NCBI GenBank assembly: GCA_963814605.1
Contig: CAWFDD010000003.1
Location: forward strand, 609,734 to 673,733
Length of the DNA stretch: 64,000 nucleotides
From: an uncultured Acidobacteriota bacterium
GTDB taxonomy: Bacteria > Acidobacteriota > Terriglobia > Acidiferrales > UBA7541
Direction of reading: 5' to 3'
Below the pieces are notes generated by a model. It had not been told where the DNA came from, ran no database searches, and was given only the letters and a program-made list of their open reading frames with translations. This document shows, one piece after another, positions 1 to 64,000 of this stretch (within the stretch, counting starts at the first letter, position 1; every line of letters begins with the position of its first letter). Position numbers and translations under genes: made by a program.

Positions 1-741
1 GGTGCCAGGCGTCAGCTCGGGCTGGAATCCCTGGCCATCATCTGTCACGCGAAGCCGTGCCCGTTGAGAATCGAGGGAAATTTCGATCCGCACTTCGTGA
101 GCCTGAGCATGTTTGACGACATTCGACAAGGCCTCCTGACTGATTCTCAGTAAACCCCTCTCAATGTGCGCAGGAAGGCGACGGCTGATCCCCTCAAAAG
201 ACAATCGAACGCTAAATGGGTTGCCACTCGTCAGGTCCTTGACCAGGCATTCGATGGCGTTCTTGAGATCCAACTTCTGCAGCTCCTCTGGGTACAAATC
301 CCATAGGGCACAGCGCATTTCAGTCATGCTGCCACGGATCAACTGAAGTGCACGAAGAACATGTTCTCGTGCCTCTGAAATCTTGCCCTGGAAATCGCCA
401 GCCAACTCCAAATGCATTATCGCGCCCGTGTGCGCTTGGCAAACGGTGTCGTGAAGTTCGAGAGCCATTCGCTTGCGTTCGTTGTGCACAGCTTCTTGTG
501 TGAGTTTTTCTGTTACGAGGTCAAGCGCATGCTTTGCGTCCTGACGAGAAACCCATAGGTACGCCAGCACGGCAGCCGCTGCCCCGATAATCAAATCGTT
601 GAGGACAGTCGTGGCAGGAACGACACCCAAACGAACTAAGCGAGCGAAGTAAACATCCAAGGCGTAATTCGCCAGCGCAATAAATATGCCAAGGACCAAA
701 GAGCCGATGACTCGTCTTACGAGCCTCTCGTCAGGCGACAT
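1..741 (-). CDS. Sensor histidine kinase, HisKA_3 (NarL-partner) type. It is partial because the 3' end runs off the window, which is why it is missing from the ORF track.
   Basis: A reverse-strand ATG at 741 gives MSPDERLVRRVIGSLVLGIFIALANY... with two hydrophobic N-terminal segments. The H-box is ...RKRMALELHDTVCQAHTGA... The ATPase part is ...LRISQEALSNVVKHAQAHEVRIEISL...RLRVTDDGQGF... Confidence 0.75.
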   Translation of the reverse strand, partial: MSPDERLVRRVIGSLVLGIFIALANYALDVYFARLVRLGVVPATTVLNDLIIGAAAAVLAYLWVSRQDAKHALDLVTEKLTQEAVHNERKRMALELHDTVCQAHTGAIMHLELAGDFQGKISEAREHVLRALQLIRGSMTEMRCALWDLYPEELQKLDLKNAIECLVKDLTSGNPFSVRLSFEGISRRLPAHIERGLLRISQEALSNVVKHAQAHEVRIEISLDSQRARLRVTDDGQGFQPELTPGT

Positions 742-1014
742 GGCGGATGACAACCTCGAGTCCGGACGCAAGAGATTTGTGGCGAAACATTAGTATAGGA
801 CGTCAACTTCGAAAAGCAATTCGCTAAAGAAAGAATCGAGCGCAATCGAGGTCCCTACCACGATGGTTATAGAGCTCGTTACACACAATGGGGAATTGAT
901 TGGCACAAACGGCCGGACTATCTTTCCGATTACTCGGGGGCATCGAGCCGACATTCCCTTCCGCTGCCTCATGAGTTCAGTGGAAAACAATCGATCACTA
1001 GGAGGAAGCTTAAG

Positions 1015-1536
1015 ATGTCTACCCAATCAGCGAATGCGATGCAGCCGAACAAGGGTTCGGTACCTGTCCGGCAGGGCTCCATGGATTTGTTAGAGCGATT
1101 CGACGAAGTCTATGACTCAATTGCTCGGCGGGCGTTCGAGCTTTTCAAGGGCAATGGCCAATCGGCGGGACATGAATTGGATGACTGGCTTCGAGCTGAG
1201 GCGGAACTGTTGCACCCCGTCCGCTTGTATATCGCGGAGTCGGACGGCGACCTTACCGTCCGAGCAGAAGTGCCAGGCTTCGTGGCGAACGATCTTGAAA
1301 TCAAAGTCGAGCCCCACCGTTTGAGTATTGCGGGGCGCCGCGAAATTAAAGAAGAAAAGAAATGCAGGAAACTCCATTCCGAATGGTGCGCCGACCAAAT
1401 CTTGCGCGTGGTCGACTTACCGATGGACGTGGACACCGCCAAGGTCAATGCGATCCTGAAGGACGGCGTTCTTACGATTGATCTCCCCAAGGCCCCACAC
1501 GCCAGAGCAACACGCATCGAGGCAAGGCCAGCCTGA
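1015..1536 (+). CDS. Hsp20/alpha-crystallin family small heat-shock protein
   Basis: The RBS aggagga lies 8 nt upstream of the ATG. The alpha-crystallin core reads ...DLTVRAEVPGFVANDLEIKVEPHRLSIAGRRE...VDTAKVNAILKDGVLTIDLPKA. Confidence 0.85.
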   Translation: MSTQSANAMQPNKGSVPVRQGSMDLLERFDEVYDSIARRAFELFKGNGQSAGHELDDWLRAEAELLHPVRLYIAESDGDLTVRAEVPGFVANDLEIKVEPHRLSIAGRREIKEEKKCRKLHSEWCADQILRVVDLPMDVDTAKVNAILKDGVLTIDLPKAPHARATRIEARPA

Positions 1537-1812
1537 AGCGAGCGTCACGGTCCGCCGCCTCATTGCTACGTTCCAGGCATGAAATGGCGGCGGGCGGTGG
1601 CCAGCCTTAGCGGGCCCGGGTTAAGAGTGACTGGCAAGGCAGGCGAGGCACGTTCCGCTAGGCCTATCCCACCCGGGGTCACAAAATGCGCAGAGTATGA
1701 CGACATGGACGATAACTAGACACCGCCAGACACACCCTGATTTATACGATGGTTTCCTCAAATTAGGACACCACCGGATTCGGCGTCGGAAGTCGCTTGC
1801 GAAGCGCGAATC

Positions 1813-4101
1813 CTAATTGGGCGTCGCGGACTCCGAGAGCACTTTGCGGATTTGGTCGGCCTGCGCGTAGTTCGGGTTGAGTTTCAGCGTGTCTTCGAGC
1901 TGCTGCTTGGCCATGGTGCGGTTGTTTGCTTTCTCATAGGCCATACCGAGGTGATAGTGGAAATTGGGATTCTGCGGATTTCCGTTGACCGCTTCCTGCA
2001 GCGTATTGATTGCGGAGCTGTACACGCCCTGATGGTAGTAGGCCCAGCCGAGAGTATCGGCGGCGCTGGGAACGTCGGGCATTCCTTTGCGGGCGGTTTG
2101 CGCGAGCGACAGCGCCACGTTGATGTTGCCGTCATGCTCGAGCATCAAGTAGGCGAGATTGTTTGCGGCGACGGCGTAGTCCGGCTGTATCTGCAGGGCT
2201 TTCTGGTAGAGATCTTCCGCCTGCTGCCACTCTCCGCGGGCTTCCATCAGGGTCGCGAGAAAAATGTAAGTTCGGAGGTCGCGTGGATTTTCCTGGAGGG
2301 CGCGCTGATAGTTGGCAATGGCCTGATCCACCGATCCGCGCGCAACCTGGGAGCTGGCCAGCATGAGAAACGCGCTGATGTTGTTCCTGTCGAGATCGAT
2401 AGCTTTTTGGAAAGCCTCCTCGGCTTTCGCCGGGTTCTGGTCGCGGAGTTCAGCCTGGCCAAGAAGAACATAAAAAGTACTGTTATCGGGCACGCGGGCA
2501 ATTTGGTCCTGCACGCGGCGCAGCGCCTGCGCCGGCTGCTTATGCTCAAGGTCTATGTGAACGAGTCCAGAGAGCGCACCCGAGTCGGACGGATTTAGGG
2601 CAAGAGCCTGGGAGTAGAGTTTTGCTGCGTCGTCGAGCCGCTTCTGGGCGACGCGCAGGTCGCCCATGAGCGCAAACGGGGCGGCGTCTTTTGGCGCTGC
2701 GGTCATGGCCTTGTTCAAATCCGCCTCGGCGCCCGCAGCGTCGCCTTTGGCGAGCAGGGCGCGAGCGTGAAACAAATAACCTTCGGATGCGCGCGGTTCA
2801 AGCTTGATCAGCTGTTCGCTGCTGTCAACGAGCAGGGCGCTGTTGTGCTGTCGCGCGGCGATTACCGCGAGGCCGCGTTCGGCTTCGATCATATTCGGGC
2901 GCAAACGAGCGGCTTGCGCCAACTCCGTCTGGGCCTGGCCGAAATTCGACACATCCGCGTAGGCGATGCCGAGATGATAGTGCGCGAGTGGATTATCGGG
3001 TGCGGCCTTAACGGCGGCCTCCAACACTGGAACGGCGTCACTTGCTTTGCCCTGGCGAATCAGAATGTCTCCGCGCATGACCAGGCACTCGACATCCGTG
3101 GGCGTTTTTTTAAGGAGAGCATCGTTGAGCTTTGCCGCTTCGTCGAGATGGTTCTGGAGAATCCGTATCTCAATGTAAGCTTTGGTGACCGAAGTGTCTT
3201 TGGGATGGTCGGCATGAAGCGAGGCGAACTCTGAGGCGGCCTTATCCAAATCGCCTTGCGTCAAATAATAGTCGCCAAGCATGCGGTAGCCAGTCGGGTT
3301 GTCCTTCTGCGCGGCTTTCCCATCGCGCATGGCCTGCTCGGCCATGTCCTTTTGGCCTTCGCTTAGATAGAGCCTGGCCAGCGCAGCGCGTGCGACCGGA
3401 TCCTGCGGGGCTACTGCGACCGCGGCCTGAAACTGCTTCTCCGCGTCGGACGGCCGCTTCTGACGCTCCAAGAAGCTGCCGTATTGCAAGAGGGCCGAGG
3501 CAGATTTCGGGTCGAGCGAAATCGCCTTCTGATAATTCTGTGCGGCTGAAGCGAAGTCCTTATTCCGTTCCTGAAGCTCTGCGAGATTCAGATAAGACGC
3601 GGCGCGATTCGGATCCAACTCGATGGCCTGATGCGCATCGCGGAGAGCCGTGGGGAGATCGCCTTGCGCCGCATCAGTGCCCGCCAAAAGCATTCGAGCC
3701 TCGGCGCTTTGAGGATCGCTCTGCAGGACGGTTTCGGCATGTTTTCGCGCTTCCACGGAGTTGTGCCCGAGCAACAGCAGGTTGCCCAAATCCATTTGGG
3801 CTTTCATGTTCGCCGGGTCGAGCCTAACGGTACTCGACAGTTCCTGGTAGGCGCCTCTCAAATTGTCCTGCTTCAGGAAGCACTGTGCCAAGCCGAAGTG
3901 GGCGTCTGCATATTTGGGATCAATCTGGATCGCGTTTTCGTATTCGATCGCTGCTTCGCGGATTTTTCCGTCCTGAAAGTACGAGGCGGCTCTGTCCATG
4001 TAGGCCTTCTTCCGTGCTTCGGGGTTGCGACGGCAACCGTCGATCAAGCACGGAAAAGAGAGCACCAGAATCCAAACTAACCACTTTCCGCGAACTGTCA
4101 T
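1813..4101 (-). CDS. TPR-repeat lipoprotein, PEP-CTERM-locus PrsT-like
   Basis: About 760 aa of tandem TPR motifs (repeated A..Y.kAi.ldP patterns). The N-terminus MTVRGKWLVWILVLSFPCLIDGC resembles a lipoprotein signal. I prefer the ATG at 4101 (gaggga RBS) over the ORF-track start at 4125. Confidence 0.8.
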   Translation of the reverse strand: MTVRGKWLVWILVLSFPCLIDGCRRNPEARKKAYMDRAASYFQDGKIREAAIEYENAIQIDPKYADAHFGLAQCFLKQDNLRGAYQELSSTVRLDPANMKAQMDLGNLLLLGHNSVEARKHAETVLQSDPQSAEARMLLAGTDAAQGDLPTALRDAHQAIELDPNRAASYLNLAELQERNKDFASAAQNYQKAISLDPKSASALLQYGSFLERQKRPSDAEKQFQAAVAVAPQDPVARAALARLYLSEGQKDMAEQAMRDGKAAQKDNPTGYRMLGDYYLTQGDLDKAASEFASLHADHPKDTSVTKAYIEIRILQNHLDEAAKLNDALLKKTPTDVECLVMRGDILIRQGKASDAVPVLEAAVKAAPDNPLAHYHLGIAYADVSNFGQAQTELAQAARLRPNMIEAERGLAVIAARQHNSALLVDSSEQLIKLEPRASEGYLFHARALLAKGDAAGAEADLNKAMTAAPKDAAPFALMGDLRVAQKRLDDAAKLYSQALALNPSDSGALSGLVHIDLEHKQPAQALRRVQDQIARVPDNSTFYVLLGQAELRDQNPAKAEEAFQKAIDLDRNNISAFLMLASSQVARGSVDQAIANYQRALQENPRDLRTYIFLATLMEARGEWQQAEDLYQKALQIQPDYAVAANNLAYLMLEHDGNINVALSLAQTARKGMPDVPSAADTLGWAYYHQGVYSSAINTLQEAVNGNPQNPNFHYHLGMAYEKANNRTMAKQQLEDTLKLNPNYAQADQIRKVLSESATPN

Positions 4102-4613
4102 TTCTGTCCCTCGGCTCCCGACCATGATAGCAGCCGGTTATTCAATCGGTGAGGCAGCGAGCGCCGTCTATTATGATGCAATCTAGCGCCCGGTCCGGTG
4201 AGGGAATTTTGGAATGGACACGATGCCGCTAAGTCACGCACAATCTGGGACTTGAAGAAGACGCAGGGCGAATTCGGCGCGAACTTCTTTGGGATGGGGC
4301 CGTTCAGTCCGTGGGTCAATCATCTCCGAGATGTGGAACACTTTTTCCACTGTTCGGCCTCTCGACTCCATGAAATCCCCAATGCGTGGCGAATGTAAGT
4401 TGCTGATTAGAGGTCATTAACCGGCATTCTTGGCGTAAGTCATTATTAATCAGCGTCGGGAACGAAATGGCAAGCACTTTACCCATTCGTGGAAGCTGGT
4501 CGGGACTAAATGGGCATTCCTAGCGAACCGACGCCAGCTGCCAATGCCATATAACGTTATGCAAAAAAGCCAGTTATTTTGGATTCCGTTTTGGGCATAG
4601 GAGCGCCTGGTAC

Positions 4614-4629
4614 TGGCAGTCGTCGTGCA
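4614..4629 (+). promoter_or_regulatory. Candidate sigma54 (-24/-12) promoter P1: TGGCAG-N5-GTGC
   Basis: TGGCAGTCGTCGTGCA matches 8 of the 10 specified positions of TGGCAC-N5-TTGC with exact spacing. It lies 78 nt upstream of the ATG at 4707. Confidence 0.4.
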
Positions 4630-4706
4630 ATCTCAAGTTTCCGGAGGAGTAGGTCGCGTCGGCAGTCGGACGGCAGTAGAACGCGATCGGAACTTGACCG
4701 TATCTC

Positions 4707-5678
4707 ATGACCAGCCAAAGAGTTGACGAACTAACGGTGCAGCAAGTTGACGCCGGCTTCGTTGGAGGCATCAGCCCCGTCATGCAGGCTCTGGAAGGCG
4801 TGGTTGGTGAGATCGCTCCCACAAGTATTCCGGTGTTGCTGGTTGGAGAAAGCGGCACGGGCAAAGAGATGTTCGCGAACCGGATTCATAAGCTTTCGGA
4901 GTTCGGCGAACAGCGGATGGCAAGAATATCCTGCGCGGCCATGAATCCGAGCGCGTTTTCGGGCGAACTGGGACTGAATTCGAACGGACGGAGCGAGACT
5001 GCGAAGAACGCATTCGGCACGCTGTTCCTGGACGAAATCAGCGAACTGGAACCCGAATGCCAGCGCAGTTTGCTGTGCGCGCTGCCTGACGGTGATGCCG
5101 GAACGCGAAGGGGGTTGCTGAAAGCGCGCGTAATTTCGACGACCAGCCGGAACCTGGACGAAGAAATGCGCGAGGGGCGTTTTCGAAGAGAACTCTATTA
5201 TCGGATTAACGGTGTCTGTTTGCGATTGCCGCCTCTGCGCGAACGAAAGGAAGATATTCCGCTGCTGGCAGATTTTTTCCTGGCCAAGCATGCTTCGCAA
5301 ATGCGCCGAGCGAGGCCGTCGGTGAGTCCTCGCACGCTCGAAGCGTTTCTGGATCATTCCTGGCCGGGCAACATACGCGAGCTTGAAAACGTGGTGATAA
5401 AATTGGTGGCGCTTGGGGATGAGCGGCTGGCCATCGCGGAACTGGGAAACGCTGTTTTCGTCGCCCGAAGGACAGAGGCGGTTGCGGTTCAGGGCCATTC
5501 CCTGAAGGCCGCGGCCCGAGCGGCATCGCGCGAAGCGGAGCGCGAACTGATTTTGAAGGCCTTGGCGCGAACGCGATGGAATCGGAAGCGCGCCGCACAG
5601 GAATTGCAGATTAGCTACAAATCCCTGCTGTACAAACTGAAGCAGATCGGGTTCGATGAGTCTGAGGTGAATCCGTGA
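4707..5678 (+). CDS. AAA+ enhancer-binding-protein (NtrC-family) homolog with a Fis-type HTH. It has no receiver or sensory domain, and the GAFTGA loop is deleted.
   Basis: Walker A is GESGTGKE and Walker B is GTLFLDEISEL. The Arg-finger region is FRRELYYRING, followed by PPLRERKEDI and WPGNIRELENV. The C-terminal HTH is RKRAAQELQISYKSLLYKLKQ. An in-frame TGA lies 4 codons upstream of the ATG, so no N-terminal domain is possible. Confidence 0.85.
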   Translation: MTSQRVDELTVQQVDAGFVGGISPVMQALEGVVGEIAPTSIPVLLVGESGTGKEMFANRIHKLSEFGEQRMARISCAAMNPSAFSGELGLNSNGRSETAKNAFGTLFLDEISELEPECQRSLLCALPDGDAGTRRGLLKARVISTTSRNLDEEMREGRFRRELYYRINGVCLRLPPLRERKEDIPLLADFFLAKHASQMRRARPSVSPRTLEAFLDHSWPGNIRELENVVIKLVALGDERLAIAELGNAVFVARRTEAVAVQGHSLKAAARAASREAERELILKALARTRWNRKRAAQELQISYKSLLYKLKQIGFDESEVNP

Positions 5679-5692
5679 GAAGGGAGTGGGCG

Positions 5693-6316
5693 ATGTTGAG
5701 GAAATTCCAACTGGGAGCGGCGGTCGCGCTTTTACTGATTGTCTCTCCGTCGCGCGCTCAAGAGAAGGCAGACAAGAATCCTCCTGCGGCGGGGGAAACC
5801 GGCAGCGCGGCGCCAAAGTCGGCGACCGTTGACCCAAGCTATGTAATCGGCGGGCAGGATGTGCTTGATATCAGCGTTTGGAAAGAGGCTGAACTGACGC
5901 GAGTCGTTCCGGTGCGACCCGACGGCAAGATCTCGCTGCCGCTGCTGAATGATGTGCAGGCGGCGGGATTAACTCCGACACAGCTGGCGGCACAGATTAC
6001 GGAGAGTCTGAAGAAATTCGTGACCAATCCTCAGGTAACAGTGATCGTGACGGCTATCAACAGCCAGAGAATCTATATTCTCGGCGAGGTGAACCGCGCG
6101 GGCGCTTATCCGCTGTTGCCGAATATGACGGTATTGCAGGGATTGTCGAGCGCGGGCGGATTCACGCTGTTCGCCAATCTGAAGAAGATTTACATGTTTC
6201 GCATGGAGAACGGCAAGCAGGTGAAATACCCGTTCAACTACAAAGACGTGATCAACGGGAAAGCACCCGAGGAAAACGTGGTGCTCAAGGCCGGCGATAC
6301 GATCGTGGTTCCGTAG
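5693..6316 (+). CDS. Polysaccharide export protein, Wza/EpsE-like (Poly_export + SLBB)
   Basis: A signal peptide (MLRKFQLGAAVALLLIVSPSRAQE) is followed by ...YVIGGQDVLDISVWKE.ELTRVVPVRPDGKISLPLLNDVQAAGLTPTQLA..I. I prefer the ATG at 5693 (agggag RBS) over the GTG at 5675. Confidence 0.85.
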   Translation: MLRKFQLGAAVALLLIVSPSRAQEKADKNPPAAGETGSAAPKSATVDPSYVIGGQDVLDISVWKEAELTRVVPVRPDGKISLPLLNDVQAAGLTPTQLAAQITESLKKFVTNPQVTVIVTAINSQRIYILGEVNRAGAYPLLPNMTVLQGLSSAGGFTLFANLKKIYMFRMENGKQVKYPFNYKDVINGKAPEENVVLKAGDTIVVP

Positions 6317-6321
6317 GGGAG

Positions 6322-7827
6322 ATGATGAAAACGTTTTTTTACATTGTCGCGACGGCTGTGTGCGTGGTTGCGCTGAGTGCTCCTGCGGTACGTGCGCAAC
6401 AGCCAGCACCGGACCAGAGCCAGCCACAGGCGCCGGATCAGACCCAGCAACAGACTCCGTCGGATCAGGCGCCGGCCCAAGCTGCCACGCCAATTCCTGC
6501 GTATCATTCGCCGCTGGCGTCGGCGGCGAACAATGATGACGAAGACAACGTAACGGAACTGACGCCCGATACGAGCGCGCTGACGGGCGTGCAGAATTTG
6601 ACCATCGGTGCGCCGGTATCGCGCAGCTACTGGCAACCGCACGTTGACTTTACTTCCACCGTGGATTCCAACCCGCAGATCGCGCCTGGACAGAGCAGCT
6701 GGGGCACATGGACTTCCATTATCGGCGGAGTCGATTTGCATCGCACGTCGGGAAATTCCGTGTTGGTACTGGACTACCTCGGCGGCGGAATGTTTTCCAA
6801 TGATTCCAATGGAAACAATGGAGTGCTGCAGGGGCTCAATTTTTCGGACAGGTACTTGTTTCGACGGTGGGCGATTTTGTTTTTCGACCAGCTCAACTAT
6901 TCGCCGGGATCGGCGTTCGGATTGAATGGGCTGGGCGGGGACAGCTTTCCCGGGGGGGGGGCGGCGGGCACAGGAACCCCGTTCAACCCGGGCCAGTCTC
7001 TACTTACCGGGCAGGGCCAGATCCTTCAGAATTCTTTCAACACGGAAGTGGATACGTATCTGACGGCGCGTTCGTCGCTGACGTTTGTGGGGGGATACTC
7101 CCTGGGGCACTATTTTCAGAGCGATTTGTTCGATTACGGGAACGCGAACTTTCGAGTTGGTTACAACTACCAGCTCGACCGGAGAAACACCATTGGTTTG
7201 TCCTATACGTTCAGCGAATTCAACTACAGCAATTCCAATCAGTCGATCACCAGTCATACGGCGCAGGTCTCGTACGGCCGGCGGGTGACCGGGCGCCTGG
7301 CGTTGCAAGTGGGAGTGGGCCCACAGATTTCTTTTTCCCATGAGCCCATTACGGGCGCGGTATCGCCCGGCGGAGCCCCTGGGGCGACTTCGGCGACTTT
7401 GGTCGGCTGGGCGCTGAACGCGAACCTGCAATACCAGTGGGAAAGAACGAGCTTAATCCTGTCCTACAATCACGGTGTGGGAGGGGGGGCGGGGTTACTG
7501 GCCGGCTCTCTGACGGATACCGCGAGCGGATCCGTTACGCGGCGAGTTTCGCGGACTTTTTCGAGCGGAATCACAGGCGGATATTCGCGAAATCAGGGAG
7601 AAGCGATCGGCTTGGGGGCGGCGACCAATCAAACATTCGATTACTGGCTCGGCGGAGCGAGTCTCAGCCATCCGATTGGACGCACTTTGGGACTCTCGCT
7701 GTCGTATCAATTTCAATATCAGACTTCCAATACTCCGCTCTGTGTCGGGCCGACATGCGCAACGAACGTGACACGCAATTTGATTTCCTTTGGAGTGGGA
7801 TGGCACGAGCGGCCGTTATTGTTCTAG
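6322..7827 (+). CDS. Outer-membrane beta-barrel protein of the EPS export cassette
   Basis: The signal peptide ends AVRA/QQ and is followed by a Q/P/D-rich low-complexity linker. The rest shows alternating Y/G/S/T-rich strands and ends in ...WHERPLLF, a C-terminal aromatic residue typical of OMPs. Confidence 0.7.
   Translation: MMKTFFYIVATAVCVVALSAPAVRAQQPAPDQSQPQAPDQTQQQTPSDQAPAQAATPIPAYHSPLASAANNDDEDNVTELTPDTSALTGVQNLTIGAPVSRSYWQPHVDFTSTVDSNPQIAPGQSSWGTWTSIIGGVDLHRTSGNSVLVLDYLGGGMFSNDSNGNNGVLQGLNFSDRYLFRRWAILFFDQLNYSPGSAFGLNGLGGDSFPGGGAAGTGTPFNPGQSLLTGQGQILQNSFNTEVDTYLTARSSLTFVGGYSLGHYFQSDLFDYGNANFRVGYNYQLDRRNTIGLSYTFSEFNYSNSNQSITSHTAQVSYGRRVTGRLALQVGVGPQISFSHEPITGAVSPGGAPGATSATLVGWALNANLQYQWERTSLILSYNHGVGGGAGLLAGSLTDTASGSVTRRVSRTFSSGITGGYSRNQGEAIGLGAATNQTFDYWLGGASLSHPIGRTLGLSLSYQFQYQTSNTPLCVGPTCATNVTRNLISFGVGWHERPLLF
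6952..6961 (+). repeat. G10 homopolymeric tract inside the OMP coding sequence (encodes GGG-A)
   Basis: Counted directly: c6951, g6952-g6961, c6962. A second G7 run lies at 7483-7489 in the same gene. Confidence 0.95.
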
Positions 7828-7891
7828 CGATGGAAGCGAAGGATGATGATCGGCGGGCTGGGCAAGAGATGCACATGGCAGGGAGGCCGGC

Positions 7892-9415
7892 ATGACGGAA
7901 CGTGAACTGACTCCAGCAGACTATCTGGCGATGCTTCGCCGGCGATGGATTCTGATTGCAGCGTGCGCCGTTGTCGGAGCGCCGCTCGCGTACGGAATTT
8001 CACTCTTCCTGCCGAGCCAGTACGTGTCCCAAACACTCGTTCTTGTGGATCAACAGACTGTGCCGACGGATTTTGTGAGGCCAGTGGACACAACGAACAT
8101 CGGCCAGCGTCTGGCGAGCATGCAACAACAGATTTTGAGCCGTACGCGATTGGAGCCGATGATTCGACAATTCGGGCTGTATGCAAACGACGCCAATCGA
8201 GCTTCTATGGACACGCTTGTGGCACGGTTGCAGAAGGCGATCGAAGTGACACCGGTGCAACCAATGGCGCAGACGCAGGCGACCAATTTGCCGGGATTCT
8301 TCGTCAAAGTCACATTGGGCAACCCGCGAACAGCGCAGCAGGTGTGCACTGCGATCACTTCAATGTTCATTGAGCAGAGCCTTTCGCTCCGCCAACAGCA
8401 TTCGCAAGACACAACTCAATTCCTGTCCCAACAACTGGACGATGCCAAGACGCAACTCGATCAGCAGGACGCCAAGCTGGCTGCGTTCAAGTCGCGCTAT
8501 ATCGGCTCGCTCCCGGATGAAGAACAGACGAACTTGAACCTGCTAACCGGATTGACGACGCAACTCGATGCAGCGACTCAGGCACTGGCTCGCGCTCAAC
8601 AGGATAAGACTTTCGCAGAATCCATGCTGGCTCAACAGCTCGCGGCTTGGCAGGAGGCCCAGACTGGCCGCAACCCGGACACGCTGGAGCAGCAGCTCGC
8701 GGTTCTGCAAACCCAGCTATCCAGCCTCGAGGCAAGGTATACGGAAGACTATCCGGATGTGATCAAGACGAAGAATGACATTGCCGCTCTCCAGAAGAAA
8801 GTCGCGGAGAACGAAGGCGCGAAGGGCGTCACGGATCCCTCCAAGGCTCCGAGGTCTTCCGTCGAGCCCGCACAGATCACCCAGTTGCGAGGGCAGATCC
8901 ACGCGCTCGAGCAGACGATCGCCGAGAAGTCGAAGGATCAGGAACAGATCAAGCAGCAAATAAAGCTATATCAAGACCGCGTTCAATCGAGTCCGGTGGT
9001 GGAAGAGCAATACAAAGAGTTAACTCGCGGCTATCAAACGGCCCTGGATTCTTATAATGAACTGCAAAAGAAACGCGGCGAATCGGCGATGGCAACGGAA
9101 CTGGAACGCCAACAGGAAGGTGAACAGTTCCGCGTCCTTGACCCGGCCAATTTGCCGGACCAGCCCAGCTATCCAAATCGTCTTCTTTTCACTACGGGTG
9201 GACTAGCTGGTGGACTGGCGTTGGGATTGGGAATAGCAATCCTACTGGAGATGCGTGACACGTCGATGCGTACGGAGCGAGACATCGAGTTCGTCCTGAA
9301 ATTGCCCGTGCTCGCGTTGGTTCCCGACATCAAGCCATTGTCGGGGAAACCCTCGAGGCCGGCGGCCATTCCGCCAGACACGAGATCGATTCCGAGTCTG
9401 GACGCGGGAGCTTAA
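7892..9415 (+). CDS. Polysaccharide chain-length determinant (Wzz/GumC/EpsF-like PCP without a kinase domain)
   Basis: The N-terminal TM segment is WILIAACAVVGAPLAYGISLFL. A long coiled-coil periplasmic region rich in Q/L/A follows, then a C-terminal TM segment (GGLAGGLALGLGIAILLEM). Confidence 0.85.
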   Translation: MTERELTPADYLAMLRRRWILIAACAVVGAPLAYGISLFLPSQYVSQTLVLVDQQTVPTDFVRPVDTTNIGQRLASMQQQILSRTRLEPMIRQFGLYANDANRASMDTLVARLQKAIEVTPVQPMAQTQATNLPGFFVKVTLGNPRTAQQVCTAITSMFIEQSLSLRQQHSQDTTQFLSQQLDDAKTQLDQQDAKLAAFKSRYIGSLPDEEQTNLNLLTGLTTQLDAATQALARAQQDKTFAESMLAQQLAAWQEAQTGRNPDTLEQQLAVLQTQLSSLEARYTEDYPDVIKTKNDIAALQKKVAENEGAKGVTDPSKAPRSSVEPAQITQLRGQIHALEQTIAEKSKDQEQIKQQIKLYQDRVQSSPVVEEQYKELTRGYQTALDSYNELQKKRGESAMATELERQQEGEQFRVLDPANLPDQPSYPNRLLFTTGGLAGGLALGLGIAILLEMRDTSMRTERDIEFVLKLPVLALVPDIKPLSGKPSRPAAIPPDTRSIPSLDAGA

Positions 9416-9422
9416 GGAGAAC

Positions 9423-10373
9423 ATGTACCAGAGATTCTTTGGACTCAAAGAGAGTCCGTTCAACGTCAATCCTGATCCGCGCTACCTGTATCTGACCAGG
9501 CAGATTCAGGAGGCGCTCGCGGGGCTGACGTATGGCATTCAAAACCGGAAAGGCTTCATTCTGCTGACCGGTGAGGTCGGTACGGGAAAGACAACTCTGC
9601 TCAATCGTTTACTCGATTGGCTACACGGGCAGAGGATGGCTACGGCGTACATTTTCAATTCGCGACTGGAAGTCGATCACCTGTTCGACTACATGATGGC
9701 GGATTTCGAGATTCCCTGTGAGTCGCGGGAAAAGAGTCAGGTGCTTTTGCGGCTCAACCAGTGGCTGCTGGAGCGTTATCGCGCGGGGAAAACGGCAGTC
9801 CTGATCGTGGACGAGGCCCAGAATCTGGAGCCCGAGGTGCTGGAGGAAATTCGGCTGCTGACGAATCTGGAGACCTCAACGGAAAAACTGTTGCAGATCG
9901 TGCTCACAGGACAGCCGGAACTCGAGGAAAAGCTGAAAATGCCGTCGCTCCGTCAGCTGCGCCAGCGAATTACGTTGCGCTGCCATACGGCGCCTCTTTC
10001 GTTGGAAGAAACGTATGGCTATATCGCCGAACGGTTGCGCATTGCCGGGGCGAGCGGCGAGCCGATTTTTTCGAAGGAAGCCATACAGACTGTGCACAGC
10101 TATTCACACGGCATCCCGCGCGTTGTGAATCTTCTTTGCGAGCATTCGATGATCAATGCGTACGTGGACAGCCTCCGGCCGGTTCCGGCACACATGGTGG
10201 AGGAAGTGGCGCGGGAGTTTCAGCTTGATGAGATCGCGCCGATCGCGGCCACGGGGCTTCTTACCGGCGCGCAGCAGAGCGCGAGCACGCAGGCACTGTT
10301 GGAAAACCTGGACGAATTGCTGGGGCGTTTGCGCCAGGTAAATGTTGCGCCTTCCCGTGAAAGGAAATCATGA
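9423..10373 (+). CDS. ExeA/GspA-like AAA ATPase (PEP-CTERM-locus ATPase type)
   Basis: The sequence reads FFGLKESPFNVNPDPRYLYLTRQ...GFILLTGEVGTGKTTLL... The Walker B motif is VLIVDEAQNL. The RBS is aaggag. Confidence 0.85.
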   Translation: MYQRFFGLKESPFNVNPDPRYLYLTRQIQEALAGLTYGIQNRKGFILLTGEVGTGKTTLLNRLLDWLHGQRMATAYIFNSRLEVDHLFDYMMADFEIPCESREKSQVLLRLNQWLLERYRAGKTAVLIVDEAQNLEPEVLEEIRLLTNLETSTEKLLQIVLTGQPELEEKLKMPSLRQLRQRITLRCHTAPLSLEETYGYIAERLRIAGASGEPIFSKEAIQTVHSYSHGIPRVVNLLCEHSMINAYVDSLRPVPAHMVEEVAREFQLDEIAPIAATGLLTGAQQSASTQALLENLDELLGRLRQVNVAPSRERKS

Positions 10374-11308
10374 GTCGGATCCACGAAGCGCTGAAAAAGG
10401 CAGAACAAGAGCGGGCGATCACTCAAGTGTCGGCACCTGATGTCGCAGCCATGCCGCCAGAACCAATTGTTGCCTCGGAGAGATGGACTGGCAGCGCGTT
10501 GGAAGCGCCGGCGAACGTGATGGCACCAGCGAACGTCGCTCTGCCAGGTGATTTTCTACGATTCGACGACTTGCGCGAGCATTGTGCGCACCCGACATGG
10601 CACTTTGATCCAAACGTAAACGTATTCTTCAATCCGAGCTTGAGCGTGCACGGCGCGGAACAGTTTCGGACACTGCGTTCCCGGCTATACCAGCTTCGAG
10701 GAACGCAATCGTTGCGGACACTCTTGGTGACGAGCGCCATCCCGGGCGAGGGAAAGACATTTGTGACTTCCAATCTGGCGCAAGCGATTGTTCGCCAGCC
10801 GGATCGGCGAGCGCTGATTATTGACGGCGATTTGCGCTGCGCGCGACTGCATCTACCACTGGGCGCACCGACCTCTCCGGGACTTACAGACTATCTGCGT
10901 GGTGAAGCAGACGAAATGGCCGTTATCCAGCACGGCCACGAAGGCAATCTTTGTTTTATCGCCGGAGGAAGTCAAGTTACGGATCCCAGCGAACTGCTCT
11001 CGAACGGCCGGTTGCGCAAATTGCTTGATCGCGTGACGCCCGTATTCGATTGGGTGATTATGGACTCGCCGCCGTGCGTTCCGGTCGCAGATGCGAGCAT
11101 TCTGGCCAACTTGTGTGATGGAGTGTTGTTGGTCGTGCGCGCAGGCTCGACACCTTCAGATGTTGCTCAGCGCGCTTGCCAAGAGCTGCAAGGGAAAAAC
11201 GTCGTTGGCGTCGTGCTTAACGCCGTTGACGAGGCCGGGATGTACGGATCGAGTTACTACCAAGGCTATGGATACGGCTACGGTGAACCCAAAGCCTCAG
11301 AAAGCTAG
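10370..11308 (+). CDS. BY-kinase (CpsD/CapB/EpsG-like protein tyrosine kinase)
   Basis: Walker A is SAIPGEGKTFVTSNLA, Walker A' is LIIDGDLR and Walker B is VIMDSPP. The C-terminus carries a Tyr cluster, YGSSYYQGYGYGYG. The start overlaps the upstream stop (ATGA). Confidence 0.9.
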   Translation: MSRIHEALKKAEQERAITQVSAPDVAAMPPEPIVASERWTGSALEAPANVMAPANVALPGDFLRFDDLREHCAHPTWHFDPNVNVFFNPSLSVHGAEQFRTLRSRLYQLRGTQSLRTLLVTSAIPGEGKTFVTSNLAQAIVRQPDRRALIIDGDLRCARLHLPLGAPTSPGLTDYLRGEADEMAVIQHGHEGNLCFIAGGSQVTDPSELLSNGRLRKLLDRVTPVFDWVIMDSPPCVPVADASILANLCDGVLLVVRAGSTPSDVAQRACQELQGKNVVGVVLNAVDEAGMYGSSYYQGYGYGYGEPKASES

Positions 11309-11449
11309 CAAGTCAGCCACGTTTTCATCCGTTTCGCACACGGGAACGACGCTGTCTCGAGCTCTGCAACTCCGCCGGTAAGATTCTCAGGTTGAGACAA
11401 ATTTCGGCCGGTGTGCCCAACCTACCGCTGGTTGACAGGGGCGCGAGGA

Positions 11450-11476
11450 GTTACAGGCCAACGCCCTTCCTGTAAC
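11450..11476. promoter_or_regulatory. Perfect 8-bp inverted repeat GTTACAGG-N11-CCTGTAAC followed by an A7 tract. It is a candidate upstream activator or regulator site.
   Basis: Read directly from the sequence. It lies about 245 nt upstream of the sigma54-type promoter at 11720. Confidence 0.35.
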
Positions 11477-11719
11477 CGTCTATAAAAAAAGCAGATATGT
11501 CATATTCATTGATGCTAACGCGTGCCTAAGCGGCTGGCAGCGAGGTAAGGAACAGCGTTGGCAAATGATGGTAAGAGTTTTCACTCCCCAGCCGCCCATA
11601 TGCGCAGACTTGTGGACCGCTCAAGATCCAAACACCGGGACAGATCATTAAGATCCTTATTTTCAGATACTTAGCAAAGTTGCATGGCAGGCGCAGTTCG
11701 TCCAGATCGACGGTCGGTC

Positions 11720-11734
11720 TGGCACGCTGGTTGC
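11720..11734 (+). promoter_or_regulatory. Candidate sigma54 promoter P2: TGGCAC-N5-TTGC (all specified positions match)
   Basis: TGGCACGCTGGTTGC lies 96 nt upstream of the NusG-paralog ATG, at the end of a 520-nt non-coding gap. Confidence 0.65.
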
Positions 11735-11765
11735 GATATTGTACGCAGTACTCGGGCGGGTTTAT

Positions 11766-11777
11766 GGCGGTAGCCTA
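11766..11777 (+). promoter_or_regulatory. ops-like element GGCGGTAGCCTA in the predicted leader
   Basis: The 8-nt core GGCGGTAG is identical to the enterobacterial ops core (GGCGGTAGnnTG). It sits on the non-template strand, 32 nt downstream of the -12 GC. Confidence 0.45.
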
Positions 11778-11829
11778 GACACTGGCGACGCACGAGCCCC
11801 AGGAAGCGGAAGGGAGCTGTTGATCCGAA

Positions 11830-12402
11830 ATGAGTCCCGCACCGGATGGCCAACAGTGGTTTGCTCTCCAGGTAAGGACGCGTTGGGAAGGCTCCACCGC
11901 CGTGTTGCTCTCGGGCAAGGGGTATCAGACTTTTCTTCCCACGTATAAGACGAGGAAACGATGGAAGGGTAAGGTGCGCGAGGTGGACTCCGCGCTATTC
12001 CCGGGCTATGTGTTTTGCAACTTTGATGCGCAGAAGCGCTTGCCGATCCTGGTCACGCCCGGCGTAATTTCAGTCGTCGGCCAGGGCCGGATACCGATGC
12101 CAGTGGATGATGGTGAGATAGCCGCGATCCAAACGGTTGTTTCATCGGGGCTGCGCGCGGAACCGTGGCCCTATCTCGAACTCGGCCAGAGAATCCGAAT
12201 CGAACAGGACGCGCTCCAGGGTTTGGAAGGTATTTTGGTTAATTTTAGGGGCAACCATCGCATTGTGGTGTCGGTATCACTTTTACGCCGGTCGGTTGCG
12301 TTGGAAATTGATCGAGCTTGCGTGAGTCCCGTTGCACCTTCTCGAGTGGCGGCTCGCGGGCCGGTCGGTGTGCATCCGATGCTGCAGGGTGTCGTCGCTT
12401 AG
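11830..12402 (+). CDS. NusG-family paralog (RfaH/UpxY-like operon-specific antiterminator)
   Basis: The NGN-like N-terminus reads WFALQVRTRWE...LLSGKGYQTFLPTY...ALFPGYVFCNFD. The KOW-like C-terminus reads GQRIRIEQDALQGLEGILVNF. It is the first gene after the long gap. Confidence 0.8.
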   Translation: MSPAPDGQQWFALQVRTRWEGSTAVLLSGKGYQTFLPTYKTRKRWKGKVREVDSALFPGYVFCNFDAQKRLPILVTPGVISVVGQGRIPMPVDDGEIAAIQTVVSSGLRAEPWPYLELGQRIRIEQDALQGLEGILVNFRGNHRIVVSVSLLRRSVALEIDRACVSPVAPSRVAARGPVGVHPMLQGVVA

Positions 12403-12456
12403 ATCTCAGATTGATTTAGCTTGTGCCGGACGAGGAACCGCAAGACAGAAATCAAA

Positions 12457-13641
12457 ATGGCCAACAGCGACCCAAAGATTTTTCTTGGAGATGTAAGACC
12501 TCCGCAACGAAATGGACGCAAGGCGTTGTCGCGTATGGGCGCTGTGCCACCGCGGCGAGAAGCGATCCTCGGAGAAGATACGCTGCACGCGATGCTGACG
12601 CTGGAACGCAGGCGCGCAGAGCGGTCGCGCAAGCCTTTCGTTCTGATGCTGCTGGACTCGCGCGAAGTGCCGAAGAATGGAAACGGCTCGAGATTCACTG
12701 AGCAGCTTTCCTCCGTTGTTTGCGACGCGACCCGTGAGACCGATCTAATTGGCTGGTATGAAGAGGGCGCGATCCTGGCCGTCATCTTCACGGAGATTAG
12801 CGTCGAGGGAAAGAATCCCATCACCGAGGTTTTGCATTCCAAGGTCGTAGCAGCATTGCGAGAGAATCTCGATCACCGGCTGGCGCCAAAATTAGTCGTT
12901 ACAGTCCATCTTTTCCCGGAGAACTGGAATACGGAACATCCCGACCGAGTGGCTGATATTAAGCTCTATCCCGAGCTTTCGAAAGGTAGCAGCAAGAAGC
13001 GGCTACCCATGATTGTGAAACGCGTAATCGATGTTCTCGGTAGCGGCGCGTTGTTGCTCATCCTTTCACCGATATTGGCGGCGATTGCTCTATTAATTAA
13101 ACTGACGTCCAAGGGACCGGTTATTTTCGAACAGGAGCGCCTGGGACAGTTCGGGAAACGATTCGGATGTCTCAAGTTCCGAACGATGTACACGAATAAT
13201 GACCCGAAGATACATCGTGAGTTCGTTCAACGCTTCATCGCCGGTAACGAGCAGAAGCGGGTAGAGAGCGAAACCGAGTCGGTTGTTTACAAGATCACGA
13301 ACGACCCTCGCATCACGCCGATCGGCAAGTTCCTGCGCAAGACCAGCCTCGATGAGTTTCCGCAGTTCTGGAATGTCCTGCGCGGCGAAATGTCACTTGT
13401 GGGCCCGCGCCCTCCGGTACCGTATGAGTTTGAAGTGTACGATTTTTGGCACCGGCGCAGAGTGCTCGAGGTGAAGCCGGGTGTCACCGGATTGTGGCAG
13501 GTGAGCGGACGAAGCCGAACTTGCTTCGACGACATGGTTCGATTGGATCTCCGGTATTCCCAGTCCTGGTCACTGTGGCTCGATCTTAAGATCCTGGTGG
13601 CCACACCACGTGCGGTCTTCACGAGTGAAGGCGCGTTCTAA
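12457..13641 (+). CDS. Polyprenyl-phosphate phosphoglycosyl transferase (Bac_transf, monotopic PglC/WbaP-C type) with an N-terminal degenerate GGDEF-like domain
   Basis: The C-terminal part reads [43 protein letters not shown]...KFRTM...[37 protein letters not shown]. See findings for the N-terminal ~190 aa. I prefer the ATG at 12457 over the TTG at 12421. Confidence 0.9.
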
Positions 13642-13848
13642 TTTTCGCTCGAACCTCGATTTCCGCTGCTTCTTTATCTTGGAATTCGCAAGTACCTCGT
13701 TTTCTGATTTATCAGCACTCCGTAAACGCATCGTCTAAGTCGATGAATCAGCCTGAGGCAGGCGAGCGCGAGGGAACGATTCGATCGAACTAGACTTCAG
13801 GTGCATCAAGATACGAACAGACACTTCTCCGCAGACTGCAGAGGAAAA

Positions 13849-14850
13849 ATGATCCGAGTCGGTGTGATTGGCTACGGTTATTGGGGTCCCAATATCGTCC
13901 GAAACTTGCACGGATTGGACTCAACACGCGTGGAGATGGTGTGTGACATGAGCTCCAAGGCTCTGGCGCGTGTGAGGAAGGCCTATCCGGGCATCTCCAC
14001 GTGCTCCGATCCGACGGAAATTCTGACTTCGCCTGCCATCGACGCGGTGGCGGTGATCACCCCGGTTTGGACTCACTACGAACTGGCGAAGAAGGCGCTG
14101 GAAAATGGGAAGCACGTTTTCGTTGAGAAGCCGTTTACCTCGACCGCGGAGCAGGCCGAGGAATTAATTGAACTCGCGGCGCGGAAAAATCTGAAGATTA
14201 TGGTGGACCACACGTTTTTGTTCACCGGGGCGGTGCGAAAGATTCGCGAACTCACGGAAAGCGGCGCGCTGGGCGATCTCTATTACTATGATTCACTGCG
14301 CGTCAACCTTGGGTTGTTCCAGCACGACGTGAGCGTCATTTGGGATTTGGCTCCTCACGACCTCGCGATCATGGATCACCTGATCAAAGGCGAGCCCGAG
14401 GCCGTGGTAGCAACCGGCGAACGCCACCTGAACGGAGTCGAAGACGTAGCGTTTATGACGATCTATTACCCGGGAAACGTAATCGCGCACATTAACGTTA
14501 ACTGGCTCTCACCGGTGAAGATTCGTATGACCATGATCGGCGGCCAAAAGAAGATGCTGGTCTGGAACGATCTTGTGGCAGACGAAAAACTGCGGGTGTA
14601 CGACAAAGGCGTTCAAATTACTTCGGGTGATGGAATTCGAGACCTACTGGTCAGTTACCGCACGGGCGACATGTGGGCGCCGCAGGTGGCGCAGTTGGAA
14701 GCGCTGCACGTGGAACTCGATTACTTCGCGGATTGCATCCTGAACGACAAGACGCCCTTCAACGATGGGCATGCCGGTTTGCGCATCGTGCGCATGCTGG
14801 AAGCTGCCGACGTGTCGATCCAAAAGAGAGGAGAATTGGTCCGCCTGTGA
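13849..14850 (+). CDS. Gfo/Idh/MocA-family NAD-dependent sugar oxidoreductase (WbpB/GnnA-like)
   Basis: MIRVGVIGYGYWGPNIVRNL... is a Rossmann motif, and ...HVFVEKPFT... follows. I prefer the ATG at 13849 (gagga RBS) over the GTG at 13801. Confidence 0.85.
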   Translation: MIRVGVIGYGYWGPNIVRNLHGLDSTRVEMVCDMSSKALARVRKAYPGISTCSDPTEILTSPAIDAVAVITPVWTHYELAKKALENGKHVFVEKPFTSTAEQAEELIELAARKNLKIMVDHTFLFTGAVRKIRELTESGALGDLYYYDSLRVNLGLFQHDVSVIWDLAPHDLAIMDHLIKGEPEAVVATGERHLNGVEDVAFMTIYYPGNVIAHINVNWLSPVKIRMTMIGGQKKMLVWNDLVADEKLRVYDKGVQITSGDGIRDLLVSYRTGDMWAPQVAQLEALHVELDYFADCILNDKTPFNDGHAGLRIVRMLEAADVSIQKRGELVRL

Positions 14851-15344
14851 ACGAATTCTGCGTAATTTCGCCGGACGTGAAGCTGGGACAAGGCGTCAAG
14901 CTTTCCAAGTTCATCAATCTGTATGGCTGTCAGATCGGCGATGAAACGAAAATCGGCGCGTTTGTTGAAATTCAAAAGAATTCCAGCGTCGGACGCCGCT
15001 GCAAGGTTTCGAGTCACACGTTCGTATGTGAGGGCGTGACGATTGAAGACAACGTATTCATCGGCCACGGCGTGACATTCATCAACGATTCCTATCCGCG
15101 CGCGACGACGCCTGACGGTGAGATCCAAACCGAAAAGGATTGGCGCGTGGAGACCACGGTGGTCAAACGCGGAGCTTCCATCGGATCGGGATCCACGATT
15201 CTTTCCAAGATCGTGATCGGCGAGAACGCGATAGTCGGCGCGGGGAGTGTGGTGACCCGCGACGTGCCCGCCAACACGATTGTTGCCGGCAATCCGGCAA
15301 GGATTCTGCGCTCAATTGAAAATCCAACAAAGGTGAACGGATGA
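14847..15344 (+). CDS. Left-handed beta-helix (hexapeptide) N-acetyltransferase, WbpD/WlbB-like
   Basis: Hexapeptide repeats are visible (IGDETKIGAFVEIQKNSSVGRRCKVSSHTFVCEGVTIEDNVFIGHGVTF...). The GTG at 14847 overlaps the upstream TGA (GTGA). The upstream 58 codons of the track ORF overlap the previous gene. Confidence 0.8.
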   Translation: MNEFCVISPDVKLGQGVKLSKFINLYGCQIGDETKIGAFVEIQKNSSVGRRCKVSSHTFVCEGVTIEDNVFIGHGVTFINDSYPRATTPDGEIQTEKDWRVETTVVKRGASIGSGSTILSKIVIGENAIVGAGSVVTRDVPANTIVAGNPARILRSIENPTKVNG

Positions 15345-16546
15345 CGAACAACGCAAAGATTCCTTTTGTCGATTTGGTGACTCTGCATCGCGAACTCGAG
15401 ACGGAATTACTGGAAGTGTGCAAGAAGGCCATTCAATCGGCCGGCTTCATCGGAGGGCCGGAGGTCGAGGGATTCGAGCGCGAGTTTGCCCAGTTTTGTG
15501 ATGCGAAGCATTGCGTGGGGGTCAACAGCGGCACCGATGCGCTCCGTTTTGCTTTGACAGCGGCAGGAGTTCAGCCCGGGGATATCGCGCTGACCGTGTC
15601 GCATACCTTTATCGCGACTACCGAGGCGATATCTCAGGCAGGCGCTCAACCGGAGTTTATTGATGTCGACCGGCGGACGTACAACATGGACCCGGGAAAG
15701 CTCCGGCACTTTCTGGACGCGAAATGCGTGTTCGACAAAGCGACGGGCCGATACGTTCACAAGAATTTGGGAAAACCCGTGACAGCGGTGGTTCCAGTTC
15801 ACCTCTACGGCCAGATGGCTGATATGGACGCCATCTTGGAGATTGCGGAGAAGTACAAACTGATCGTCGTTGAAGACGCTTGCCAGGCGCACGGCGCGGA
15901 GTATTTCTCCAAGAAGCAGAATCGCTGGTTGAAGGCAGGTTCGGTTGGCCGCGCGGCGGCGTTCAGTTTTTATCCCGGAAAGAATCTGGGCGCGTGCGGA
16001 GAAGGCGGAGCGATCACCACGAATGATCCGGAAATTGCGCGCAAGTCGGCGATGATTCGAGATCACGGCCAGTCCAAGAAGTACTATCACGACGTCGAAG
16101 GTTACAACGGGCGGCTCGATTCGATGCAAGCGGGTATGCTGCGCGTCAAATTGAAGCATCTTTCGAAGTGGAACGAGCAGCGTCGCGAGAGTGCGCGAGT
16201 CTATGATGAGCTGTTCAAGGCGATGGGAGGCAGCGTTGTGTCGCCCTACCAGCCGAGCGAATCAAAGTCCGTATATCACTTGTACGTGGTGCGGACACCG
16301 TTCCGCGATGAGCTGCAGAAACATTTGAACGAAGCCGGCATCGGAACCGGAATTCACTATCCCATCCCGGTTCACGTCCAGAAAGCCTATGCCTCCTTGG
16401 GCTGGAAAAAGGGCGATCTTCCCGAGTCGGAAGAAGCCGCGGATCAAATTCTCTCACTCCCCATGTTTGCCGGATTGACGACGGATCAACAAAAGCGCGT
16501 AGCGGAGAGCATCTGTCAGTTCGCAACTTCCTACGCAGTTCGCTGA
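15341..16546 (+). CDS. DegT/DnrJ/EryC1/StrS-family PLP-dependent sugar aminotransferase
   Basis: The sequence reads ...GVNSGTDALRFAL...VEDACQAHGAEY...FSFYPGKNLGACGEGGAITTND..., which contains the PLP-lysine region. The start overlaps the upstream stop (ATGA). Confidence 0.9.
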   Translation: MTNNAKIPFVDLVTLHRELETELLEVCKKAIQSAGFIGGPEVEGFEREFAQFCDAKHCVGVNSGTDALRFALTAAGVQPGDIALTVSHTFIATTEAISQAGAQPEFIDVDRRTYNMDPGKLRHFLDAKCVFDKATGRYVHKNLGKPVTAVVPVHLYGQMADMDAILEIAEKYKLIVVEDACQAHGAEYFSKKQNRWLKAGSVGRAAAFSFYPGKNLGACGEGGAITTNDPEIARKSAMIRDHGQSKKYYHDVEGYNGRLDSMQAGMLRVKLKHLSKWNEQRRESARVYDELFKAMGGSVVSPYQPSESKSVYHLYVVRTPFRDELQKHLNEAGIGTGIHYPIPVHVQKAYASLGWKKGDLPESEEAADQILSLPMFAGLTTDQQKRVAESICQFATSYAVR

Positions 16547-16595
16547 TTTCGACGGTCCCACTATCCTCGGAATTCCTTCCAGTCAATCAAAATTG

Positions 16596-17789
16596 ATGCG
16601 AGAAATCTCTTCTGGATTGGAAGCAGCGGGCCGGGCACTCCTTAGCAGTGCGTCTGCTCGGATGCAGACCGGCATTCGCACAAGCGGTGAGCGCCAGATG
16701 GATGTGCGGGAGTTGAATTCGCTGGCGCTGCGATCCCTCGGCTCTCTTTTCAACGAAAGAGAGCAGCTTTTTTCCCACCGCGTTATTTTGACTGGCAATG
16801 GATTTTGGTGGGACGCATCGTCGCGGAAACGTACGATGGTCGCGCTTCTGGGATTGCATCGGCTAGCAGAATTTGGGGGCACCCAACCGTTTGACATTGC
16901 CTCGGTTCGGGACGTCGTCCTGCGGGACAAGAGTTGGGTAAAGAAAGCCGGAGACCTGGGCCTGCTGACTTGGTTTGTTGCTGTTTGCGCGCCGGATCGG
17001 CTGGGTGCAATATTCAAGGAGTTCGATTTCGAAAGCGCACTAACGATCTATTCGGATGGCCGGCAGGCTCGTACGACCGGCTTGGCGTGGTTCTTGGCGG
17101 GCATCGCCCACGCTCGACTCGCGTGTCCTGAATCGCTTCCGGACCTGACCGACGTGGCAGTGGATGCGTACCATTTGCTCAAAGATAACCAGAGCGAAAA
17201 CGGCATTTTTGGGCACGCCGCTTCGCCTGGCTTTCCTCGGGAGATGCTGTATGGCCGACTGGGAACGTTCTCCGATCAAATATATTCGATCTACGCGCTT
17301 TCGTTGTTTGCCCAAGCTTTTCATATCGAGGAACCGCTCGAATCTGCTCTGGGGTGCGCAAATGAGGTGTGTGCGCTGCAAGGAGAGATGGGGCAATGGT
17401 GGTTCCTTTACGATAAACGTACGGCTCGCGTCGTAAACCGCTATCCCGTGATTTCACTGCATCAAGATGGAACGGCTCCCTGCGGACTTCTTGCGCTGGA
17501 AGAAGCGACCGGTCGAAACTTCCAAGAATCAATATTCAAGGGATTGTCATGGATTGCCGGGGCAAACGAACTTGGAAATGATCTCCGAAATCGTGATCAA
17601 GCGTTCATTTGGGATTCGATCGGACCCAACAGTCGAATCCGAAGATACTCGGATGCAGCGCTTGGTTTGATGTTTCCTCGCCGCGAGACCAAAGCACGAG
17701 GTCTTGGAATCCGGTACGAAGCTCGCGCCGATCATTTGGGATGGCTACTCTACGCGTTCGGAAGGCATGGCCTACCGGACAGTAGATAA
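16596..17789 (+). CDS. Hypothetical protein, possibly of alpha/alpha-toroid (six-hairpin) type
   Basis: The ORF is long and its codon usage looks like that of its neighbours. Repeated helix-pair patterns with aromatic-rich turns are present (GNGFWWD, GQWWFLYD). I recognise no diagnostic motif. The start is uncertain. Confidence 0.5.
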   Translation: MREISSGLEAAGRALLSSASARMQTGIRTSGERQMDVRELNSLALRSLGSLFNEREQLFSHRVILTGNGFWWDASSRKRTMVALLGLHRLAEFGGTQPFDIASVRDVVLRDKSWVKKAGDLGLLTWFVAVCAPDRLGAIFKEFDFESALTIYSDGRQARTTGLAWFLAGIAHARLACPESLPDLTDVAVDAYHLLKDNQSENGIFGHAASPGFPREMLYGRLGTFSDQIYSIYALSLFAQAFHIEEPLESALGCANEVCALQGEMGQWWFLYDKRTARVVNRYPVISLHQDGTAPCGLLALEEATGRNFQESIFKGLSWIAGANELGNDLRNRDQAFIWDSIGPNSRIRRYSDAALGLMFPRRETKARGLGIRYEARADHLGWLLYAFGRHGLPDSR

Positions 17790-17836
17790 GTGATTTACTG
17801 GCGCTCGATTGCGCATCCACGGCTGCGATTTGACTA

Positions 17837-18724
17837 ATGAAGACCGCTTCTCACTACGTATTGATCACGCCGGCGCGCAATGAGGCACAGTTTCTTGCGC
17901 TGACCATAGAATCGGTGATCGCGCAGACCGTCAAGCCGACCAAGTGGGTTATCGTCAGTGATGGTTCAACAGACGGCACGGATGAAATTGTGGCCCGCTA
18001 CACCGGCGAACACCAATGGATTGAACTCGTCCGGATGCCCCAGCGCGGAGAGCGGCATTTTGGCGGAAAAGCTGCTGCTGTTAATGCGGGCCGCGAGCGA
18101 TTGAGCGCCTCGCAGTATGACGTGATCGGTAATTTGGACGCGGATGTATCCTTCGAATCCGATTATTTCGAATTCATGATGGCGCGATTTGCCGAAAACC
18201 CCAAGTTAGGTTGTGCCGGTACCGCGTTTCGCGAAAAGGACTTGAGTTACAACTATGAGTTCGTGGGCACCGAACATGTTTCAGGCATGTGCCAAATGTT
18301 TCGCCGCGAGTGTTTCGAAGAAATCGGGGGATATGCGGCGATCAAATCGGGTGGGATCGATCTCATAGCCGTATTGAGTGCACGGGTGAAGGGCTGGGAA
18401 ACGCGAACCTTTCCCGAGAAGACTTTCGTCCACCACCGGACTCAAGCAGGCGCACTGCACTCAGGTTTGCGAGAACGAGTGCACGCGGGCCGTAAAGACT
18501 ATCTTCTGGGAAATCACCCATTGTGGGAGTTTTCCCGAAGCATCTATCAGATGCATCGCAAGCCATATGTGCTGGGCGGCTTGCTCGTTCTTGGATCCTA
18601 TATGTGGAATCTGGTTCGCGGTGTCGAGAGAACGATCCCAAAAAACCTGATGATTTTGCGCCAGAACGACCAGATGAAGCGTTTGAAAATGATCGTACAG
18701 CGCCGCCTCCCTTTGGGTAGCTAG
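17837..18724 (+). CDS. Glycosyltransferase family 2
   Basis: The sequence reads YVLITPARNEAQFLALTIESVIAQTVKPTKWVIVSDGSTDGTDEIV...NLDADV... Confidence 0.85.
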   Translation: MKTASHYVLITPARNEAQFLALTIESVIAQTVKPTKWVIVSDGSTDGTDEIVARYTGEHQWIELVRMPQRGERHFGGKAAAVNAGRERLSASQYDVIGNLDADVSFESDYFEFMMARFAENPKLGCAGTAFREKDLSYNYEFVGTEHVSGMCQMFRRECFEEIGGYAAIKSGGIDLIAVLSARVKGWETRTFPEKTFVHHRTQAGALHSGLRERVHAGRKDYLLGNHPLWEFSRSIYQMHRKPYVLGGLLVLGSYMWNLVRGVERTIPKNLMILRQNDQMKRLKMIVQRRLPLGS

Positions 18725-18734
18725 GCTCATTTAG

Positions 18735-19886
18735 GTGGCCGGACAATTCACCTTCAGGAATTCCATGCAATCATCGGAACAAAATACGCCTCGTACTGGT
18801 TCGCGGATCGAAAGCAATGCCTCCCTCGTGGAGCATGGGTATATTGTCGAGAGGAGCGATCCCGTGCTAGTGACGGGGGCGAACGGATTTATCGGTTCTC
18901 GAGTCGTCGAGGGCTTACTGGAACTTGGCTTCGAGAACGTGCGTTGTCTTGCAAGGTCTTCGAGTGGTGGCAACCGGCTCCAGGCAATCGCCAAAATCGA
19001 CGAAAACGCCTCTCGAATGGAAATAATCACCGGGAATCTCCTTTCGCCGCAGGACTGTGCAAATGCTGCGAAAGATGTAAAAGTCATATTTCACCTCGCC
19101 GCCGGGCGAGGCGAGAAGTCTTTTCCCGATGCATTCATGAATTCCGTTGTTACGACGAGAAATTTGCTCGAGGCCGCAGGCCATGGCTGCCTGAAGCGCT
19201 TCGTAAACATCAGTTCATTTGCCGTTTACTCCAATCGCGGAAAAAGCCGAGGCAAATTGCTGGACGAAACCTGTCCCATGGAAGACCACCCAGTGCTGCG
19301 CGGAGAAGCATACTGCTTCGCAAAAGTGGAGCAGGACCGAATCGTGATGGAGTATGGGAGAAAACAGGGCATTCCCTACGCGATCGTAAGGCCAGGCCAA
19401 GTGTATGGCCCGGGCAACGAAGGAATCACAGGCCGTGTTGGAATCGGAACGTTCGGTATTTTTCTGCACTTGGGCGGTTCTAATACGATACCGCTGACCT
19501 ATGTTGACAACTGCGCCGACGCCATAATTCTGATCGGGCTCAAGCACGGGACCGACGGGCAGGTATTTAATGTAGTGGATGACAACCTTCCAACTAGCCG
19601 TAGATTTCTGCGCCTTTACAAGAAGAATGTCGGTGCCTTTCCCTCGCTGTACATTCCTCACGCGGTCAGCTACGCGCTCTGCTACCTATGGGAAAAATAC
19701 TCTGTTTGGTCCCAGGAACAACTGCCATTGGCGTTCAATCGCAGGAGATGGCACTCCTATTGGAAAAGTACGAGCTACAGTAACGAAAAACTCAAAACGC
19801 TCGTGGGTTGGAAACCAAGAGTCAATACGCAGGACGCGCTAAGCCGTTTCTTTGCGAGCTGCAGAATGCAGAGAGCCCGTGCTTAA
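18735..19886 (+). CDS. NAD-dependent epimerase/dehydratase (extended SDR)
   Basis: VLVTGANGFIGSRVVEGL is the NAD-binding motif, and the catalytic YCFAK fits YxxxK. The start is uncertain (GTG at 18735 or ATG at 18765). Confidence 0.8.
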   Translation: MAGQFTFRNSMQSSEQNTPRTGSRIESNASLVEHGYIVERSDPVLVTGANGFIGSRVVEGLLELGFENVRCLARSSSGGNRLQAIAKIDENASRMEIITGNLLSPQDCANAAKDVKVIFHLAAGRGEKSFPDAFMNSVVTTRNLLEAAGHGCLKRFVNISSFAVYSNRGKSRGKLLDETCPMEDHPVLRGEAYCFAKVEQDRIVMEYGRKQGIPYAIVRPGQVYGPGNEGITGRVGIGTFGIFLHLGGSNTIPLTYVDNCADAIILIGLKHGTDGQVFNVVDDNLPTSRRFLRLYKKNVGAFPSLYIPHAVSYALCYLWEKYSVWSQEQLPLAFNRRRWHSYWKSTSYSNEKLKTLVGWKPRVNTQDALSRFFASCRMQRARA

Positions 19887-21003
19887 GATTGCCATCGTAG
19901 GATGCGGAAAGATCGCGGATTCACACGCATCTCAGATCGGGAGGATCAAGGGATGCGAGATTGTCGGGGTGTGCGATCGAGAGCCCCTAATGGCCCAACA
20001 GTTAGCCAAGAGGTTTCCGATCAACCAGGCGTTCAGCAGCTTGAGCGAGCTTCTGGATGAAACCAAGCCCGACGTCGTTCACATTACCACGCCCCCTCAA
20101 AGTCACTTTGATTTGGCGAGTGCTTGCTTGGATCGGGGATGCCATGTCTACATCGAAAAACCCTTTACGGTTCATGCGAATGAAGCCGAAAAGCTGATCA
20201 CGATGGCCAACGCGACGGGTCTGAAGATAACAGCAGGCCACGACGATCAGTTCAGTCACGTGACCCGACGCATGCGTTCGCTGGTCCAGAGCGGATACTT
20301 AGGCGGCAATCCGGTACACATGGAGAGTTACTACTGTTACGAAATTTCAAAAGCGGGTTACGCAGGAGCACTACTCGGGGATAAACAGCATTGGGTGAGA
20401 CGGCTGCCCGGAAAGCTGTTGCAGAATATTATTAGTCACGGCATCGCCAGGATTGCGGAGTTCTTAGCGGGCGATTCCCCTGAAGTGGTCGCATACGGTT
20501 TCACGAGTCCTCTACTCCGGAGTATGGGTGAAACCGAAATCATCGATGAGTTGAGGGTAATTATCCACGATGAAAGCGGGACGACGGCATATTTCACGTT
20601 TTCCTCGCAGATGCGGCCCGGACTTCATGGATTTCGGATGTACGGCCCCAAGAACGGGCTTGTTCTCGATCAAGATCAGGAGACTTTGATCAAGCTTCGA
20701 GGCACGCAGTACAAGAGCTACGCCGAAAAGTTCGTTTCCCCGTTGGTCGCGGCCGGACAGAATGTCCGAAATGTGGCTGCGAATCTCAAGACTTTCCTGG
20801 GAAACGATTTCCACATGAAGGCGGGGATGAAGTATTTGATCGAAGCATTTTACCGTTCGATCGTCGAAGGAACCGAGGGTCCGATTCCATATCGTGAGAT
20901 TGTACTTACCGCGAGAATAATGGAAACTATTTTTGATAGCCTTGGCAGCGAATCCGGCACGCACTCCTGTGCGATGCCCTCGCGATCCGCGGCCATCAGC
21001 TGA
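19879..21003 (+). CDS. Gfo/Idh/MocA-family oxidoreductase
   Basis: The sequence reads VLKIAIVGCGKIADSHASQI...VYIEKPFT. The GTG at 19879 overlaps the end of the upstream gene by 8 nt. Confidence 0.8.
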   Translation: MLKIAIVGCGKIADSHASQIGRIKGCEIVGVCDREPLMAQQLAKRFPINQAFSSLSELLDETKPDVVHITTPPQSHFDLASACLDRGCHVYIEKPFTVHANEAEKLITMANATGLKITAGHDDQFSHVTRRMRSLVQSGYLGGNPVHMESYYCYEISKAGYAGALLGDKQHWVRRLPGKLLQNIISHGIARIAEFLAGDSPEVVAYGFTSPLLRSMGETEIIDELRVIIHDESGTTAYFTFSSQMRPGLHGFRMYGPKNGLVLDQDQETLIKLRGTQYKSYAEKFVSPLVAAGQNVRNVAANLKTFLGNDFHMKAGMKYLIEAFYRSIVEGTEGPIPYREIVLTARIMETIFDSLGSESGTHSCAMPSRSAAIS

Positions 21004-21050
21004 GAAGTGTTTGGCTTCACGATTCCCGGACGAACCTAAGCGTACAAAAG

Positions 21051-22136
21051 ATGCGAGCTACTGAGATCAAGGATTACAACGCGGCTCCTGCCACGGACGG
21101 TTTCGTCCAGATTCGCGTCAAAGGAAGGTGGGAGGTGGTGCCCGCTGCCGAAATCAACGGCACCAAGGTCCTCGTTAAGGGGAAATGGCTGAAAACAGCA
21201 GCCGTCCGCAGCGAAGAAATGATGACGGACGAGTTGCAAAACCCGGAGCTTTACGTCGAAAAGCTGAAGCACGAAAGGAACCCGGCATTAAGGGCTGACA
21301 TCTTCACGTTCACTCAGAAGGTTCCTAACGCCGAACCGAGGTACGCTTATTTAGCCGAGCGCGAAAGCATAGCCGTGATCCACGTGGTTAGTTTTAGAGA
21401 ATGGTGGGAAGGCCTGCCGCAAGAAACCCGGAAAAACGTGAGACGCGCCCAGAAACGCGGCCTCCAGGTAAGAGTCAGCGACTTCGACGATGATTTGATT
21501 CAAGGAATTCGCGGTGTGAACGACGAAACGCCGTTGCGGCAAGGAACAGCGAATGCGTACTACGGAAGGAGTCCAGCCGAGACGAGGCAGCTCTACGGCG
21601 AGTTTATAGGGCGCTGCGACTTCGTTTGCGCCTACTTCGGCGAGGAGCTCGTGGGGTTTCTGCACTTGGTCTATCGCGGAAATGTCGCATCGATCCTAAA
21701 CCTCACAACGAAACCGAGCCATTCTGACAAGAGACCAGCGAACGCTTTGATGGCCAAAGCAGTGGAGATTTGTGAGACAAGGGGCATCTCATACATTACT
21801 TATGGCCGATACAACTATGGCAACAAGCACGACAGCCCGTTGCGTGAGTTCAAAGTTCGAAACGGATTTGGGGAAACTCTTGTACCTCGATTCTACGTCC
21901 CGTTGAATGTCTGGGGAGCGTTCTGTTTGAGGGTGAAACTTCATCGCGGTCTGGTCGGGATTCTACCGCACAGCGCAATTGTGGTGGGCGTTAGGATTCG
22001 AGCCAAGTGGTACAATTTCAGACAACCTCAAAGCCGGTGTAGCTCAACGCCAGAGCGGCCGAATCGTACTCGGCAGACGGAGCGTTCAACCCCTCCCGCC
22101 GGCTCCAATCCCAATTCTCCAGTTGCCGATCGCTAG
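21051..22136 (+). CDS. FemAB-like GNAT-fold protein (Acetyltransf_6/CelD-like)
   Basis: The core reads ...ETRKNVRRAQKRGLQVRV...ELVGFLHLVYRGNVASILNLTT...ANALMAKAVEICETRGISYITYG. It aligns by eye with the paralog at 40409. The last ~35 codons are P/R/S-rich and coincide with the tRNA-like element. Confidence 0.7.
   Translation: MRATEIKDYNAAPATDGFVQIRVKGRWEVVPAAEINGTKVLVKGKWLKTAAVRSEEMMTDELQNPELYVEKLKHERNPALRADIFTFTQKVPNAEPRYAYLAERESIAVIHVVSFREWWEGLPQETRKNVRRAQKRGLQVRVSDFDDDLIQGIRGVNDETPLRQGTANAYYGRSPAETRQLYGEFIGRCDFVCAYFGEELVGFLHLVYRGNVASILNLTTKPSHSDKRPANALMAKAVEICETRGISYITYGRYNYGNKHDSPLREFKVRNGFGETLVPRFYVPLNVWGAFCLRVKLHRGLVGILPHSAIVVGVRIRAKWYNFRQPQSRCSSTPERPNRTRQTERSTPPAGSNPNSPVADR
22033..22107 (+). 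tRNA. tRNA-Thr(CGU)-like cloverleaf with non-canonical D loop and T stem. It may be a specialised tRNA or a pseudo-tRNA.
   Basis: Hand-folded as follows:
- Acceptor stem GCCGGTG/CGCCGGC (6 Watson-Crick pairs plus 1 GU), then T8 A9.
- D stem GCTC/GAGC with D loop AACGCCA.
- Anticodon stem GCCGA/TCGGC with loop A-T-CGT-A-C.
- Variable loop AGAC.
- T arm GGAG(C)G-TTCAACC-CCTCC.
- Discriminator T and an encoded CCA. Confidence 0.5.
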
Positions 22137-22150
22137 GAAAGCCCAAAACC

Positions 22151-23974
22151 ATGCCTGGTATCGCCGGTCTTGTAACCAGACTGCCGCGCGCACGTGCCGT
22201 CGCGACGTTGTGCAGGATGCTCGAGCCGCTTCGCCACGAGTCCTTCTATGAGACTGGGGTTTGGATTGATGAGTCCCTGGGCGTCTACGTTGGATGGGCG
22301 GCCAGGAAGGGATCTTTTTGCGACGCGATGCCGATCGCCAACGAAACGGGCGATATATCACTTGTATTTTCAGGACAGGAGTATCCAGAACCCGGAGCGA
22401 TTCGTGCCTTAAAAGAGAGAGGGCACTCATTTGACGCACGAAGTTCCTCGTACCTTGTTCATGTTTATGAAGACGATCCAAATTTTCCGCAGGCCTTGAA
22501 CGGGCTCTTTCACGGCATTGTAGCGGATCGAGTCCGCGGTATTGCAACTCTCTTCAACGATCGATATGGAATGCACCGGCTCTGTTATCACCAGTCAAGC
22601 GACAGTTTCTACTTTGCAGCAGAGGCTAAAGCTATCCTGGCGGCGCTTCCGGAACTGCGGGAGCCTGATCCTCGCAGTATCGGAGAATTCGTGGCTTGCA
22701 GCTGTGTTCTTGGGGACCGAACGATATTCAAGGACATCCAGGTTCTGCCCGCCGGCTCCGCGTGGGTTTTTCGCAATGGCACGATCGAAAAGAAGGCCCG
22801 CTACTTCCAAACGAGTGAATGGGAGCAGCAAACGCCGCTAGATTCGGAGTCGCACTATCACGAGTTACGGAGAACATTTTCCAAGGGTTTACCGCTCTAT
22901 TTTTCTGATGATGAGCGGGTCGGTATGACTCTCACTGGTGGCTTCGACACCCGGATGATCATGGCCTGGCATCAGTCGGCTCCTGGCACGCTTCCTTGCT
23001 ACACATTTGGCGGAATGTTCCGAGAGTCGCAAGATGTTCGAGTCGCGCGACGAATTGCGGAACTATGCCGACAACCGTACAACGTGATTACGGTCGGTGA
23101 TGAATTTCTTGCTCGTTTTCCCCATTATGCCGAGCGGACGATCTACCTGACTGAAGGCGGAGTGGACGTCAATCGTTCGTCCGATTTGTTTGTAAGCGAG
23201 AAAGCGCGCCAGATTGCGCCTGCGAAAGTGGTCGGGACCTATGGCAGTGAGATTATCCGCCAAGCGGTAATGTTCAAGGCCGCGCCTCCGCCGAATGGTC
23301 TCTTCCAGCCCGAATTTCTTTCGAGCGTCCAGCTAGCTCAAAAAACATATGCTGAGCTCCGTCGCGAGCATCCCGTTACGTTTGCTGCGTTCCGCCAGTC
23401 TCCGTGGTATCACCAAGGAGTTCTGGCTCTGGAAAGTACTCAGTTGACCGTGCGTTCGCCATACCTCGACAACGAATTCGTGCGAACCGTATTCCGAGCT
23501 CCGCACTCGAACGGACGAAATGGCGACGTTCGGCCACGGCTGATTCGCGATGGCAGCGCGGTACTTGGAAAGTTTCGAACCGACAGAGGAGCAGGCGGAG
23601 ATTCCGGCCGTCTTGTTTCATCCGCGGCCCGCGGCTTACATGAGTTTTCGTTCAAGGCGGAGTATGCCTACGATTACGGAATGCCGAAATGGCTAGCTCG
23701 CGTTGATCACGCTCTGTCGCCGCTGCACTTGGAGAAGCTTTTTCTAGGCAGGCACAAGCTGTGTCACTATCGAGTTTGGTACCGGGATAGCCTTTCCAAG
23801 TATGTAAGGGAAATACTGCTCGACTCGCGAACGCTCTCCCGTCCGTACCTCGAACCCAAGGGAGTGGAAGCCGTCGTAAATGGTCACACCAAGGGCGGCA
23901 TGAACCATACGACCGCGATTCACAAGCTTCTTTCGTTGGAGTTGTTACACCGACTTTTTATGGATGGAAGATGA
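22151..23974 (+). CDS. Asparagine synthetase B-family (Ntn amidotransferase + PP-loop synthetase) homolog lacking the N-terminal nucleophile Cys
   Basis: It starts MPGIAGLV (canonical is MCGI.G). The glutaminase-fold region reads ...LVFSGQEY...LFNDRYGMHRLCY. The PP-loop-like motif is MTLTGGFDTRMI. Confidence 0.8.
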   Translation: MPGIAGLVTRLPRARAVATLCRMLEPLRHESFYETGVWIDESLGVYVGWAARKGSFCDAMPIANETGDISLVFSGQEYPEPGAIRALKERGHSFDARSSSYLVHVYEDDPNFPQALNGLFHGIVADRVRGIATLFNDRYGMHRLCYHQSSDSFYFAAEAKAILAALPELREPDPRSIGEFVACSCVLGDRTIFKDIQVLPAGSAWVFRNGTIEKKARYFQTSEWEQQTPLDSESHYHELRRTFSKGLPLYFSDDERVGMTLTGGFDTRMIMAWHQSAPGTLPCYTFGGMFRESQDVRVARRIAELCRQPYNVITVGDEFLARFPHYAERTIYLTEGGVDVNRSSDLFVSEKARQIAPAKVVGTYGSEIIRQAVMFKAAPPPNGLFQPEFLSSVQLAQKTYAELRREHPVTFAAFRQSPWYHQGVLALESTQLTVRSPYLDNEFVRTVFRAPHSNGRNGDVRPRLIRDGSAVLGKFRTDRGAGGDSGRLVSSAARGLHEFSFKAEYAYDYGMPKWLARVDHALSPLHLEKLFLGRHKLCHYRVWYRDSLSKYVREILLDSRTLSRPYLEPKGVEAVVNGHTKGGMNHTTAIHKLLSLELLHRLFMDGR

Positions 23975-24013
23975 CCCAGCCGCGCGAACACCGATTAGGC
24001 AAGGGAGCATAGT

Positions 24014-25498
24014 TTGAGCCCTTCCCTAGCACTTGTGGTTTACAGCGTCGCAATCGCTGGACTTTTTTACCTTGATCGAGATAAGTCCATCCGGACTTCC
24101 TGGGCGCTGTGGATTCCGGTTCTCTACCTATGGGTTCTTGGATCAAGACCCGTATCAGCATGGCTGGGAGTGACGCCTGCTAACGGTGCGAATGTCCAGC
24201 TTGATGGCAGCCCTGTTGACGCGGTTTTCTTCGCGCTCTTAGGTATTGCGGCGTTATGTGTCCTGGTCCATCGGGGGCGCCGAACAATCGCCTTGGTCCA
24301 TGCAAACTGGCCGATTTTGATCTTCTTCTTGTACTGCTTGCTGAGCGTCTTTTGGTCCGATTTCCCAGGCGTGGCCTTTAAACGATGGACTAAAGCGATC
24401 GGCGATCTGCTAATGATCCTCATTGTTGTAACAGATCGACAACCGGTCGCCGCTCTTCGTCGCCTGCTCTCTCGCACCGGCTTCGTTTTGATGCCTCTAT
24501 CCCTGCTGTTTATCAAATATTATCCGAATCTTGGCCGGTCGTATGACCCATGGACCGGTGGGCAGATGTTCACTGGCCTGACGACTGACAAGAATATGCT
24601 CGGAGTGATTACGTTTGTTCTCTCACTGGGAGCGCTTTGGCGCATTGTCGGACTCTTCCGGTCTGAGGAGGTTTCCTGGGAACGCCGGAGGCATCTGGTA
24701 GCCCAGGCAACGCTGCTGGTCATCGGAGTGTGGCTACTGATACAGGCAAATTCAGATACCTCTATCGTGGGTTTCGCCCTCGGGGCCGGACTGCTGTTGG
24801 TGACGAACCTGCGGTACATAAGACGTCATACCGCTGCCGTGCACATACTCATTCTGTCGCTCATCTTGACTGGTAGTTTGGTCAAATTGCTCGGTGGTGG
24901 AGCGAGCGTGGCTGCAGCGTTGGGTCGTAATCCGACCCTCACCGGACGCACGGAGATATGGGCGGCTATTATCCCGATGTCGCGCAATCCATTGGTCGGG
25001 GCGGGATTCGAAAGCTTCTGGCTCAACCCAGATGTAGCGCAGAGACTAGCAGTGGTGTTCCCGGGTCTCCCTCTCAGCGAGGCTCACGACGGGTACATAG
25101 AGGTCTATCTCGAGCTCGGCTGGGCAGGAGTTGGATTGATTGGGCTCGTTTTGATCGACGGTTATCGCCGTTCGGTCAAAGCTTTTCGCCGCGATCCGGC
25201 GTTGGGCAGCCTACTAATCGCTTATGTCGTGTCCGCGATGGTTTACAGCGTGACTGAGGCTGGCTTCCGGATGATGGATCCGATCTGGATCTTCTTCCTC
25301 CTTGCCGTAATCGAATCGAGTAGCATAGCCGCCGGTCTGAGTCTCGGAACATCGCCGCGTCTCGAGACGTCACCCAATCGAGTCTCTGAATTGCCGGCCA
25401 CGAATGCTCTTGCTATGACGCCTACAAGACGAACTATGGCTGGCAAATCGTCGAACGATGAACGACTTAATTTCAATCGGGGCGTGCGGGGATGGTGA
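24014..25498 (+). CDS. O-antigen ligase / Wzy-like polymerase family membrane protein
   Basis: There are at least 10 hydrophobic segments. The Wzy_C-type loop reads ...TGRTEIWAAIIPMSRNPLVGAGFESFW...AHDGYIEVYLELGWAGVG. The start is a TTG with an aagggag RBS. Confidence 0.8.
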   Translation: MSPSLALVVYSVAIAGLFYLDRDKSIRTSWALWIPVLYLWVLGSRPVSAWLGVTPANGANVQLDGSPVDAVFFALLGIAALCVLVHRGRRTIALVHANWPILIFFLYCLLSVFWSDFPGVAFKRWTKAIGDLLMILIVVTDRQPVAALRRLLSRTGFVLMPLSLLFIKYYPNLGRSYDPWTGGQMFTGLTTDKNMLGVITFVLSLGALWRIVGLFRSEEVSWERRRHLVAQATLLVIGVWLLIQANSDTSIVGFALGAGLLLVTNLRYIRRHTAAVHILILSLILTGSLVKLLGGGASVAAALGRNPTLTGRTEIWAAIIPMSRNPLVGAGFESFWLNPDVAQRLAVVFPGLPLSEAHDGYIEVYLELGWAGVGLIGLVLIDGYRRSVKAFRRDPALGSLLIAYVVSAMVYSVTEAGFRMMDPIWIFFLLAVIESSSIAAGLSLGTSPRLETSPNRVSELPATNALAMTPTRRTMAGKSSNDERLNFNRGVRGW

Positions 25499-25628
25499 CC
25501 CGGCCAGTAAAAGGGAGCCTTCGGTTTGAGATCACCGTACGACGAGACTCGGTCAATGAATTATGCGCGGCATGGTTGCGCGCGGTTTGGAATGTTGGAT
25601 GAATGACGCCATTTCACGAGGAAAATTC

Positions 25629-26981
25629 ATGGGTCGGTTGCGCATTTTAGTGTTGGGGCCGGACTGTAATCCGGAGCAAGTCAGCATGCCTTATGTCACT
25701 TTTTCCCATGCGGCAGCGCTTGCCCAACTCCATGACGTCACGCTGGCTGTTCGGTCGCCCGTTGAAGATGCCGTGCGCCGTGCAAAGGCCCCGTTTCGCG
25801 CCATTGAGGTAATCCGGCTGCGATGGCTCGAGCGCATCTATGCTTGGAGCTTGCGATGGATCTTCAGATATAACTACAACAACCAGGCGTTGACGGCTTT
25901 CTGTTATCCATTTTTCCTTGCATTCGAATTGCTCGCGTGGCGACGATTGCGGCGACAGATCTTTGCTGGCGAATTCGATGCGGTTCTTCGCATCTACCCA
26001 ATGAATGCGGTGTTCCCGAGTCCCATCGCTTTCTTCCTGCGGAAGGGCCCCATACCCTTCGTAATCGGTCCGCTTAATGGCGGACTCCCTTTTGTGCAGG
26101 GCTTCAGCCAGGCGAATAATCAGAAGCAATGGATCTCCCGCTTCCGAAGTCTGTACCGTTTCCTGCCATTCGCCCGCTCCACTTATCGCGACGCGGCGGC
26201 GATCATAGGGGCTTCTTCCCAAACGTGTGCCGAGTTTGCCGCGTATCGTGACAAAGTATTTTTTGTTCCGGAGCCCGGCGTTGGTCGTTCCATGTGCTCC
26301 GACGATACACGCAGTCCGGAGCCCGGCGCCAAGCTTAAGTTGATCTTCGTTGGGGGGCTAATCCCCTGTAAAGCTTGTGATCTGGCGTTGCGTGCGGCTG
26401 CGCCCCTCTTGCGAAGCGATTTGGCCCGCTTGGCAGTGGTTGGCGATGGTCCGGATCGCGCGAGCCTTGAGCAGCTTGCGAGATCGCTTGGTATAGAGAC
26501 GGCCGTCAGCTTCATTGGCTGGGTTAGCCATGCAGAGGTTCTCAGTCGTCTACGAGCTGCGGATGTGATGGTGTTTCCATCGGTTCGTGACTTCGGCGCG
26601 GGTGTGGTCTTTGAAGCTCTTGCGACTGGCGCTGTACCGGTGGTCGCTGATTTCGGTGGGCCAGGAGATATCGTTCATCCGGACGTAGGGTACAAGGTAG
26701 CCCTTACCAACGAGAACGACGTGGTGTCCGAGATGGAAAAGATCTTGGCGGAGCTCGCTGGCGACCGTGAACTTCTTAAACGCTTGCGGAAGCAAGGCAT
26801 GTCTTACGCACGAGAACGCCTAACTTGGGATGCGAAAGCGCAGGACACCACTCGCGTCCTGCATTGGGTCTTGCAGCAAGGTCCGAAGCCTGACCTTCCG
26901 TCGCCGAAGGCGCTAGCTGTCGGTGCTGACGCCTCCCGACAAAAAGCCATGCCGTATGCCAGGGGACCGGTCTCGGGGTAG
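25629..26981 (+). CDS. Glycosyltransferase family 4 (GT-B)
   Basis: The N-terminus is MGRLRILVLGPDCNPEQVSMPYV. The C-terminal part reads ...FPSVRDFGAGVVFEALATGAVPVVADFGGPGDIV, an EX7E-type region. I prefer the ATG at 25629 (gagga RBS). Confidence 0.85.
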   Translation: MGRLRILVLGPDCNPEQVSMPYVTFSHAAALAQLHDVTLAVRSPVEDAVRRAKAPFRAIEVIRLRWLERIYAWSLRWIFRYNYNNQALTAFCYPFFLAFELLAWRRLRRQIFAGEFDAVLRIYPMNAVFPSPIAFFLRKGPIPFVIGPLNGGLPFVQGFSQANNQKQWISRFRSLYRFLPFARSTYRDAAAIIGASSQTCAEFAAYRDKVFFVPEPGVGRSMCSDDTRSPEPGAKLKLIFVGGLIPCKACDLALRAAAPLLRSDLARLAVVGDGPDRASLEQLARSLGIETAVSFIGWVSHAEVLSRLRAADVMVFPSVRDFGAGVVFEALATGAVPVVADFGGPGDIVHPDVGYKVALTNENDVVSEMEKILAELAGDRELLKRLRKQGMSYARERLTWDAKAQDTTRVLHWVLQQGPKPDLPSPKALAVGADASRQKAMPYARGPVSG

Positions 26982-27052
26982 GCCCCTTTTTGCGGAAGGC
27001 ACGGGTTTAAGTCAGCGCCTGCGAGCTTCGTCAGGAGATAGAGGATGAGCAG

Positions 27053-28075
27053 ATGATCATTACACGCACCCCGCTTCGCGTTTCCTTTTTTGGGGGTGGT
27101 ACCGACTATCCAGTCTGGTATCGCGAGCACGGCGGAGCCGTATTGTCCACGGCGATCGACAAGTACTGCTACATTACGTGCCGCAAACTCCCGCCCTTCT
27201 TCGATTACCGCAGCCGGATCTCGTATTCGAAGGTCGAAAACGTCATGGAGAACACCGCCATTGAACATCCCTCGGTGCGCGGATGTTTACAATTGTTGGG
27301 GATCAGCGAAGGTGTCGAGATTCACCACGTGGCCGATCTACCGGCGCGTACGGGCCTCGGGACGAGCTCTGCGTTCACTGTGGGACTTCTCCTTGGCCTA
27401 TATGGATTAGGCGATCGGATGCGTGACAAACATGCTTTAGCCCAGGATGCCATTCGTGTTGAACAGGAAGTTCTAAAGGAAACTGTCGGCACACAAGACC
27501 AAGTGGCCGCCGCCTACGGCGGATTCAACCACATCACCTTTCGAGTCGATGACAGCATCCAGGTCAAGCCCATGTTGGCTGCGGCTGGAAGGCTCTCCGA
27601 GTTGCAGAGTCACCTGGCGCTTTTCTTTACGGGCTTCTCGCGCATCGCGTCCGAAATAGCGCAGGAACAGGTCAAAGAAACGCCAAAGCGACAGACCGAG
27701 CTTACAACCATGCTGCAGATGGTCGACGAAGCGGTCGACATCGTGTCCAATAGCCGTCGACAGATTCGCGAGTTCGGAAGTCTGCTTCACGAGAGCTGGA
27801 ACCTGAAAAAGACTCTCACCAACAAAATAACCAATTCTCAGATTGACCAGATCTACGAAGCAGGGCTTGAAGCCGGCGCCATGGGCGGAAAGCTCCTCGG
27901 TGCTGGGGGCGGAGGTTTCATGCTGTTCTTCGTGCCGCCCGAGCGGCGCGAAGCGTTGACGTTGCGATTGCGCAAATTGCTGTGCGTTCCGTTCGCATTT
28001 TCAAATCGGGGCAGCCACGTCGTGGTTTACGAGCCTGAAGCGTCGTATGAAAGTGTGCCGGCGGTTTCGGTCTAG
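27053..28075 (+). CDS. hddA: GHMP-family sugar kinase, D-glycero-alpha-D-manno-heptose 7-phosphate kinase-like
   Basis: The N-terminus is MIITRTPLRVSFFGGGTDYPVWYREHGGAVLSTAIDKYCYI. The GHMP motif is LPARTGLGTSSAF, and GGKLLGAGGGGFMLFF follows. Confidence 0.8.
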   Translation: MIITRTPLRVSFFGGGTDYPVWYREHGGAVLSTAIDKYCYITCRKLPPFFDYRSRISYSKVENVMENTAIEHPSVRGCLQLLGISEGVEIHHVADLPARTGLGTSSAFTVGLLLGLYGLGDRMRDKHALAQDAIRVEQEVLKETVGTQDQVAAAYGGFNHITFRVDDSIQVKPMLAAAGRLSELQSHLALFFTGFSRIASEIAQEQVKETPKRQTELTTMLQMVDEAVDIVSNSRRQIREFGSLLHESWNLKKTLTNKITNSQIDQIYEAGLEAGAMGGKLLGAGGGGFMLFFVPPERREALTLRLRKLLCVPFAFSNRGSHVVVYEPEASYESVPAVSV

Positions 28076-28078
28076 TCC

Positions 28079-28822
28079 ATGTACGAGATTCCAGACGCCA
28101 TTATTTTATCGGGTGGCTTTGGCCTTCGGCTAAAGGGTGTCATTGGCGATGCTCCGAAGCCGATGGCGAAGATCGGCGGACGCCCTTTTTTGGAGCTGCT
28201 GCTGAAGCAATTGAAGCGCCGAGGATTTTCGCGGTTGATTCTGAGCGTGGGATATCGACACGAAGTGATCCGCGAACATTTCGGCGACCGAGCCTTTGGC
28301 ATGGAGCTCATCTATTCGATTGAGACCGCTCCTCTGGGGACGGGCGGCGCATTGCGTGAGGCGGCTCGCCACGTCTGTACCAAAAGTGCGCTGGTTATGA
28401 ACGGAGACAGCTACACCGATGTCGACCTTGACCGGCTCGCCCGGAACCACGGGAGCGGTAGCGCCGACGTCACAGTTGTAGTGATACCTGAAACACGCAG
28501 CGATGCGGGATCGGTCATCTTGGACCGAAACGGCAAAGTGATCACATTCTCTGAAAAGCAAGTTGTCCCCGGGTCTCGTTACTTGAGTGCGGGAATCTAC
28601 ATGTTGGAAATGAGCCTCGCAACCACCATTCCTCAGTCAGATAAGATATCGCTCGAGGAAAAACTGTTCCCCCAGTGGCTCGCGGATGGAAAAGATGTCG
28701 AAGGTTTCATCTTTGAGGGACGATGCCTGGACATCGGCACGCCCGAACGATTTCGCAAGGCCCAAGGCTTGCTCGAGAAGATAGAGGCGGAGCCCATTCT
28801 GGAAAGCGAGGGCCAATCGTGA
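28079..28822 (+). CDS. hddC: Sugar-1-phosphate nucleotidyltransferase, heptose-1-phosphate guanylyltransferase-like
   Basis: The sequence reads AIILSGGFGLRLKGVIGDAPKPMAKIGGRPFLELLL. Its position between the kinase and the gmhA/gmhB genes supports the call. Confidence 0.75.
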   Translation: MYEIPDAIILSGGFGLRLKGVIGDAPKPMAKIGGRPFLELLLKQLKRRGFSRLILSVGYRHEVIREHFGDRAFGMELIYSIETAPLGTGGALREAARHVCTKSALVMNGDSYTDVDLDRLARNHGSGSADVTVVVIPETRSDAGSVILDRNGKVITFSEKQVVPGSRYLSAGIYMLEMSLATTIPQSDKISLEEKLFPQWLADGKDVEGFIFEGRCLDIGTPERFRKAQGLLEKIEAEPILESEGQS

Positions 28823-29778
28823 AGAGTCTGATCACAGGAGCCGCCGGATTCATGGGACCCTTTCTCAGAGATCATTGTTTGCGCGCCGGCAGCGCCGTTC
28901 TGGGAATCGACATTTGTGAGCCTGGGGAACCGTGGGCCAGCGCTTCGTTCGAACACTGCGATGTCCGAGACTATGCGCGTTTTTCTCAGGTGATCTCGGA
29001 ATTCGAGCCCGATCGCATCTTTCACTTGGCCGCCCAAAGCTACCCCACCGTTTCGCTTGAAAAACCACGGGAGACGGTGGAGAGCAATTTGTGCGGAACA
29101 ATCAACCTATATGAGACCCTACGCTCAACTGGATTGAGACCTACGGTTGTTGTTGCCTGCTCGAGCGCAGAGTACGGCCCGGTGGCCGCGGAGGATATAC
29201 CGGTCAAAGAAACCCATCCGCTCCGCCCCCTGCACCCGTACGGAGTGAGTAAGGTCGGTCAGGATCTGATCGCGTCGCAGTATTTCATTAACTTTTCGAT
29301 TCCGACGATTCGAATCCGGATTTTCAATACGACGGGACCGGGGAAAATTGGCGATGTCTGCTCCGACCTAACGAAGCGGGCTGTTGAGCTAGAGATGGGA
29401 ATCAAACACCGGTTTTTGAAGGTGGGCAACCTGACGACTCGGCGGGCCATCGGGGACGTACGCGATCTTATACGCGCACTGTGGGTATCGTCGGAACGGT
29501 GCGATCTCGGCGAGGTCTACAATGTCGGCGCCGAATACGTTTATTCTGTGCAGGAAGTAATCGACGCAATCCACTCACAGATGAACATCAGCTTCGAGGT
29601 CCAGCAAGATCCTGCGCTGATGCGTCCCTCCGACGAGCCAGTGATCGCCGGCGACACAACCAAGTTTCGCAGCCGCTGCGACTGGAAGCCCGAGATTCCG
29701 CTTTCCGCTACCCTCAAGGACATGCTCGAGTGGTGGAGAGTCCGGCTGGCGAGCGCGACACAGGCGTGCAGACACTAG
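28819..29778 (+). CDS. Extended-SDR NDP-sugar dehydratase/4-reductase (Gmd/Rmd-like)
   Basis: The sequence reads VKSLITGAAGFMGPFL..., SSAEYG, PYGVSK and RIFNTTGPGK. The GTG at 28819 overlaps the upstream TGA. Confidence 0.8.
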   Translation: MKSLITGAAGFMGPFLRDHCLRAGSAVLGIDICEPGEPWASASFEHCDVRDYARFSQVISEFEPDRIFHLAAQSYPTVSLEKPRETVESNLCGTINLYETLRSTGLRPTVVVACSSAEYGPVAAEDIPVKETHPLRPLHPYGVSKVGQDLIASQYFINFSIPTIRIRIFNTTGPGKIGDVCSDLTKRAVELEMGIKHRFLKVGNLTTRRAIGDVRDLIRALWVSSERCDLGEVYNVGAEYVYSVQEVIDAIHSQMNISFEVQQDPALMRPSDEPVIAGDTTKFRSRCDWKPEIPLSATLKDMLEWWRVRLASATQACRH

Positions 29779-29939
29779 GGATCATTGCCGCGGCTGTTCC
29801 ATCGTCGGAACCGTCCCGCGTCCTGCGCAAGAGGCCCCGAGGCCGTAAGCGAGGCACACTGCGGAAGTCGGGAAGCGTCGTTTCACGACAGCAGCCCCTT
29901 TCAAAGCGAGTTGGACGCGTCGCGAAGGAGATAGACCTT

Positions 29940-30593
29940 ATGGATCGCGCTATAGAGCTCATCCGAGATCGGGTCAAGCGCAGCATTGAGGTAAAGCAAA
30001 AGTTGCTGCTGGATCCCACGTTCTGCGAACTTACGGCGAAGGCCGCGATGCAAATCGTCAGGTCGCTTCAGGCCGGCCGCAAAGTCCTCTTTTTCGGAAA
30101 TGGCGGAAGCGCTGCGGACGCGCAGCATCTGGCTGCGGAATTTACGGGACGATATCTGAAGGAACGGCGGGCGTTGCCGGCGTTGGCGCTACATGCGAAC
30201 TCGTCATCGGTGACCGCCATCGGTAACGACTACGGCTTTGATTCCGTGTTTGCGCGGCAGCTGGAGGGCCTGGGCGAAAAAGGGGATGTGGCGGTGGGGA
30301 TCTCGACCAGCGGGAATTCGCGCAACGTGGTCCGAGCGCTGGAGGTCGCAAAATCGAAATCGATTTACAGCGTTGCGCTTACGGGCGCATCCGGCGGCCT
30401 TATGAAGAGAATCGCAGACTGCACGATTTGTGTGCCATCGAAGGAGACACCGCGCATTCAGGAGTGCCATATCCTCACTGGTCATTTGATCTGCGAGATC
30501 GTGGAGCTCATGCTTTTCGACGACGATGGCAACTCGCTCCAAGAAGTCAATATCACAGCCGCGCCTGCGCCGCGCCGTTCCGGGGATAGATAG
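29940..30593 (+). CDS. gmhA: Phosphoheptose isomerase (SIS domain)
   Basis: The sequence reads ...VLFFGNGGSAADAQHLAAEFTGRY...ALHANSSSVTAIGNDYGFDSVFARQ...GISTSGNSRNV. The ATG at 29940 has a gaaggag RBS. The first 153 codons of the track ORF are an Arg-rich overlap with the upstream gene. Confidence 0.9.
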   Translation: MDRAIELIRDRVKRSIEVKQKLLLDPTFCELTAKAAMQIVRSLQAGRKVLFFGNGGSAADAQHLAAEFTGRYLKERRALPALALHANSSSVTAIGNDYGFDSVFARQLEGLGEKGDVAVGISTSGNSRNVVRALEVAKSKSIYSVALTGASGGLMKRIADCTICVPSKETPRIQECHILTGHLICEIVELMLFDDDGNSLQEVNITAAPAPRRSGDR

Positions 30594-30607
30594 GAGCTAC
30601 GTTCAAC

Positions 30608-31198
30608 TTGCTGAGAATCGCTTTCTCAAACGACAGAAGTGAGGTCAGGACGCCCGCACTCTTCATCGACCGCGACGGCGTCATAAACGTCAAGAGACCC
30701 GGCGACTACGTTTTGAATTGGTCACAGTTCGTCTTTGTTCCAGGCATCCGGGCGGCTTTGAGGGAGCTCTTCTCTCTGGGACTGCCGATGATAATTATTT
30801 CGAACCAAGCGGCGGTCGGTAAGGGTCTCCTCTCGATTGCTGTCTTGGAGGAAATAACCGCCTCATTGCACAGAAGCCTGCTCGCGGACGGCACTGCACT
30901 TTCTGCGGCCTACTATTGCCCACATAAAGCTGACGAGGGTTGTGTTTGCAGAAAGCCCAAGCCCAGATTGCTTTTCAAAGCGGCCGAGGATTTCAACATA
31001 GACCTCCGCCGATCCATTTTCATCGGCGATTCTGACATAGACATGCAAGCTGCCCGGGCTGCGGGCTGTGCGTCGGTGCTGTTCGGCGCGGATAACGCTT
31101 CACAGTCGTTGGCGCTAACGGATCTTCCTATCGCGCGCAGCGTCACGGACCTCTTCCCGATGGTCGCGAAGTGCCTACAGGCCACAGAACATGTTTGA
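30608..31198 (+). CDS. gmhB: D,D-heptose 1,7-bisphosphate phosphatase (HAD-IIIA)
   Basis: The sequence reads ALFIDRDGVIN...ISNQAAVGKG...YYCPHKADEGCVCRKPKP...IFIGDSDIDMQAARAAG. Confidence 0.85.
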   Translation: MLRIAFSNDRSEVRTPALFIDRDGVINVKRPGDYVLNWSQFVFVPGIRAALRELFSLGLPMIIISNQAAVGKGLLSIAVLEEITASLHRSLLADGTALSAAYYCPHKADEGCVCRKPKPRLLFKAAEDFNIDLRRSIFIGDSDIDMQAARAAGCASVLFGADNASQSLALTDLPIARSVTDLFPMVAKCLQATEHV

Positions 31199-31236
31199 GT
31201 CAGACTTTCGTAGCTTATAAAGGACAGCAGATTGGC

Positions 31237-32970
31237 TTACTGAACGGTCGCCGTCAGGTTCGTCGGGGGACTCGGAGGATTCACGGGAGGTGGGCCGCCC
31301 GTAGTTAGAGGATGCGGGTACGTGTATGGCGTGTAGTAGAGCGTCCAAGTGTTCGCAGCGGTGCAAACGTAAAGTGCCGGTGAAGAGCCCCCGGTATACC
31401 AGTAACCCACGCCGGGAACGCCGCCCGTGTTGTATAGCGTTCCACCATTTGGGTTCGTCATGCAATTTGGCGCGTTCGTATAAGCGCTCGCGTTTGTCGG
31501 TAGCAATGTTCCCGTGCCTATCCCCGCTGTTCCGTTGAAGCTGCTTCCCACAGAATCCGTGTAATAGTCTTGATTGGCAGTGAGCATCCCCGAGTTATCG
31601 TTCACAAGTGTCGTGGAACCAGACGTGTATGTGTTGGCCCAAACGTAGATAGGAACAATGGCTTGGCGCGGCCATTGCCCATTGTTTGTTGAGCAACCTT
31701 GAGTGATGTTACAAAGCGGAAAATTCCCAGTGCTAGTGCCGGGAGGATTGCCAATAGAATCCCCCATTCCGCGCCCTGGGCCGTCTAGGCAGGGGTAGCC
31801 AGTGGCCGTGTTGCTGTTGCCGTCCCAGGGACTTCCAGTGCCATTGAAATTCGTGCCGCAGTATCCCCAACCAGATGGCGGGACGGTGCAGCAACCGGAA
31901 TAGGCGTTATTTTTGCGTGGCACGTCGAGGGTGACGGCATTGGGATAGCCGCTCGCAACGGTGTTCCCCCACCACAGCGTAGTGCCGCCGTTATTTGAAT
32001 AAACCGAGTTGCCATTCCCAGACTGCGGCGCACCCGTTAGGTTGTTATCGTAAAACTCGGCTGCCCGACAGGAGCGTTCGTAGAACGTCGTCCCGTGCTC
32101 GGCGGTTCCGTTCACGTTGACGCCTGTGTTGTGCCGGAAAACCCAACGACCCCCTACAACGCAGTTTCCAAACCAACCGTAGGAAAAATAACTGTCTTCG
32201 ATGAAGAAGAATCCACTGGTTCCAAAACCGTCTGCGGCACGCCACGACGCGTTGCCCTGAATCTGCTGCCCGCCTGCGTTGGGGCTGTCGTTTAACCCTC
32301 CCCAACCGACGCCGTTGTACACGTCGAACGTGTCCATGTCGGCGTTTGAAACAGACTGGAGGTAATTATGATCGGCTACGCCAGTTGTGTTGCCCTGACC
32401 GACATACACAGAAGAACCGCCGCTCACGGTAAGGTAGAAATGGCAGTGGTCCACTCGAATCGAATTGTTTGGTCCGCCCACGCTGATAAGCCCGAACTGC
32501 GCGACGTTGCTAGAGCCGTTTTGAAGGATGGCAATTCCAGTAAACCGCAGAAGTTTTCCGGGCGCGTTCTCGGTAAGACTGAATAGCTCGCTTGTATTGC
32601 TTAACTGATCTGTGATGGCGGTCTGATCGGTTCCCGTGGGAGTCGTACCACCTGAACCAGTGGGGGCCATCGCCCCCGCGCCCTGAATCGTGACGGTGTT
32701 GTTGGTCGTAAAGCTTATGACATTCCCAGCTCCTGTCCACGTGCAGGCTCCTGCTGGGATCGCAATGATATCGCCGTCTGCGGGATGCGCCTGCTCACTG
32801 TTTATGGCCGTCTGTATGTCGTTCGGATTGCAACTGGCTGCCGTGTATGTCGCCTGCGCGTGAGCTGGCAAGCAGGAGAGTGCAATCGACGAGCAAACCA
32901 ACCCGAACCACTTTATCCCTCTTGACACGGCCGCCGCTCGCTTCGAGAAATAGCACATCTTCATAATCAT
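31237..32970 (-). CDS. Secreted right-handed beta-helix protein (pectate-lyase-fold), a candidate glycan depolymerase
   Basis: The signal peptide is MIMKMCYFSKRAAAVSRGIKWFGLVCSSIALSCLPAHAQA. G/N/T/S-rich beta-helix coils follow. The C-terminus is a Pro-rich linker plus PTNLTATVQ. This is the only minus-strand gene in the biosynthetic block. Confidence 0.6.
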   Translation of the reverse strand: MIMKMCYFSKRAAAVSRGIKWFGLVCSSIALSCLPAHAQATYTAASCNPNDIQTAINSEQAHPADGDIIAIPAGACTWTGAGNVISFTTNNTVTIQGAGAMAPTGSGGTTPTGTDQTAITDQLSNTSELFSLTENAPGKLLRFTGIAILQNGSSNVAQFGLISVGGPNNSIRVDHCHFYLTVSGGSSVYVGQGNTTGVADHNYLQSVSNADMDTFDVYNGVGWGGLNDSPNAGGQQIQGNASWRAADGFGTSGFFFIEDSYFSYGWFGNCVVGGRWVFRHNTGVNVNGTAEHGTTFYERSCRAAEFYDNNLTGAPQSGNGNSVYSNNGGTTLWWGNTVASGYPNAVTLDVPRKNNAYSGCCTVPPSGWGYCGTNFNGTGSPWDGNSNTATGYPCLDGPGRGMGDSIGNPPGTSTGNFPLCNITQGCSTNNGQWPRQAIVPIYVWANTYTSGSTTLVNDNSGMLTANQDYYTDSVGSSFNGTAGIGTGTLLPTNASAYTNAPNCMTNPNGGTLYNTGGVPGVGYWYTGGSSPALYVCTAANTWTLYYTPYTYPHPLTTGGPPPVNPPSPPTNLTATVQ

Positions 32971-33380
32971 GCGTTTATTGTTGCCTTGAGGGGAACGCGG
33001 GGTCAACTGTACCGAAGACCAGTATTGGGCCACCTATACAGTGCATGTGATCCGTCAGAAACAGCAAGAACCCATAAATTGAATCGGCACATTGTCTGAG
33101 ATCGGCTTTAGATCGGCGGGTGAAGTCTCTGCTTAACCAGTTCGCACTTTGTCGCAAAATATCGGGTTGTTCGCCGCCTTCAGCAGATCTGACCGAGCAT
33201 TGCCTCCGGCCAACGAGGGGCACTTGAAGTCCTACTTTGAACGAGCCGGCGAATCTTTCAGTTGTCGAGAACACCTACGTCGTAGGGCCGTGACCCGGCG
33301 GCTTGTCAGCTCGAGTCGCCACGGCGGCTTTTTCATTCGCGACGCATCGACTGTCTCACCGATAAAAGGGAGCCGAATAA

Positions 33381-34025
33381 ATGAACATCGTGGATCGCAC
33401 GACCAATTTCGTTGTCGCGGCGTTGAAAAGCTATGCGCCTTCGGGCATTAAGAAAATTCTCTGGGACAAAGAATTCTCTGGGACGAAATGGAATTTTATT
33501 GATAACACGGCCGGCGACTGCGTCTATCCCAACCTAGAAAAGTACGCCCGAAATGGCAGCATCCTCGATCTCGGATGTGGCCCAGGTAACACAGCCAACG
33601 AGCTGGCGACAACGGCATACCAGAGCTATGTAGGAGTCGACATATCCGAGGCGGCGCTCGAAAAGGCCAGAAAGAGAACGGTTGAAAACGGACGGGAGAA
33701 CAAGAATAGATTTCTCCAGGGAGATTTCATAAAGTACGAACCAAACCAGAAGTTCGATGTAATCCTCTTCCGCGAGTCCATTTATCATGTACCAATGAGG
33801 GAAATTAAGCAGACGCTCGATCACTACGTGAAGTACCTGACGAGCGACGGCGTTCTTCTCGTCCGATTGGGGCTTTCAGACGGCAACAACAACGGGAAAG
33901 AAAAGCCGAGGCCCGCAGCGATGGTCCGGATCATGCAGGCCGAATTCGAGGTTGTCGAGAAGAATCAGTATCCGGGAGTCGCAAGGCCCGTGGTGCTGGT
34001 TTTGCGGCCACGTCGCAAGTCTTGA
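33381..34025 (+). CDS. Class I SAM-dependent methyltransferase
   Basis: Motif I is ILDLGCGPGNTANELA, with ...VGVDISE...FDVILFRESIYH following. The RBS is aagggag. Confidence 0.85.
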   Translation: MNIVDRTTNFVVAALKSYAPSGIKKILWDKEFSGTKWNFIDNTAGDCVYPNLEKYARNGSILDLGCGPGNTANELATTAYQSYVGVDISEAALEKARKRTVENGRENKNRFLQGDFIKYEPNQKFDVILFRESIYHVPMREIKQTLDHYVKYLTSDGVLLVRLGLSDGNNNGKEKPRPAAMVRIMQAEFEVVEKNQYPGVARPVVLVLRPRRKS

Positions 34026-34106
34026 GCCAAGGCCCTTGACCGTTCGTTATGACGCGGTCATCACCGACTCGACAATCCCGTTGTGGTAATCGAAAGGAGC
34101 GCATTT

Positions 34107-35420
34107 TTGAGAATCAGCATCTTCGGATTGGGTTATGTGGGCACGGTTTCGGCGGGATGTCTTTCGAGCGAGGGACACGAAGTCGTCGGCGTGGATCCTG
34201 TTCCCACCAAGGTTGACCTGATCAATAGGGGACTTTCCCCGATCATCGAAGCCGAAATTGGCAGTCTTGTTGAATCGAGCGTAAAGTGCGGGCGGTTGCG
34301 CGCAACCGGTGATCCCGCCGAAGCCATTCACGCCACGGAACTGTCTTTCGTCTGCGTGGGTACGCCGAGCCAACCGAATGGGAATCTTGATTTTCGATAC
34401 ATCCGGCGCATCTGTGAGCAAATCGGCCAAGCGATCAAGGACAAAGCCGCGCGTCACACGGTCGTGATTCGCAGCACGGTCCTGCCTGGCACCATGCACG
34501 ACATAGTCATTCCGACTCTGGAGGAATTCTCGCGAAAACGAGCGGGCACGGATTTCGGAGTCTGCCACAACCCCGAGTTTCTGCGGGAAGGTTCGGCGGT
34601 GAGAGATTTCCATGCGCCTCCCAAAACGGTAATCGGAGAACTAGACAAGGCCAGCGGCGACATACTCGCTAAGATATACGAAAAGCTCGATGCGCCCCTC
34701 ATTCGAACTGATCTCGAAACCGCCGAGATGGTGAAGTACGTGGACAACTGCTGGCATGCGTTGAAGATTGGCTTCGCAAACGAAATTGGGAACTTTTGCA
34801 AAGTCTTCGATATTGACGCGCACAAGGTGATGGGCATTTTCTGCCAGGACAAGAAACTCAACATTTCTCCAGCCTATCTGATGCCTGGATTTGCTTTCGG
34901 GGGCTCGTGTTTGCCCAAGGACTTGCGCGCGCTTTCCTACAAAGCTAAGTCGAACGATCTCAATCTGCCGATTTTGACGTCGGTCCTGCCGAGCAATGAG
35001 ATGCAGATTAGCCGCGGCGTGCAGATGATCATTGACAAGGGGCAGAAGAAGGTTGGCATCTTGGGATTCAGTTTTAAGGCCGGAACGGACGATTTGCGCG
35101 AAAGTCCGGTGATCGAGGTGATTGAACGGCTTCTCGGCAAGGGATTTGACGTCCGCATCTACGACAAGAACGTAAATATCGCGAGTCTGGTTGGTGCCAA
35201 CCGCGACTTCATCCTCAATCACATACCTCACATCTCGAGGATTATGGTGGACCGCATGGATGCCGTACTAGAGCACGCGCAAACGGTTGTGATCGGCAAC
35301 AAGGATCCGGAGTTCCAAAGGGTGCCGCAAGCACTGCGCGATGGACAGGTGCTGGTGGATTTTGTTCGGATCAATGACCGCCGCAGCGAAAAAGGAAAAT
35401 ACGATGGCATTTGCTGGTAG
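34107..35420 (+). CDS. algD: GDP-mannose 6-dehydrogenase (UDP-glucose/GDP-mannose dehydrogenase family, AlgD-like)
   Basis: From memory, it is collinear with Pseudomonas AlgD end to end: (M)RISIFGLGYVGTVSAGCLSSEGHEVVGVD...FVCVGTPS...NPEFLREG...PGFAFGGSCLPKD...SFKAGTDDLRESP...GICW. The start is the TTG at 34107 with an aaggag RBS. Confidence 0.85.
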   Translation: MRISIFGLGYVGTVSAGCLSSEGHEVVGVDPVPTKVDLINRGLSPIIEAEIGSLVESSVKCGRLRATGDPAEAIHATELSFVCVGTPSQPNGNLDFRYIRRICEQIGQAIKDKAARHTVVIRSTVLPGTMHDIVIPTLEEFSRKRAGTDFGVCHNPEFLREGSAVRDFHAPPKTVIGELDKASGDILAKIYEKLDAPLIRTDLETAEMVKYVDNCWHALKIGFANEIGNFCKVFDIDAHKVMGIFCQDKKLNISPAYLMPGFAFGGSCLPKDLRALSYKAKSNDLNLPILTSVLPSNEMQISRGVQMIIDKGQKKVGILGFSFKAGTDDLRESPVIEVIERLLGKGFDVRIYDKNVNIASLVGANRDFILNHIPHISRIMVDRMDAVLEHAQTVVIGNKDPEFQRVPQALRDGQVLVDFVRINDRRSEKGKYDGICW

Positions 35421-36609
35421 CGAGGTCGAAGTGCCGGTGGCGGACGCAGCTGCGAAGAGCCGGATCTTCGAATCTATCAACCGGCTGTCGGGCTGGCTAG
35501 AGAGGAACGAGTATAGCGGCTACGACACCTTCGATGGCCTGAATGCCCGTTTCGTTCGTCCCTTCACCTTCAACAGCAAGTTCTTGAATACCGTTTTGCA
35601 ACAGGGAGTTCGCCGCTTTCCCCTGAATTTGCGTCCATTGTTGGGAGTTCGCAAGGACCTATCCACGAAAGGCATGGCCTTTCTCGCCCGCGGATTCATA
35701 CGTTTGCACACCGCGACGGGCGAAAAGGATTGGGCCGCCAAAGCCGATTTTTGCCTCCGGTGGCTCATTCAGAATCAATCGAAAGGCTATAGCGGCGCCT
35801 GCTGGGGCAATCACTTTGACTATCAATCCCGCAGCTTCTATTTGCCGAAGAATGTGCCGACCGTCGTATGGACTTCGCTGATTGGCCACGCATTTCTCGA
35901 CGGATACGATCACTTCAAGAACGAAGAATACCTGGAGATCGCCGTAAGTGCGTGCAAGCACATCATGAATGACTTGGACAAATATCCTGATGGCGAGGGG
36001 ACCTGCATCAGCTACATCCCGAATGGTAAGAGCCTGGTGCACAACGCGAATACGCTGGGCGGAAGCCTGCTGGCTCGTACGTATTCCTTCACGCGCACCG
36101 ATGACTATCGGGCGCTGGCGCAGAGGGCGATACAGTACACGGCTCAATATCAGCGGCCTAATGCATCGTGGTACTACGGTGAGAAGACCAATCTTCACTG
36201 GGTCGACAATTTCCACACGGCCTATGTATTGGATTGTTTCAAGTACTATGCCGACGCCACGGGAGATAGCCGATTCGACCGGAACATGATTGGCGGGTAC
36301 GAATATTGGAAGAAGACCTTCTTCTTGTCCGACGGAACCCCCCGATATTACGACCGCAAAACATTGCCGATCGATATTCAGTGCTGCTCACAAGCGATCG
36401 ACACGCTTGTTTTCTTTCATGACCGGGATACCGAAAGCCTGAAGTTGGCACTGAAAGTAGCCGACTGGACGATTGAACATATGCAGGATCGAAGCGGTCA
36501 TTTTTACTACCGTCGCTACTCGCCGTGGCTGGTCAACAAAACCCCCACGCTGCACTGGGGACAGGCGACGATGCTCTGTGCTCTAGCTGGACTCCACCAA
36601 TCGTTGTAA
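35404..36609 (+). CDS. Hypothetical protein, with an alpha/alpha-toroid-like repeat pattern
   Basis: The ATG at 35404 overlaps the algD-like stop. Recurrent helix-hairpin signatures are present (GYSGACWGNHFDYQS, NASWYYGEK..HWVDNFHTAYVLD). No catalytic motif is recognised. Confidence 0.5.
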   Translation: MAFAGSEVEVPVADAAAKSRIFESINRLSGWLERNEYSGYDTFDGLNARFVRPFTFNSKFLNTVLQQGVRRFPLNLRPLLGVRKDLSTKGMAFLARGFIRLHTATGEKDWAAKADFCLRWLIQNQSKGYSGACWGNHFDYQSRSFYLPKNVPTVVWTSLIGHAFLDGYDHFKNEEYLEIAVSACKHIMNDLDKYPDGEGTCISYIPNGKSLVHNANTLGGSLLARTYSFTRTDDYRALAQRAIQYTAQYQRPNASWYYGEKTNLHWVDNFHTAYVLDCFKYYADATGDSRFDRNMIGGYEYWKKTFFLSDGTPRYYDRKTLPIDIQCCSQAIDTLVFFHDRDTESLKLALKVADWTIEHMQDRSGHFYYRRYSPWLVNKTPTLHWGQATMLCALAGLHQSL

Positions 36610-36623
36610 TTTCAACAGCCCCC

Positions 36624-37841
36624 GTGAAAAATAAAGTTCTTATCATCGTCGAAAATCTACCGGTTCCCTTCGATAGTCGTGTTTGGAAGGAGGCGTGTTC
36701 GCTGCATCAGAACGGCTACGATGTATGCGTGCTTTGTCCGCGCGGCAAAGGCTACGAACTCAGCTACGAGGTTCTCGATGGGATTCATATTTACCGGCAC
36801 CCAACGTCCAAAGAGGGAAACAGTGCGTTTGGATATCTACGGGAGTATGGCTGGGCGCTGTTTTGGGAGTTTCTGTACTCGTGGAAGATTTTCTTGGAGC
36901 GAGGATTTAATGTCATCCAAGGTTGCAACCCGCCCGATGACATTTTCTTAATTGCTCTGCCGTTCAAGCTGCTGGGGGTCAAATACATTTTCGATCATCA
37001 CGACGCGAATCCCGAACTCTACCATTCCAAATATGGCGAGACTGGATTCATGTACAAAGTTCAAGTCTGGCTCGAGAGGCTGACTTATTTCTTCAGTGAC
37101 GCTGTCATGACCACCAACAACAGCTACAGTCGCCTGGCCGTGACTAGGGGGCATCATGATCCACGGAACGTATTCGTGGTTCGCAACGGTCCCGATCTGG
37201 AAACGTTCAGACCCGTGCCGCCAATTCCCGCTCTGAAGCATGGGAAGCCTTTCCTCGTCGGTTATGTTGGGACCATGAGCATCCAGGAGGGGCTGGACAT
37301 TCTCCTCGATGTCGCGCTCCATTTTAAGAAGTCAGGACGCCGCGACATTCATTTCACTTGTATTGGAGGTGGGCCCGGATTGGCAGAACTCAAGAAGATG
37401 GTCCAAGACAAAGACCTGGCCGACACCGTTAATTTCACCGGCCGGATTCCCGATCAGCAGTTGCTGGAGATTCTCTCGACTGCGGATGTTTGTGTCAATC
37501 CGGACAAGCCATGCGAAATGAACGACATTTCAACCATGATCAAAATTATGGAATACATGGCTCTGGGTAAGCCAATCGTCCAATTCGACCTGAGAGAGGG
37601 CAAATTCAGCGCGCAGGACGCGTCCCTGTACGCGAGCAAAGACGATCAGGTGGCCGACTTCGCCGCCAAAATAGTTTGGCTGCTTGAAAATCCCGAGGCG
37701 CGAAAGCGAATGGGCGAGTTTGGACAGAGACGCGTGAGGGATGAATTGGCATGGGAATATTCCGTTGCCAATCTACTCGCTGCCTATCAGAGCGTTGTCC
37801 GAGAGTCCAATCTCCGCTCGCGAGGATCAGTTCTTTCATGA
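36624..37841 (+). CDS. Glycosyltransferase family 4 (WbuB-like)
   Basis: The N-terminus is VKNKVLIIVENLPVPFDSRVWKEACSL. The C-terminal part reads ...VCVNPDKPCEMNDISTMIKIMEYMALGKPIV. The start is the GTG at 36624, after the upstream TAA. Confidence 0.8.
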   Translation: MKNKVLIIVENLPVPFDSRVWKEACSLHQNGYDVCVLCPRGKGYELSYEVLDGIHIYRHPTSKEGNSAFGYLREYGWALFWEFLYSWKIFLERGFNVIQGCNPPDDIFLIALPFKLLGVKYIFDHHDANPELYHSKYGETGFMYKVQVWLERLTYFFSDAVMTTNNSYSRLAVTRGHHDPRNVFVVRNGPDLETFRPVPPIPALKHGKPFLVGYVGTMSIQEGLDILLDVALHFKKSGRRDIHFTCIGGGPGLAELKKMVQDKDLADTVNFTGRIPDQQLLEILSTADVCVNPDKPCEMNDISTMIKIMEYMALGKPIVQFDLREGKFSAQDASLYASKDDQVADFAAKIVWLLENPEARKRMGEFGQRRVRDELAWEYSVANLLAAYQSVVRESNLRSRGSVLS

Positions 37842-38908
37842 AACCTCTAGTATCGATTCTAATCCCTGCACATAACGCTGAAAATTGGATCGCGGACACG
37901 ATCCAGTCCGCGATCTCCCAAACTTGGCCGCGTAAGGAGATCATTATCGTGGACGATGGCTCCCGCGACTGTACTGCGAAAGAGGCGCGACGATTTGAGT
38001 CAAAGGAAGTGACTGTTGTCAGCGTTGAGAATCAAGGTGCCGCGGCAGCACGAAACCAGGCCTTAAAGCTCAGCCACGGTGACTACATACAATGGTTGGA
38101 TGCAGATGACCTCCTTGGACCAGACAAGATCGAACGGCAGCTTGCGGCTTTACCGGAAGATTGTGCCCCGCTCACACTTCTTTCGGGAGCCTGGGCTTAT
38201 TTCCATTTCCGAACTGACCGGGCGCGATTCGTTCCAACATCGCTATGGCATGACCTTTCTCCTGTTGAGTGGCTGCTCAGAAAGATGAGCGAAAACCTCC
38301 ACATGCAGACGGCGACGTGGTTAACAAGCCGGGAGCTGGCCGAAAACGCGGGAGCATGGGACACGCGGCTGCTTAGCGACGATGATGGAGAGTATTTCTG
38401 CCGGGTGCTGCTTGCTTCCAGGGGCACTCGATTCGTGCCGGAAGCTAAGGTCTTCTACCGCCTCAGCCCGTCGAGCAGGCTAAGCCAAATAGGCACGTCA
38501 AACAAGAAGAAGGATGCCATGCTGGTTTCGATGAAGCTGCACATTGGGTATTTGCAGTCCCTGGAAATGAGCGAACGCGTGCGAAATGCATGTTTAAACT
38601 ACATGCAAAATTGGTTTCCCAATTTCTACCCAGAACGCGACGATATTGTTGCGGAGCTGCAAAGTATGGCCGCGCAACTACAGGGACGATTGGAAAAGCC
38701 TCGCCTGGGATGGAAGTATTCCTGGATGGAGCCGATCGTTGGCTACAAAACCGCAAAACGCACTCAGATGGTGCTAGGGGAGTTCAAGGGTACGCTGGCC
38801 CGAGAGTGGGACAAGACAATATATCGATTCGGAGATCGCGAAGCTGTTGCTGGCCATCGAAGCGGCGCGAGGGACGCAAGTCGAGGCAATTCGAACGGGA
38901 CCACATGA
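37838..38908 (+). CDS. Glycosyltransferase family 2
   Basis: The sequence reads MKPLVSILIPAHNAENWIADTIQSAISQTWPRKEIIIVDDGSRD...WLDADD. The start overlaps the upstream stop (ATGA). Confidence 0.85.
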   Translation: MKPLVSILIPAHNAENWIADTIQSAISQTWPRKEIIIVDDGSRDCTAKEARRFESKEVTVVSVENQGAAAARNQALKLSHGDYIQWLDADDLLGPDKIERQLAALPEDCAPLTLLSGAWAYFHFRTDRARFVPTSLWHDLSPVEWLLRKMSENLHMQTATWLTSRELAENAGAWDTRLLSDDDGEYFCRVLLASRGTRFVPEAKVFYRLSPSSRLSQIGTSNKKKDAMLVSMKLHIGYLQSLEMSERVRNACLNYMQNWFPNFYPERDDIVAELQSMAAQLQGRLEKPRLGWKYSWMEPIVGYKTAKRTQMVLGEFKGTLAREWDKTIYRFGDREAVAGHRSGARDASRGNSNGTT

Positions 38909-39053
38909 GCGACGGCGGTTCAAATGCGCTTAAGGTCTATTATCGACAGCATTTTGGTTCCCAAAACGATGCTGTAGTTGGTGCCAGACTGCGTTCTAGT
39001 AGGTCGAGATTTACATCCAGACTCGAGCATCGCAGAAAGCTCCCGGACGCGTC

Positions 39054-40382
39054 ATGAAACATGGGTTTATTAATACGGACCTGAACGCGCCAAGCGCCGG
39101 AGCAGTGACCACTATGTCAGAGCCCGAGACGATTCCGAGCATTGCAGTAGCTTTGCTAACCGGCGGCGGTGACAAACCATACGCATTCGGACTAGCAACG
39201 GAACTCATTTCGAAAGGGGCATCTCTGGACATAATTGGTAGCGACGATCTCGATTGCCCTGAATTTCACGTCGCTGGAGTGAACTTTCTTAATCTCCGCG
39301 GCGATCAGGATACTGACGTCAGCCTCGCGCGAAAAATTCTTAGAATTGTGAAGTATTATCTCCGGCTGATTCGTTATGCCGCAGCGGCGAAACCGAGAGT
39401 TTTTCATATTCTGTGGAATAACAAGTTCGAGTGGTTTGATCGAACGATGCTGATGATTTTCTATCGACTATTGGGAAAAAAACTCGTTCTGACGCTACAC
39501 AACGTGAATGCCTCTAAGCGAGATTCCAAGGACTCGCTTTTCAACCGAATTACGCTACGAATCCAATACCGGCTCGCGGACCATATCTTCGTTCATACGG
39601 CGCAAATGAAAGTGGCCCTTGTGGAAGAATTTGACGTGCAATCGGGTTACGTAGACGTGATCCCGTTCGGAATCAACAATGCCGTTCCCAACACTCAAAT
39701 GTCGACGGAGGAGGCGAGACGACGATTGGGCATTCAGGAGGGACAAAAGACGATCCTCTTTTTCGGCAACATTGCCCCATACAAGGGGCTCGAGTATCTG
39801 ACCACCGCGTTCCAAGAGTTCCTGGCCGACCGTCACGACTTTCGGCTGATCATCGCTGGCTGGCCGAAGAACTGTGAAAACTACTGGAGTTCAATTCGGA
39901 AGGCGATTCAACACGATGTGGACGATGGGCGAATACTTCTGAAAGCCGAGTACATATCCGATGAGGACACCGAGGTGTATTTCAAGGCAGCGGACGTTTT
40001 CGTGTTGCCCTACCGCTATATATATCAGAGCGGCGTTTTGTTTCTAGGCTACAGCTTTGGCCTCCCTGTTCTCGCGGCTGACGTCGGCTCGCTCAAGGAA
40101 GAGATCATAGACGGCAAGACCGGCTCGGTGTTCAGGGCCGAAGATCCGGCTGACCTGGCAAACGCCATTCAACGTTATTTCGCGAGCGATCTGTTCGCGA
40201 ACTTAAGCCGGCGGCGGCAGGAGATACAGAATCTTGCGAGAGAGCACCATTCCTGGGCCGTGGTCGGCGAAATCACCATGAATGCATATGCCAGCCTACT
40301 GGGGCTACGCTCGCCCGAAGAACTGCCGGAGCCTAGGACGTCGAACGATTCTCTTGATGTGAAGGTCCCCTCAAGAAAATAG
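39054..40382 (+). CDS. Glycosyltransferase family 4
   Basis: The sequence reads ...SIAVALLTGGGDKPYAFGL...VFVLPYRYIYQSGVLFLGYSFGLPVLAADVGSLKEEI. The start is uncertain (39054 or 39114). Confidence 0.8.
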   Translation: MKHGFINTDLNAPSAGAVTTMSEPETIPSIAVALLTGGGDKPYAFGLATELISKGASLDIIGSDDLDCPEFHVAGVNFLNLRGDQDTDVSLARKILRIVKYYLRLIRYAAAAKPRVFHILWNNKFEWFDRTMLMIFYRLLGKKLVLTLHNVNASKRDSKDSLFNRITLRIQYRLADHIFVHTAQMKVALVEEFDVQSGYVDVIPFGINNAVPNTQMSTEEARRRLGIQEGQKTILFFGNIAPYKGLEYLTTAFQEFLADRHDFRLIIAGWPKNCENYWSSIRKAIQHDVDDGRILLKAEYISDEDTEVYFKAADVFVLPYRYIYQSGVLFLGYSFGLPVLAADVGSLKEEIIDGKTGSVFRAEDPADLANAIQRYFASDLFANLSRRRQEIQNLAREHHSWAVVGEITMNAYASLLGLRSPEELPEPRTSNDSLDVKVPSRK

Positions 40383-40408
40383 AAGCTTTCGCTCTATCCT
40401 GAGAACTC

Positions 40409-41458
40409 ATGACAATGAAGCTTCATCAACTCGACCCTACCAAGGACCCGCGTTGGGCGCAGTTTGTCGAGAGACATTCCAAGGCGTCAATTTTTCACAC
40501 CGTAGGATGGCTTAGCGCACTCCGAAAAACCTACGGATACGAACCCGTGGTGTTTACGACGTCGCCGCCTACAGGTGATCTGGAAAACGGGCTAGTTTTC
40601 TGCCGTGTGAACAGCTGGCTAACTGGCCGTCGCCTTGTGTCGCTACCTTTTTCAGATCATTGTGAGCCCCTTTGCGACTCGCCCGAAGCGTTGAGCTTCC
40701 TGATTCGATATCTCCAGTCTGCCTTCGGCCGTGAGGAATGGAAGTATCTGGAGATTCGACCGAAGGAGAGGGGCTTCGGGGAGGCGATGAGTGAGATCGG
40801 TTTCTTGCCTGGAACGAAATACCTCTTGCACAAGATTGACTTGCATCCGGATCTTGACCAGATATTCCGGTCGCTGGACAAAGACTCCGTTCGCCGACGG
40901 ATTCAGCGGGCTGGCCGCGCCGGCCTAGCCGAGAAGTGTGGAACGAGTGATGATTTATTGAAGGAATTCTATGAACTATATGTAGTTACACGCGGCCGCC
41001 ACCAATTACCTCCCGCACCGTTCGCATGGTTTCGGAATTTGATTGCTTGCCACGGCCACGCAGCAAGAATTCGCATGGCTTATCAGGATGACAACGCGGT
41101 CGCAGCTATTCTCACTCTTCGATTCAAAGACGTGCTGTACTACAAGTACGGCTGTTCCGATGCTCGTTTCAATAGGTTTGGGGCCACGCCGTGGCTCCTA
41201 TGGAGAGCAATGGCAGAGGCGAAGTCCCATGGAGTAGTTGAATTCGACATGGGGCGAACCCAAGAGGATGATTCGGGGCTTCTTGCGTTCAAAAATCATT
41301 GGGTCCACCCCCCCCAATCACTCGTTTATTGGGACTTCCCCAGCGCTCCAGGTCTAGAGGATGGTTGGAAGATAAAGATAGCGAAGCGTGTTTTCTCCTG
41401 CATGCCGGATAAACTACTGACCGTCGCCGGAAGATTGGCTTACCGTCACGTAGGATAG
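40409..41458 (+). CDS. FemAB-like GNAT-fold protein (PEP-CTERM-locus FemAB-related type)
   Basis: The sequence reads ...ASIFHTVGWLSALRKTYGYEPV...SLPFSDHCEPL...DSVRRRIQRAGRAGL...AAILTLRFKDVLYYKYGCSD...LLAFKNHW. A C8 run lies at 41308-41315. Confidence 0.75.
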   Translation: MTMKLHQLDPTKDPRWAQFVERHSKASIFHTVGWLSALRKTYGYEPVVFTTSPPTGDLENGLVFCRVNSWLTGRRLVSLPFSDHCEPLCDSPEALSFLIRYLQSAFGREEWKYLEIRPKERGFGEAMSEIGFLPGTKYLLHKIDLHPDLDQIFRSLDKDSVRRRIQRAGRAGLAEKCGTSDDLLKEFYELYVVTRGRHQLPPAPFAWFRNLIACHGHAARIRMAYQDDNAVAAILTLRFKDVLYYKYGCSDARFNRFGATPWLLWRAMAEAKSHGVVEFDMGRTQEDDSGLLAFKNHWVHPPQSLVYWDFPSAPGLEDGWKIKIAKRVFSCMPDKLLTVAGRLAYRHVG

Positions 41459-41517
41459 CGTTACCCGGGCATAGGTTTGTCAGCCAACCGTCACAGTTTT
41501 GGCACCATCGCCTTGAA

Positions 41518-41537
41518 CTTCCGGCTACCACCGGAAG
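41518..41537 (+). terminator. Perfect 7-bp hairpin CTTCCGG-N6-CCGGAAG between the FemAB-like gene and wzm. It may be an attenuator or a weak terminator.
   Basis: Read directly from the sequence. The downstream sequence is only weakly T-rich (agccatgttattct). Confidence 0.25.
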
Positions 41538-41591
41538 AGCCATGTTATTCTGGAAATACATACAGAAGTCCGTCGTCTGTGAGGGGACCGA

Positions 41592-42449
41592 ATGAGTTCA
41601 GCACGTCAGCCTTCCGCGGTTGCAACTTCTGCCCCCACTCTTCACATCGCGCCCCCCGGGGGCTGGCTCGACCTGAACTTGATAGAGCTTTGGCACTCAC
41701 GGGAGTTGCTCCATTTCTTTGTCTGGAAGGACATTAAGATCCGGTATAAGCAGACCGCAATTGGGGCTGCTTGGGCTATCTTGCAACCTCTGTTGACTAT
41801 GCTCATTTTCACCCTCTTCTTTGGAAGGCTGGCAAAGATGCCCTCGGAGGGACTCCCATATCCCCTCTTTTACTTGTGCGCCTTGCTCCCTTGGTTGTAC
41901 TTCGCAAGCTCCCTGCAAAACGCGACCAACGTGGTCGTCGAGCAGCAGCGGGTTATTACGAAGGTGTATTTTCCGCGCCTTGTGCTTCCGCTCTCGGCAG
42001 TCACCTCACCTCTGCTCGATTTTGGCGTCGGATTCTTGATCTTGCTATTGATGTTGATCTATTACCGCGTGCATCTGACCCCGACGTTGTTGCTGCTGCC
42101 GTTGTTTCTCGGGCTTGCCGTCCTGACCAGTCTCGGCGTCGGACTTTGGCTTTCCGCGCTGAACGCCATGTACCGCGACGTCCGTTACGTAGTGCCATTC
42201 CTGGTCCAGTTTTGGATGTTCGCTTCGCCTGTGGCCTACCCGGCGAGCCTCGTTCCGGTGCGCTGGCGCTGGCTATACGGCCTCAATCCGATGGCCGGGG
42301 TCATTGAAGGCTTCCGCTGGACGCTTACCGGCCACGGCGATCCGCCGAGCGTCCTTCTGGCTGCGTCCTCTGCGGCTGTTTTGGTCCTCGTTCTTAGTGG
42401 GACGATGTTTTTCCAGAAGATGGAGGGCGTCATTGCTGATGTCGTGTAG
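41592..42449 (+). CDS. wzm: ABC-2 type polysaccharide export permease
   Basis: The protein has 6 hydrophobic segments and an ABC-2 signature, ...LWHSRELLHFFVWKDIKIRYKQTAIGAAWAILQPLL. Confidence 0.85.
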   Translation: MSSARQPSAVATSAPTLHIAPPGGWLDLNLIELWHSRELLHFFVWKDIKIRYKQTAIGAAWAILQPLLTMLIFTLFFGRLAKMPSEGLPYPLFYLCALLPWLYFASSLQNATNVVVEQQRVITKVYFPRLVLPLSAVTSPLLDFGVGFLILLLMLIYYRVHLTPTLLLLPLFLGLAVLTSLGVGLWLSALNAMYRDVRYVVPFLVQFWMFASPVAYPASLVPVRWRWLYGLNPMAGVIEGFRWTLTGHGDPPSVLLAASSAAVLVLVLSGTMFFQKMEGVIADVV

Positions 42450-42452
42450 CCC

Positions 42453-43697
42453 ATGAGTCGCCTCGCAATTCATGCAGAAAATCTTGGCAAGGAATACCGC
42501 ATTGGCGAACGGGAGCCCTACCTCTCGCTGCGTGACGTACTGGCTCGCGCGGTCCAGTCGCCCGCCCGGTTCTTCGGTGGGACACCGCCCGCTCGCAAAG
42601 GCGACGCGACTCATTTTTGGGCGCTTAAGGACGCGTCTTTTGAGATTCGTGAGGGCGAGGTCGTTGGGCTTGTAGGCCGTAACGGGGCGGGAAAGAGCAC
42701 CCTGCTAAGGATTCTCGCCCGTGTAACGAAGCCTACCTTGGGTTTCGCGGACATTCGCGGCCACATCGGCTCCTTGCTTGAGGTGGGCACAGGCTTTCAC
42801 CAGGAGCTGACCGGTCGCGAAAACGTGTTTCTGAGCGGCGCCATCCTGGGAATGCGAAGGGCTGAGATCCAAAGTAAGTTCGACGAAATCGTGTCATTCG
42901 CTGAGGTTGAACGGTTCATTGACACCCCGGCAAAACACTACTCCTCGGGCATGTATCTTCGTCTCGCGTTTGCAGTGGCCGCGCATCTCGATCCCGAGAT
43001 CATGATCATCGATGAAGTTCTGGCTGTCGGGGATCAGCGCTTTCAAGATAAGTGTCTCAAGAAAATGGGTGAGGTTAGACAACACGGGCGGACCATTCTT
43101 TTTGTGAGCCACTCGATGCTGGCCATACAGCGTCTGTGCACTCGCGTGCTCCTGGTAGAGCAGGGTCGCATCAAACAAGATGCTGATCCAGCGACGGTCA
43201 TCGCAGAATATATAGGGAAAGGCGTCGCCGGATCATACTCCGCTCCGGCGTCCTCCCAGTCCCCTACAATTACCTCCGCTCGGGTCTGTGTAGACAACGG
43301 CTCCGTGGCTCTTTCGGTAGAATTTATTTCACCTTTTCCCCTTGTCCCCCCTGAGTTGGGGTTCGTAATGTACGACCCGGCCGGAAACCCTGTGTTCGGA
43401 ACGAATACTCGTGTCGACCCACCGTCCCCGCAGCTGCCAGCGAGTACGGCAGGTCGGATCGAGGTCCTGATCCCCAGCAGTCACTTCCGGCCGAACCATT
43501 ATCACTTCTCTCTGTGGCTTGGGAACAGAAATCAAGACTACTGTACGGTAGAAAAGGCTTTGCAGGTGGAATTGCGCGACGAGATACCGAGATCACACCC
43601 TCAAAATTCTGGGAGCATACGTGTACCGGTCAGTTGGCGTTATCGGACAGCGGTCGATTCCCTTCAGTCTGAGAGAATCGTGACGAGGAGCAGTTAG
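42453..43697 (+). CDS. wzt: Polysaccharide ABC exporter ATP-binding protein with a C-terminal extension of about 160 aa (Wzt-type)
   Basis: Walker A is GRNGAGKST, the ABC signature is YSSGM, and Walker B is IMIIDEVL. A beta-rich C-terminal domain follows (...VALSVEFISPF...GRIEVLIPSSHFRPNHYHFSLWLG). Confidence 0.85.
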   Translation: MSRLAIHAENLGKEYRIGEREPYLSLRDVLARAVQSPARFFGGTPPARKGDATHFWALKDASFEIREGEVVGLVGRNGAGKSTLLRILARVTKPTLGFADIRGHIGSLLEVGTGFHQELTGRENVFLSGAILGMRRAEIQSKFDEIVSFAEVERFIDTPAKHYSSGMYLRLAFAVAAHLDPEIMIIDEVLAVGDQRFQDKCLKKMGEVRQHGRTILFVSHSMLAIQRLCTRVLLVEQGRIKQDADPATVIAEYIGKGVAGSYSAPASSQSPTITSARVCVDNGSVALSVEFISPFPLVPPELGFVMYDPAGNPVFGTNTRVDPPSPQLPASTAGRIEVLIPSSHFRPNHYHFSLWLGNRNQDYCTVEKALQVELRDEIPRSHPQNSGSIRVPVSWRYRTAVDSLQSERIVTRSS

Positions 43698-43704
43698 TCT
43701 TCCT

Positions 43705-45012
43705 TTGAGTATTGCGCACCCCCTGCGTTACGCGATGCCGAGCATGTGTTCTCACTCATTCATCGAAATCGATGTAAAGAACCGTCGCGCGGGCCGGACC
43801 GGACCGGAGGAGTACGATCCATGTTGCGCAACCCGAGCACAGGATGATGGATCTGTTGACTCGCGGACATTGCTCTTTGTGACCAACGCTGGCGGGTTTG
43901 GAGGGACCGAGAAACATCTTCTTGATCTGATAGAAAGACTCCGTCGGTCAGGTGTACGGTCTGTCATCCTTCAAGTAGGGGCAGATGTATACGCCGATCA
44001 CCTGAAGGGGAAAGAGTTCGCCCGTGTCGACATCTGCTCTAAGAAGATTCGGAATTCTCCTTGGGGTTGGTTTCGATTTTTCCGAAGGGCCCAACCTGAT
44101 GTTGTGGTGTTCGTCAACAGCTGGGTCAGATCCTTTCCATGGTACTCATCTGCCGCCGCATTCTTGGCGGGCGTGCCCAGACGCTTCGCGATCCACCACC
44201 TTATCGCGCCCCCACTGGAGAAGGTGGAAGGACGGTCGTTGCGCGACGTGCTGCGGCGGTTGTTCGGCGGCCGCAGACGAACACGCCTGGCATTCAGCGT
44301 GTCGACGTTTTTCTGTCATACAACCATCTGCGTGAGCAATGCAGTCCGAGATCGCCTCGTAACCCACTACCGATTTCCAGCAGATAAAACCATAACAATT
44401 CATAACGGCGTCTCCGTTTCAGAGTTTGTCCCGTCTAAGAACAACGGAGCGTCCGTCAGAGCGAGACTAGGCGTTGGTGCTGAAGAATTTCTCCTAGTAT
44501 GTGTTGCGAGACTAAGCGAGGAAAAGGGACTCGACACTTTGTTGCTGGCTATGGCCCAGGTGTTAAGCCACGGTCACGGCTGTAAATGCATCGTGGTCGG
44601 CGACGGCCCACTGAGAAAGTCCCTTTCGGACCAGGCTAAAGCGCTGGGCTTGTGTGGCAAGGTTTTTTTTGAAGGGTTCCAGAAAGATGTGCGACCATTC
44701 TTACAAGCCGCCGACTGCTTCGTGCTGACTTCTCATATCGAAGGATTCCCGTTATCTGTCCTTGAAGCAATGGCTTGTGGGCTGCCCTGCATATTAACAA
44801 ATGTGGGCGGCAACGCTGAAGCCGTTCATCATCTGGTTCATGGCCTGATTGTTGCTCCGCGATCTGTGGACGAGACGGCGAATGCCATCTCATACCTGAT
44901 GACGCATCCGCAGGAACGGACCGAGATGTCCAAGATGGTCCGCGCACGGGTGCGGGAGGCATTCGACTTGGAAGACCGAATGGCGGAGATGAAGTGTGTC
45001 ATATTGAATTGA
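43705..45012 (+). CDS. Glycosyltransferase family 4
   Basis: The sequence reads ...LLFVTNAGGFGGTEKHLLDL...CFVLTSHIEGFPLSVLEAMACGLPCILTNVGGNAEAV. The start is uncertain (TTG at 43705 or ATG at 43735). Confidence 0.8.
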   Translation: MSIAHPLRYAMPSMCSHSFIEIDVKNRRAGRTGPEEYDPCCATRAQDDGSVDSRTLLFVTNAGGFGGTEKHLLDLIERLRRSGVRSVILQVGADVYADHLKGKEFARVDICSKKIRNSPWGWFRFFRRAQPDVVVFVNSWVRSFPWYSSAAAFLAGVPRRFAIHHLIAPPLEKVEGRSLRDVLRRLFGGRRRTRLAFSVSTFFCHTTICVSNAVRDRLVTHYRFPADKTITIHNGVSVSEFVPSKNNGASVRARLGVGAEEFLLVCVARLSEEKGLDTLLLAMAQVLSHGHGCKCIVVGDGPLRKSLSDQAKALGLCGKVFFEGFQKDVRPFLQAADCFVLTSHIEGFPLSVLEAMACGLPCILTNVGGNAEAVHHLVHGLIVAPRSVDETANAISYLMTHPQERTEMSKMVRARVREAFDLEDRMAEMKCVILN

Positions 45013-45107
45013 CTGGCGCGGCGCAGCGAGTGGGTCCTTATGATCACGCTGCTGGTACGAAGTCGGGTTGCGCTCACGGCCATGAGACATGAGGAGAAAC
45101 CAAGAAG

Positions 45108-46064
45108 ATGTCGATAAGCGTGATTTTGTGTACATACAACCGCTGCAGAACCCTGGCGAGGGCATTGGACAGTGTGGCTGTTTCTGTGGTCCCGACCTCT
45201 ATTAAATGGGAAGTGCTCGTTGTGGACAACAACTCAACCGATCAAACGCGCGAAGTGGTAGCAGACTTTTGTGAAAGGTATCCGGGTAGATTTAAGTATT
45301 TGCTGGAAGTACAACAAGGCGTGTCCTATGCACGCAACGCAGGGATTCGCGAATCTTGCTGCGACGTGCTGGCTTTTATGGACGATGATGTCACTGTCGA
45401 TCGAGGGTGGCTATGGAGCCTTACCGCGGCTTTGTACAGCGGCGAATGGGCAGGTGTGGGAGGCCGCATTATTCCACTTTGGGAGCGCTCGGCTCCGAGT
45501 TGGCTGACCTTCAGCGGACCTCATTCATTTGGTCCGTTCGTGGCATTCGATCGTGGTTTGGAGGCTGGTCAACTCAACGAGCCCCCTTTCGGGGCGAACA
45601 TGGCTTTTCGGAGAGAGGTGTTCGACAGGTACGGCTATTTTCGGACGGACTTGGGCCGCTCCGGCAACAACTTGCTCAGCAATGAGGACACCGAGTTTGG
45701 TCGTCGACTGTTGGCTGGCGGGGAGCGGTTGCGTTACGAACCATCCGCTGTAATGCATCATCCAGTAACCGACAACCGGCTTCAGAAAGGCTATCTGCTG
45801 GCCTGGTGGTTTGCCAAAGGTCAAGCCGACGTCATGGAAATGGGGATCTCGAAGGAGCCACGCTGGCTCCTCGCTGGAATTCCACTTCATTTATATCGCA
45901 GCCTCGCGGCCTGGACTCTGCGATGGGTGACTGCCGTTGACTCGAAAAGAAGATTCTCGTGCAAGCTCAACGTATGGAACATTGCGGGCGAAATCGTGGG
46001 ATACCATCGCGTGTCGGGTCGCAGGAATATGGGAAAGCGCGCATTGATTGAGCACCGCCGTTAG
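45108..46064 (+). CDS. Glycosyltransferase family 2
   Basis: The sequence reads MSISVILCTYNRCRTLARALDSV...VVDNNSTDQT...FMDDDV. Confidence 0.85.
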   Translation: MSISVILCTYNRCRTLARALDSVAVSVVPTSIKWEVLVVDNNSTDQTREVVADFCERYPGRFKYLLEVQQGVSYARNAGIRESCCDVLAFMDDDVTVDRGWLWSLTAALYSGEWAGVGGRIIPLWERSAPSWLTFSGPHSFGPFVAFDRGLEAGQLNEPPFGANMAFRREVFDRYGYFRTDLGRSGNNLLSNEDTEFGRRLLAGGERLRYEPSAVMHHPVTDNRLQKGYLLAWWFAKGQADVMEMGISKEPRWLLAGIPLHLYRSLAAWTLRWVTAVDSKRRFSCKLNVWNIAGEIVGYHRVSGRRNMGKRALIEHRR

Positions 46065-46145
46065 CTTCCGTCCGCGAGAAATGCAAAGGAAACTTGGCCT
46101 ACGCTGGCACTCGACGTGATCACGAGTTTCGCTTAGGGGGCCCGC

Positions 46146-47082
46146 GTGCAAGTGGGCTACCTCTCTGGTGCTATGACCTACTCGTGGCAGTACATCCGCA
46201 CCTCGCCTCCCACGGGTGAACCGGAAAATGGGCTGGTGTTCTGTCGCGTAAAGAGTTGGCTTACCGGTTCTCAGATCATTGCGGCCCTCTTTGCGACTCA
46301 CACGAAGAATTGCAGTTCCTACTTCAGCACTTGCAAGCTGCCGTAGAACGCGAGAACTGGAGATGTCTGGAAGTCCGCTCGATTACCGGAAATCTGGACC
46401 AAACAAACGACAAGAATGGCACTCGGCCGCCCCTCGCTTTCTTTCCCCATATTCTCGATCTCCGTCCAATCCTGACCGACGTGTCCCGGACTTTCGATAA
46501 GGATTGCGTCCAGCGGCGCATCCGTCATGCGGAGCGAGCCGGTCTAAGCGAGAAGTCAGGTGAGTCTGAGGATCTCCTGGGAGGGTTCTATAATCTATTC
46601 GTCACCACGCGCGGTCGACACCAGTTGCGGTCGTCACCGTACGTCTGGTTTAAGAATCTAATTTGCTTCCAAGGCGATGCCGCCGAGATTCGCGCGGCGT
46701 ATCAGACTGGGAAGCCGGTTGCCGCCATTCTGACTCTGCGATTCCGAAACGTTTCCTTTTACAAATATAGATGTTCCGACACACTCTTCAATAAACTCGG
46801 TGCAACGTCTTAGATCTTCTGGAATGCCGTTGCAGCTGCGACGGTAAATGGTGCAATAGCATTCGACATCGGCCGAGCACGAGGGAACCATGCGGGCCTT
46901 CTCACGTTCAAGAATCGCTGGGTGAGTCAACTGCACCTTTCGTGTGTTGGTCGTTTCCAAGAACTTCGACTGTTGAGTCGTTCGAGGGATGGCGTTTCAA
47001 GGTTGCGAAGCGGATTTTCTCTCATATGTCCGACATGCTACTTACCCTCACTGTGGACATTATCTACGGCCATACAGGATAG
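46146..47082 (+). pseudogene. Decayed paralog of the FemAB-like gene at 40409-41458
   Basis: Homology to the intact copy is spread over three reading frames. The lesions I could identify are:
- Loss of the N-terminus.
- A deletion of about 20 nt removing RRLVSLP.
- An in-frame TAG at 46811-46813 where the paralog has Trp.
- A -1 shift near 46925-46935.
The native-like end RIFSHMSDMLLTLTVDIIYGHTG-stop finishes at 47082. Confidence 0.8.
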
Positions 47083-48646
47083 ACTGTCTCTTGGAGGACC
47101 GGCGAGATACGTCGGACTTCCCGATCTGGGGTGGGAGTTCGAAGTCAAGCTGTCCGAAAGTACAGGTCAGCCTACTCTTGAATTGACAAGTACGCGACCT
47201 GCGGCGTTGCACTTCGATGGGACATCCGATTTTGAGGATAAGTTTTCCACAGGCGAAAATCGGTTGACAAAAACCGTGATTCAACCGCTATCCGACTATT
47301 ATCGGGTTCCTGACTGCTTGCTTGGGCAGATTCTAGAGCCAAAGTTGTCTGGAAACGCGGGATATTTTCAGTTCGGTCCCAAAATCACTTGCTACGGGCT
47401 GGCAGAGTCTGGCGTGGCGGCGAGGTTTGAGTCATCAACGCGCTACGACGCTAGCAAGGACCTTAAGATCAATGGCGTACTTCGCCTTCCATTCAGTCCC
47501 ACAGAGGTGATTGAGAACCTCCGCCGGGAACGTTACGTGGCGGACTTGGTGCCCGGCAGAGAACGGGTTGTAACACAGGAATGGGTTCTCAAGTCTTACT
47601 ACGCGGTTCGAAAATTGTTGCCAGCTTCGATTCGCCGTCGCCTCCAGAGAGCTTATTTCAGCGACTGGGGGAGTAGACCGTTCCCGGCATGGCCGGTGGA
47701 CTGCACCGTAGATGCGCTACATGAAGAACTGCTGAAGTTATCCATGCAAGCTGCTGGCATTCGGAGGGCGCCGTTCATCTGGTTCTGGCCGGAAGGAGCG
47801 CCCAGTTGCCTGATCATGACGCACGATGTTGAGACGTCCGTCGGTCAGGACTTTACTTCCCAGTTGATGGATCTCGACGAGTCTTACGGGATCAAGGGCT
47901 CGTTTCAGGTAATTCCCGAGAAGCGTTACGAGGTTACGGACGAATACATCGAGGGAATCAGGCGTCGCGGATTCGAATTCAATCTCCACGATCTCAATCA
48001 CGACGGGAATCTATATCGGGACCGCGGTGAGTTTCTGCGACGGGCGGCGACGATCAATGAATATGCCCGCAAGTATCGCGCCCAGGGGTTCCGTGCCGGA
48101 GCAATGTATCGCAACTTGGACTGGTATGATGCGTTCGAATTCGCCTACGATATGTCGCTGCCAAACGTCGCCCATCTCGAACCGAAAAGGGGTGGCTGTT
48201 GTACTGTGATGCCTTTCTTTATAGGGAGAATTCTCGAACTTCCTCTGACTACCATCCAGGACTACTCTCTTTTTCACATCCTAGGTGAGTACTCGACTGA
48301 TCTGTGGAAGAAACAGCTGAGCCTGATTCGCCAACGGAATGGCTTAATGAGTTTTATCGCGCACCCCGACTATTTGATCGACCGACCTGAGAAAAGGATA
48401 TATGAGTCACTCCTCGATTACTTGAGAGAGATGATTGACCGAGAGAGAATATGGGCGGCGCTACCGACGGATGTCGATCAATGGTGGAGAGCGAGGAACC
48501 AAATGAAGCTGGTTCGAAAGGGCGCTGATTGGGAGATCGTAGGCCCACAAAAGGAACGAGCGCGAATCGCGTATGCCGTGTTGGATGGAGATCGGTTGAG
48601 GTACGACGTTGCTGATGCTCCCGTCCCTGGAGGAGCGCATTCTTAG
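46922..48646 (+). CDS. Polysaccharide deacetylase-like (NodB/CE4-fold) protein
   Basis: The sequence reads ...CLIMTHDVETSVG...FEFNLHDLNHDGN...SFIAHPDYL. The first ~55 codons of the track ORF are the read-through frame of the upstream pseudogene. The real start is probably downstream of 47082 (TTG or GTG candidates near 47183-47276). Confidence 0.65.
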   Translation: MSQLHLSCVGRFQELRLLSRSRDGVSRLRSGFSLICPTCYLPSLWTLSTAIQDRLSLGGPARYVGLPDLGWEFEVKLSESTGQPTLELTSTRPAALHFDGTSDFEDKFSTGENRLTKTVIQPLSDYYRVPDCLLGQILEPKLSGNAGYFQFGPKITCYGLAESGVAARFESSTRYDASKDLKINGVLRLPFSPTEVIENLRRERYVADLVPGRERVVTQEWVLKSYYAVRKLLPASIRRRLQRAYFSDWGSRPFPAWPVDCTVDALHEELLKLSMQAAGIRRAPFIWFWPEGAPSCLIMTHDVETSVGQDFTSQLMDLDESYGIKGSFQVIPEKRYEVTDEYIEGIRRRGFEFNLHDLNHDGNLYRDRGEFLRRAATINEYARKYRAQGFRAGAMYRNLDWYDAFEFAYDMSLPNVAHLEPKRGGCCTVMPFFIGRILELPLTTIQDYSLFHILGEYSTDLWKKQLSLIRQRNGLMSFIAHPDYLIDRPEKRIYESLLDYLREMIDRERIWAALPTDVDQWWRARNQMKLVRKGADWEIVGPQKERARIAYAVLDGDRLRYDVADAPVPGGAHS

Positions 48647-49095
48647 TTCTGTGTATTTCTCGACCACAAATTAGGAAATCAATGGCGCGGCTGCTGCGAT
48701 TGACCGAGGGCCTCATCTGCGTGTACTCGGCTTCCTAACAGTTTGTTTGGTGCAGTTCGTACTGACACGGGATTTAACGAGAATGGTATCTACACTCCTA
48801 TTTTCGAGTGACAGCTTTTCGCAGATACTCGTGATTCCACTGGTGAACTGATGCTTTGTTTATGCTGTGCGCTTGGATCGGAATCGGCAGGTTGATTGGA
48901 TGTCGGTATTAGTCGTCTCCAGATTACCTGTACCCTGACACACCGTCAAAGTTTGTCGGTCCGAGTGGAAGGTTCCCACAGTTCGGACTAGCAGTTAGCT
49001 GATTCACGACTATTGCGGTACACGACTGCCGGACTTCGATGACAGGAATGCTACGCTGATGTTTGATTTTGGGACGGTAAAGCTATCGGAGACGT

Positions 49096-51285
49096 ATGGG
49101 GAACACTAATCGACGCGAAACCGAAAACCCTTCCCTCGGCGGACACAGGCGTGGGCGGAGGACAACAAGACTTGCCGCCCTCGCTTTGGCCGTCATCGTG
49201 TTGGGCGTGACGATAGTAGGAGCCTTCTACTGGAAATCTTTTTCAAAAACGAACCACCTGTCGCGCGGGGCGATCTCCGAGAAGATCGCGTGGCGCATAG
49301 GGTTATTCGCCCGCAAGGCTGCGGGCCGCATTCCCGAGTTGACATGGTCTGAACTCTGGCAGATGGTCCGAAATCGGGGCGGTTTTGGATTGGAAAACTT
49401 CGTGCAAGGAGTCAGTCTTGATGGCAGCGTCCACAACGGATACGATTCCGCTTCCGATCTTCAAGCGGCTTCACAAATCTTTAGTGTACGGTGTGCGATG
49501 TGCCACGGGAGCGATGGAGCCGGAGGGGAGCATGGTGCTCCACCGCTGAATCACGCAGGACTCAAACATGGTGACAGCGACCTCGCTATTTACAAGGTCT
49601 TGCGGGATGGTGTTCCTAACACGGCTATGCAGGCCCCCTCCATTTCTTTAGTACAGCGTTGGCAACTCGTCGGTTATGTGAGACACCTGCAGTTCCATGG
49701 TGTCGCCTCGAGTGCCGGTAAAGCCCCGTTGGACATCGAGGTAAACAGGGAGCGGATCCTTGCAGCTGGGGAGAAAACCGATGAGTGGTTGACTTATTCG
49801 GGATCTCTTGACGGGCATCGCTACACGCCGCTGAACCAAATTACTCCCGCAAACGTCTCGCGACTTCGAATTCGATGGGTTCGACAGTTCGATACCAGAC
49901 TACCGTCTTTCGAAGAGACTCCGATTGTGGTTGACGGCGTAATATTCATGACTGAGCCTCCTTCCGATACGATGGCCGTTGATGCTTTCGACGCGAAGTC
50001 CGGGGATCTAATTTGGAGATATTCCCGAAGCGTTCTCACCGATGTGTACTCGCTGTTCGGCAGAGAAAACCGAGGGCTCGCAATTCTTGACAGCGGTCTA
50101 TATTTCACCAGCTTGGATGGATATCTAGTCTGTATCAATGCAAATACGGGGCAGCTGGTTTGGGAGACTAAGGTAGCGGAGCCTTCGCAATATTACTCGC
50201 TGAGTGCGGCGCCCCTCATCGTTAATCGTTCCGTCGTTGTTGGGGTTGCAGGGGGCGAGTACGGAATTCGTGGCTTCTTATCTGCCTACGACGCGGAAAC
50301 TGGAAAGAAGCAATGGCAGTTCGATACTATCCCGGGACCAGGCGAGCCCGGTCACGAGACCTGGAGCGGTGATTCCTGGCGTACCGGCGGCGGGGGAACT
50401 TGGGTCACGGGAAGCTATGACCCATCGCTCGACCTTCTTTACTGGGGCGTTGGGAATCCGTCTCCGGACCTTTTGGGAGACGTTCGCCCCGGCGACAATC
50501 TATATTCCGATAGCGTGATCGCGCTGCACCCCGGCACGGGGAAGCTAGCCTGGCACTTCCAATTCACTCCCCACGATGTACACGACTGGGATTCAGGCCA
50601 GACTCCGATTTTGGCAGACATTGCGATCAACGGTCGAATTCGCGGAGTGATGTGTTGGGCGAACAGAAATGGCTTTTACTATGTGCTGGATAGGGTTACG
50701 GGAGAATTCTTGACGGGTGCGCCCTTCGTCGAACAGAATTGGGCGAAGGGTCTTGATTCGGTGGGACGACCAATCCTGGCGGAAGCGGCCGATATACCAA
50801 AGATCGGGCGGGTCACTAGACCCGGCGTCGGAGGTGGCACAAATTTTCAAAATGCGGCGTTTGACCCCCTGAGGAAACTGGTGTTTGTACCTGCGACCGA
50901 AAGTGTTTCCGTGTATGCGAAGTCTGTCCGCGCGGTCCGTCAGGCCGGTGGGTTTTACAACGGTAGCGCGGCAGCTGATCTCGAACCACTGATTCCGGTC
51001 GTCCGCGCGCTCGACGCTGGCACGGGAACAAAAAAATGGGAACGCTTCTCGCCACCGCTGAGCGGGGATTATCCCCGTTACGGCGGCCTTCTCGCGACTG
51101 GTGGAGGCCTGGTTTTCGGTGCCTCAGGAGGGTCCGTGTTTGCGTTGGATTCTACGACTGGACATGAGGTTTGGCGGGTTTTTCTCGGAGGAAATACCGA
51201 CGCGGCTCCGATCTCCTTCACAGTAGATGGACGACAAGTTATCGCGGTGTTCGTCGGTCGGGGGCTGTTCCTTTTCGGACTATAG
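49096..51285 (+). CDS. Membrane-anchored quinohaemoprotein: N-terminal class I cytochrome c followed by a PQQ-type 8-bladed beta-propeller dehydrogenase
   Basis: The TM anchor is LAALALAVIVLGVTIVGAFYW. The haem motif is CAMCH, with a distal Met in NTAMQA. The sequence ...EWLTYSGSLDGHRYTPLNQITPANVSRL follows. Repeated A.D..TG...W blades are present (DAKSGDLIW, NANTGQLVW, DAETGKKQW, HPGTGKLAW, DAGTGTKKW, DSTTGHEVW). Confidence 0.8.
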   Translation: MGNTNRRETENPSLGGHRRGRRTTRLAALALAVIVLGVTIVGAFYWKSFSKTNHLSRGAISEKIAWRIGLFARKAAGRIPELTWSELWQMVRNRGGFGLENFVQGVSLDGSVHNGYDSASDLQAASQIFSVRCAMCHGSDGAGGEHGAPPLNHAGLKHGDSDLAIYKVLRDGVPNTAMQAPSISLVQRWQLVGYVRHLQFHGVASSAGKAPLDIEVNRERILAAGEKTDEWLTYSGSLDGHRYTPLNQITPANVSRLRIRWVRQFDTRLPSFEETPIVVDGVIFMTEPPSDTMAVDAFDAKSGDLIWRYSRSVLTDVYSLFGRENRGLAILDSGLYFTSLDGYLVCINANTGQLVWETKVAEPSQYYSLSAAPLIVNRSVVVGVAGGEYGIRGFLSAYDAETGKKQWQFDTIPGPGEPGHETWSGDSWRTGGGGTWVTGSYDPSLDLLYWGVGNPSPDLLGDVRPGDNLYSDSVIALHPGTGKLAWHFQFTPHDVHDWDSGQTPILADIAINGRIRGVMCWANRNGFYYVLDRVTGEFLTGAPFVEQNWAKGLDSVGRPILAEAADIPKIGRVTRPGVGGGTNFQNAAFDPLRKLVFVPATESVSVYAKSVRAVRQAGGFYNGSAAADLEPLIPVVRALDAGTGTKKWERFSPPLSGDYPRYGGLLATGGGLVFGASGGSVFALDSTTGHEVWRVFLGGNTDAAPISFTVDGRQVIAVFVGRGLFLFGL

Positions 51286-51839
51286 TCAACGGCGACGCTG
51301 AGCATGGTTTGCGCGACTCTTCCCCACCTCAAAGGGAACAACGGCTTCGCCGAATACTCAGGCTCCACCGAGCTCGGCAGGAGACAGAGATAACGTCGAG
51401 AACTCGTTGGCGGCCAAGGCTCGTTTCGACGCGATGGCAAGGTCTGAGCCTGCACGCGAACGGGAAATTCATCCCCTCAAGAATTCACAAATGTTTTAGC
51501 GAATAGTGACCAATTCCTGTCAGACTACTGTGCACTCTTGGCTGCTCGCCCGCCGGATTCCGAACCTGCGATTGCCGGGGTACAGGACACGTCGTTCAGC
51601 GCTAGGGTGACTTTTCTACGGTCGGCACGAGTCGAGCCTTGCGGCCAACACCGAGTGGCCGTCGCCATACGGTGGTCCCGCCGAGAGAGATCGACTGGTG
51701 TTGGAATGCGACGAATCAAGCGAAGCTGGTCCGGGAGAGCGCTGATTGACAGAATCGCGAGTCCCAACAATGAAAGAGCTGGAATTGCGTACGTCACCTC
51801 CGACGGTTTGCTGTCGTTCATTGGCGACCCGGATTCTTT

Positions 51840-52922
51840 ATGAGTGAAAGCATGCCTAACACGGATCTTCCATCGATTGCGCCTTCCAGCGTGCCGGCAC
51901 GAAAGTACGAGCGACGTTTTTTTGCCGCCAAACCTGGTGCTTACATACTGATCGTTATCGCCTCGCTGTTGGCAGCGTGGCCTTTTAGTCTTCGGAAGCA
52001 CAGCATCTTTTTCTGTCAAGCTCCTGGACTCGGATCGGACGACTACCTGGCCGATTGCGAGACGACGGCCTATGGTGACTATGATTACGGCGCCTTCTGG
52101 TTCGGATTGGAACCTAAGGCGACGAATGCTGCGGCAAACGCTCAGGTGCTCTTCCTCGGGGGTAGCCGCACGGAGTTTGGGTTTTCCACCAAGACGACGG
52201 CGGATTGGTTTTCGTCGCTTCCTGCAAGCTACTACCTGTTGGGTTTTGCGTCCAACGGTAATTACAATTTTGAAGCGCCGCTTTTGCGCAAGCTCCGCCC
52301 AAAAGCTGTGGCTTATGTGATCAATCTCGATTTATTCTTCGAGCAAACCGACGCCCCACCTGCCAAGGTTGTCATGCGGGACCCCGGGGCGAGGTTTCGC
52401 TATGAAGGTAAGCGCGAGTGGCAGGTGATCCAGAAGGCAATTTGTACGAACCATCGGTCCATTTGCGGCAACGGGCGCGCATTTGTTCGGTCGCGAGCGA
52501 CAGGTGCCTGGCGTTTGTCGGGCGGCCAGTTCGCGAGTTGGCCTGTGTCGTATGACGAGAGCGTCGATCAGCAGATGGTGAAAACCTACATAAGTGCGGC
52601 AAACGAATTTTTGTCCAACCTATCTGTTCGTCGCGATTGTGTGATACTCACGCTGGTTCCCACAGTCGACACGAGGTCCTGGGACCACCTCGGTGCAACA
52701 TCCATTGGAACGGCGAAAGCAATTGCAGCGGGTCTCGGACGGAATCTGGTGGCGCCGGAACTGGCGGGACTCAACACATTCGATGGTTCGCACCTTGACC
52801 CTGAGAGTGCCGAGCGCTGGTCCGCAGCCTTCGCCGAAGCCGCTGGCCCGCAGATTCGGCGGTGTCTAAATGATTCGATGGAAAGTACTAGTCTCGGAGA
52901 CGTTCGTCTAAGGCCCGAGTGA
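51840..52922 (+). CDS. Membrane-anchored SGNH-like, DltD-like protein
   Basis: The N-terminal TM segment is AYILIVIASLLAAWPF. A block-I-like motif LFLGGSRTEFG lies near residue 105, and a block-V-like DxxH motif (FDGSHLD) near residue 316. Size and topology resemble DltD. No search was run. Confidence 0.5.
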   Translation: MSESMPNTDLPSIAPSSVPARKYERRFFAAKPGAYILIVIASLLAAWPFSLRKHSIFFCQAPGLGSDDYLADCETTAYGDYDYGAFWFGLEPKATNAAANAQVLFLGGSRTEFGFSTKTTADWFSSLPASYYLLGFASNGNYNFEAPLLRKLRPKAVAYVINLDLFFEQTDAPPAKVVMRDPGARFRYEGKREWQVIQKAICTNHRSICGNGRAFVRSRATGAWRLSGGQFASWPVSYDESVDQQMVKTYISAANEFLSNLSVRRDCVILTLVPTVDTRSWDHLGATSIGTAKAIAAGLGRNLVAPELAGLNTFDGSHLDPESAERWSAAFAEAAGPQIRRCLNDSMESTSLGDVRLRPE

Positions 52923-54811
52923 CGATGGACTGGCTCCCTATCACTTCGGATTTCCGACGTGAGCTGCGCGCGGTGGTTGAGGCGCCATTAGCGGGTCGTC
53001 TCGAAAAGCTCGCCGAGCTTGCCCAACACCGCCTCGGCCTGGTTGAGACGATTCTGCTCGATCGCGCGCTTGGCGAAGTGCCTGTCGAGCAGACCGCCGG
53101 CTTTTCGAAGGTACGGCTTGCGATTCTTGCTTCCTCGACGGTCGACCACCTGGCGCCTGCGATCCGAGTCGCCGGTCTGCGCCGAAAGCTGCGGATCGAG
53201 GTCCACATCGGCCCATACGGGCAATACCGCCAGGAATTGCTCGATGCGACGTCGCACCTCTATCAACTCCAGCCCCAGATCGTCTTGCTATCGCTGACGG
53301 CCCGTCAGGCTGTTTCGGGTGTGTCTTTGGCAGCGACGGCAGCCGAAGTCGACGCGGCCATTGGGACGTCGATCGATGAGTTGCGCGTCCTCTGGCGGAC
53401 CGGCCACGAGCGTCTTAAAGCGACCGTGATCCAACAGACATTTCTCAATTTCGCTGACCCGGTATTCGGCAGCTATGACCGCCTGGTGCCGGGCGCGCCC
53501 GCACGGGTAATTGCCCTCCTTAACGACCGGCTCTCAGAGGCCGCGGCAAGAGATGGCGTCTTGCTCGTCGACGTCGCGCAAGCAAGCCAACGTGACGGAC
53601 TGGACGCGTGGTTCGACATCACGCGCTGGCTCCAGGGGAAATTCGAAATCGCTCCCCAGGCAGCGCCCGCCTACGCCGAGATGGTGGCGCGGGTCATTGC
53701 CGCGGAGCGCGGGCTCTCCAAGAAGTGTCTTGTGCTCGATCTCGATAACACACTGTGGGGCGGCGTAGTCGGCGACGATGGAGTGCAGGGGATTGTGCTG
53801 GGCGAAGGTAGCGGAGCCGGTGAAGCGTATCTGGCTTTGCAGCGGTACGCTTTGCAGCTCAAGGAGCGTGGGGTGATACTAGCCGTCTGCTCCAAGAACG
53901 ACCCTGCGACCGCAGAGGCTGCGTTTCGCGAGCATCCGGAAATGGTCCTACGAATGTCTGACTTCGGGGCCTTTGTAGCGAACTGGGACGACAAGGCGCT
54001 CAACCTCGAGCGCATTGCGGCACAGCTGAACATCGGGATGGACAGCTTGGTTTTTGTCGATGACAATCCCGCGGAACGGGCACGCGTTCGCCAGAGCCTC
54101 CCGTCCGTGGCCGTACCCGAGTTGCCCGCCGATGCCGCCCGCTACGTCCGCTGCCTGGCCGACGCCGGGTATTTCGAGGCGGTCGCGTTTACTGTCGAGG
54201 ATCAGCAACGGGGCGAGCAGTACCGGGCCAACGCCTTGCGAGAGGCAGTTCTGCAGTCTTCCGAGAATCTGGACGATTTCCTGCGTGGGCTTCAGATGTC
54301 CGTGGAGTTCACGCCGTTCCAGACAGTCGATCTGGCGCGCGTGACACAGCTGATTGGAAAGACCAATCAATTCAACCCGACAACTCGCCGGCGTTCGGCT
54401 CGAGATGTGGCGGCATTCATGGCTTCCGACGCGTGTATCACGCTCCAATTCCGCCTCATCGACAGATTCGGAGATAACGGTCTTGTAAGCGCGATGATTC
54501 TTTGCTCGGACCCTGAAGAGCCGGACCTATTTGAGATAGACACCTGGGTCATGAGCTGCCGGGTCTTCGGCCGGCAGCTCGAATTCGAAGCGATGAACAT
54601 CGCCGTAGAAGCCGCACGTCGACGGGGAATACGAACGCTCCGCGCTGACTACATCCCGACCGCGAAGAACGGCGTGGTCGGCGAATTGTACCCGACTCTA
54701 GGCTTCACTCGCGCGCAACGGAGCGCACCCGTTGCGGGCGCCACTCGATGGATCTTAAGCGTGAATGATTATGTAGGCCGCTCCACGCATATTATGCGGT
54801 GCTCGGACTAA
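52919..54811 (+). CDS. FkbH-like protein (HAD-IIIC phosphatase/transferase domain with a C-terminal GNAT-like domain)
   Basis: The HAD core is CLVLDLDNTLWGGVVGDDGV..., followed by ILAVCSKND...FVANWDDKALNLERIAAQLNIGMDSLVFVDDNPAER. The C-terminal part reads ...RLIDRFGDNGLVS...DTWVMSCRVFGR. The start overlaps the upstream stop (GTGA). Confidence 0.85.
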   Translation: MTMDWLPITSDFRRELRAVVEAPLAGRLEKLAELAQHRLGLVETILLDRALGEVPVEQTAGFSKVRLAILASSTVDHLAPAIRVAGLRRKLRIEVHIGPYGQYRQELLDATSHLYQLQPQIVLLSLTARQAVSGVSLAATAAEVDAAIGTSIDELRVLWRTGHERLKATVIQQTFLNFADPVFGSYDRLVPGAPARVIALLNDRLSEAAARDGVLLVDVAQASQRDGLDAWFDITRWLQGKFEIAPQAAPAYAEMVARVIAAERGLSKKCLVLDLDNTLWGGVVGDDGVQGIVLGEGSGAGEAYLALQRYALQLKERGVILAVCSKNDPATAEAAFREHPEMVLRMSDFGAFVANWDDKALNLERIAAQLNIGMDSLVFVDDNPAERARVRQSLPSVAVPELPADAARYVRCLADAGYFEAVAFTVEDQQRGEQYRANALREAVLQSSENLDDFLRGLQMSVEFTPFQTVDLARVTQLIGKTNQFNPTTRRRSARDVAAFMASDACITLQFRLIDRFGDNGLVSAMILCSDPEEPDLFEIDTWVMSCRVFGRQLEFEAMNIAVEAARRRGIRTLRADYIPTAKNGVVGELYPTLGFTRAQRSAPVAGATRWILSVNDYVGRSTHIMRCSD

Positions 54812-54812
54812 T

Positions 54813-55055
54813 ATGACAGATCAAACCATCCTAGATGCATTCACCCGCATCCTCCGAGATGTTTTGGGTGACGAGTCGATCGTTCTAACGCTTGAGACCA
54901 AACGCGACGAAGTGGCCAATTGGGACTCCTTCGGCTACGTTAACTTCATCGTTGCAGTGGAGATTGAATTTCACGTGAAGTTTGGTGTGGCTGAAATTGA
55001 GTCTTTCGAGAACGTAGGGGCGATTGTGCATCGAACCAAGGAGCTGTTGGCGTAA
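54813..55055 (+). CDS. Acyl/peptidyl carrier protein (80 aa)
   Basis: The size and four-helix pattern fit a carrier protein. The candidate phosphopantetheine site is ...VANWDSFGYVNFIVAVEIEF. It starts 2 nt after the FkbH-like stop. Confidence 0.75.
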   Translation: MTDQTILDAFTRILRDVLGDESIVLTLETKRDEVANWDSFGYVNFIVAVEIEFHVKFGVAEIESFENVGAIVHRTKELLA

Positions 55056-55243
55056 TCCAGCGGCCCGTACTCACGAGAGCCATTCTGGTCCGTGGTCGGT
55101 GATGTTTTGCCGATGCTGATCAGTTCATAGCGAGCTCAAGTGGATCAGATTTGCGTATTTGTTGTCGGCTTGGCCGGTCGCCGCAACGGTGATCGGATTT
55201 CCCGATCCGAGTATTTCCATCGAGCCGGTACGCCGAGTCGAAA

Positions 55244-56722
55244 TTGGACATTAGGGAAACATTGAGCAGTTCATCCTTGGACGAGCCTTCTGTGACGTTC
55301 ACGGAACAGGATGTTGCCGCCTTTAGCGATGCTTCCGGCGACCGCAATTCCCTCCATCTCAATCACGATTACGCCCGACGCACTCCTTATGGGCAGCCCG
55401 TTGTGTTCGGCTGCTTGGGAGCGATGGCATGTTTGGGGCACCTCCGGTTACCCGCCGGCTGGTCAGCTACTTCGCTCGAAGCCGAGTTCGCCCGGCCAAT
55501 ATTTTCGGGTGTCACGTATCGCATCGAGACTTCAGAGAAAGACGGCAGGTGGCGCGTGCGGCTTTTCGACGGGAGCATGTACGTAGTCTCTGTCACGGTG
55601 ACCGCTGAGCCTTCCCCAAGAACTGAATCGCCACAGGAGATCGAGGGCGTCTGTACGTTTGAACGATGTGAGGCAGCCGTGCGGAAGGCGGAAGATATCC
55701 TTCCAGGGCTGGAGATTTCCGGGGAATACGGCTGCAAGACTGGCGGTTTAGCTACACTAGCGGCGCGATGGGGGGGCGTTGATCGCCTACTGGCGAGATT
55801 GCTCTGTTGGAGCAGCTATCTGGTTGGGATGGAGCTGCCGGGAGAGTCGGCTCTTTTCTCCAAGCTTGTGTTGCGCTTCCAGAGAACGGATCCATGCCCT
55901 GCTACGATGGGATACCGCGCTTTGGTTGCGTCTATTGATTCGCGGTTCGGGCAAATCGTTATGGATGTTTCTCTTTTCGATGGCCGTTCCACCATTGCCT
56001 CCGGGCAGTGCTACTCCTTCATACGCCCCCCCGTGCCGGAACTTGAAGAGATCGATTCCATTGGAGTGAGACCGGACAGCTTAGCGGGACGAGCGGCTGT
56101 GATCCTTGGGTCGAGCCGAGGATTGGGGGCGGAAGTGAAGCGAGCTCTTGAGTCGAGGGGTGCGGTGGTTTATGGAATGGCACGCTCTCCCAAGGCAAGT
56201 GAGCTATCGCGGACTGAGGTAGGCGACGCGGCGGACCCTCAGGCGTTGCGTCGATTGCGGCAGCGGGTGGTAAGAGACCATGGCCGTCTGGATTTTCTTA
56301 TCTGTAATGCGTGCCCTTCCGTCCTACCGCTGCGCCTGGAGCCGAATGCCGCCGGACGAATCAGAGCATATATTGACTTGGCCGTGTCTCTCACGCTCGC
56401 TCCACTATCCGAGTTCTTGGAATTATTGAATTCGAGCGACGGCTGTGTCGTCATCGTCTCTTCAGTCTTTGTGGAGCGTCCCGTAAAGGAGTTCCCGCAC
56501 TATATCGCGGCGAAGCAAGCTGTGGAGATGTTGGGCCGAGTCGCTTCCTTGCAATATCGGCGCGTTCGCACCCTCGTCGTGCGGCCCCAGAAGCTACTCA
56601 CCGCTATGACCAACACACCTTTGGGGCGTTTGGACGCCATATCGCCGAGGCTGATCGCCAACCGTATTGCCACGCGCCTAGAAGATCCGCTGGAGCCGGG
56701 GATGACGGAAATCCTCGGTTGA
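55244..56722 (+). CDS. Fusion protein: MaoC-like (hotdog) dehydratase domains plus a C-terminal short-chain dehydrogenase/reductase
   Basis: The N-terminal part reads ...FTEQDVAAFSDASGDRNSLHLNHDYARRTPYGQPVVFG, a MaoC signature. The C-terminal part has AAVILGSSRGLGAEV (NAD(P)-binding) and SSVF...HYIAAK (S...YxxxK). The start is uncertain (TTG at 55244, 55262 or 55277, or GTG at 55292). Confidence 0.75.
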   Translation: MDIRETLSSSSLDEPSVTFTEQDVAAFSDASGDRNSLHLNHDYARRTPYGQPVVFGCLGAMACLGHLRLPAGWSATSLEAEFARPIFSGVTYRIETSEKDGRWRVRLFDGSMYVVSVTVTAEPSPRTESPQEIEGVCTFERCEAAVRKAEDILPGLEISGEYGCKTGGLATLAARWGGVDRLLARLLCWSSYLVGMELPGESALFSKLVLRFQRTDPCPATMGYRALVASIDSRFGQIVMDVSLFDGRSTIASGQCYSFIRPPVPELEEIDSIGVRPDSLAGRAAVILGSSRGLGAEVKRALESRGAVVYGMARSPKASELSRTEVGDAADPQALRRLRQRVVRDHGRLDFLICNACPSVLPLRLEPNAAGRIRAYIDLAVSLTLAPLSEFLELLNSSDGCVVIVSSVFVERPVKEFPHYIAAKQAVEMLGRVASLQYRRVRTLVVRPQKLLTAMTNTPLGRLDAISPRLIANRIATRLEDPLEPGMTEILG

Positions 56723-56776
56723 GAGATCGATACTCGAGAGCACAGCTGCACCCTATGGGCCAGAGGAACCACTAGA

Positions 56777-58405
56777 ATGCTGTTCAACTCTTATGAGTTC
56801 ATTTTTGTCTTCCTGCCGCTGACACTGGGAGTGTTCTTCGCCCTGGGCGCCATTTCTCGCACGTGGGCACTCCGCTGGATCATCGTCGCATCGCTCTTCT
56901 TCTATTTTTGGTGGCGGCCTCTAAACGTCCTGATCATCGCGCCGTCTATTTTGGTCAACTTCTTCCTGGCGCGGTTGCTGCAACGGTTGGGGAGGACGAA
57001 CAAGCGCGGTTCCTCAAAGGCGGTTCTTGCGCTCGGCGTCGCGTTCAATGTCGCCTTTCTCGGCTACTTCAAGTACGCGAATTTTGGCGTCAGCGCAATG
57101 AATGATGCATTTGGCACACACATCGTGTTGGCGCAGATCATCCTCCCGCTTGGAATCTCATTCATCACCTTTCAAAAGATTGCCTTCTTGGTTGATGTCC
57201 ACGCACAGAGAATCGGGTCGTTCACTCTGCAGGACTATTGCTTGTTCGTGCTTTTCTTCCCGCAGCTGATCGCCGGCCCCATCGTGCATTACCGTGAAAT
57301 GATGCCGCAGTTCCAGAGCGCTCCTTGCGTCTTCGATAGGGACAATGTATCCGTGGGTCTGACGCTCTTGGTGTTCGGCTTGTTCAAGAAGGTGTTTCTC
57401 GCCGACAGTATCGGACCACTGGTAACTTCAATCTACAACCAAGCCGCATCAGGTCACGCCTTGTCTCTTTTGCCAGCTTGGATGGCGGCCATAGGCTTCA
57501 CACTACAAATCTATTTCGATTTTTCAGGCTACACGGACATGGCACTCGGAAGCGCACGGTTTTTCGGAATACGGCTGCCGCCGAACTTCAACTCGCCGCT
57601 TCGGGCCACGAGCATCATCGATTTCTGGCTCCGTTGGCACATGACGCTGACCCGTTTCTTGACGGCATACATCTACAATCCAGTAGCGCTTTCATTAACC
57701 CGCCGCCGCTTAGCCAAAGGCCAGACAGGCATCAGCGCCAGCCACGCCTCCGTCGGCGCGTTCATAGAGCTGTTGATGTTCCCCACCCTGCTGACGATGT
57801 TAGTTGCCGGAACGTGGCATGGCGCCGGCTATACCTTCATTCTCTGGGGTCTCATCCACGGCCTGTTTCTAACCTGCAATCATGGGTGGCGGATGCTTGG
57901 CCCGAGGCTGTGGCGCGACAGAGCGAGCTACTCGCGGTTCATGCAACCGTTCGGCTTCTTGCTGACTTTCTTGTGTGTCGCGAGCTCGATGGTGGTATTC
58001 CGCTCGTCGACGCTGAAAAGTGCCTCCCGCGTGTTACGGGGCATGCTCGGTCTAAATGGTATCGCGCTGACAGACTCAATCTATGATCATCTTCATCCGC
58101 TCGGAAGGTTGCTTCACTACGCGGGCGTCGCTCGGGGCATGGACGCGGGCGTCGATTTTAAGGGGACGTCGGTTTGGATTCTGATCACGGGGATCATCGC
58201 CCTCGCCTGCCCCAATACGCTTCAACTACTGGATCGCTACGAGCCAGCGCTGGGGTGGAAGCCGAAGCCAGACGGTATAGCCGTCCTTGGAAAGCCCATT
58301 GTATGGAACGCATCACTGGCATGGGCAGCGGCGGTGGCGGTGGTTGCGGCTATCGCGATTCTCCACGTCGGTGGTGGAAGCGAATTCTTGTACTGGCAGT
58401 TCTAA
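56777..58405 (+). CDS. MBOAT-family membrane O-acyltransferase (AlgI/DltB-like)
   Basis: The N-terminus is MLFNSYEFIFVFLPLTLGVFF. The conserved-His region reads ...DFWLRWHMTLTRFLTAYIYNP. There are at least 10 TM segments. Confidence 0.9.
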   Translation: MLFNSYEFIFVFLPLTLGVFFALGAISRTWALRWIIVASLFFYFWWRPLNVLIIAPSILVNFFLARLLQRLGRTNKRGSSKAVLALGVAFNVAFLGYFKYANFGVSAMNDAFGTHIVLAQIILPLGISFITFQKIAFLVDVHAQRIGSFTLQDYCLFVLFFPQLIAGPIVHYREMMPQFQSAPCVFDRDNVSVGLTLLVFGLFKKVFLADSIGPLVTSIYNQAASGHALSLLPAWMAAIGFTLQIYFDFSGYTDMALGSARFFGIRLPPNFNSPLRATSIIDFWLRWHMTLTRFLTAYIYNPVALSLTRRRLAKGQTGISASHASVGAFIELLMFPTLLTMLVAGTWHGAGYTFILWGLIHGLFLTCNHGWRMLGPRLWRDRASYSRFMQPFGFLLTFLCVASSMVVFRSSTLKSASRVLRGMLGLNGIALTDSIYDHLHPLGRLLHYAGVARGMDAGVDFKGTSVWILITGIIALACPNTLQLLDRYEPALGWKPKPDGIAVLGKPIVWNASLAWAAAVAVVAAIAILHVGGGSEFLYWQF

Positions 58406-58692
58406 TTTGCTACTGAAAGCTCACCCGGCGAGTGGGGCAGCGCCGCACCCTAGGAACAAGTGGGCGAAGGCGTCGAGAAATCGTTTTCGGTTCTGAGGAG
58501 GATCGACATCGCGAGCGACAATTCATCGATGGTCTGTTACTAATCTGCCGCGCGACGCGAATATCAAATTCGTGATTACCATCGACGACTTCTTTTCAGG
58601 TCTCATCGAATGTGCTCTGACAGTGTAACAAGCTGCCAAGCGAGTTTTCAGAGTCGAGGTTGACCGACCCAAACGACGATGACGGTTACCCA

Positions 58693-59220
58693 ATGAATTT
58701 TCACGAAACCAAATTGTCGGGGGTTTTCGAGATTCGTCCGGAGTTTGTGAACGACGAGCGTGGCTTCTTTGCGCGTACTTGGTGTCAAGAAGAGTTCGAG
58801 GCTCACGGACTGAACTCTCGATTAGTGCAGTGCAATGTTTCATACAATAAAGGAAGGGGGACTTTGCGCGGCCTTCATTACCAGGTGGCCCCATACGCCG
58901 AGACGAAGCTGGTGCGCTGCACGAAAGGGGCTATATGTGATGTAGTTCTGGATCTGCGTTCTGACTCGCGCACGTTCAAGCAATGGATCGCCGTCGTTCT
59001 AAGTGCGGAGAAGCGGAATATGATCTATGTCCCCGTCGGATGCGCTCACGGGTTTCTGACTCTGGAATACGGGGCGGAGGTTTTCTATCAAATGTCGGAG
59101 TGTTATAGCGCGGAGTCAGCCCGCGGCGTGCGTTGGGACGATCCGGCGTTCGGGATCGTCTGGCCAGGCAAGGTGGAAGTGATCTCGGAACGTGACCGAA
59201 CTTACCCGGATTTCGAGTGA
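58693..59220 (+). CDS. NDP-4-keto-6-deoxyhexose 3,5-epimerase family (RmlC-like cupin)
   Basis: The sequence reads MNFHETKLSGVFEIRPEFVNDERGFFARTW...GTLRGLHYQ...KLVRCTKGAICDVVLDLR...GCAHGF. I prefer the ATG at 58693. Confidence 0.85.
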   Translation: MNFHETKLSGVFEIRPEFVNDERGFFARTWCQEEFEAHGLNSRLVQCNVSYNKGRGTLRGLHYQVAPYAETKLVRCTKGAICDVVLDLRSDSRTFKQWIAVVLSAEKRNMIYVPVGCAHGFLTLEYGAEVFYQMSECYSAESARGVRWDDPAFGIVWPGKVEVISERDRTYPDFE

Positions 59221-59224
59221 GCTC

Positions 59225-60625
59225 ATGGGCCTATTGAAGGAAATCGACCGAAAGGATCCGGCGAGGGTCGGCGAGGAACTCCACGGATTTGCGTCCGAAC
59301 TCTATCCAATTTGCCGCAGCATCACAGGAGATGGGATCCGCCAGACTCTCGCTTCTATTCAAAGCCGAGTTCCGCTGCAAGTAATCGAAGTGCCCACCGG
59401 AACGTCCGTCTTTGACTGGACCGTACCCAAAGAATGGAACATTCGTGACGCTTATATCAAAGCGCCCAGCGGGAAGCGAGTTGTGGATTTCCAGAAGTCG
59501 AACCTGCACGTCCTCAATTACAGCACGCCAGTTCACGCGACCATGACCCTCAGTGAGCTGAAACCACATCTAGTTACGATCCCTGAGCATCCCGACTGGA
59601 TCCCTTATCGCACGTCCTACTACAAGGAAGCCTGGGGCTTCTGCCTTGCGCACAACCAAATGCTGGCAATGGATGACGGCGAGTATCAGGTGTGCATCGA
59701 CTCGACTCTTGAAGATGGGCACCTAACGTATGGTGAATGCTATTTGCCCGGCCGTTCGACGGACGAAGTGTTGATCTCATGTCACACGTGTCATCCATCA
59801 TTGGCGAACGACAACCTGTCTGGATTGACAGTGGCGACGTTCCTGGCGAAGCTTCTTTCCGGACGTGACCTTCGTTACTCATATCGGTTTCTGTTCATTC
59901 CCGGCACGATCGGTGCGATCACGTGGCTTGCGAGGAACCCTGGGGCTGTCGGGCGTATTCGCCACGGTTTGGTTCTGACGTGTCTCGGAGATGCTGGCGA
60001 CTTCCATTACAAGAAGAGCCGCCGGGGAGACGCAGAGATTGACCGCGCCGCCGCACATGTTCTCAAGCATGGCGGCGAGCCGTCCGAAATATTGGAATTC
60101 TCTCCGTATGGCTACGATGAGAGACAGTATTGTTCGCCTGGTTTCAATCTCCCCGTGGGTTGCCTGATGCGGAGCGTGTGGGGGAACTTCCCCGAGTATC
60201 ACACGTCCGCCGACAATCTCGATTTCATTCAACCGCAGTCTCTTGCTGGTTCGCTTCGTGTTTGTACGGCTGTTTTGGAAGTTCTGGAAAACAACAGGCG
60301 TTACCGAAACCTAAATCCGTACTGCGAACCTCAGCTCGGGAAGCGAAACCTATATGGACCCGTCCACGGCCATCCGATTGAGGCGAAGATCCACGCGCGT
60401 CTTTGGGTCTTGAACCTCTCCGATGGGGAGCACTCACTGCTCGAAATCGCGGAGCGGTCAGGTGCGCCGTTTCCGATGATCAGTGAAGCTGCGGATGTGC
60501 TGTGCGAGGCCGGACTGCTTGCCCCGATCGACCAAGAAGTCGATGCGGCGACTCGCAGTCGTGCTTCGCACGAGAGCAAAGCGATAGCTAACCGTAGTCG
60601 GAGAACGAAACGGCGGAAACAGTGA
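59225..60625 (+). CDS. Aminopeptidase-like-domain protein of polysaccharide loci (DUF4910/COG4310-like)
   Basis: The sequence reads ...ELYPICRSITGDGIRQTL...VFDWTVPKEWNIRDAYI...VLNYS...SCHTCHPSLANDNLSG... I recognise this from memory only. Confidence 0.6.
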   Translation: MGLLKEIDRKDPARVGEELHGFASELYPICRSITGDGIRQTLASIQSRVPLQVIEVPTGTSVFDWTVPKEWNIRDAYIKAPSGKRVVDFQKSNLHVLNYSTPVHATMTLSELKPHLVTIPEHPDWIPYRTSYYKEAWGFCLAHNQMLAMDDGEYQVCIDSTLEDGHLTYGECYLPGRSTDEVLISCHTCHPSLANDNLSGLTVATFLAKLLSGRDLRYSYRFLFIPGTIGAITWLARNPGAVGRIRHGLVLTCLGDAGDFHYKKSRRGDAEIDRAAAHVLKHGGEPSEILEFSPYGYDERQYCSPGFNLPVGCLMRSVWGNFPEYHTSADNLDFIQPQSLAGSLRVCTAVLEVLENNRRYRNLNPYCEPQLGKRNLYGPVHGHPIEAKIHARLWVLNLSDGEHSLLEIAERSGAPFPMISEAADVLCEAGLLAPIDQEVDAATRSRASHESKAIANRSRRTKRRKQ

Positions 60626-60837
60626 GCGTCTTGGGCGCATGGTATCGAGGGCCTATCCCTAGACCGGATAAAAAGTGGAAGTATTTTTCCCTAGAATGGC
60701 ATTTACGAGCCGCGCATCGAGGACCGCTAGGACAGGTGTATGCGGGCCAAATAAGCAGCAACTTGTTTCTTATTAATAACTTACAGGATGTCTCGCGAAC
60801 CTGTCGGCCGACTTCCGTAAGTCGACTTTGGCAGAGT

Positions 60838-60852
60838 GATTGCGACAGAGAA
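60838..60852 (+). promoter_or_regulatory. Candidate sigma54 promoter P3: TGGCAG-N5-TTGC
   Basis: TGGCAGAGTGATTGC matches 9 of the 10 specified positions with exact spacing. It lies 119 nt upstream of the ATG at 60971, inside a 345-nt gap. Confidence 0.55.
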
Positions 60853-60894
60853 GGCTAGGCATCACCAACATCGACCGATGTAAATGGCGGTAGC

Positions 60895-60906
60895 GCGGCC
60901 ATAACT
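60895..60906 (+). promoter_or_regulatory. ops-like element GGCGGTAGCGCG in the predicted leader
   Basis: The core GGCGGTAG is exact. It shares the 11-mer ATGGCGGTAGC with the element at 11764-11774. It lies 43 nt downstream of the -12 GC of P3. Confidence 0.45.
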
Positions 60907-60970
60907 GTCGGGAAGCTGGCGTCGACGAAGCTTCGATTGGCCCGTCTCCAAAAAAGAGGTTTGTCAGGCA

Positions 60971-62242
60971 ATGGCAACACTGCCGCTATCGGCCGGTGAG
61001 ATTTTGAAAGCCACCATGGCGCCGTGCCGTTTCTGCGGCACTGGCCTCCGGCAAACTTTTGTCGACCTCGGGATGTCTCCGCTTTGCGAGACATACCCCT
61101 CTGCCGACGATCTCAACCACGGCGAGCGCTATTACCCGTTGCACGTCTATATTTGCGAAAAGTGCTTCCTGGTGCAACTGGATCAATACGAGAGCCCCGA
61201 AGGAATCTTTAGCGATTACCCGTATTTCTCCTCTTACTCCGAATCATGGCTCAGACATTGCGAAATTTACTGCAAAAAAATGACAGCGCAATTCCGACTC
61301 GGTCCACAAAGTTTCGTCGTGGAGGTGGCCAGCAATGATGGCTATTTGCTGCAGTACTTTGTGCAGCAGAGTGTGCCGGTGCTAGGCGTCGAGCCGGCCG
61401 CGAATGTGGCCAAGGTGGCTGTTGAAAGGGGCGTTCCGACTCTAGTGCGATTCTTCGGCTCCCAATTGGCACGGGAACTGGCGGCCGAAAATCAGCGTGC
61501 CGATTTAATTCTCGGCAACAATGTGCTTGCGCAGGTGCCGGACCTGAATGATTTTGTCGAGGGGCTCAAGATCATGCTGAAGCCCGAGGGTGTGCTGACA
61601 CTGGAATTTCCGCATCTGCTGCAGCTGATGGAACGCAACGAATTCGACACGATTTATCACGAGCACTTCTCATATTTTTCGATGCTAACGACGGTGCGCA
61701 TCATGGAGGCCCATGGAATGAAAGTGTTCGACGTCGAGGAATTGCCATCGCATGGCGGTTCCCTCCGTGTTTACGCCTGTCGGATGGAAGCCCGAACTCA
61801 CCGCACCGAGCCGAAAGTTGCGGACCTAATCTCGGCCGAAACGAAGGCCGGATTGGCATCGCTCAAAGGGTACGAGAATTTCGCGCACCAAGTTAAGCAA
61901 ACCAAACTGGCGTTGGTGAATTTTCTTGTCCAGGCTGCGCTGCTGGGCAAGACCATCGTCGGCTACGGAGCACCTGGTAAGAGTGCAACACTTTTGCACT
62001 ACTGCGGCATAAGTAAGGATCTGATCGAATATACGGTCGATCGTAGTCCATACAAACAAGGCCGATTTCTTCCCGGCACACACATTCCGATCTATCATCC
62101 CGATCGCATACGCGAAACGAAGCCGGATTACATCGTCATTCTTCCTTGGAATCTGAAGGACGAAATCGCGAGCCAGTTGCAATTCATCAGGGAGTGGGGT
62201 GGCCAGTTTGTCGTACCAATTCCGGAACTTGCCACTTTTTGA
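60971..62242 (+). CDS. NDP-hexose C-methyltransferase (TylC3-like, with an N-terminal Zn-ribbon)
   Basis: The Zn-ribbon reads CRFCGTGL...LGMSPLCETY...YPLHVYICEKCFLVQL. The SAM-binding motif is VVEVASNDGYLL. The C-terminal C-methyltransferase domain reads ...GYGAPGKSATLL. Confidence 0.85.
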   Translation: MATLPLSAGEILKATMAPCRFCGTGLRQTFVDLGMSPLCETYPSADDLNHGERYYPLHVYICEKCFLVQLDQYESPEGIFSDYPYFSSYSESWLRHCEIYCKKMTAQFRLGPQSFVVEVASNDGYLLQYFVQQSVPVLGVEPAANVAKVAVERGVPTLVRFFGSQLARELAAENQRADLILGNNVLAQVPDLNDFVEGLKIMLKPEGVLTLEFPHLLQLMERNEFDTIYHEHFSYFSMLTTVRIMEAHGMKVFDVEELPSHGGSLRVYACRMEARTHRTEPKVADLISAETKAGLASLKGYENFAHQVKQTKLALVNFLVQAALLGKTIVGYGAPGKSATLLHYCGISKDLIEYTVDRSPYKQGRFLPGTHIPIYHPDRIRETKPDYIVILPWNLKDEIASQLQFIREWGGQFVVPIPELATF

Positions 62243-62264
62243 AAAGTAGGCACGGAGGTCAGTT

Positions 62265-63086
62265 ATGAAGGTTGTTCTTTTCTGCGGTGGGGCCGGCATG
62301 CGACTCCGAGGTTATGCCGACGATATTCCGAAGCCTATGGTCACGATCGGTAACCGACCAATTCTCTGGCATATCATGAAGTACTACGCCCACTTTGGGC
62401 ACAAAGACTTTATCCTCTGCCTTGGACATAAGGCCAACTGTATCAAAGACTATTTCCTGCACTACGATGAATCTGTATCTAATGACTTTGTTTGGTCGAA
62501 AGGCGGAAAGAGCGTCGAGTTTTTGAATCGTGACATTGATGACTGGACGATTACGTTTGTCGAAACGGGCGAATATTCCAATATTGGCGAGCGCCTCAAG
62601 GCGGTCGAACCTTATCTGAAGGATGACGAAATCTTTCTGGCGAACTATGGGGACGGATTGAGTGATGTCTCTCTCCCACCAATGCTACAGGCCTTCCGGA
62701 CAAGCAACGCCGTTGCGTCGCTGTTGTTGGTACAGCCGACAGCGAGTTTTGACATCGTCAACGTCGACGCTGAGAGTAGGGTCACGGGAATTCGCGCCCT
62801 CACGAGGAGCGATATTTGGATTAACGGCGGTTTCTTGCAGATGCGCCGTGAGATCTTCGATTACATTCGGCCCGGCGAGGAGCTTGTGCAGGAGCCATTT
62901 CAAAGGTTGATCGAAAAGCAGGCGCTGCTAGCCTACAAGCACACCGGCTTCTGGCAGTGCATGGACACCTTCAAGGACAAGCAGCGATTGGACGATTTGA
63001 ACCACGGCGTTGCTCCTTGGAAGGTCTGGAGTCAGGGCGCAACCGTCGCGCCGAACGGTTCGAAGGTGACCTCGGTTCTCCGATGA
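62265..63086 (+). CDS. rfbF: Glucose-1-phosphate cytidylyltransferase
   Basis: The sequence reads MKVVLFCGGAGMRLRGYADDIPKPMVTIGNRPILWHIMKYYAHFGHKDFILCLGHKA...WQCMDTFKDKQRLDDL. Confidence 0.9.
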   Translation: MKVVLFCGGAGMRLRGYADDIPKPMVTIGNRPILWHIMKYYAHFGHKDFILCLGHKANCIKDYFLHYDESVSNDFVWSKGGKSVEFLNRDIDDWTITFVETGEYSNIGERLKAVEPYLKDDEIFLANYGDGLSDVSLPPMLQAFRTSNAVASLLLVQPTASFDIVNVDAESRVTGIRALTRSDIWINGGFLQMRREIFDYIRPGEELVQEPFQRLIEKQALLAYKHTGFWQCMDTFKDKQRLDDLNHGVAPWKVWSQGATVAPNGSKVTSVLR

Positions 63087-63730
63087 TTCATCTAAATCTG
63101 GAGGAGCGATCTGCCAGAACGCTGAAGATACTCTGCTTGGGTTGCCATTCCGACGATATCGAGATCGGTTGTGGTGGGACGATCCTGCGCTTGGCGGAAC
63201 AGTATCCTGGTTGCGAGTTTCACTGGGTCGTTCTCAGCGCTACGGGAGCCCGTCGCGCCGAAGCGCAAAGCGCGGCTGAATTATTTACAGGCCGCGGGCT
63301 CAAGGGACTTTTGCTGAAGTCCTTTCAGGACGGATTTATGCCCTTCCTAGGAGCCGAAATAAAAGCTGAGTTTGAGGAACTAAAGTCGATTGCGCCCGAT
63401 CTAATTTTCACGCACAGCCGAAAGGATGCTCACCAGGATCATCGCTTGATTGGGGAGATGACCTGGAACACGTTTCGAGATCATCTGATTTTGGAATACG
63501 AGATTCCGAAGTACGACGGCGACATGGGCCAGCCCAATGTGTTTGTCCCACTGGAATCGACGCAATGTGATACCAAGGTTCGCTACATCATGGATTCCTT
63601 CCCCTCGCAACACGCTAAGCTCTGGTTTAAGGAGGAAACGTTTCGTTCGTTCATGCGATTGCGTGGGATGGAGTGCAACTCTGCGAGCGGTTACGCAGAG
63701 GCTTTCTACGGTCGTAAGCTTGTGATTTGA
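63083..63730 (+). CDS. PIG-L/LmbE-family deacetylase
   Basis: The sequence reads ILCLGCHSDDIEIGCGGTILRL...HSRKDAHQDHR. The start overlaps the rfbF stop (ATGA). Confidence 0.8.
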   Translation: MIHLNLEERSARTLKILCLGCHSDDIEIGCGGTILRLAEQYPGCEFHWVVLSATGARRAEAQSAAELFTGRGLKGLLLKSFQDGFMPFLGAEIKAEFEELKSIAPDLIFTHSRKDAHQDHRLIGEMTWNTFRDHLILEYEIPKYDGDMGQPNVFVPLESTQCDTKVRYIMDSFPSQHAKLWFKEETFRSFMRLRGMECNSASGYAEAFYGRKLVI

Positions 63731-63858
63731 AACGCCGCCAGGAGGCGTTGAGCCTTCGGCAGTGAGCCAATAGTCGGGATCGCTGTACCCCACGGGAAAG
63801 TAGTTACCAGAGGGCGTTGCCATAACAGAGCGTCAGCCGAAATGGGAGATACGCTTGC

Positions 63859-64000
63859 ATGAAAGTTCTACTGACTGGTCATAAGGGTTACATCGGCTCT
63901 GTTGCGGGTCCAATGCTGGCTGCGGCCGGCCACGAAGTAGTTGGTTTGGACACGGATCTATTTTCGGGATGTGCGTTTGCAGAATTAGGCCTGGAAATTC
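63859..64000 (+). CDS. NAD-dependent epimerase/dehydratase (extended SDR). It is partial and continues beyond the window.
   Basis: The N-terminus MKVLLTGHKGYIGSVAGPMLAAAGHEVVGLD is a Rossmann motif. Confidence 0.7.
   Translation, partial: MKVLLTGHKGYIGSVAGPMLAAAGHEVVGLDTDLFSGCAFAELGLEI

Follow-up and report, generated by a model that had tools for sequence, protein, structure and literature searches.

The stretch of DNA analysed here (the window, 64,000 nt) comes from the Acidobacteriota genome of a soil bacterium and holds an XrtA/PEP-CTERM exopolysaccharide locus in which the gene for a 190-aa NusG paralog is preceded by TGGCACGCTGGTTGC and GGCGGTAG. The features considered first are the following.

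4707 to 5678, + strand: AAA+ sigma-54-activator-like protein with HTH_8 (Pfam Sigma54_activat 102 bits, a shortened match)
11548 to 11588, + strand: upstream block AGGAAC-N-TTGGCAAATGATGGTAAGAGTTTTCAC, about 150 nt ahead of the -24 element
11720 to 11734, + strand: sigma-54-type -24/-12 promoter TGGCAC-GCTGG-TTGC (TGGCACGCTGGTTGC)
11761 to 11777, + strand, non-template: ops-like 17-mer TTTAT-GGCGGTAGCCTA, at about +16 to +32 of the predicted transcript
11830 to 12402, + strand: specialised NusG paralog of 190 aa, first gene of the operon (Pfam NusG NGN 62 bits)
12421 to 31198, + strand: tightly packed run of exopolysaccharide genes (ORF map and family matches)
38455 to 38462, - strand: third exact GGCGGTAG copy, antisense within ORF 37751-38908

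An initial annotation of this DNA had placed a sigma-54-type site at 11720-11734 and an ops core at 11766-11773, and both coordinates were borne out. The promoter is an exact match to every specified position of the -24/-12 consensus and the only exact TGGCAC-N5-TTGC in the window, and GGCGGTAG lies on the non-template strand, 32 nt past the -12 GC. The intergenic gap before the NusG paralog, given as 520 nt, measures 521 nt in the ORF map (11309-11829). Two further candidates in this gap were rejected: a small ORF from ATGATGG (~11568), whose ATG is not conserved in relatives, and a sigma-70 promoter formed by TTGCGA and TTTAAT, because their 23-nt spacer is too long for such a promoter.

By family matches, the run at 12421-31198 encodes a priming sugar transferase, a GFO oxidoreductase, glycosyltransferases, a Wzy-like protein and others; processive transcription would presumably act over these ~19 kb. 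A transcript of more than 35 kb had been proposed, but the co-directional plus-strand run from 11830, which includes a tRNA-Thr, stops at 31198. A 598-aa minus-strand ORF (31237-33033) begins at this point, and the transcription unit from the NusG paralog is likely ~19 kb long. Intrinsic terminators inside the operon were considered as a reason for antitermination and rejected, since terminator-like sites are not enriched within it (13 found, 21.7 expected).

The core sequence is unremarkable by its number in the window, where GGCGGTAG occurs three times, the expectation is 1.48 and at least as many copies arise in 17 of 100 shuffles. The annotation had counted only two exact copies, both behind sigma-54-type promoters. 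This holds for the copy at 11766 and for the one in a second leader, which lies at 60886-60893 behind TGGCAGAGTGATTGC and not at 60895, but the antisense copy at 38455-38462 sits in a coding region, has flanks (GGCTGA...AAGACC) without the extended motif and is, to judge by its sequence, a chance occurrence. A search for degenerate ops sites in the 13642-13850 gap and the rest of the window gave none beyond the two leader sites.

It is the comparative data, not the window count, that place the promoter and ops arrangement far from chance. The exact 8-mer was found 42-107 nt upstream of the paralog in 46 of 53 orthologous loci, in leaders whose flanks have diverged and whose proteins span 86% to 46% identity. 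Of the 50 GGCGGTAG copies in 332 kb of orthologous loci, where base composition predicts 14.7, 46 are on the coding strand and within the paralog leader. The promoter signature is retained as well: of 47 orthologous leaders, 45 have TGG-N9-TGC ahead of ops G1, at a distance of 39-52 nt (mode 46), in DNA that is otherwise diverged. These data support a unit of -24/-12 promoter, ops-like element and NusG paralog that is conserved across Acidobacteriota. The element is missing in some orthologues (L038, L040, L048, L049 and L182). In Bryobacterales-type relatives and in L050, the hairpin is kept behind sigma-70-like promoters at a different distance; on the evidence of these leaders, the element tracks the paralog and not the promoter type. 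A TGGGAC-N5-..GC sequence upstream of the Bryobacterales hairpin was rejected as a sigma-54 promoter, its -12 GC not being conserved. Some Bryobacterales relatives have an ORF of ~90 aa as second gene.

The window holds a second promoter and ops module, 49 kb from the first, at the head of a nucleotide-sugar operon (60971-63086, + strand).

60672 to 60692, + strand: upstream block repeated as GTGGAAGTATTTTTCCC, about 152 nt ahead of the promoter at 60829 (read from sequence)
60829 to 60843, + strand: second sigma-54-type promoter TGGCAG-AGTGA-TTGC (TGGCAGAGTGATTGC), one mismatch to TGGCAC-N5-TTGC
60881 to 60897, + strand: second ops-like element TAAAT-GGCGGTAGCGCG, with C instead of T at pause position 11
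60971 to 62242, + strand: sugar C-methyltransferase (Pfam Methyltransf_13/14)
62265 to 63086, + strand: glucose-1-phosphate cytidylyltransferase (NCBIfam TIGR02623 219 bits, below the cut-off of 300.25)

A metagenome scan for the promoter plus ops pattern, which provided an independent sample, returned at least 120 loci. About half of the 120 loci listed (~51-55) lead NusG paralogs. The other listed loci lead GNAT/FemAB acyltransferases, sugar C-methyltransferases, RmlC-like epimerases, GFO oxidoreductases, CheR-type methyltransferases, DUF354 proteins, NAD-dependent epimerases and Wzx-like flippases. In L038 the unit lies on the opposite strand. Among the same loci, seven (L061, L073, L104, L124, L145, L147 and L154) carry promoter and ops upstream of 65-75% identical orthologues of the C-methyltransferase gene of the second module. 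This supports the view that the unit heads other surface-glycan operons, and a single factor apparently acts in trans on several unlinked operons. The elements are thus present at defined positions, on a defined strand and at defined spacing, they are deeply conserved, and they are linked to NusG paralogs and glycan genes.

The promoters, whose sigma-54 dependence is putative, are conserved beyond the positions used to find them. Among the metagenome sites listed, two positions that were free in the search pattern are preferentially G (+5, 85/110) and A (+10, 84/110), and TGGCAG is the majority -24 form (85/110). Transcription is predicted to start near 11746. The distance from promoter to ops falls into two narrow classes, 31-33 and 39-42 nt, a constraint that is not predicted for a signal acting purely in the elongation phase. 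Further upstream, promoter and ops apart, conservation in the gap is highest in the block at 11548-11588. A strict regular expression for this ~40-bp block matched 60 of 116 promoter-upstream regions and 0.2% of shuffles, and almost all matches lie at -126 to -163, in NusG and non-NusG leaders alike. The copy GTGGAAGTATTTTTCCC does not match the strict expression, and it fits the form found upstream of the orthologous C-methyltransferase leaders L104, L124 and L145. A shared block about 150 nt upstream is as expected for enhancer-dependent promoters, and a sigma-54 activator may use this one as its enhancer (candidate UAS). The AAA+ protein at 4707-5678 is probably not the activator of these promoters: its translation contains no GAFTGA between Walker A and Walker B, no frame of the window encodes G[AS][FY]TG[AG], and the protein lacks a receiver domain. 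As the only sigma-54-activator-like protein in the window is without the GAFTGA loop, the activator was not identified within the window.

The gene at 11830 had been read as the start of the operon and as a NusG-family member, and its profile scores agree. In addition to the NGN match, its best NCBIfam match is the UpxY model (NF033644), a near miss at 95.9 bits against a cut-off of 100. The RfaH models follow at 70.6 (TIGR01955, cut-off 144.5) and 56.7 (NF006534, cut-off 124), so that the protein is not an RfaH equivalog, and LoaP and NusG score 54.9 and 37.2 bits. The best of its 5,897 homologues come from Acidobacteriota MAGs. NCBI names two relatives (P0271 and P0215) 'UpxY family', and one named relative is from Bryobacteraceae; the distant family representatives that bear names are few and all Acidobacteriota (Bryobacteraceae). 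An AlphaFold2 model has a mean pLDDT of 57 and draws the C-terminal domain as beta strands at pLDDT <50.

The paralog was aligned by MAFFT with E. coli RfaH. At 23% identity, the aligned pairs are K10-R16, R16-S22, H20-L26, R23-G29, Q24-K30 and R73-P77; the RfaH base-reading residues H20, R23 and R73 are thus absent from the paralog in this alignment, in which the register of helix 1 is uncertain because identity is so low. The aligned residues are conserved in the paralog family as VR(S/T)R, KG and TPGV. Where RfaH has K10 and NusG has Phe, the paralog carries Arg; this RfaH residue has been described as an early determinant of DNA binding (PMC7593976). The proposal of a self-encoded, ops-recruited antiterminator therefore stands in part: the promoter, ops and NusG unit is conserved, but the side chains with which RfaH reads ops are missing, and "ops-recruited" is not simply transferable from RfaH. 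If the paralog recognizes the element, it would use contacts other than those of RfaH.

The conserved element itself is a 17-mer, TTWAT-GGCGGTAGC-Y-T-R, within which lie the hairpin of E. coli ops, GCGGTAGC, and the pause position T11, and the sequence logo of the orthologous leaders reads T-T-W-A-T-GGCGGTAGC-C-T-A. It holds a GGC/GCC stem and a GGTA loop. The first site of the window, GGCGGTAGCCTA, matches nine of the ten specified positions of the 12-nt ops GGCGGTAGnnTG, with G12 changed to A. Positions 10-12 were free in the search and are nevertheless Y (100/110), T (92/110) and R (102/110) in the metagenome sites listed, and four of the loci listed (L120, L149, L153 and L154) contain the exact E. 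coli 12-mer GGCGGTAGCGTG.

Taken together, we consider it probable that the upstream block, the sigma-54 promoter and the ops-type element at about +20 form a composite module of the RfaH/UpxY type controlling the ~19-kb exopolysaccharide operon led by the NusG paralog. For the events at this module, we infer pausing, a hairpin, binding and recruitment of the paralog, and antitermination, as would be read from the sequence. An enhancer-binding protein encoded outside the window would activate sigma-54 RNA polymerase at 11720-11734, with transcription starting at about 11746. The polymerase would then pause at T11 of the element (~+31), the predicted pause position, where G1/G2 at -11/-10, T at -1 and a purine at +1 match the consensus elemental pause. 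The exposed non-template strand could fold into a GGC-GGTA-GCC mini-hairpin, to be bound by the NGN domain of the paralog, which would probably also contact the adjacent upstream duplex TTWAT. Bound in this way, the paralog would dock on the polymerase in the place of general NusG and remain there, suppressing pausing and Rho-type termination along the operon. The circuit would be self-reinforcing, since the paralog is encoded behind its own site, and the factor would also act in trans on a regulon, since the same unit heads other glycan operons (60829-60897).

The 17-mer might instead be an operator for a double-stranded-DNA binder downstream of the sigma-54 promoter (a repressor, roadblock or co-activator), its likeness to ops being coincidental or convergent. 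We judge this unlikely. Its position is indeed fixed relative to the promoter, with the two preferred spacings about one helical turn apart, and yet the element stays with the NusG paralog behind sigma-70-like promoters at other distances. It always lies on the non-template strand in one orientation, and it is not palindromic beyond its 3-bp stem. The paralog without the RfaH ops-reading residues would also suit an operator, as would the DNA-binding AAA+/HTH_8 protein without GAFTGA encoded nearby; against this, the core does not differ from the E. coli hairpin, conservation extends to the pause determinants T11 and R12, and one stem pair changes compensatorily, in that the variant GACGGCAGTC replaces G2:C9 by A2:T9 and keeps the stem.

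The element could also act in the nascent RNA, as a hairpin or sequence tag for the C-terminal (KOW) domain of the paralog, in the manner proposed for LoaP, or for another RNA-binding factor. Constrained folding of 46 leaders against flank shuffles showed no excess pairing of the flanks (mean z -0.08) and the same number of enclosing pairs, and in RNAalifold no pairs beyond the 3-bp stem remained (-4.4 kcal/mol). A larger RNA hairpin, plausible by eye in L023, L005 and L037, was rejected on these grounds, and the 46 leaders have no conserved pairing that would form a nascent-RNA pause hairpin upstream of the pause site. Nothing in the gap reached an Rfam threshold; JUMPstart (RF01707) scored 12.8 bits at 11746-11777 and 23.1 bits at L120, against a gathering threshold of 35. 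As no larger RNA fold was found, a sequence- or DNA-level signal is favoured. The element is transcribed (~+16 to +32, with ~20 nt of predicted RNA ahead of it), its GGC/GCC stem and the A:U variant would also pair in RNA, and LoaP reportedly needs an RNA hairpin (as cited in PMC11685472); with the LoaP score of the paralog below its UpxY and RfaH scores, we find a role in RNA quite unlikely. That the element is a strong promoter-proximal pause only (for translation synchrony or sigma-54 promoter escape, for example), recruiting no factor while the paralog loads without sequence specificity, is very unlikely: it matches the elemental-pause pattern, of which ops itself is a consensus example (PMC5995543), but the central bases G4-G8, which in E. 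coli are dispensable for pausing and needed for RfaH recruitment (PMC5995543), are invariant here, and the link between the element and genomes or loci bearing the paralog is strict.

Returning to the composite module, a broader idea is possible, though on balance doubtful. The ops hairpin GCGGTAGC may be an old cross-phylum recruitment signal for NusG paralogs that predates RfaH, is read without the RfaH pocket, and has been wired to sigma-54 promoters at the helically phased positions +20/+30, joining the loading of an elongation factor to the hand-over from enhancer-dependent initiation. We know of no described coupling between type of initiation and antitermination.

To our knowledge, the way in which specialised NusG paralogs find their operons has been detailed only for enterobacterial RfaH and, since 2024, for Bacteroides UpxY. 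A full-text literature search for the 8-mer returned primer lists only, and we found no earlier description of NusG/ops in Acidobacteria. The present locus adds a third phylum, with the enterobacterial hairpin almost letter for letter and a protein without the enterobacterial reading residues, and it bears on the origin of ops recognition, be it ancestral, convergent or by horizontal acquisition. With well over 100 sites and variants provided by nature, the recognition code can be put to the test. For the exopolysaccharides of Acidobacteriota, which are abundant in soil and genetically hard to study, the predicted logic is one in which an enhancer gates initiation, a processivity factor amplifies itself and glycan operons form a regulon, and the promoter plus ops pattern offers a simple sequence tag for surface-glycan operons in their metagenomes.

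Of the known systems, the sigma-54 control of PEP-CTERM/exosortase genes in Proteobacteria by PrsK/PrsR/PrsT (Haft et al. 2006, PMC1569441) resembles the locus in having an activator motif and a -24/-12 site before XrtA/PEP-CTERM exopolysaccharide genes, and the window encodes a PrsT homologue (1813-4125, TIGR02917 344 bits, cut-off 312). The proteobacterial motif, however, precedes PEP-CTERM protein genes, whereas here glycan-biosynthesis operons are concerned and the site is coupled to ops and a NusG paralog; a PrsR-type activator with GAFTGA is not present within the window. LoaP of Bacillus velezensis is likewise a NusG paralog encoded beside a long operon that it makes processive. A nascent RNA hairpin has been proposed for LoaP, but none is conserved here, and the paralog scores lower with the NCBIfam LoaP model (54.9 bits) than with those for UpxY and RfaH.

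UpxY of Bacteroides recognizes the leader of the operon that encodes it, where it reads an ops-like hairpin and the duplex DNA ahead of this hairpin (Saba et al. 2024, PMC11685472). In UpxY/UpxZ-opsX, as here, the NusG paralog comes first in a polysaccharide operon with the recruitment site in its own leader, the hairpin has GCG..AGC stems and conserved DNA directly upstream, and a basic beta-hairpin belongs to the N-terminal domain of either protein. Unlike opsX, the acidobacterial leaders have no conserved pause hairpin (46 leaders folded), one element is shared by many operons, whereas in Bacteroides each operon has its cognate pair, and the promoter is of sigma-54 type and not an invertible sigma-A type; no UpxZ-like second gene occurs in the window, the next gene being the priming sugar transferase. 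RfaH of E. coli and other enterobacteria reads the ops non-template hairpin (PMC5995543), but rfaH is monocistronic and unlinked (PMC7593976), whereas the paralog here is the first gene after its own site. The acidobacterial system further differs from RfaH/ops in phylum, in its factor, which is not an RfaH equivalog and is without H20, R23 and R73, in the additional TTWAT, in its fixed distance from a sigma-54 promoter and in falling short of the Rfam JUMPstart model. What the two have in common is the hairpin core GCGGTAGC on the non-template strand of polysaccharide leaders, the conserved T11, a NusG paralog as the factor and, apparently, the use of one factor for several unlinked operons.

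The window holds an XrtA/PEP-CTERM exopolysaccharide locus, of which the following features are relevant here (window positions):

1813-4125, PrsT-like TPR protein
4707-5678, plus strand, AAA+/HTH_8 protein, first gene of the export operon
5675-11308, export protein, chain-length determinant, ATPase and tyrosine kinase
11720-11734, plus strand, first -24/-12 promoter, TGGCACGCTGGTTGC, exact TGGCAC-N5-TTGC
11830-31198, after a gap, NusG paralog (11830-12402), priming sugar transferase and tightly packed plus-strand glycan genes
31237-33033, minus strand, 598-aa ORF without family or Pfam matches, which breaks the plus-strand glycan run
38455-38462, minus strand, third exact GGCGGTAG, antisense within a coding region, without flanking motif
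60829-60843, plus strand, second -24/-12 promoter, TGGCAGAGTGATTGC, ahead of the second leader copy
60886-60893, plus strand, second leader GGCGGTAG, behind TGGCAGAGTGATTGC

The initial annotation had placed a sigma-54-type promoter and an ops core in a gap of ~520 nt ahead of a NusG paralog. Indeed, the gap (11309-11829, 521 nt) upstream of ORF 11830-12402 contains both motifs: the sole exact TGGCAC-N5-TTGC of the window and, on the same strand 32 nt past the -12 GC, GGCGGTAG at 11766-11773. The first gene encodes a NusG-family protein by Pfam and NCBIfam scores, as proposed. The second leader copy likewise lies behind a sigma-54-type promoter, at 60886-60893 rather than at 60895, and exact GGCGGTAG copies in the window number three, not two. 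Three copies in the window alone are not significant; the case for the element rests on comparison with other genomes and not on this count. Two promoter+ops sites were found in the window, and the remaining near-matches all had three mismatches, which is chance level.

Expression had also been claimed to be processive over more than 35 kb. The plus-strand run from 11830 stops at 31198 and is followed by the minus-strand ORF 31237-33033, so that a reach of ~19 kb is plausible instead. The window scan revealed no promoter+ops unit ahead of the next plus-strand genes beyond 33033. Terminator-like hairpins were rarer in the operon than in shuffled sequences (13 versus 21.7); any need for antitermination would concern pausing or Rho. 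The tightly packed run also contains a tRNA-Thr gene (anticodon CGT; 22033-22107, plus strand), on which ARAGORN and Rfam (44.3 bits) agree and which overlaps the 3' end of the GNAT-like ORF 21051-22136. Between glycan gene blocks lies a PQQ-dehydrogenase-like protein (49096-51285, plus strand), with 'acido-empty-quinoprotein group A' (TIGR04528) as best NCBIfam match at 470.8 bits, under the 650 cut-off.

Comparison of 53 loci encoding relatives of the paralog (one genome per species, 86% to 37% identity) makes a solid sequence-level case for conservation of the element upstream of the paralog. In 46 of the 53 loci, the coding strand carried exact GGCGGTAG at 42-107 nt ahead of the paralog gene, and TGGC-N8-TGC was present upstream in 43. 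In leaders anchored on the 8-mer, the flanks had diverged and a 17-mer, T-T-W-A-T-GGCGGTAGC-C-T-A, was conserved; TGG-N9-TGC preceded the element by 39-52 nt (mode 46) in 45 of 47 leaders. Across 332 kb of paralog loci, 46 of 50 copies of the 8-mer fell in the paralog leader, against an overall expectation of 14.7 given the base composition.

Metagenome contigs were scanned with TGGCA-N6-TTGC-N(20-45)-ATGGCGGTAGC, which returned at least 120 loci. Among the matches listed, the first gene past the element was a NusG paralog in 51 to ~55 loci (44-83% identity to the window protein) and another gene in the remainder. Pfam analysis of 48 of these non-NusG proteins identified GNAT/FemAB acyltransferases, sugar C-methyltransferases, RmlC-like epimerases, GFO oxidoreductases, CheR-type methyltransferases, DUF354 proteins, NAD-dependent epimerases, Wzx-like flippases and one CapD-like (Polysacc_synt_2) protein; most of the families among these 48 have sugar or polysaccharide substrates. 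The matches listed also included orthologues of the GFO-type oxidoreductase 13801-14850 (at least five loci), relatives of the GNAT/FemAB-like gene 40409-41458 (at least ten) and orthologues of 60971-62242, the gene behind the second window site (at least seven, 65-75% identity); the second site is therefore conserved in position. At one paralog locus (L038), the element has been lost from the paralog leader; 2.5 kb away, the opposite strand carries a complete promoter+ops unit before a GFO oxidoreductase. These distributions indicate that the element marks a regulon, beyond a single leader. At positions left free by the pattern, the matches listed favored C/T at position 10 (100/110), T at 11 (92/110) and A/G at 12 (102/110), with T-T-A upstream of the element; at least four had the exact E. 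coli 12-mer GGCGGTAGCGTG.

The promoter was also constrained beyond the search pattern, with TGGCAG in 85/110 and A ahead of TTGC in 84/110 of the matches listed. Phylogenetic footprinting of the gap revealed strong conservation of the block AGGAAC...TTGGCAAATGATGGTAAGAGTTTTCAC (11548-11588). When the right half of this block was searched for with a strict expression, 60 of 116 promoter-upstream regions matched versus 0.2% of shuffles, nearly always at -126 to -163 from TGGCA and in both NusG and non-NusG leaders; the second window site has a corresponding GTGGAAGTATTTTTCCC at about -152. Block and -24/-12 element together form the layout expected for enhancer-dependent promoters, paralleling the pair of activator motif and sigma-54 site upstream of proteobacterial PEP-CTERM genes (PMC1569441). 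In the AAA+ protein 4707-5678, Walker A and Walker B motifs and an HTH_8 domain are accompanied by neither a GAFTGA loop nor a receiver domain; the protein may act as an anti-activator or as a regulator independent of sigma-54. The window as a whole encodes no GAFTGA-like motif. Two further conserved blocks in the gap are the palindrome TCTCA-GGT-TGAGA (11383-11397) and CTGTAACC (11471-11476).

Among the metagenome matches listed (L054-L173), TTGC and G1 of the element were 31-33 or 39-42 nt apart, a bimodal distribution shared by NusG and non-NusG leaders; the window spans are 11734-11766 and 60843-60886. The two classes differ by about one helical turn and correspond to element positions near +20 or +30. 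This spacing is the best argument for a rival reading of the 17-mer as a duplex operator; it may stem partly from common descent of leader types, and could possibly reflect a functional link with sigma-54 promoter escape. The 17-mer core includes GCGGTAGC, the hairpin common to all eight E. coli ops sites (Saba et al., PMC11685472); Bacteroides opsX hairpins follow YGCGNAGCR (PMC11685472). In E. coli ops, RfaH recruitment requires G4, G5, A7 and G8, with RfaH reading G5 and T6 through K10, H20, R23 and R73; the pause occurs at T11 and is supported by G12 (PMC5995543). The acidobacterial element keeps G1-C9 and T11, has a purine at position 12, and its C10 permits a third stem pair (GGC-GGTA-GCC).

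Bryobacterales-type relatives and L050, in which the promoters are sigma-70-like (TTGACA) and the -24/-12 element is lacking, still have GGCGGTAGCTTG, GGCGGCAGCTTG, GCGGCAGC or GGCGGTAGTGTG ahead of the paralog, and in L050 and most Bryobacterales-type loci TGGGAC-N5-7 replaces TTWAT ahead of the hairpin. In the variant GACGGCAGTC (L045, L047, L174) and related L176 copies, G2:C9 is changed to A2:T9 and the stem is kept, which is suggestive only and may represent one evolutionary event. Because no larger conserved RNA structure was found around the element, which tracks the paralog across promoter types with its stem kept, a short sequence or single-strand hairpin signal tied to the paralog is favored. 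In the sigma-70-like clade (L045, L047, L174-L183), loop base T6 is often C and TGGGAC-N5-7 usually precedes the hairpin; L176 carries the complete leader element twice in tandem, as ...CGGCAGGACGGCAGTTTGCGCCGA... and ...CGGCAGAACGGTAGTCTGCGCCGA..., ~65-300 nt upstream of its paralog gene (1342).

The paralog itself (190 aa) scored 62 bits for Pfam NGN and, in NCBIfam, 95.9 for UpxY (cut-off 100), 70.6 for RfaH (cut-off 144.5), 54.9 for LoaP and 37.2 for NusG; its closest homologues come from Acidobacteriota MAGs labeled Acidiferrales or Terriglobia. In an alignment of the paralog with E. coli RfaH, an invariant basic residue, R16, occupies the position of RfaH K10, and H20, R23 and R73 correspond to L26, G29 and P77, which are conserved in the paralog family. 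Wang et al. describe K10 as acquired early, the residue being Phe in NusG (PMC7593976). The family also has a basic beta-hairpin, TRKRWKGKVRE; a comparable feature of class-1 UpxY is linked to upstream-duplex contacts (Saba et al., PMC11685472), and by analogy it would fit the conserved TTWAT beside the ops hairpin. An AlphaFold2 model built on a shallow alignment (pLDDT 57) left RfaH-like alpha and NusG-like beta folds of the C-terminal domain indistinguishable.

A specialized NusG paralog acting at an ops-type leader site of long polysaccharide operons follows a known logic, with RfaH and UpxY as precedents (PMC5995543, PMC11685472), and by analogy we infer an antitermination mechanism; no description of such a system for Acidobacteriota was found in the literature searched. 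The acidobacterial system is neither the RfaH nor the UpxY system. Like RfaH, it uses one shared element on many operons, whereas the paralog stays below the RfaH equivalog score (70.6 versus 144.5) and lacks the RfaH reading residues H20, R23 and R73. As with UpxY, the site lies in the paralog's own leader, and the UpxY family cut-off is barely missed (95.9 versus 100); in contrast to UpxY, there is neither a UpxZ gene nor a pause hairpin. In Bryobacterales-type relatives, a conserved ~90-aa ORF directly follows the paralog (L174 2144-2422, L175 2108-2380, L177 2115-2390), whose NikA-like matches are weak or faint in L174 and L177 and absent in L175; this ORF is a possible UpxZ-like partner. 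Unlike in both precedents, the element here stands at a fixed distance from sigma-54-type promoters with a common candidate enhancer block.

Follow-up and report, generated by a model that had tools for sequence, protein, structure and literature searches.

A gene-linked tRNA-Thr-like element in surface-glycan loci of soil bacteria: a candidate non-decoding carrier for a Fem/aaPGS-type transferase

Results

The glycan locus and its tRNA-like element

The window, i.e., the whole 64-kb stretch of DNA that was analyzed, contains a tRNA-Thr-like element that overlaps the 3' end of a transferase ORF within a cluster of glycan genes. The features of the cluster are listed below in genomic order.

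12421-18724, + strand: upstream part of the glycan operon (Pfam), comprising the next six entries
12421, + strand: initiating sugar transferase (Pfam)
13801, + strand: GFO oxidoreductase (Pfam)
14673, + strand: hexapeptide acetyltransferase (Pfam)
15341, + strand: DegT aminotransferase (Pfam)
16593, + strand: ORF without assigned function
17837, + strand: GT2 (Pfam)
18735-19886, + strand: NAD-dependent epimerase/dehydratase (Pfam)
19852-21003, + strand: GFO/IDH/MocA oxidoreductase (Pfam)
21051-22031, + strand: Fem/aaPGS-like tandem-GNAT transferase, aa 1-327, proposed user of the element (PF13480, fold)
22032-22136, + strand: read-through tail of the GNAT ORF, SRCSSTPERPNRTRQTERSTPPAGSNPNSPVADR followed by the stop codon TAG at 22134-22136 (ORF list)
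22033-22107, + strand: tRNA-Thr-like element, 75 nt (ARAGORN, Rfam, minimum-free-energy fold, covariation over 92 homologous copies)
22151-23974, + strand: AsnB-like amidotransferase/adenylating enzyme (Pfam Asn_synthase and GATase_7; weak TIGR03108)
24014-25498, + strand: Wzy/O-antigen-ligase-like membrane protein (Pfam Wzy_C)

The Wzy_C membrane protein, which recurs downstream in many related loci, characterizes the locus as a cluster for surface-glycan assembly. Homologs of the DegT and GT2 proteins likewise recur in related loci, and the sugar-nucleotide genes for the epimerase and the GFO oxidoreductase are frequently found upstream of the GNAT gene, this synteny being recurrent in loci L007, L008, L010, L011, L013, L043, L048, L050, L065, L091, and L101. 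Among the large ORFs of the window, Pfam identified no dedicated synthetase or tRNA-handling gene.

The first-pass annotation of this DNA had described a 75-nt cloverleaf at 22033-22107, on the coding strand of the ORF 21051-22136 and inside its 3' tail, and had read it as a possible dedicated donor tRNA for the ORF product. The ORF list confirms this placement, with the element in frame within the ORF, and all structural details of the cloverleaf hold, down to the D loop without GG and the bulged C at 22083. The parts of the element are as follows.

22033-22039 and 22097-22103, + strand: acceptor stem GCCGGUG/CGCCGGC, with a U6·G67 wobble
22042-22056, + strand: D arm, stem GCUC/GAGC, loop AACGCCA
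22058-22074, + strand: anticodon arm, stem GCCGA/UCGGC, loop AUCGUAC, anticodon CGU at 22065-22067
22075-22078, + strand: variable region
22079-22096, + strand: T arm, stem GGAG(C)G/CCUCC, loop UUCAACC
22104-22107, + strand: 3' end, discriminator U73 at 22104 and encoded CCA at 22105-22107

As read from the sequence, U8 and A9 follow the 5' strand of the acceptor stem. Both tRNA detectors call the element. ARAGORN annotates 22033-22107 (+) as tRNA-Thr (cgt) and reports no other tRNA within the 64-kb window. In a comparison of the entire window with 4227 Rfam families, RF00005 matched 22033-22104 end to end (model positions 1-71) with 44.3 bits (gathering score 29), an E-value of 3.8e-06, and a 1-base insertion in the 5' strand of the T stem; the elements of related loci score 38-56 bits against the Rfam tRNA model. 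The minimum-free-energy fold of the element is the cloverleaf, its energy alone being unremarkable (z = -1.6). The 5' motif of the element has no second copy elsewhere in the 64-kb window.

The transferase encoded upstream of the element

The 21051 protein matches Pfam families PF13480 and PF00583, and no match was obtained to Pfam FemAB (PF02388), TIGR03019, or any NCBIfam family. An AF2 model built from 83 diverse sequences reached a pLDDT of 94 and a pTM of 0.90, superseding an earlier, mediocre model from 22 close homologs (pLDDT 66). The top 16 Foldseek matches of the model in the PDB are exclusively aminoacyl-tRNA-dependent transferases, namely Sbb17/Sba18, FemX, and MprF/aaPGS (TM 0.51-0.62), whereas CoA-dependent tandem GNATs reach a TM of ~0.4; when the PDB was searched by sequence, with the family profile as query, only marginal matches to generic GNATs emerged. 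Judged by its predicted structure, the 21051 protein belongs to the fold class of aminoacyl-tRNA-dependent transferases and is assigned this activity putatively. The expectation that the element would adjoin an enzyme of this kind was thereby upheld, and the designation of that enzyme as a FemAB/PEP-CTERM protein is retained for the Fem-class fold and abandoned for the family, which is PF13480 and not FemAB or TIGR03019.

The ORF at 40409 had been taken as a paralog of the 21051 ORF and had served to place the end of the homologous C-terminus near 22014. This paralogy is rejected: the 40409 protein is FemAB/TIGR03019-like, scoring below the TIGR03019 cut-off, and has no detectable similarity to the 21051 protein (BLASTP E = 2.6). 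At the 3' end of the 40409 ORF, no tRNA-like signal was found even at E <= 10. The position of the C-terminus itself (~22014-22030) was correct, its basis being the distant family members, which cease aligning at query residue ~320-327 of the 21051 protein.

Conservation of the element and its linkage to the transferase gene

More than 100 related loci, mostly from Acidobacteriota, have the same element at or just past the 3' end of a homologous GNAT gene, so that the conservation check proposed at first pass came out in favor of the element. All genome relatives found (27/27) are Acidobacteriota; the element-bearing hosts as a whole comprise Acidobacteriota and Verrucomicrobiota, and the elements lie in glycan loci of soil bacteria. 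When loci were collected via the GNAT protein, ARAGORN reported a tRNA-Thr at the end of the gene in 22 of the 27 genome loci, and in four others (L005, L018, L019, and L021) the element was recognized by Rfam or by direct reading; L025 alone among the 27 has no element. The 120 closest protein homologs all carry either the translated tail or a "...PV*" ending, the latter produced by a stop codon on U8-A9-G10 of the element.

The linkage is equally apparent in the opposite direction. Among 80 metagenome loci found solely via a DNA pattern of the T-arm/acceptor part of the element, 73 have a GNAT gene upstream on the same strand; six of the other seven offer too little upstream sequence, and one (L062) has no GNAT gene, giving 73/74 for loci with sufficient upstream sequence. 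The association persists down to ~32% protein identity. The distant GNAT homologs L153, L155, and L159/L160 have no detectable tRNA, as is the case for L025, and the absence of the element from L025, L155, and L159 implies that a dedicated carrier is not obligatory for the enzyme family. Degenerate copies occur in L012 and L161; the latter, which has acceptor-like ends, folds weakly, and obtains no tRNA score, may be a remnant or a divergent form.

An AsnB-like gene lies directly downstream of the element in 60/91 loci, with a median distance of ~80 nt to its start. The AsnB-like protein of the window begins with MPGIAG and has no Cys2 nucleophile. An MPG N-terminus is found in 54/56 of these proteins, and the missing glutaminase Cys implies that the enzyme is no plain amidotransferase. 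This recurrent neighbor gives rise to a reading in which the element is an aminoacyl carrier with another chemistry, the amino acid being modified on the RNA, as in known tRNA-dependent amino-acid transformations, or the AsnB-like enzyme being the real partner. Locus L070, in which an additional gene lies between the GNAT gene and the element and the AsnB-like gene stays 21 nt 3' of the element, is in line with it, as is the lost nucleophile. We nonetheless regard this reading as improbable: the GNAT linkage is the tighter one, loci L002, L014, L016, L017, L072, and L096 have the GNAT gene and the element with no AsnB-like gene nearby, and the GNAT fold by itself accounts in full, and with precedent, for the use of an aminoacyl-tRNA. 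A donor role toward the GNAT enzyme accordingly remains the preferred interpretation.

Selection on the RNA rather than on the ORF tail

Over 92 distinct copies of the element, 99.7% of the stem cells are paired. Compensatory double changes were observed for seven pairs (all five of the anticodon stem and two of the D stem), amounting to 41 cells; none of 500 shuffled controls reached the observed level of covariation, and slid controls pair at 34-59%. The stems thus covary, as the first-pass annotation had proposed to check, and a chance cloverleaf is ruled out by the detector scores together with the covariation. The acceptor and T stems show no variation, in part because their 3' strands were fixed by the search pattern. 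In the 80 metagenome copies, this pattern sets the 3'-terminal 29 nt, so that ~25 protein-found copies are the basis for the invariance of the T arm, the 3' strand of the acceptor stem, U73, and CCA.

The relation of the GNAT ORF to the element is variable. Of 96 loci, 45 have an ORF that reads through the element. In the remainder, the ORF stops on U8A9G10 (13 loci) or elsewhere inside (7 loci), abuts the element (4 loci), or ends 6-885 nt upstream of it (27 loci). Thus, the element lies inside or abuts the ORF in 69/96 loci and is free-standing in the other 27, where some copies have plausible promoters of their own. All three reading frames occur among the ORFs that meet the element, and other ORFs do not meet it. 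The read-through tail of the window is the in-frame translation of the element and the next 29 nt (nine codons plus a stop codon). Codon positions 1, 2, and 3 are conserved at 0.76, 0.84, and 0.43, respectively, in the GNAT body and at 0.88, 0.83, and 0.94 in the tail, and the tail has a pLDDT below 50 and no confident structure in the AF2 model from the 22 close homologs. The varied frame relations and the third-position conservation in the tail indicate that selection acts on the RNA.

It had been claimed at first pass that the tail does not look like protein, and its conservation at the amino-acid level had been named as an argument against the RNA. The lack of codon periodicity and the low pLDDT agree with the former claim, which is qualified by the amino-acid conservation in close homologs. 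This conservation is accounted for by the frame relations, the codon positions, and the AlphaFold model: it is a by-product of conservation at the RNA level.

These data bear on the readings of the element as a decaying tRNA duplicate or integration scar, and of the tail as a conserved C-terminal GNAT peptide. The aberrant D loop and T stem of the window copy, the conserved tail amino acids in close homologs, and the degenerate copies in L012 and L161 could be cited for them; they are nevertheless extremely improbable. A pseudogene would be under no purifying selection and would accumulate uncompensated stem changes, while the 92 distinct copies, from several orders, show purifying selection and compensatory changes, which exclude a decaying duplicate and bear out the earlier argument that the stems had not decayed at random. 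A scar at an integration site is ruled out by the stable synteny and the absence of repeats and integrase, the window containing one copy of the element, and a conserved peptide is ruled out by the frame variation, with the tail having neither codon periodicity nor a confident predicted structure.

Synthetase identity positions and decoding features

We take G1-C72, C2-G71, G35, and U36, as in E. coli, to be determinants of tRNA-Thr. G1-C72 and C2-G71 are invariant in the element copies, and G35 and U36 are each present in 91/92 copies, the copies of L036 and L049 departing from G35U36; the ThrRS identity elements noted at first pass in the window copy are thus a family feature. No protein-found copy deviates in the acceptor stem, U73, or CCA. 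Threonine identity is known to reside in acceptor-stem pairs and anticodon nucleotides (PMC9976931).

The features associated with decoding behave differently. The G18G19 elbow and the regular 5-bp T stem of canonical elongators are lacking: the D-loop GG is absent from 84% of the copies, and a T-stem bulge (C, U, or A) lies between pairs 52-62 and 53-61 in 92/92 copies. A canonical 7-nt anticodon loop with U33, a purine at position 37, and a stable anticodon characterizes the window copy and not the family; judged by its sequence, this individual copy may be able to decode. U33 is kept in 72/92 copies (lost in 22%) and A37 in 76/92 (lost in 17%), and the loops of L029, L048, L051, and L084 have 8 nt. 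Position 34 is U in 40, C in 39, A in 13, and G in none of the 92 copies, the anticodon varying between CGU, UGU, and AGU among close orthologs; as far as we are aware, A34 is unusual for bacterial Thr. Judging from the aligned sequences, the element family has kept what a threonyl-tRNA synthetase reads and relaxed what decoding requires. Retention of cognate synthetase identity elements is a property that the element shares with donor tRNAs of the staphylococcal type.

An ordinary decoding tRNA-Thr isoacceptor that chanced into a glycan operon, where it might serve or control the decoding of rare Thr codons, would explain why ARAGORN and Rfam class the element as a tRNA. It would also fit the ordinary anticodon loop of the window copy (U33, CGU, and A37) with its T loop UUCAACC and encoded CCA, the D-loop GG retained in 15/92 copies, and the one exceptional copy, L028, with a regular T stem and 65 bits. 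This explanation is quite unlikely in view of the anticodon flips among close orthologs, the losses of U33 and A37, the 8-nt loops, the universal T-stem bulge and the usual lack of the D-loop GG, and the linkage to a single accessory gene down to low protein identity; we know of no such linkage for housekeeping tRNA genes. It is further contradicted by the element of a sister clade, which has no anticodon.

In this sister GNAT clade, the same cassette contains an Ala-type element with G3·U70 and A73, in which the anticodon arm consists solely of a stem closed by a GNRA tetraloop. The elements track the enzyme phylogeny, the four Ala-type copies all belonging to one enzyme clade. G3·U70 is the AlaRS determinant (PMC2655667).

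A further explanation holds that the element is a cis-acting tRNA-like mRNA structure, i.e., an RNase P/RNase Z site or a stabilizing 3' end, that is not aminoacylated and would separate or tune the expression of the GNAT and AsnB-like genes. A scan of the window found no promoter or terminator consensus around the element, and the position inside or abutting the GNAT ORF in most loci and the short distance to the AsnB-like start are compatible with such a role; in addition, an in-frame stop lies exactly two codons beyond CCA in 40/104 loci (those with read-through), suggesting an interplay between translation and RNA structure. We consider this explanation unlikely. The free-standing elements, up to 885 nt from the GNAT gene and some with plausible promoters, do not suit it. 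A processing signal requires only the minihelix formed by acceptor and T arm, whereas the elements retain synthetase identity elements: G35 and U36 hardly vary although the rest of the anticodon loop is free to do so (PMC9976931), and the sister clade has switched to G3·U70/A73 (PMC2655667).

Discussion

Proposed function of the element

The interpretation that we consider probable is that the element is a gene-linked, non-decoding threonyl carrier for a Fem/aaPGS-type transferase in glycan modification. The detectors, the conservation, the covariation, and the enzyme fold support the dedicated donor-tRNA reading of the first-pass annotation; threonylation, escape from translation, and transfer are the steps that we infer from them. 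The element, a conserved and structured RNA gene hard-wired to the 3' end of the transferase gene, would be derived from tRNA-Thr. It would be transcribed with the operon and, in more distant relatives, as a free-standing gene, possibly from its own promoter. Excision in the manner of a tRNA would leave it with its encoded CCA end, and the housekeeping threonyl-tRNA synthetase would charge it via G1-C72, C2-G71, G35, and U36. The bulged T stem, the mostly absent G18G19 elbow, and the relaxed anticodon loop may keep it outside the EF-Tu/ribosome pool; how EF-Tu, RNase P, and ThrRS respond to the bulge is assumed here. The neighboring transferase would then pass the threonyl group to a glycan precursor, plausibly an amino sugar from the same operon, for which the 12421-18724 module could be the source; the AsnB-like enzyme probably takes part in the same modification.

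Where the carrier lies inside the enzyme ORF, excision would cut the mRNA before the stop codon, and each transcript would yield either enzyme or carrier. If true, this choice would constitute a built-in stoichiometry switch.

With about even chances, the elements form a hitherto unrecognized class of gene-linked non-ribosomal aminoacyl-carrier RNAs, which would be former tRNAs stripped down to what their synthetase and a Fem/aaPGS-type transferase need: a Thr type in which G35U36 is retained, and an Ala type in which G3·U70 is retained and the anticodon is gone. A full-text literature search found no description of such a linkage between a tRNA element and a transferase.

Up to now, dedicated non-proteinogenic tRNAs have been regarded as peculiar to staphylococci and their synthesis of peptidoglycan. 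If the proposed function is true, the dedicated-carrier strategy arose independently and is common, with another amino acid, another polymer, and other phyla. Soil metagenomes contain thousands of members of the enzyme family, and within its Thr-linked branch the element accompanies almost all sampled genes. A carrier gene welded to an enzyme gene would be a simple genomic marker for tRNA-dependent glycan modification, and the element with its transferase is a compact candidate module of orthogonal carrier and transferase for glycoengineering. ThrRS needs the anticodon and AlaRS does not; the family, contrasting an anticodon-reading with a non-reading synthetase, is a natural experiment in tRNA identity that reveals which positions survive without the need to decode. 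For annotation, gene callers that run GNAT ORFs through the RNA are misleading, and so are the labels "tRNA-Thr" or "tRNA-???" that tRNA finders give to the element.

Comparison with known systems

A close precedent is the staphylococcal non-proteogenic tRNA-Gly (NP1-NP3), which serves FmhB/FemA/FemB (PMC7826273, PMC12256121) and whose lineage is restricted to staphylococci (PMC7826273). Both systems have an extra tRNA-derived RNA with altered D and T regions that is presumably charged by the housekeeping synthetase, and a Fem-type transferase for an envelope polymer as recipient, this last point being only proposed here; poor EF-Tu/ribosome binding is a feature of the staphylococcal case. The differences concern the amino acid and polymer (Gly and peptidoglycan versus Thr, or Ala in the sister clade, and a surface glycan), the gene position (an rRNA/tRNA operon versus fusion or adjacency to the transferase gene), the T stem (weak base pairs versus a bulge, accompanied here by a drifting or deleted anticodon loop), and the hosts (staphylococci versus Acidobacteriota/Verrucomicrobiota), making the element an analog and not a member of a homologous lineage.

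The best structural matches of the enzyme are Sbb17/Sba18 (PDB 9wqx, 9wqy, and 9wqw; TM 0.60-0.62 normalized to the target), with ~14% sequence identity to the 21051 protein. According to PDB titles and ligand, they act on streptothrisamine in an antibiotic (streptothricin-type) pathway, not in a glycan locus. FemX of Weissella viridescens (PDB 1ne9, 4ii9, and 7z6a) shares the fold class; it uses the ordinary cellular tRNA-Ala and the acceptor UDP-MurNAc-pentapeptide, whereas the 21051 protein has no Pfam FemAB match and does not share this family assignment with FemX. Its recognition of the tRNA is confined to the 3' end and the distal part of the acceptor arm (PMC2655667), which fits the invariant acceptor stem and the dispensable anticodon arm of the elements. 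MprF/aaPGS enzymes (PDB 4v34-4v36, 5vrv, 6lv0, and 9j8q), also among the top matches, share the tandem-GNAT domain and the aminoacyl-tRNA donor and differ in their membrane-lipid acceptor, their fusion to a flippase domain, and their use of ordinary Lys- or Ala-tRNA.

On the RNA side, the 3' tRNA-like structures of plant viruses and the tRNA-like domain of tmRNA resemble the element in combining synthetase identity elements and CCA without being elongators, and some structures of this kind have no anticodon (PMC9976931). Their acceptor arms are pseudoknotted or split, and their roles lie in replication, translation, or the rescue of ribosomes, whereas the present element is a plain cloverleaf beside a transferase gene on a bacterial chromosome.

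Structure of the element and its genomic context

The cloverleaf drawn by hand in the first-pass annotation was recovered by ARAGORN, by the Rfam tRNA model, and as the minimum-free-energy fold of the sequence:

22033-22107, + strand: tRNA-Thr(cgt)-like element

At precisely these positions ARAGORN reports a tRNA-Thr(cgt), the sole tRNA in the window, and the Rfam tRNA model (RF00005) matches 22033-22104 over its full length with 44.3 bits (gathering score, 29), with a one-base insertion on the 5' side of the T stem. The folding energy by itself is ordinary (z = -1.6). Two aberrant features noticed earlier, a D loop (AACGCCA) without GG and a bulged C (22083) in the T stem, were confirmed by sequence reading. 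According to the ORF list, the element lies in frame inside the GNAT gene 21051-22136, and a scan of the window found no promoter or terminator consensus beside it.

The whole window constitutes one large surface-glycan locus and contains no synthetase paralog.

Gene order of the surface-glycan locus
1. Wza- and Wzz-like export proteins
2. Initiating sugar transferase
3. Module of GFO oxidoreductase, hexapeptide acetyltransferase, and DegT aminotransferase
4. Glycosyltransferases
5. Epimerase and second GFO enzyme
6. GNAT, element, and AsnB-like enzyme (22151-23974, + strand)
7. Wzy-like protein
8. Heptose-nucleotide module
9. ABC exporter

The GNAT, the element, and the AsnB-like gene follow each other directly in 60 of the 91 homologous loci with enough downstream sequence. 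In 54 of 56 loci, the AsnB-like protein starts with MPG(I/L)(V/A)G instead of MCG and thus lacks the N-terminal Cys nucleophile of the glutaminase; this sequence makes an adenylating ligase a likelier assignment than an amidotransferase.

The GNAT enzyme

The 21051 protein matches Pfam PF13480 (GNAT family) and no NCBIfam model; it is the 40409 protein that is FemAB/TIGR03019-like. Since BLASTP detects no similarity between the two, their earlier comparison as paralogs falls. The claim drawn from it, that protein homology ends before the element, is nonetheless right on a different basis: in a protein search covering 1.8 billion representative proteins, the alignment of relatives at 30-45% identity ends at query residue ~320-327, just 5' of the element. 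Tail residues 324-361 lack confident structure in a first model, built from close homologs. A second model, limited to residues 1-327 and based on 83 diverse sequences, attained pLDDT 94 and pTM 0.90, and its best 16 PDB matches are exclusively aminoacyl-tRNA-dependent transferases (Sbb17/Sba18, FemX of Weissella and S. aureus, and MprF/aaPGS catalytic domains; TM 0.51-0.62 over ~300 columns), compared with TM ~0.4 for CoA-dependent tandem GNATs. The fold matches of the earlier structure model agree.

The 40409-41458 gene adjoins an ABC-2 exporter pair, and even a permissive threshold revealed no tRNA-like signal at the 3' end of the gene. In three loci (L029:5001-6948, L030, and L031), the GNAT makes up the C-terminal half of a GT2-GNAT fusion of 630 aa. 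The fusion ORF stops inside an element whose T stem is bulged and whose anticodon loop (ACUCGUGA) has 8 nt; the genes beside the L029 fusion are on the opposite strand.

Conservation and covariation

Conservation at related loci and covariation of the stems, both named earlier as checks, were observed. A protein-based search yielded 27 genome loci, all from Acidobacteriota and spanning several orders. ARAGORN places a tRNA-Thr at the end of the GNAT gene in 22 of them, and four further loci (L005, L018, L019, and L021) have an element according to Rfam or direct reading, so that by these three approaches the element is truly absent from L025 only. An RNA-only metagenome scan with a 29-nt pattern (the bulged T arm plus the 3' strand of the acceptor stem) found at least 80 loci. 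Among the 80 matches listed, 73 have a GNAT upstream on the same strand and six have too short an upstream sequence; L062 is the only one with ample upstream sequence yet no GNAT. Its element (L062:5264-5338), with C at position 37, also lacks an AsnB-like gene and follows a 404-aa ORF without a Pfam family (3997-5211) and, as read from the sequence, a flippase-like membrane protein.

The 92 distinct 75-nt copies of this type (the Thr class) align without gaps, and cloverleaf pairing is retained in 99.7% of cells, compared with 34-59% in slid-partner controls. Double compensatory changes affect each of the five anticodon-stem pairs and two pairs of the D stem (41 cells), and none of 500 shuffles attains any of the five measures. 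Because the 3' 29 nt of metagenome copies are set by the search pattern, invariance there rests on the ~25 protein-found copies. Such pairing and compensation exclude a pseudogene or decaying tRNA.

A degenerate copy does occur in L012 (Solibacteraceae), where the stretch at ~4925-5010 is fused to the GNAT ORF (tail SRLAAGRPNGNPSVECSTPPAASST*) and an intact copy (5091-5165), whose D loop contains GG, lies ~85 nt downstream; the pair looks like a tandem duplication with one copy decaying. Plausible -35/-10 boxes precede some free-standing copies (L085:1024-1154, L100:254-433, L058:563-880, and L070:1500-1547), and the motif CGCUUUACCUUUGC(A/G)A(U/A)AAAA is common to L058 and L070 just upstream of the element; these sequences suggest a promoter of the element's own at such loci. 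Next to a distant GNAT (32% identity) flanked by two AsnB-like genes, a ~140-nt GC-rich island (L153:3935-4075) stands 3' of the gene in an AT-rich spacer and genome. Neither ARAGORN nor Rfam recognizes it, and it may be a structured RNA at the element's usual place.

Selection on the tail

Nearly all of the 120 closest homologs (64-79% identity) end in SRCSST.ERPNRTRQMERS.PPAGS. At face value the tail is thus conserved as protein, which the first-pass annotation had named as an argument against the RNA; the DNA of relatives, however, shows selection at the RNA level. Among the 96 loci with a resolvable enzyme C-terminus, the ORF reads through the entire element in 45, stops on U8-A9-G10 (read as TAG, hence the homologs ending in '...KPV*') in 13, stops elsewhere within it in 7, stops directly 5' of G1 in 4, and ends 6-885 nt upstream in 27; in L028 the element is read in the third frame. 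Over 24 loci in the same frame as the window, pairwise identity averages 0.76/0.84/0.43 for codon positions 1/2/3 of the enzyme body and 0.88/0.83/0.94 for the element, within which stems (0.97) are more conserved than unpaired positions (0.81). Conservation is poor in the six linker codons 5' of the element. Varied frames and the lack of third-position relaxation exclude a conserved C-terminal peptide as the selected unit; together with stem conservation they indicate that selection works on the RNA, the peptide being an incidental by-product.

In 40 of 104 loci, far above chance, the first stop in the 'SRCSS' frame falls exactly two codons past the TCC of the CCA end. No stop is present at this place in the five inspected loci whose ORF ends at the element or 5' of it (L014-L017 and L021). 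This suggests that ribosomes really translate through the element, with pressure to end immediately beyond it. The window departs from this pattern, with its stop nine codons past the element (trailer 22108-22136).

Identity and decoding features of the Thr class

The E. coli ThrRS identity set consists of G1-C72, C2-G71, G35, and U36. As pointed out in the first-pass annotation for the single copy, these are present, and across the class both pairs are invariant and G35 and U36 each occur in 91 of 92 copies. The rest of the acceptor stem varies only at pairs 3-70 and 6-67, by U·G/C-G wobble swaps, and U8, A14, A58, U73, and the encoded CCA are kept. Other positions are relaxed: U33 is found in 72 and A37 in 76 of the 92 copies, N34 is U (40), C (39), or A (13) and never G, GG occurs in the D loop of just 15, the base bulged from the T stem is C (51), U (40), or A (1), and L029, L048, L051, and L084 have 8-nt anticodon loops. 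Threonine identity is known to reside in acceptor-stem pairs and anticodon nucleotides, position 73 having a weak role (PMC9976931). By this pattern of kept and relaxed positions, the class retains what ThrRS reads and has given up what the ribosome requires. An ordinary decoding tRNA is accordingly disfavored by the relaxed U33, N34, and A37, the bulged T stem, and the D loops mostly without GG. If the element acted purely in cis, in processing or stability, both the kept synthetase identity elements and the free-standing copies would go unexplained.

The standard bacterial Thr anticodon, GGU, is one change away from CGU, and the absence of G at position 34 (column 33 of the Thr-class alignment A2) may reflect selection against decoding the common ACC/ACU codons. 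Two elements with a normal body and acceptor stem (L036:166-240 and L049:562-637) have anticodon loops AUACCAA and UCAACCAA, without G35U36, and may have another identity or have lost charging; downstream of the L036 element a GT4 gene takes the place of the AsnB-like gene, which L049 retains.

An Ala-type class in a sister GNAT clade

The gene of a distant GNAT homolog (P0152, 38% identity) extends into an element of another kind, and ~30 of the 120 closest relatives of this protein end in 'GAVAQ.AE.R', the translated 5' half of that element. Direct reading located four such elements.

Ala-type elements at the 3' end of GNAT genes
L152:1840-1911
L156:4237-4307 (Terrimicrobiaceae MAG, Verrucomicrobiota)
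L157:4871-4944
L158:4314-4383

All four have the acceptor stem GGGGC(A/G)G/C(U/C)GCUCC, and therefore G3·U70 and A73, together with canonical D and T arms; CCA is encoded in L157 only. The anticodon arm is replaced in each by a 5-6 bp stem with a GNRA tetraloop cap (GAAA, GCAA, or GUAA), which shows compensatory changes among the loci, so that these RNAs have no anticodon. AlaRS ignores the anticodon. Its determinant is G3·U70 (PMC2655667). The gene order is that of the Thr class (GT2, GNAT, element, AsnB-like, Wzy-like), and in a quick neighbor-joining tree of 97 GNATs the four loci form one clade, which also includes the element-less L159 and L161 with an apparent remnant. The latter (L161:4899-4981), 83 nt between GNAT and AsnB-like genes, starts with GGGGCGG and ends with CUGCUCCGCCA, folds weakly, and has no tRNA score; it is either decayed or a strongly remodeled carrier. 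An anticodon-less class again speaks against ordinary decoding. With four sequences, its close fit to a carrier role is a lead rather than a result.

A proposed dedicated threonyl carrier

The best-supported reading of these sequence comparisons is that the element serves as a dedicated threonyl carrier for the Fem/aaPGS-like enzyme. It would be co-transcribed with the operon, excised in tRNA fashion, and charged by ThrRS; the T-stem bulge and defective elbow would make it a poor ligand of EF-Tu and the ribosome, and the enzyme would use the charged form to decorate a glycan precursor. EF-Tu affinity is largely set by the first three T-stem pairs. FemX requires the distal acceptor arm only (PMC2655667). 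Alternatively, the true partner of the carrier may be the AsnB-like enzyme.

The first-pass annotation regarded such a pairing as undescribed, and in the full-text literature, with incomplete coverage, we likewise found no description of a Fem/aaPGS-type transferase, whether from glycan loci or from any other setting, with which a gene for a tRNA or a tRNA-like RNA is linked. The closest precedent for a threonyl carrier is the staphylococcal non-proteogenic tRNA-Gly used by Fem transferases, which escapes translation through altered T-stem pairs at the positions governing EF-Tu affinity (PMC7826273; PMC12256121). The amino acid, the polymer, and the phyla differ between the two systems; moreover, unlike tRNA-Gly, the element is physically fused to the enzyme gene, and its sister-clade counterparts have lost the anticodon.

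Follow-up and report, generated by a model that had tools for sequence, protein, structure and literature searches.

An FkbH-type loader and a stand-alone carrier protein encoded beside an MBOAT and an orphan periplasmic protein: a candidate carrier-dependent system for O-acylation of exported polysaccharides

The module described here, found in a 64,000-nucleotide stretch of Acidobacteriota DNA (the window), is a real variant of MBOAT-SGNH envelope acylation, widespread and so far undescribed. It probably serves, as a carrier-dependent MBOAT/SGNH-like system, to attach a small hydroxy-acyl group to an exported polysaccharide by O-acylation; we infer that the group is glyceryl or lactyl, what its acceptor is and that the transfer occurs. 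A first-pass annotation of this DNA had proposed the core logic, in which an FkbH protein and a stand-alone carrier are encoded beside an MBOAT and a periplasmic Ser/Asp/His protein within a polysaccharide locus, and this logic is borne out by our analysis. All five open reading frames that it had named (51840 to 58405) were recovered in a check of the window ORFs, and translation located the motifs GGS (107-109) and DGSH (315-318) of g1, WDS (37-39) of g3 and RWH (286-288) of g5. The features are:

49096 to 51285, + strand: PQQ dehydrogenase gene; membrane-anchored cytochrome c and PQQ beta-propeller protein, candidate accessory sixth component
51840 to 52922, + strand: g1, 360 aa; type II membrane-anchored periplasmic alpha/beta protein of an orphan family
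52919 to 54811, + strand: g2, 630 aa; FkbH-type loader with FkbH_N, an HAD-IIIC phosphatase domain and a C-terminal acyl-Cys domain
54813 to 55055, + strand: g3, 80 aa; stand-alone acyl carrier protein (ACP)
55244 to 56722, + strand: g4, 492 aa; MaoC hot-dog dehydratase fused to an SDR reductase, cytoplasmic
56777 to 58405, + strand: g5, 542 aa; MBOAT transmembrane acyltransferase of PatA/AlgI architecture
58385 to 58402, + strand: FLYWQF C-terminal hexapeptide of g5 (FxYxxF acyl shuttle), with Tyr539 as the proposed acyl-Tyr intermediate

The genes are tightly packed, with a 4-nt overlap between g1 and g2 followed by gaps of 1, 188 and 54 nt, such that the discrete ACP gene begins 1 nt past the g2 stop. 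A promoter and terminator scan gave matches only at chance level, and an Rfam search gave a single sub-threshold match. Among the HMM profiles that the first-pass annotation had suggested, FkbH (TIGR01686), MaoC_dehydratas, adh_short and MBOAT matched and PP-binding matched weakly, while the DltD profile did not match g1.

The module was compared with 81 related loci; all 80 related genomes from the scan are MAGs. Homologs of g1, FkbH, ACP and MBOAT are present in 80, 65, 69 and 63 of these loci, respectively. The PQQ dehydrogenase has homologs in 36 and the g4 MaoC-SDR protein in 12, and the remaining window genes each recur in at most 13. Gene order was assessed in the 63 informative loci, defined as those that extend 6.5 kb or more downstream of g1. 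In 52 of the 63, the three partners adjoin g1 in the order g1-FkbH-ACP-MBOAT, and in 60 the ACP gene is placed between the loader and MBOAT genes, directly adjoining the latter. Hosts of the four-gene unit, many of them soil bacteria, span at least five phyla or classes and belong to the Acidobacteriota, Gemmatimonadota, Alpha-, Beta- and Gammaproteobacteria and Nitrospira, and across the conserved loci g1 identity drops as low as 40%. Alignments of homologs indicate that the catalytic residues are kept across all four core proteins. The association of g1, FkbH, ACP and MBOAT is far beyond chance. Thus the conserved unit consists of four genes rather than the five originally proposed: co-occurrence across phyla was found for g1, FkbH, ACP and MBOAT, while the MaoC-SDR fusion, present in 17 of the 63 loci (about 27%), is optional.

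Several loci depart from this order. Three (L033, L056 and L073) encode g1-ACP-MBOAT without an FkbH gene within 10 kb, L017 retains only g1-MBOAT, and in L072 g1 is accompanied only by the PQQ enzyme. A 629-aa ORF in L033 was considered as a hidden FkbH and rejected, since its product is secreted and gives no Pfam match. This ORF has one homolog among the loci, an ORF in L053 with 33% identity.

The g2 protein carries FkbH_N and scores 302 bits against TIGR01686 (cutoff 146.65), and it has the HAD motifs (DxD, S/T-K and DD) and the C-terminal catalytic Cys of the FkbH family. The DLD motif spans residues 274-276 (53738-53746) and Cys547 is encoded at 54557-54559; D274, D276, S325, K326, K359, D381, D382 and C547 are at least 98% conserved in 62 homologs. 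The nearest solved structure is 3slr (BF1531; 2.5e-69). Matches of g3 do not reach the cutoffs of the families (PP-binding, E 0.017; NF009104, E 2e-7), and its nearest solved relative is 2lml, a putative ACP (5e-15). At about 80 aa and with a conserved D-S site for predicted phosphopantetheinylation, g3 has the features expected of an ACP. Its WDS motif (54921-54929) places the predicted phosphopantetheine site at Ser39; across 69 homologs W37 and D38 never vary, and S39 is kept in at least 90%.

By homology, g2 would take 1,3-bisphosphoglycerate in the cytoplasm and dephosphorylate it at the HAD residues Asp274/Asp276, and the glyceryl group would be held on Cys547 before transfer to the phosphopantetheine on g3 Ser39. 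Formation of glyceryl-ACP by FkbH and a stand-alone ACP is established in polyketide pathways (PMC7489565). Pfam assigns MaoC_dehydratas and adh_short domains to g4, the motifs GDRNSLH, GSSRGLG and YIAAK are present, and neither g2 nor g4 has a predicted transmembrane (TM) segment. The g4 protein may be viewed, with low confidence, as a candidate optional tailoring enzyme for the carrier-bound acyl group, which could dehydrate and reduce glyceryl-S-ACP, probably to lactyl-S-ACP. Such tailoring would apply to the window and to about a quarter of its relatives; where g4 is missing, the group would stay glyceryl. The first-pass annotation had as its background a D-lactyl loading module that bryostatin-type polyketide synthases reportedly possess.

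The combination of FkbH, a stand-alone ACP and a dehydratase/reductase is typical of polyketide precursor pathways, and the discrete ACP that follows g2 recalls those of the tetronates and of methoxymalonyl-ACP synthesis (Mad7/Mad8, Mad14/Mad12). This likeness would suit a polyketide- or tetronate-like small-molecule cassette that uses glyceryl-ACP as a building block and in which the MBOAT acylates or exports a lipid product. We consider this highly improbable, since no ketosynthase, FabH-like enzyme or acyltransferase domain was found among the Pfam-annotated window ORFs at 19.8 kb and beyond or in the inspected loci. FkbG/I/K-type enzymes of the polyketide pathways are also lacking here, and the single NRPS gene, in L003, is not conserved. 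Furthermore, the partners that never vary are a periplasmic protein and a polytopic MBOAT bearing an acyl-shuttle Tyr, so that in the system we propose the product would go to the MBOAT for export-side esterification and not to a polyketide synthase.

The g5 protein matches Pfam MBOAT and, over residues 123-408, the DltB structure 6bug (3.6e-30). Its score of 167 bits against the DltB model TIGR04091 lies under the cutoff of 375, and g5 is thus not assigned as a DltB equivalog. His348, within WHG (57815-57823), is predicted to be catalytic and is invariant in 59 homologs. In contrast to DltB, g5 has a 134-aa C-terminal extension with two extra TM segments (466-485 and 507-538) and the C-terminal end SEFLYWQF, which the first-pass annotation overlooked; the corresponding pattern SEF[LI]Y[WF][QN]F ends 56 of 57 full-length MBOAT homologs. 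An invariant His and a two-TM extension ending in FxYxxF characterize PatA/AlgI-type MBOATs. The DltB-like picture drawn earlier is therefore replaced by a PatA/AlgI architecture with a fused FxYxxF rather than DltB plus DltX. The accompanying prediction that default annotation would say AlgI was accurate, as JGI names such MBOATs 'AlgI' or 'DltB'.

The FxYxxF motif and its role as an 'acyl shuttle' have been defined, and in PatA its Tyr is auto-acylated and then serves as donor to the SGNH partner (PMC12148441). Based on PatA and DltB/DltX, acyl-ACP would dock at the cytoplasmic face of g5, and His348 would pass the acyl group to Tyr539 of FLYWQF on the periplasmic side. However, the donor of PatA is acetyl-CoA, and MBOATs in which FxYxxF is fused, which is exactly the architecture of g5, are described as acyl-CoA users without a carrier (PMC12148441); g5 could thus use acetyl-CoA. 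Two unrelated functions would then lie side by side. One would be an acetyl-CoA O-acetylation pair of g5 and g1, resembling PatA/PatB or AlgI/AlgJ, and the other an FkbH-ACP-MaoC-SDR route supplying glyceryl or lactyl for a separate cytoplasmic step, in which, for example, a GNAT/FemAB-like enzyme of the locus would N- or O-acylate a nucleotide sugar. Several FemAB/GNAT-like transferases are indeed encoded in the window, yet they recur in at most 3 of the 81 loci and are not conserved with the module. The retention of the ACP gene directly beside the MBOAT gene in 60 of 63 loci also speaks against an acyl-CoA donor without a carrier, and the pairing persists in loci with otherwise different genes in which E1/E2 or an AMP-ligase has taken the place of the loader. 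We therefore regard unrelated functions as quite unlikely.

These replacements are seen in a set of sister modules. A TPP E1 and lipoyl E2 pair stands in place of FkbH in L038, L086 and L088, and an E1-E2 fusion occupies that position in L087; this type of loader resembles the QncN/L/M glycolyl-ACP loader. In Achromobacter sp. DH1f (L090), a DltA-like AMP-ligase is found with an ACP, an MBOAT, two ALGX proteins and AlgF. In Granulicella tundricola (L089) the order is GDS-motif membrane protein, MBOAT, FkbH, ACP, MaoC and SDR, with MaoC and SDR as separate genes after FkbH-ACP. Each sister module retains an ACP with the DS motif, as WDS where the loader is swapped, together with an MBOAT whose C-terminus reads FLYFQF and with a periplasmic partner, the last being a g1-family, ALGX-domain or GDS-motif protein. 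Since the carrier, the MBOAT and a periplasmic partner are kept through the loader swaps, we take this as strong comparative evidence that the carrier would feed the MBOAT. The earlier suggestion that FkbH replaces DltA fits well with these modules, in which the carrier-MBOAT pair survives a change to E1/E2 (L038, L086, L088) or to an AMP-ligase (L090).

The periplasmic partner in the window, g1, has a single N-terminal TM segment (residues 27-52), and the PQQ dehydrogenase likewise has one (22-49); together with six invariant Cys in g1, this suggests that both proteins are periplasmic. Searches with g1 gave no Pfam, NCBIfam or PDB sequence match, the ALGX and GDSL Pfam models included, and weak matches to Ran GTPase and gp120 in PDB and Pfam profile searches were rejected as chance. 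The first-pass annotation had called g1 DltD-like. It does not belong to the DltD family, as 55 family members gave no Pfam match at E<=10 even to the DltD model and no PDB sequence match was obtained. The family comprises about 1,000 clusters at 50% identity, and all source names that we encountered for its members were 'hypothetical protein'. One 707-aa fusion of g1 (P0377) has a repeated, membrane-embedded N-terminus that was uninformative.

In the 80 g1 homologs G107, S109, G135 and D315 are invariant along with the six Cys, H318 is kept in 79 and N162 in 69. The Ser109 codon lies at 52164-52166 and the Asp315-x-x-His318 motif at 52782-52793. An initial AF2 model, computed for full-length g1 from 32 close homologs, reached a pLDDT of only 67.6, gave noise in Foldseek (for example rhamnose isomerase) and was discarded. 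The model used was built from a trimmed sequence with a more diverse alignment (pLDDT 93.3). It puts Ser, Gly and (Asn) after beta1, beta2 and beta3 and Asp-x-x-His before the last helix, and so places these residues at canonical SGNH positions. SGNH esterases rank at the top of the Foldseek results in PDB and BFVD, although weakly (E 0.13-0.6, TM 0.28-0.46); no match reached E<=0.001, and the top 50 held no DltD, PatB or AlgX. The SGNH assignment, drawn from the placement of the motif residues and from these weak fold ranks, is tentative. We propose g1 as a candidate terminal acyltransferase, the SGNH-like partner of the MBOAT.

In the final step, the acyl group would move from acyl-Tyr to Ser109 of g1, within a putative Ser109/His318/Asp315 triad, and g1 would esterify a hydroxyl on the polymer that the surrounding locus makes and Wzm/Wzt exports. 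The window context includes GT2 and GT4 glycosyltransferases, Wzm/Wzt, Wzy_C, NDP-sugar genes and FemAB/AsnB-type EPS genes. A module that works as proposed but on another envelope molecule, for instance a lipid or lipoglycan, peptidoglycan, or a protein that is secreted or of PEP-CTERM type, appears improbable to us. Such an acceptor would be in keeping with the lack of a recognisable carbohydrate-binding module in g1, with its weak fold matches, with the existence of glycosyltransferase-poor related loci (L004) and with an exosortase gene directly upstream of g1 in L001 and L002. In contrast, most inspected related loci are polysaccharide loci (Wzx, Wzy, GT2, GT4, Wzz, and Wzm/Wzt or Poly_export), and in the window the module is flanked by glycosyltransferase/ABC-exporter genes and dTDP-sugar genes. 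Overall, the polysaccharide of the locus is the acceptor we favor.

The Dlt pathway (DltA, DltB, DltC, DltD and DltX) D-alanylates teichoic acids in Firmicutes. By homology, the present module similarly uses a cytoplasmic loader to charge an approximately 80-aa phosphopantetheinyl carrier, and we propose that acyl transport across the membrane likewise falls to its DltB-homologous MBOAT. The proposed relay from the acyl-Tyr of FxYxxF to a Ser of a membrane-anchored extracytoplasmic protein is also shared (PMC12148441). Unlike in Dlt, the loader is an FkbH-type HAD/acyl-Cys enzyme and not an adenylating ligase, which suggests a hydroxy-acid rather than D-alanine; no AMP-binding domain of a DltA-type ligase was found in the five genes or their neighbours, and FkbH occupies that position. 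The shuttle motif is fused to the g5 C-terminus instead of residing on a separate DltX microprotein, no homology to DltD is detectable in g1, and the hosts are diderm bacteria whose likely acceptor is an EPS or O-polysaccharide. With PatA/PatB, AlgI/AlgJ/AlgF/AlgX and WssFGHI the module has in common an MBOAT with two extra C-terminal TM helices ending in FxYxxF, a separate N-terminally anchored periplasmic partner with a Ser...Asp-x-x-His signature and, presumably, a Gram-negative envelope polymer as acceptor. Those systems are carrier-less and use acyl-CoA (PMC12148441), whereas here a dedicated ACP and loader are conserved beside the MBOAT.

The mechanism of MBOAT-SGNH envelope acylation has been worked out only recently, and current accounts place a carrier only in the Dlt pathway and have all fused-motif MBOATs use acyl-CoA (PMC12148441). 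The literature that we searched contained no description of an FkbH/MBOAT/ACP polysaccharide acylation system, of the E1/E2, AMP-ligase or Granulicella types of sister module, or of a glyceryl or lactyl ester transferase for exopolysaccharides, although such substituents are chemically known on these polymers (PMC4432689). If our proposal is true, the module would add a third arrangement to these, in which a fused acyl shuttle is combined with a carrier-fed donor, and would show the donor side to be modular; the carrier-fed route has so far been established only for D-alanine on Gram-positive teichoic acids. It would also offer a concrete genetic candidate for placing glyceryl or lactyl esters on bacterial exopolysaccharides and would give the orphan g1 family a testable function. 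Such substituents alter polymer charge, gelling and hydration, which is of relevance to soil aggregate biology and industrial gums.

The membrane-anchored PQQ dehydrogenase (Pfam PQQ and Cytochrom_C) has a homolog within 10 kb of g1 in 34 of the 63 loci, across phyla. This enzyme would take part in the pathway as an accessory component, and from its periplasmic position it may act on the product. A broader reading, which we hold to be unlikely, is that the modules form a wide, so far unrecognised diderm class of carrier-fed MBOAT translocases with interchangeable loaders (FkbH, TPP-E1/lipoyl-E2 or AMP-ligase), which would thus put different non-acetyl acyl groups on exopolysaccharides. In the branch to which the window belongs, once the hydroxy-acyl ester had been installed and exported, the co-located PQQ enzyme would oxidise it, turning for instance glyceryl into tartronyl or lactyl into pyruvoyl; we know of no precedent for post-export oxidative tailoring of polysaccharide substituents. 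The dehydrogenase was absent from the first-pass account, and its best NCBIfam match is TIGR04528, 'acido-empty-quinoprotein group A', at 471 bits, below the cutoff.

All five co-directional ORFs that the first-pass annotation had read as a Dlt-like acylation module, with FkbH in place of DltA, were found in the window, and the motifs it had named (GGS, DxxH, WDS and RWH) are all present.

Module genes in the window
51840-52922, +, g1, membrane-anchored protein, no Pfam or NCBIfam match
52919-54811, +, g2, FkbH-type loader, FkbH_N and TIGR01686 FkbH (302 bits, cutoff 146.65)
54813-55055, +, g3, ACP-like, scores under family cutoffs
55244-56722, +, g4, MaoC-SDR fusion, MaoC_dehydratas and adh_short
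56777-58405, +, g5, MBOAT

HMM searches bore out the annotations of g2, g3, g4 and g5 and left g1 without a family. The g1 and g2 genes overlap by 4 nt, 1 nt lies between the g2 stop and the g3 start, and gaps of 188 nt and 54 nt separate g3 from g4 and g4 from g5, respectively. The nearest solved protein to g3 is 2lml, a putative ACP (5e-15). The hydratase GDRNSLH, Rossmann GSSRGLG and YxxxK motifs of g4 are unbroken, and residues 123-408 of g5 align with DltB (6bug, 3.6e-30), where His348 of the g5 WHG motif lies opposite the DltB FWHG segment. A sub-threshold Rfam match to c4-a1b1 (window 55164-55213, +; 29.7 bits, gathering score 46.7, E 3e-4) also falls in the 188-nt g3-g4 gap and is probably a chance hairpin.

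The g1 protein belongs to a large orphan family, with at least 678 matches in 90% clusters and 1015 representatives at 50% identity (E<=1e-3); every source name seen was 'hypothetical'. A g1 scan over species-representative genomes gave 80 loci, all in MAGs, from Acidobacteriota, Gemmatimonadota, Alpha-, Beta- and Gammaproteobacteria and Nitrospira. Counting of partners was confined to 63 loci, those in which 6.5 kb or more follows g1.

Partners of g1
FkbH, 55/63 loci
ACP, 60/63 loci
MBOAT, 59/63 loci
FkbH, ACP and MBOAT together, 52/63 loci
MaoC-SDR fusion, 17/63 loci
PQQ/cytochrome-c dehydrogenase, 34/63 loci

The order g1-FkbH-ACP-MBOAT is found in nearly all loci, and frameshifted long-read assemblies account for several seeming exceptions. 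Leaving aside the PQQ dehydrogenase and MaoC-SDR genes, the remaining window genes occur in at most 13 of 81 loci. Co-occurrence of all five genes, as first envisaged, therefore holds for g1, FkbH, ACP and MBOAT but not for the MaoC-SDR fusion, which is an optional addition to the module, located either between ACP and MBOAT, as in the window, or 3' of MBOAT. Three alphaproteobacterial loci (L033, L056 and L073) keep g1-ACP-MBOAT with FkbH absent within 10 kb, and MaoC-SDR is still present upstream in L033 and L073; such loci may rely on a loader acting in trans or on a different type of loader. One Gemmatimonadales locus, L017, consists of PQQ-g1-MBOAT alone, and a complete copy lies in the same MAG at L018.

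Key residues are likewise retained. Distant FkbH homologs keep the HAD residues D274, D276, S325, K326, K359, D381 and D382 as well as Cys547 in MSCRVF, and WDS of the ACP and His348 of the MBOAT are conserved over similar distances. Constants of the g1 family are G107-x-S109, G135, D315-x-x-H318 (H318 in 79/80) and six invariant cysteines, with N162 kept in 69/80. With one N-terminal TM segment each, g1 and the PQQ enzyme are expected in the periplasm; no TM segment was seen in g2 or g4. The g5 protein has about ten TM segments, two of them outside the DltB-homologous core, and ends in SEFLYWQF, an ending shared exactly or with one residue changed by 56 of 57 full-length homologs. Judged by its sequence, this ending is a FxYxxF 'acyl shuttle' motif. 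In PatA the Tyr of the C-terminal motif is auto-acetylated and then serves as donor to the SGNH partner PatB, whereas in the Dlt pathway the motif resides on a separate microprotein, DltX (Anderson, Schultz et al., PMC12148441). The module resembles Dlt on its donor side, a loader and a carrier, and PatA/AlgI in its MBOAT, which carries a fused shuttle on two extra helices.

The strongest argument that the carrier feeds the MBOAT comes from natural swapping of the loader.

Loci with other loaders or arrangements
L038, 9938-15817, E1/E2 sister module
L086, 819-8766, E1/E2 sister module
L087, 3918-8548, E1/E2 sister module
L088, 4035-10699, E1/E2 sister module
L090, Achromobacter sp. DH1f, AYMF01000033.1, 1-11162, AMP-ligase type
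L089, Granulicella tundricola MP5ACTX9, CP002480.1 564364-577920, 5013-10777, Granulicella type

In L038, L086 and L088, FkbH gives way to a lipoyl E2 acyltransferase and a TPP-dependent E1 whose alpha and beta parts are fused; L087 encodes E1 and E2 in one fusion followed by MBOAT at the contig end. The MBOAT of these loci ends in FLYFQF, the ACP (WDS) and a g1-family protein are retained where the contig allows, and the PQQ dehydrogenase is often present. We take the E1/E2 loader to resemble the QncN/L/M glycolyl-ACP loader. In L090, an AlgI/AlgX/AlgF-like O-acylation set, the MBOAT gene (product ending in FLYFQF; 162 sequences in its cluster) has directly after it genes for a PP-binding carrier, a DltA-like AMP-binding ligase and an acyl-CoA dehydrogenase. 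Two ALGX-domain proteins are encoded 5' of this MBOAT, AlgF is also in the set, and the setting is a GT2/TPR-NfrA_C synthase-type locus. L089 has the order membrane-anchored GDS-motif protein, MBOAT (FLYFQF), FkbH, ACP, MaoC and SDR, the last two being encoded by separate, unfused genes. Ahead of its MBOAT lie adjacent ORFs of 165 and 155 aa in different frames, which read together resemble a single membrane-anchored, SGNH-like protein with the GDS motif and so point to a frameshift or sequencing error. G. tundricola is a cultured acidobacterium and a possible experimental host. Across these swaps the loader changes, and what stays constant is the carrier together with the MBOAT and a Ser-type partner in the periplasm.

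The periplasmic partner in the window is g1, which the first-pass annotation had called SGNH/DltD-like. A first structural model was poor (pLDDT 67.6); a second, of residues 52-352 with 55 diverse homologs, reached pLDDT 93.3 and pTM 0.92 and predicts an alpha/beta/alpha fold. Ser109 is placed at the beta1/helix junction, Gly135 after beta2, Asn162 at the end of beta3 and Asp315-x-x-His318 immediately before the long C-terminal helix. In the model, this order and placement are those of canonical SGNH blocks I, II, III and V. Foldseek ranked PAF-AH Ib alpha 1-7 and the Streptomyces rimosus lipase 17 against the PDB, and esterase, SGNH and GDSL entries 1, 6, 7 and 9 against BFVD, none significantly; matches to SGNH esterases (E 0.13-0.6, TM 0.28-0.46) fell below significance. 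Profile searches with g1 gave no match. DltD, PatB and AlgX were absent among the top 50 Foldseek matches. We conclude that g1 is probably SGNH-like, though highly diverged, and lies outside the DltD family. One metagenomic relative (P0377, 707 aa) has the g1-family domain at residues 402-705, fused to a ~400-aa N-terminal region that consists of a pair of similar, membrane-anchored repeats.

Based on gene content, conservation and fold prediction, we rate the module as a probable form of MBOAT-SGNH envelope acylation, a known kind of system. By homology, FkbH would dephosphorylate 1,3-bisphosphoglycerate and transfer the glyceryl unit via Cys547 onto holo-ACP; such loading is established for FkbH/ACP pairs of polyketide pathways (PMC7489565). 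Where MaoC-SDR is present, it would turn glyceryl-ACP into a different C3 2-hydroxyacyl-ACP; the simplest case would be lactyl-ACP, formed when dehydration to pyruvoyl is followed by reduction. The MBOAT, using His348, would pass the acyl group to Tyr539, from which g1 would accept it on Ser109 and then esterify the exported polysaccharide. Glyceryl and lactyl substituents are known in exopolysaccharides (PMC4432689). Full-text literature searches returned no description of an FkbH-ACP-MBOAT system or, for diderm bacteria, of the variants with an E1/E2 or ligase loader; a 2021 review mentions ACP merely as a hypothetical donor.

A further neighbor of g1 is the PQQ enzyme.

PQQ/cytochrome-c dehydrogenase
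Window 49096-51285, +, membrane-anchored, N-terminal cytochrome c domain and PQQ beta-propeller
Homologs: L001 16301-18499; L003 16495-18654; L086 819-2912

The 34 loci that carry it are spread across phyla, and it usually lies immediately upstream of g1 or convergent downstream. Its best NCBIfam match, TIGR04528 'acido-empty-quinoprotein group A', is under cutoff. As a speculation, it may oxidise the product of the module. In L073 a soluble PQQ-type GSDH occupies its position, and in L072 g1 adjoins the PQQ enzyme with ACP and MBOAT not nearby.

The entire window is a polysaccharide locus on the + strand.

Other window genes
NDP-heptose-type genes and UDP-glucose dehydrogenase
Several GT4 and GT2 glycosyltransferases
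FemAB-like and AsnB-like genes, related to XrtA/PEP-CTERM EPS systems
Wzy_C protein
Wzm/Wzt, upstream of the module
RmlC, DUF4910, sugar C-methyltransferase, nucleotidyltransferase and PIG-L deacetylase, downstream of the module
27053-31198, +, five-gene run resembling the NDP-heptose pathway

The five-gene run encodes a GHMP kinase, a nucleotidyltransferase, a GDP-mannose-dehydratase-like enzyme, a SIS isomerase and a HAD phosphatase, so the polymer may contain a heptose or a modified deoxy-sugar. A 574-aa ORF (46922-48646, +) had no match in Pfam or NCBIfam, and its homologs occur near the module only in L006, L009, L010 and L011 (Acidobacteriota or Bryobacterales). Closest to the window is an Acidobacteriota MAG (L001/L002), whose proteins are 74-85% identical. 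There, an exosortase (EpsH) gene lies immediately 5' of g1 (L001 9122-9817, L002 469-1164), and the module copy has no MaoC-SDR; a Methyltransf_21 gene comes after it.
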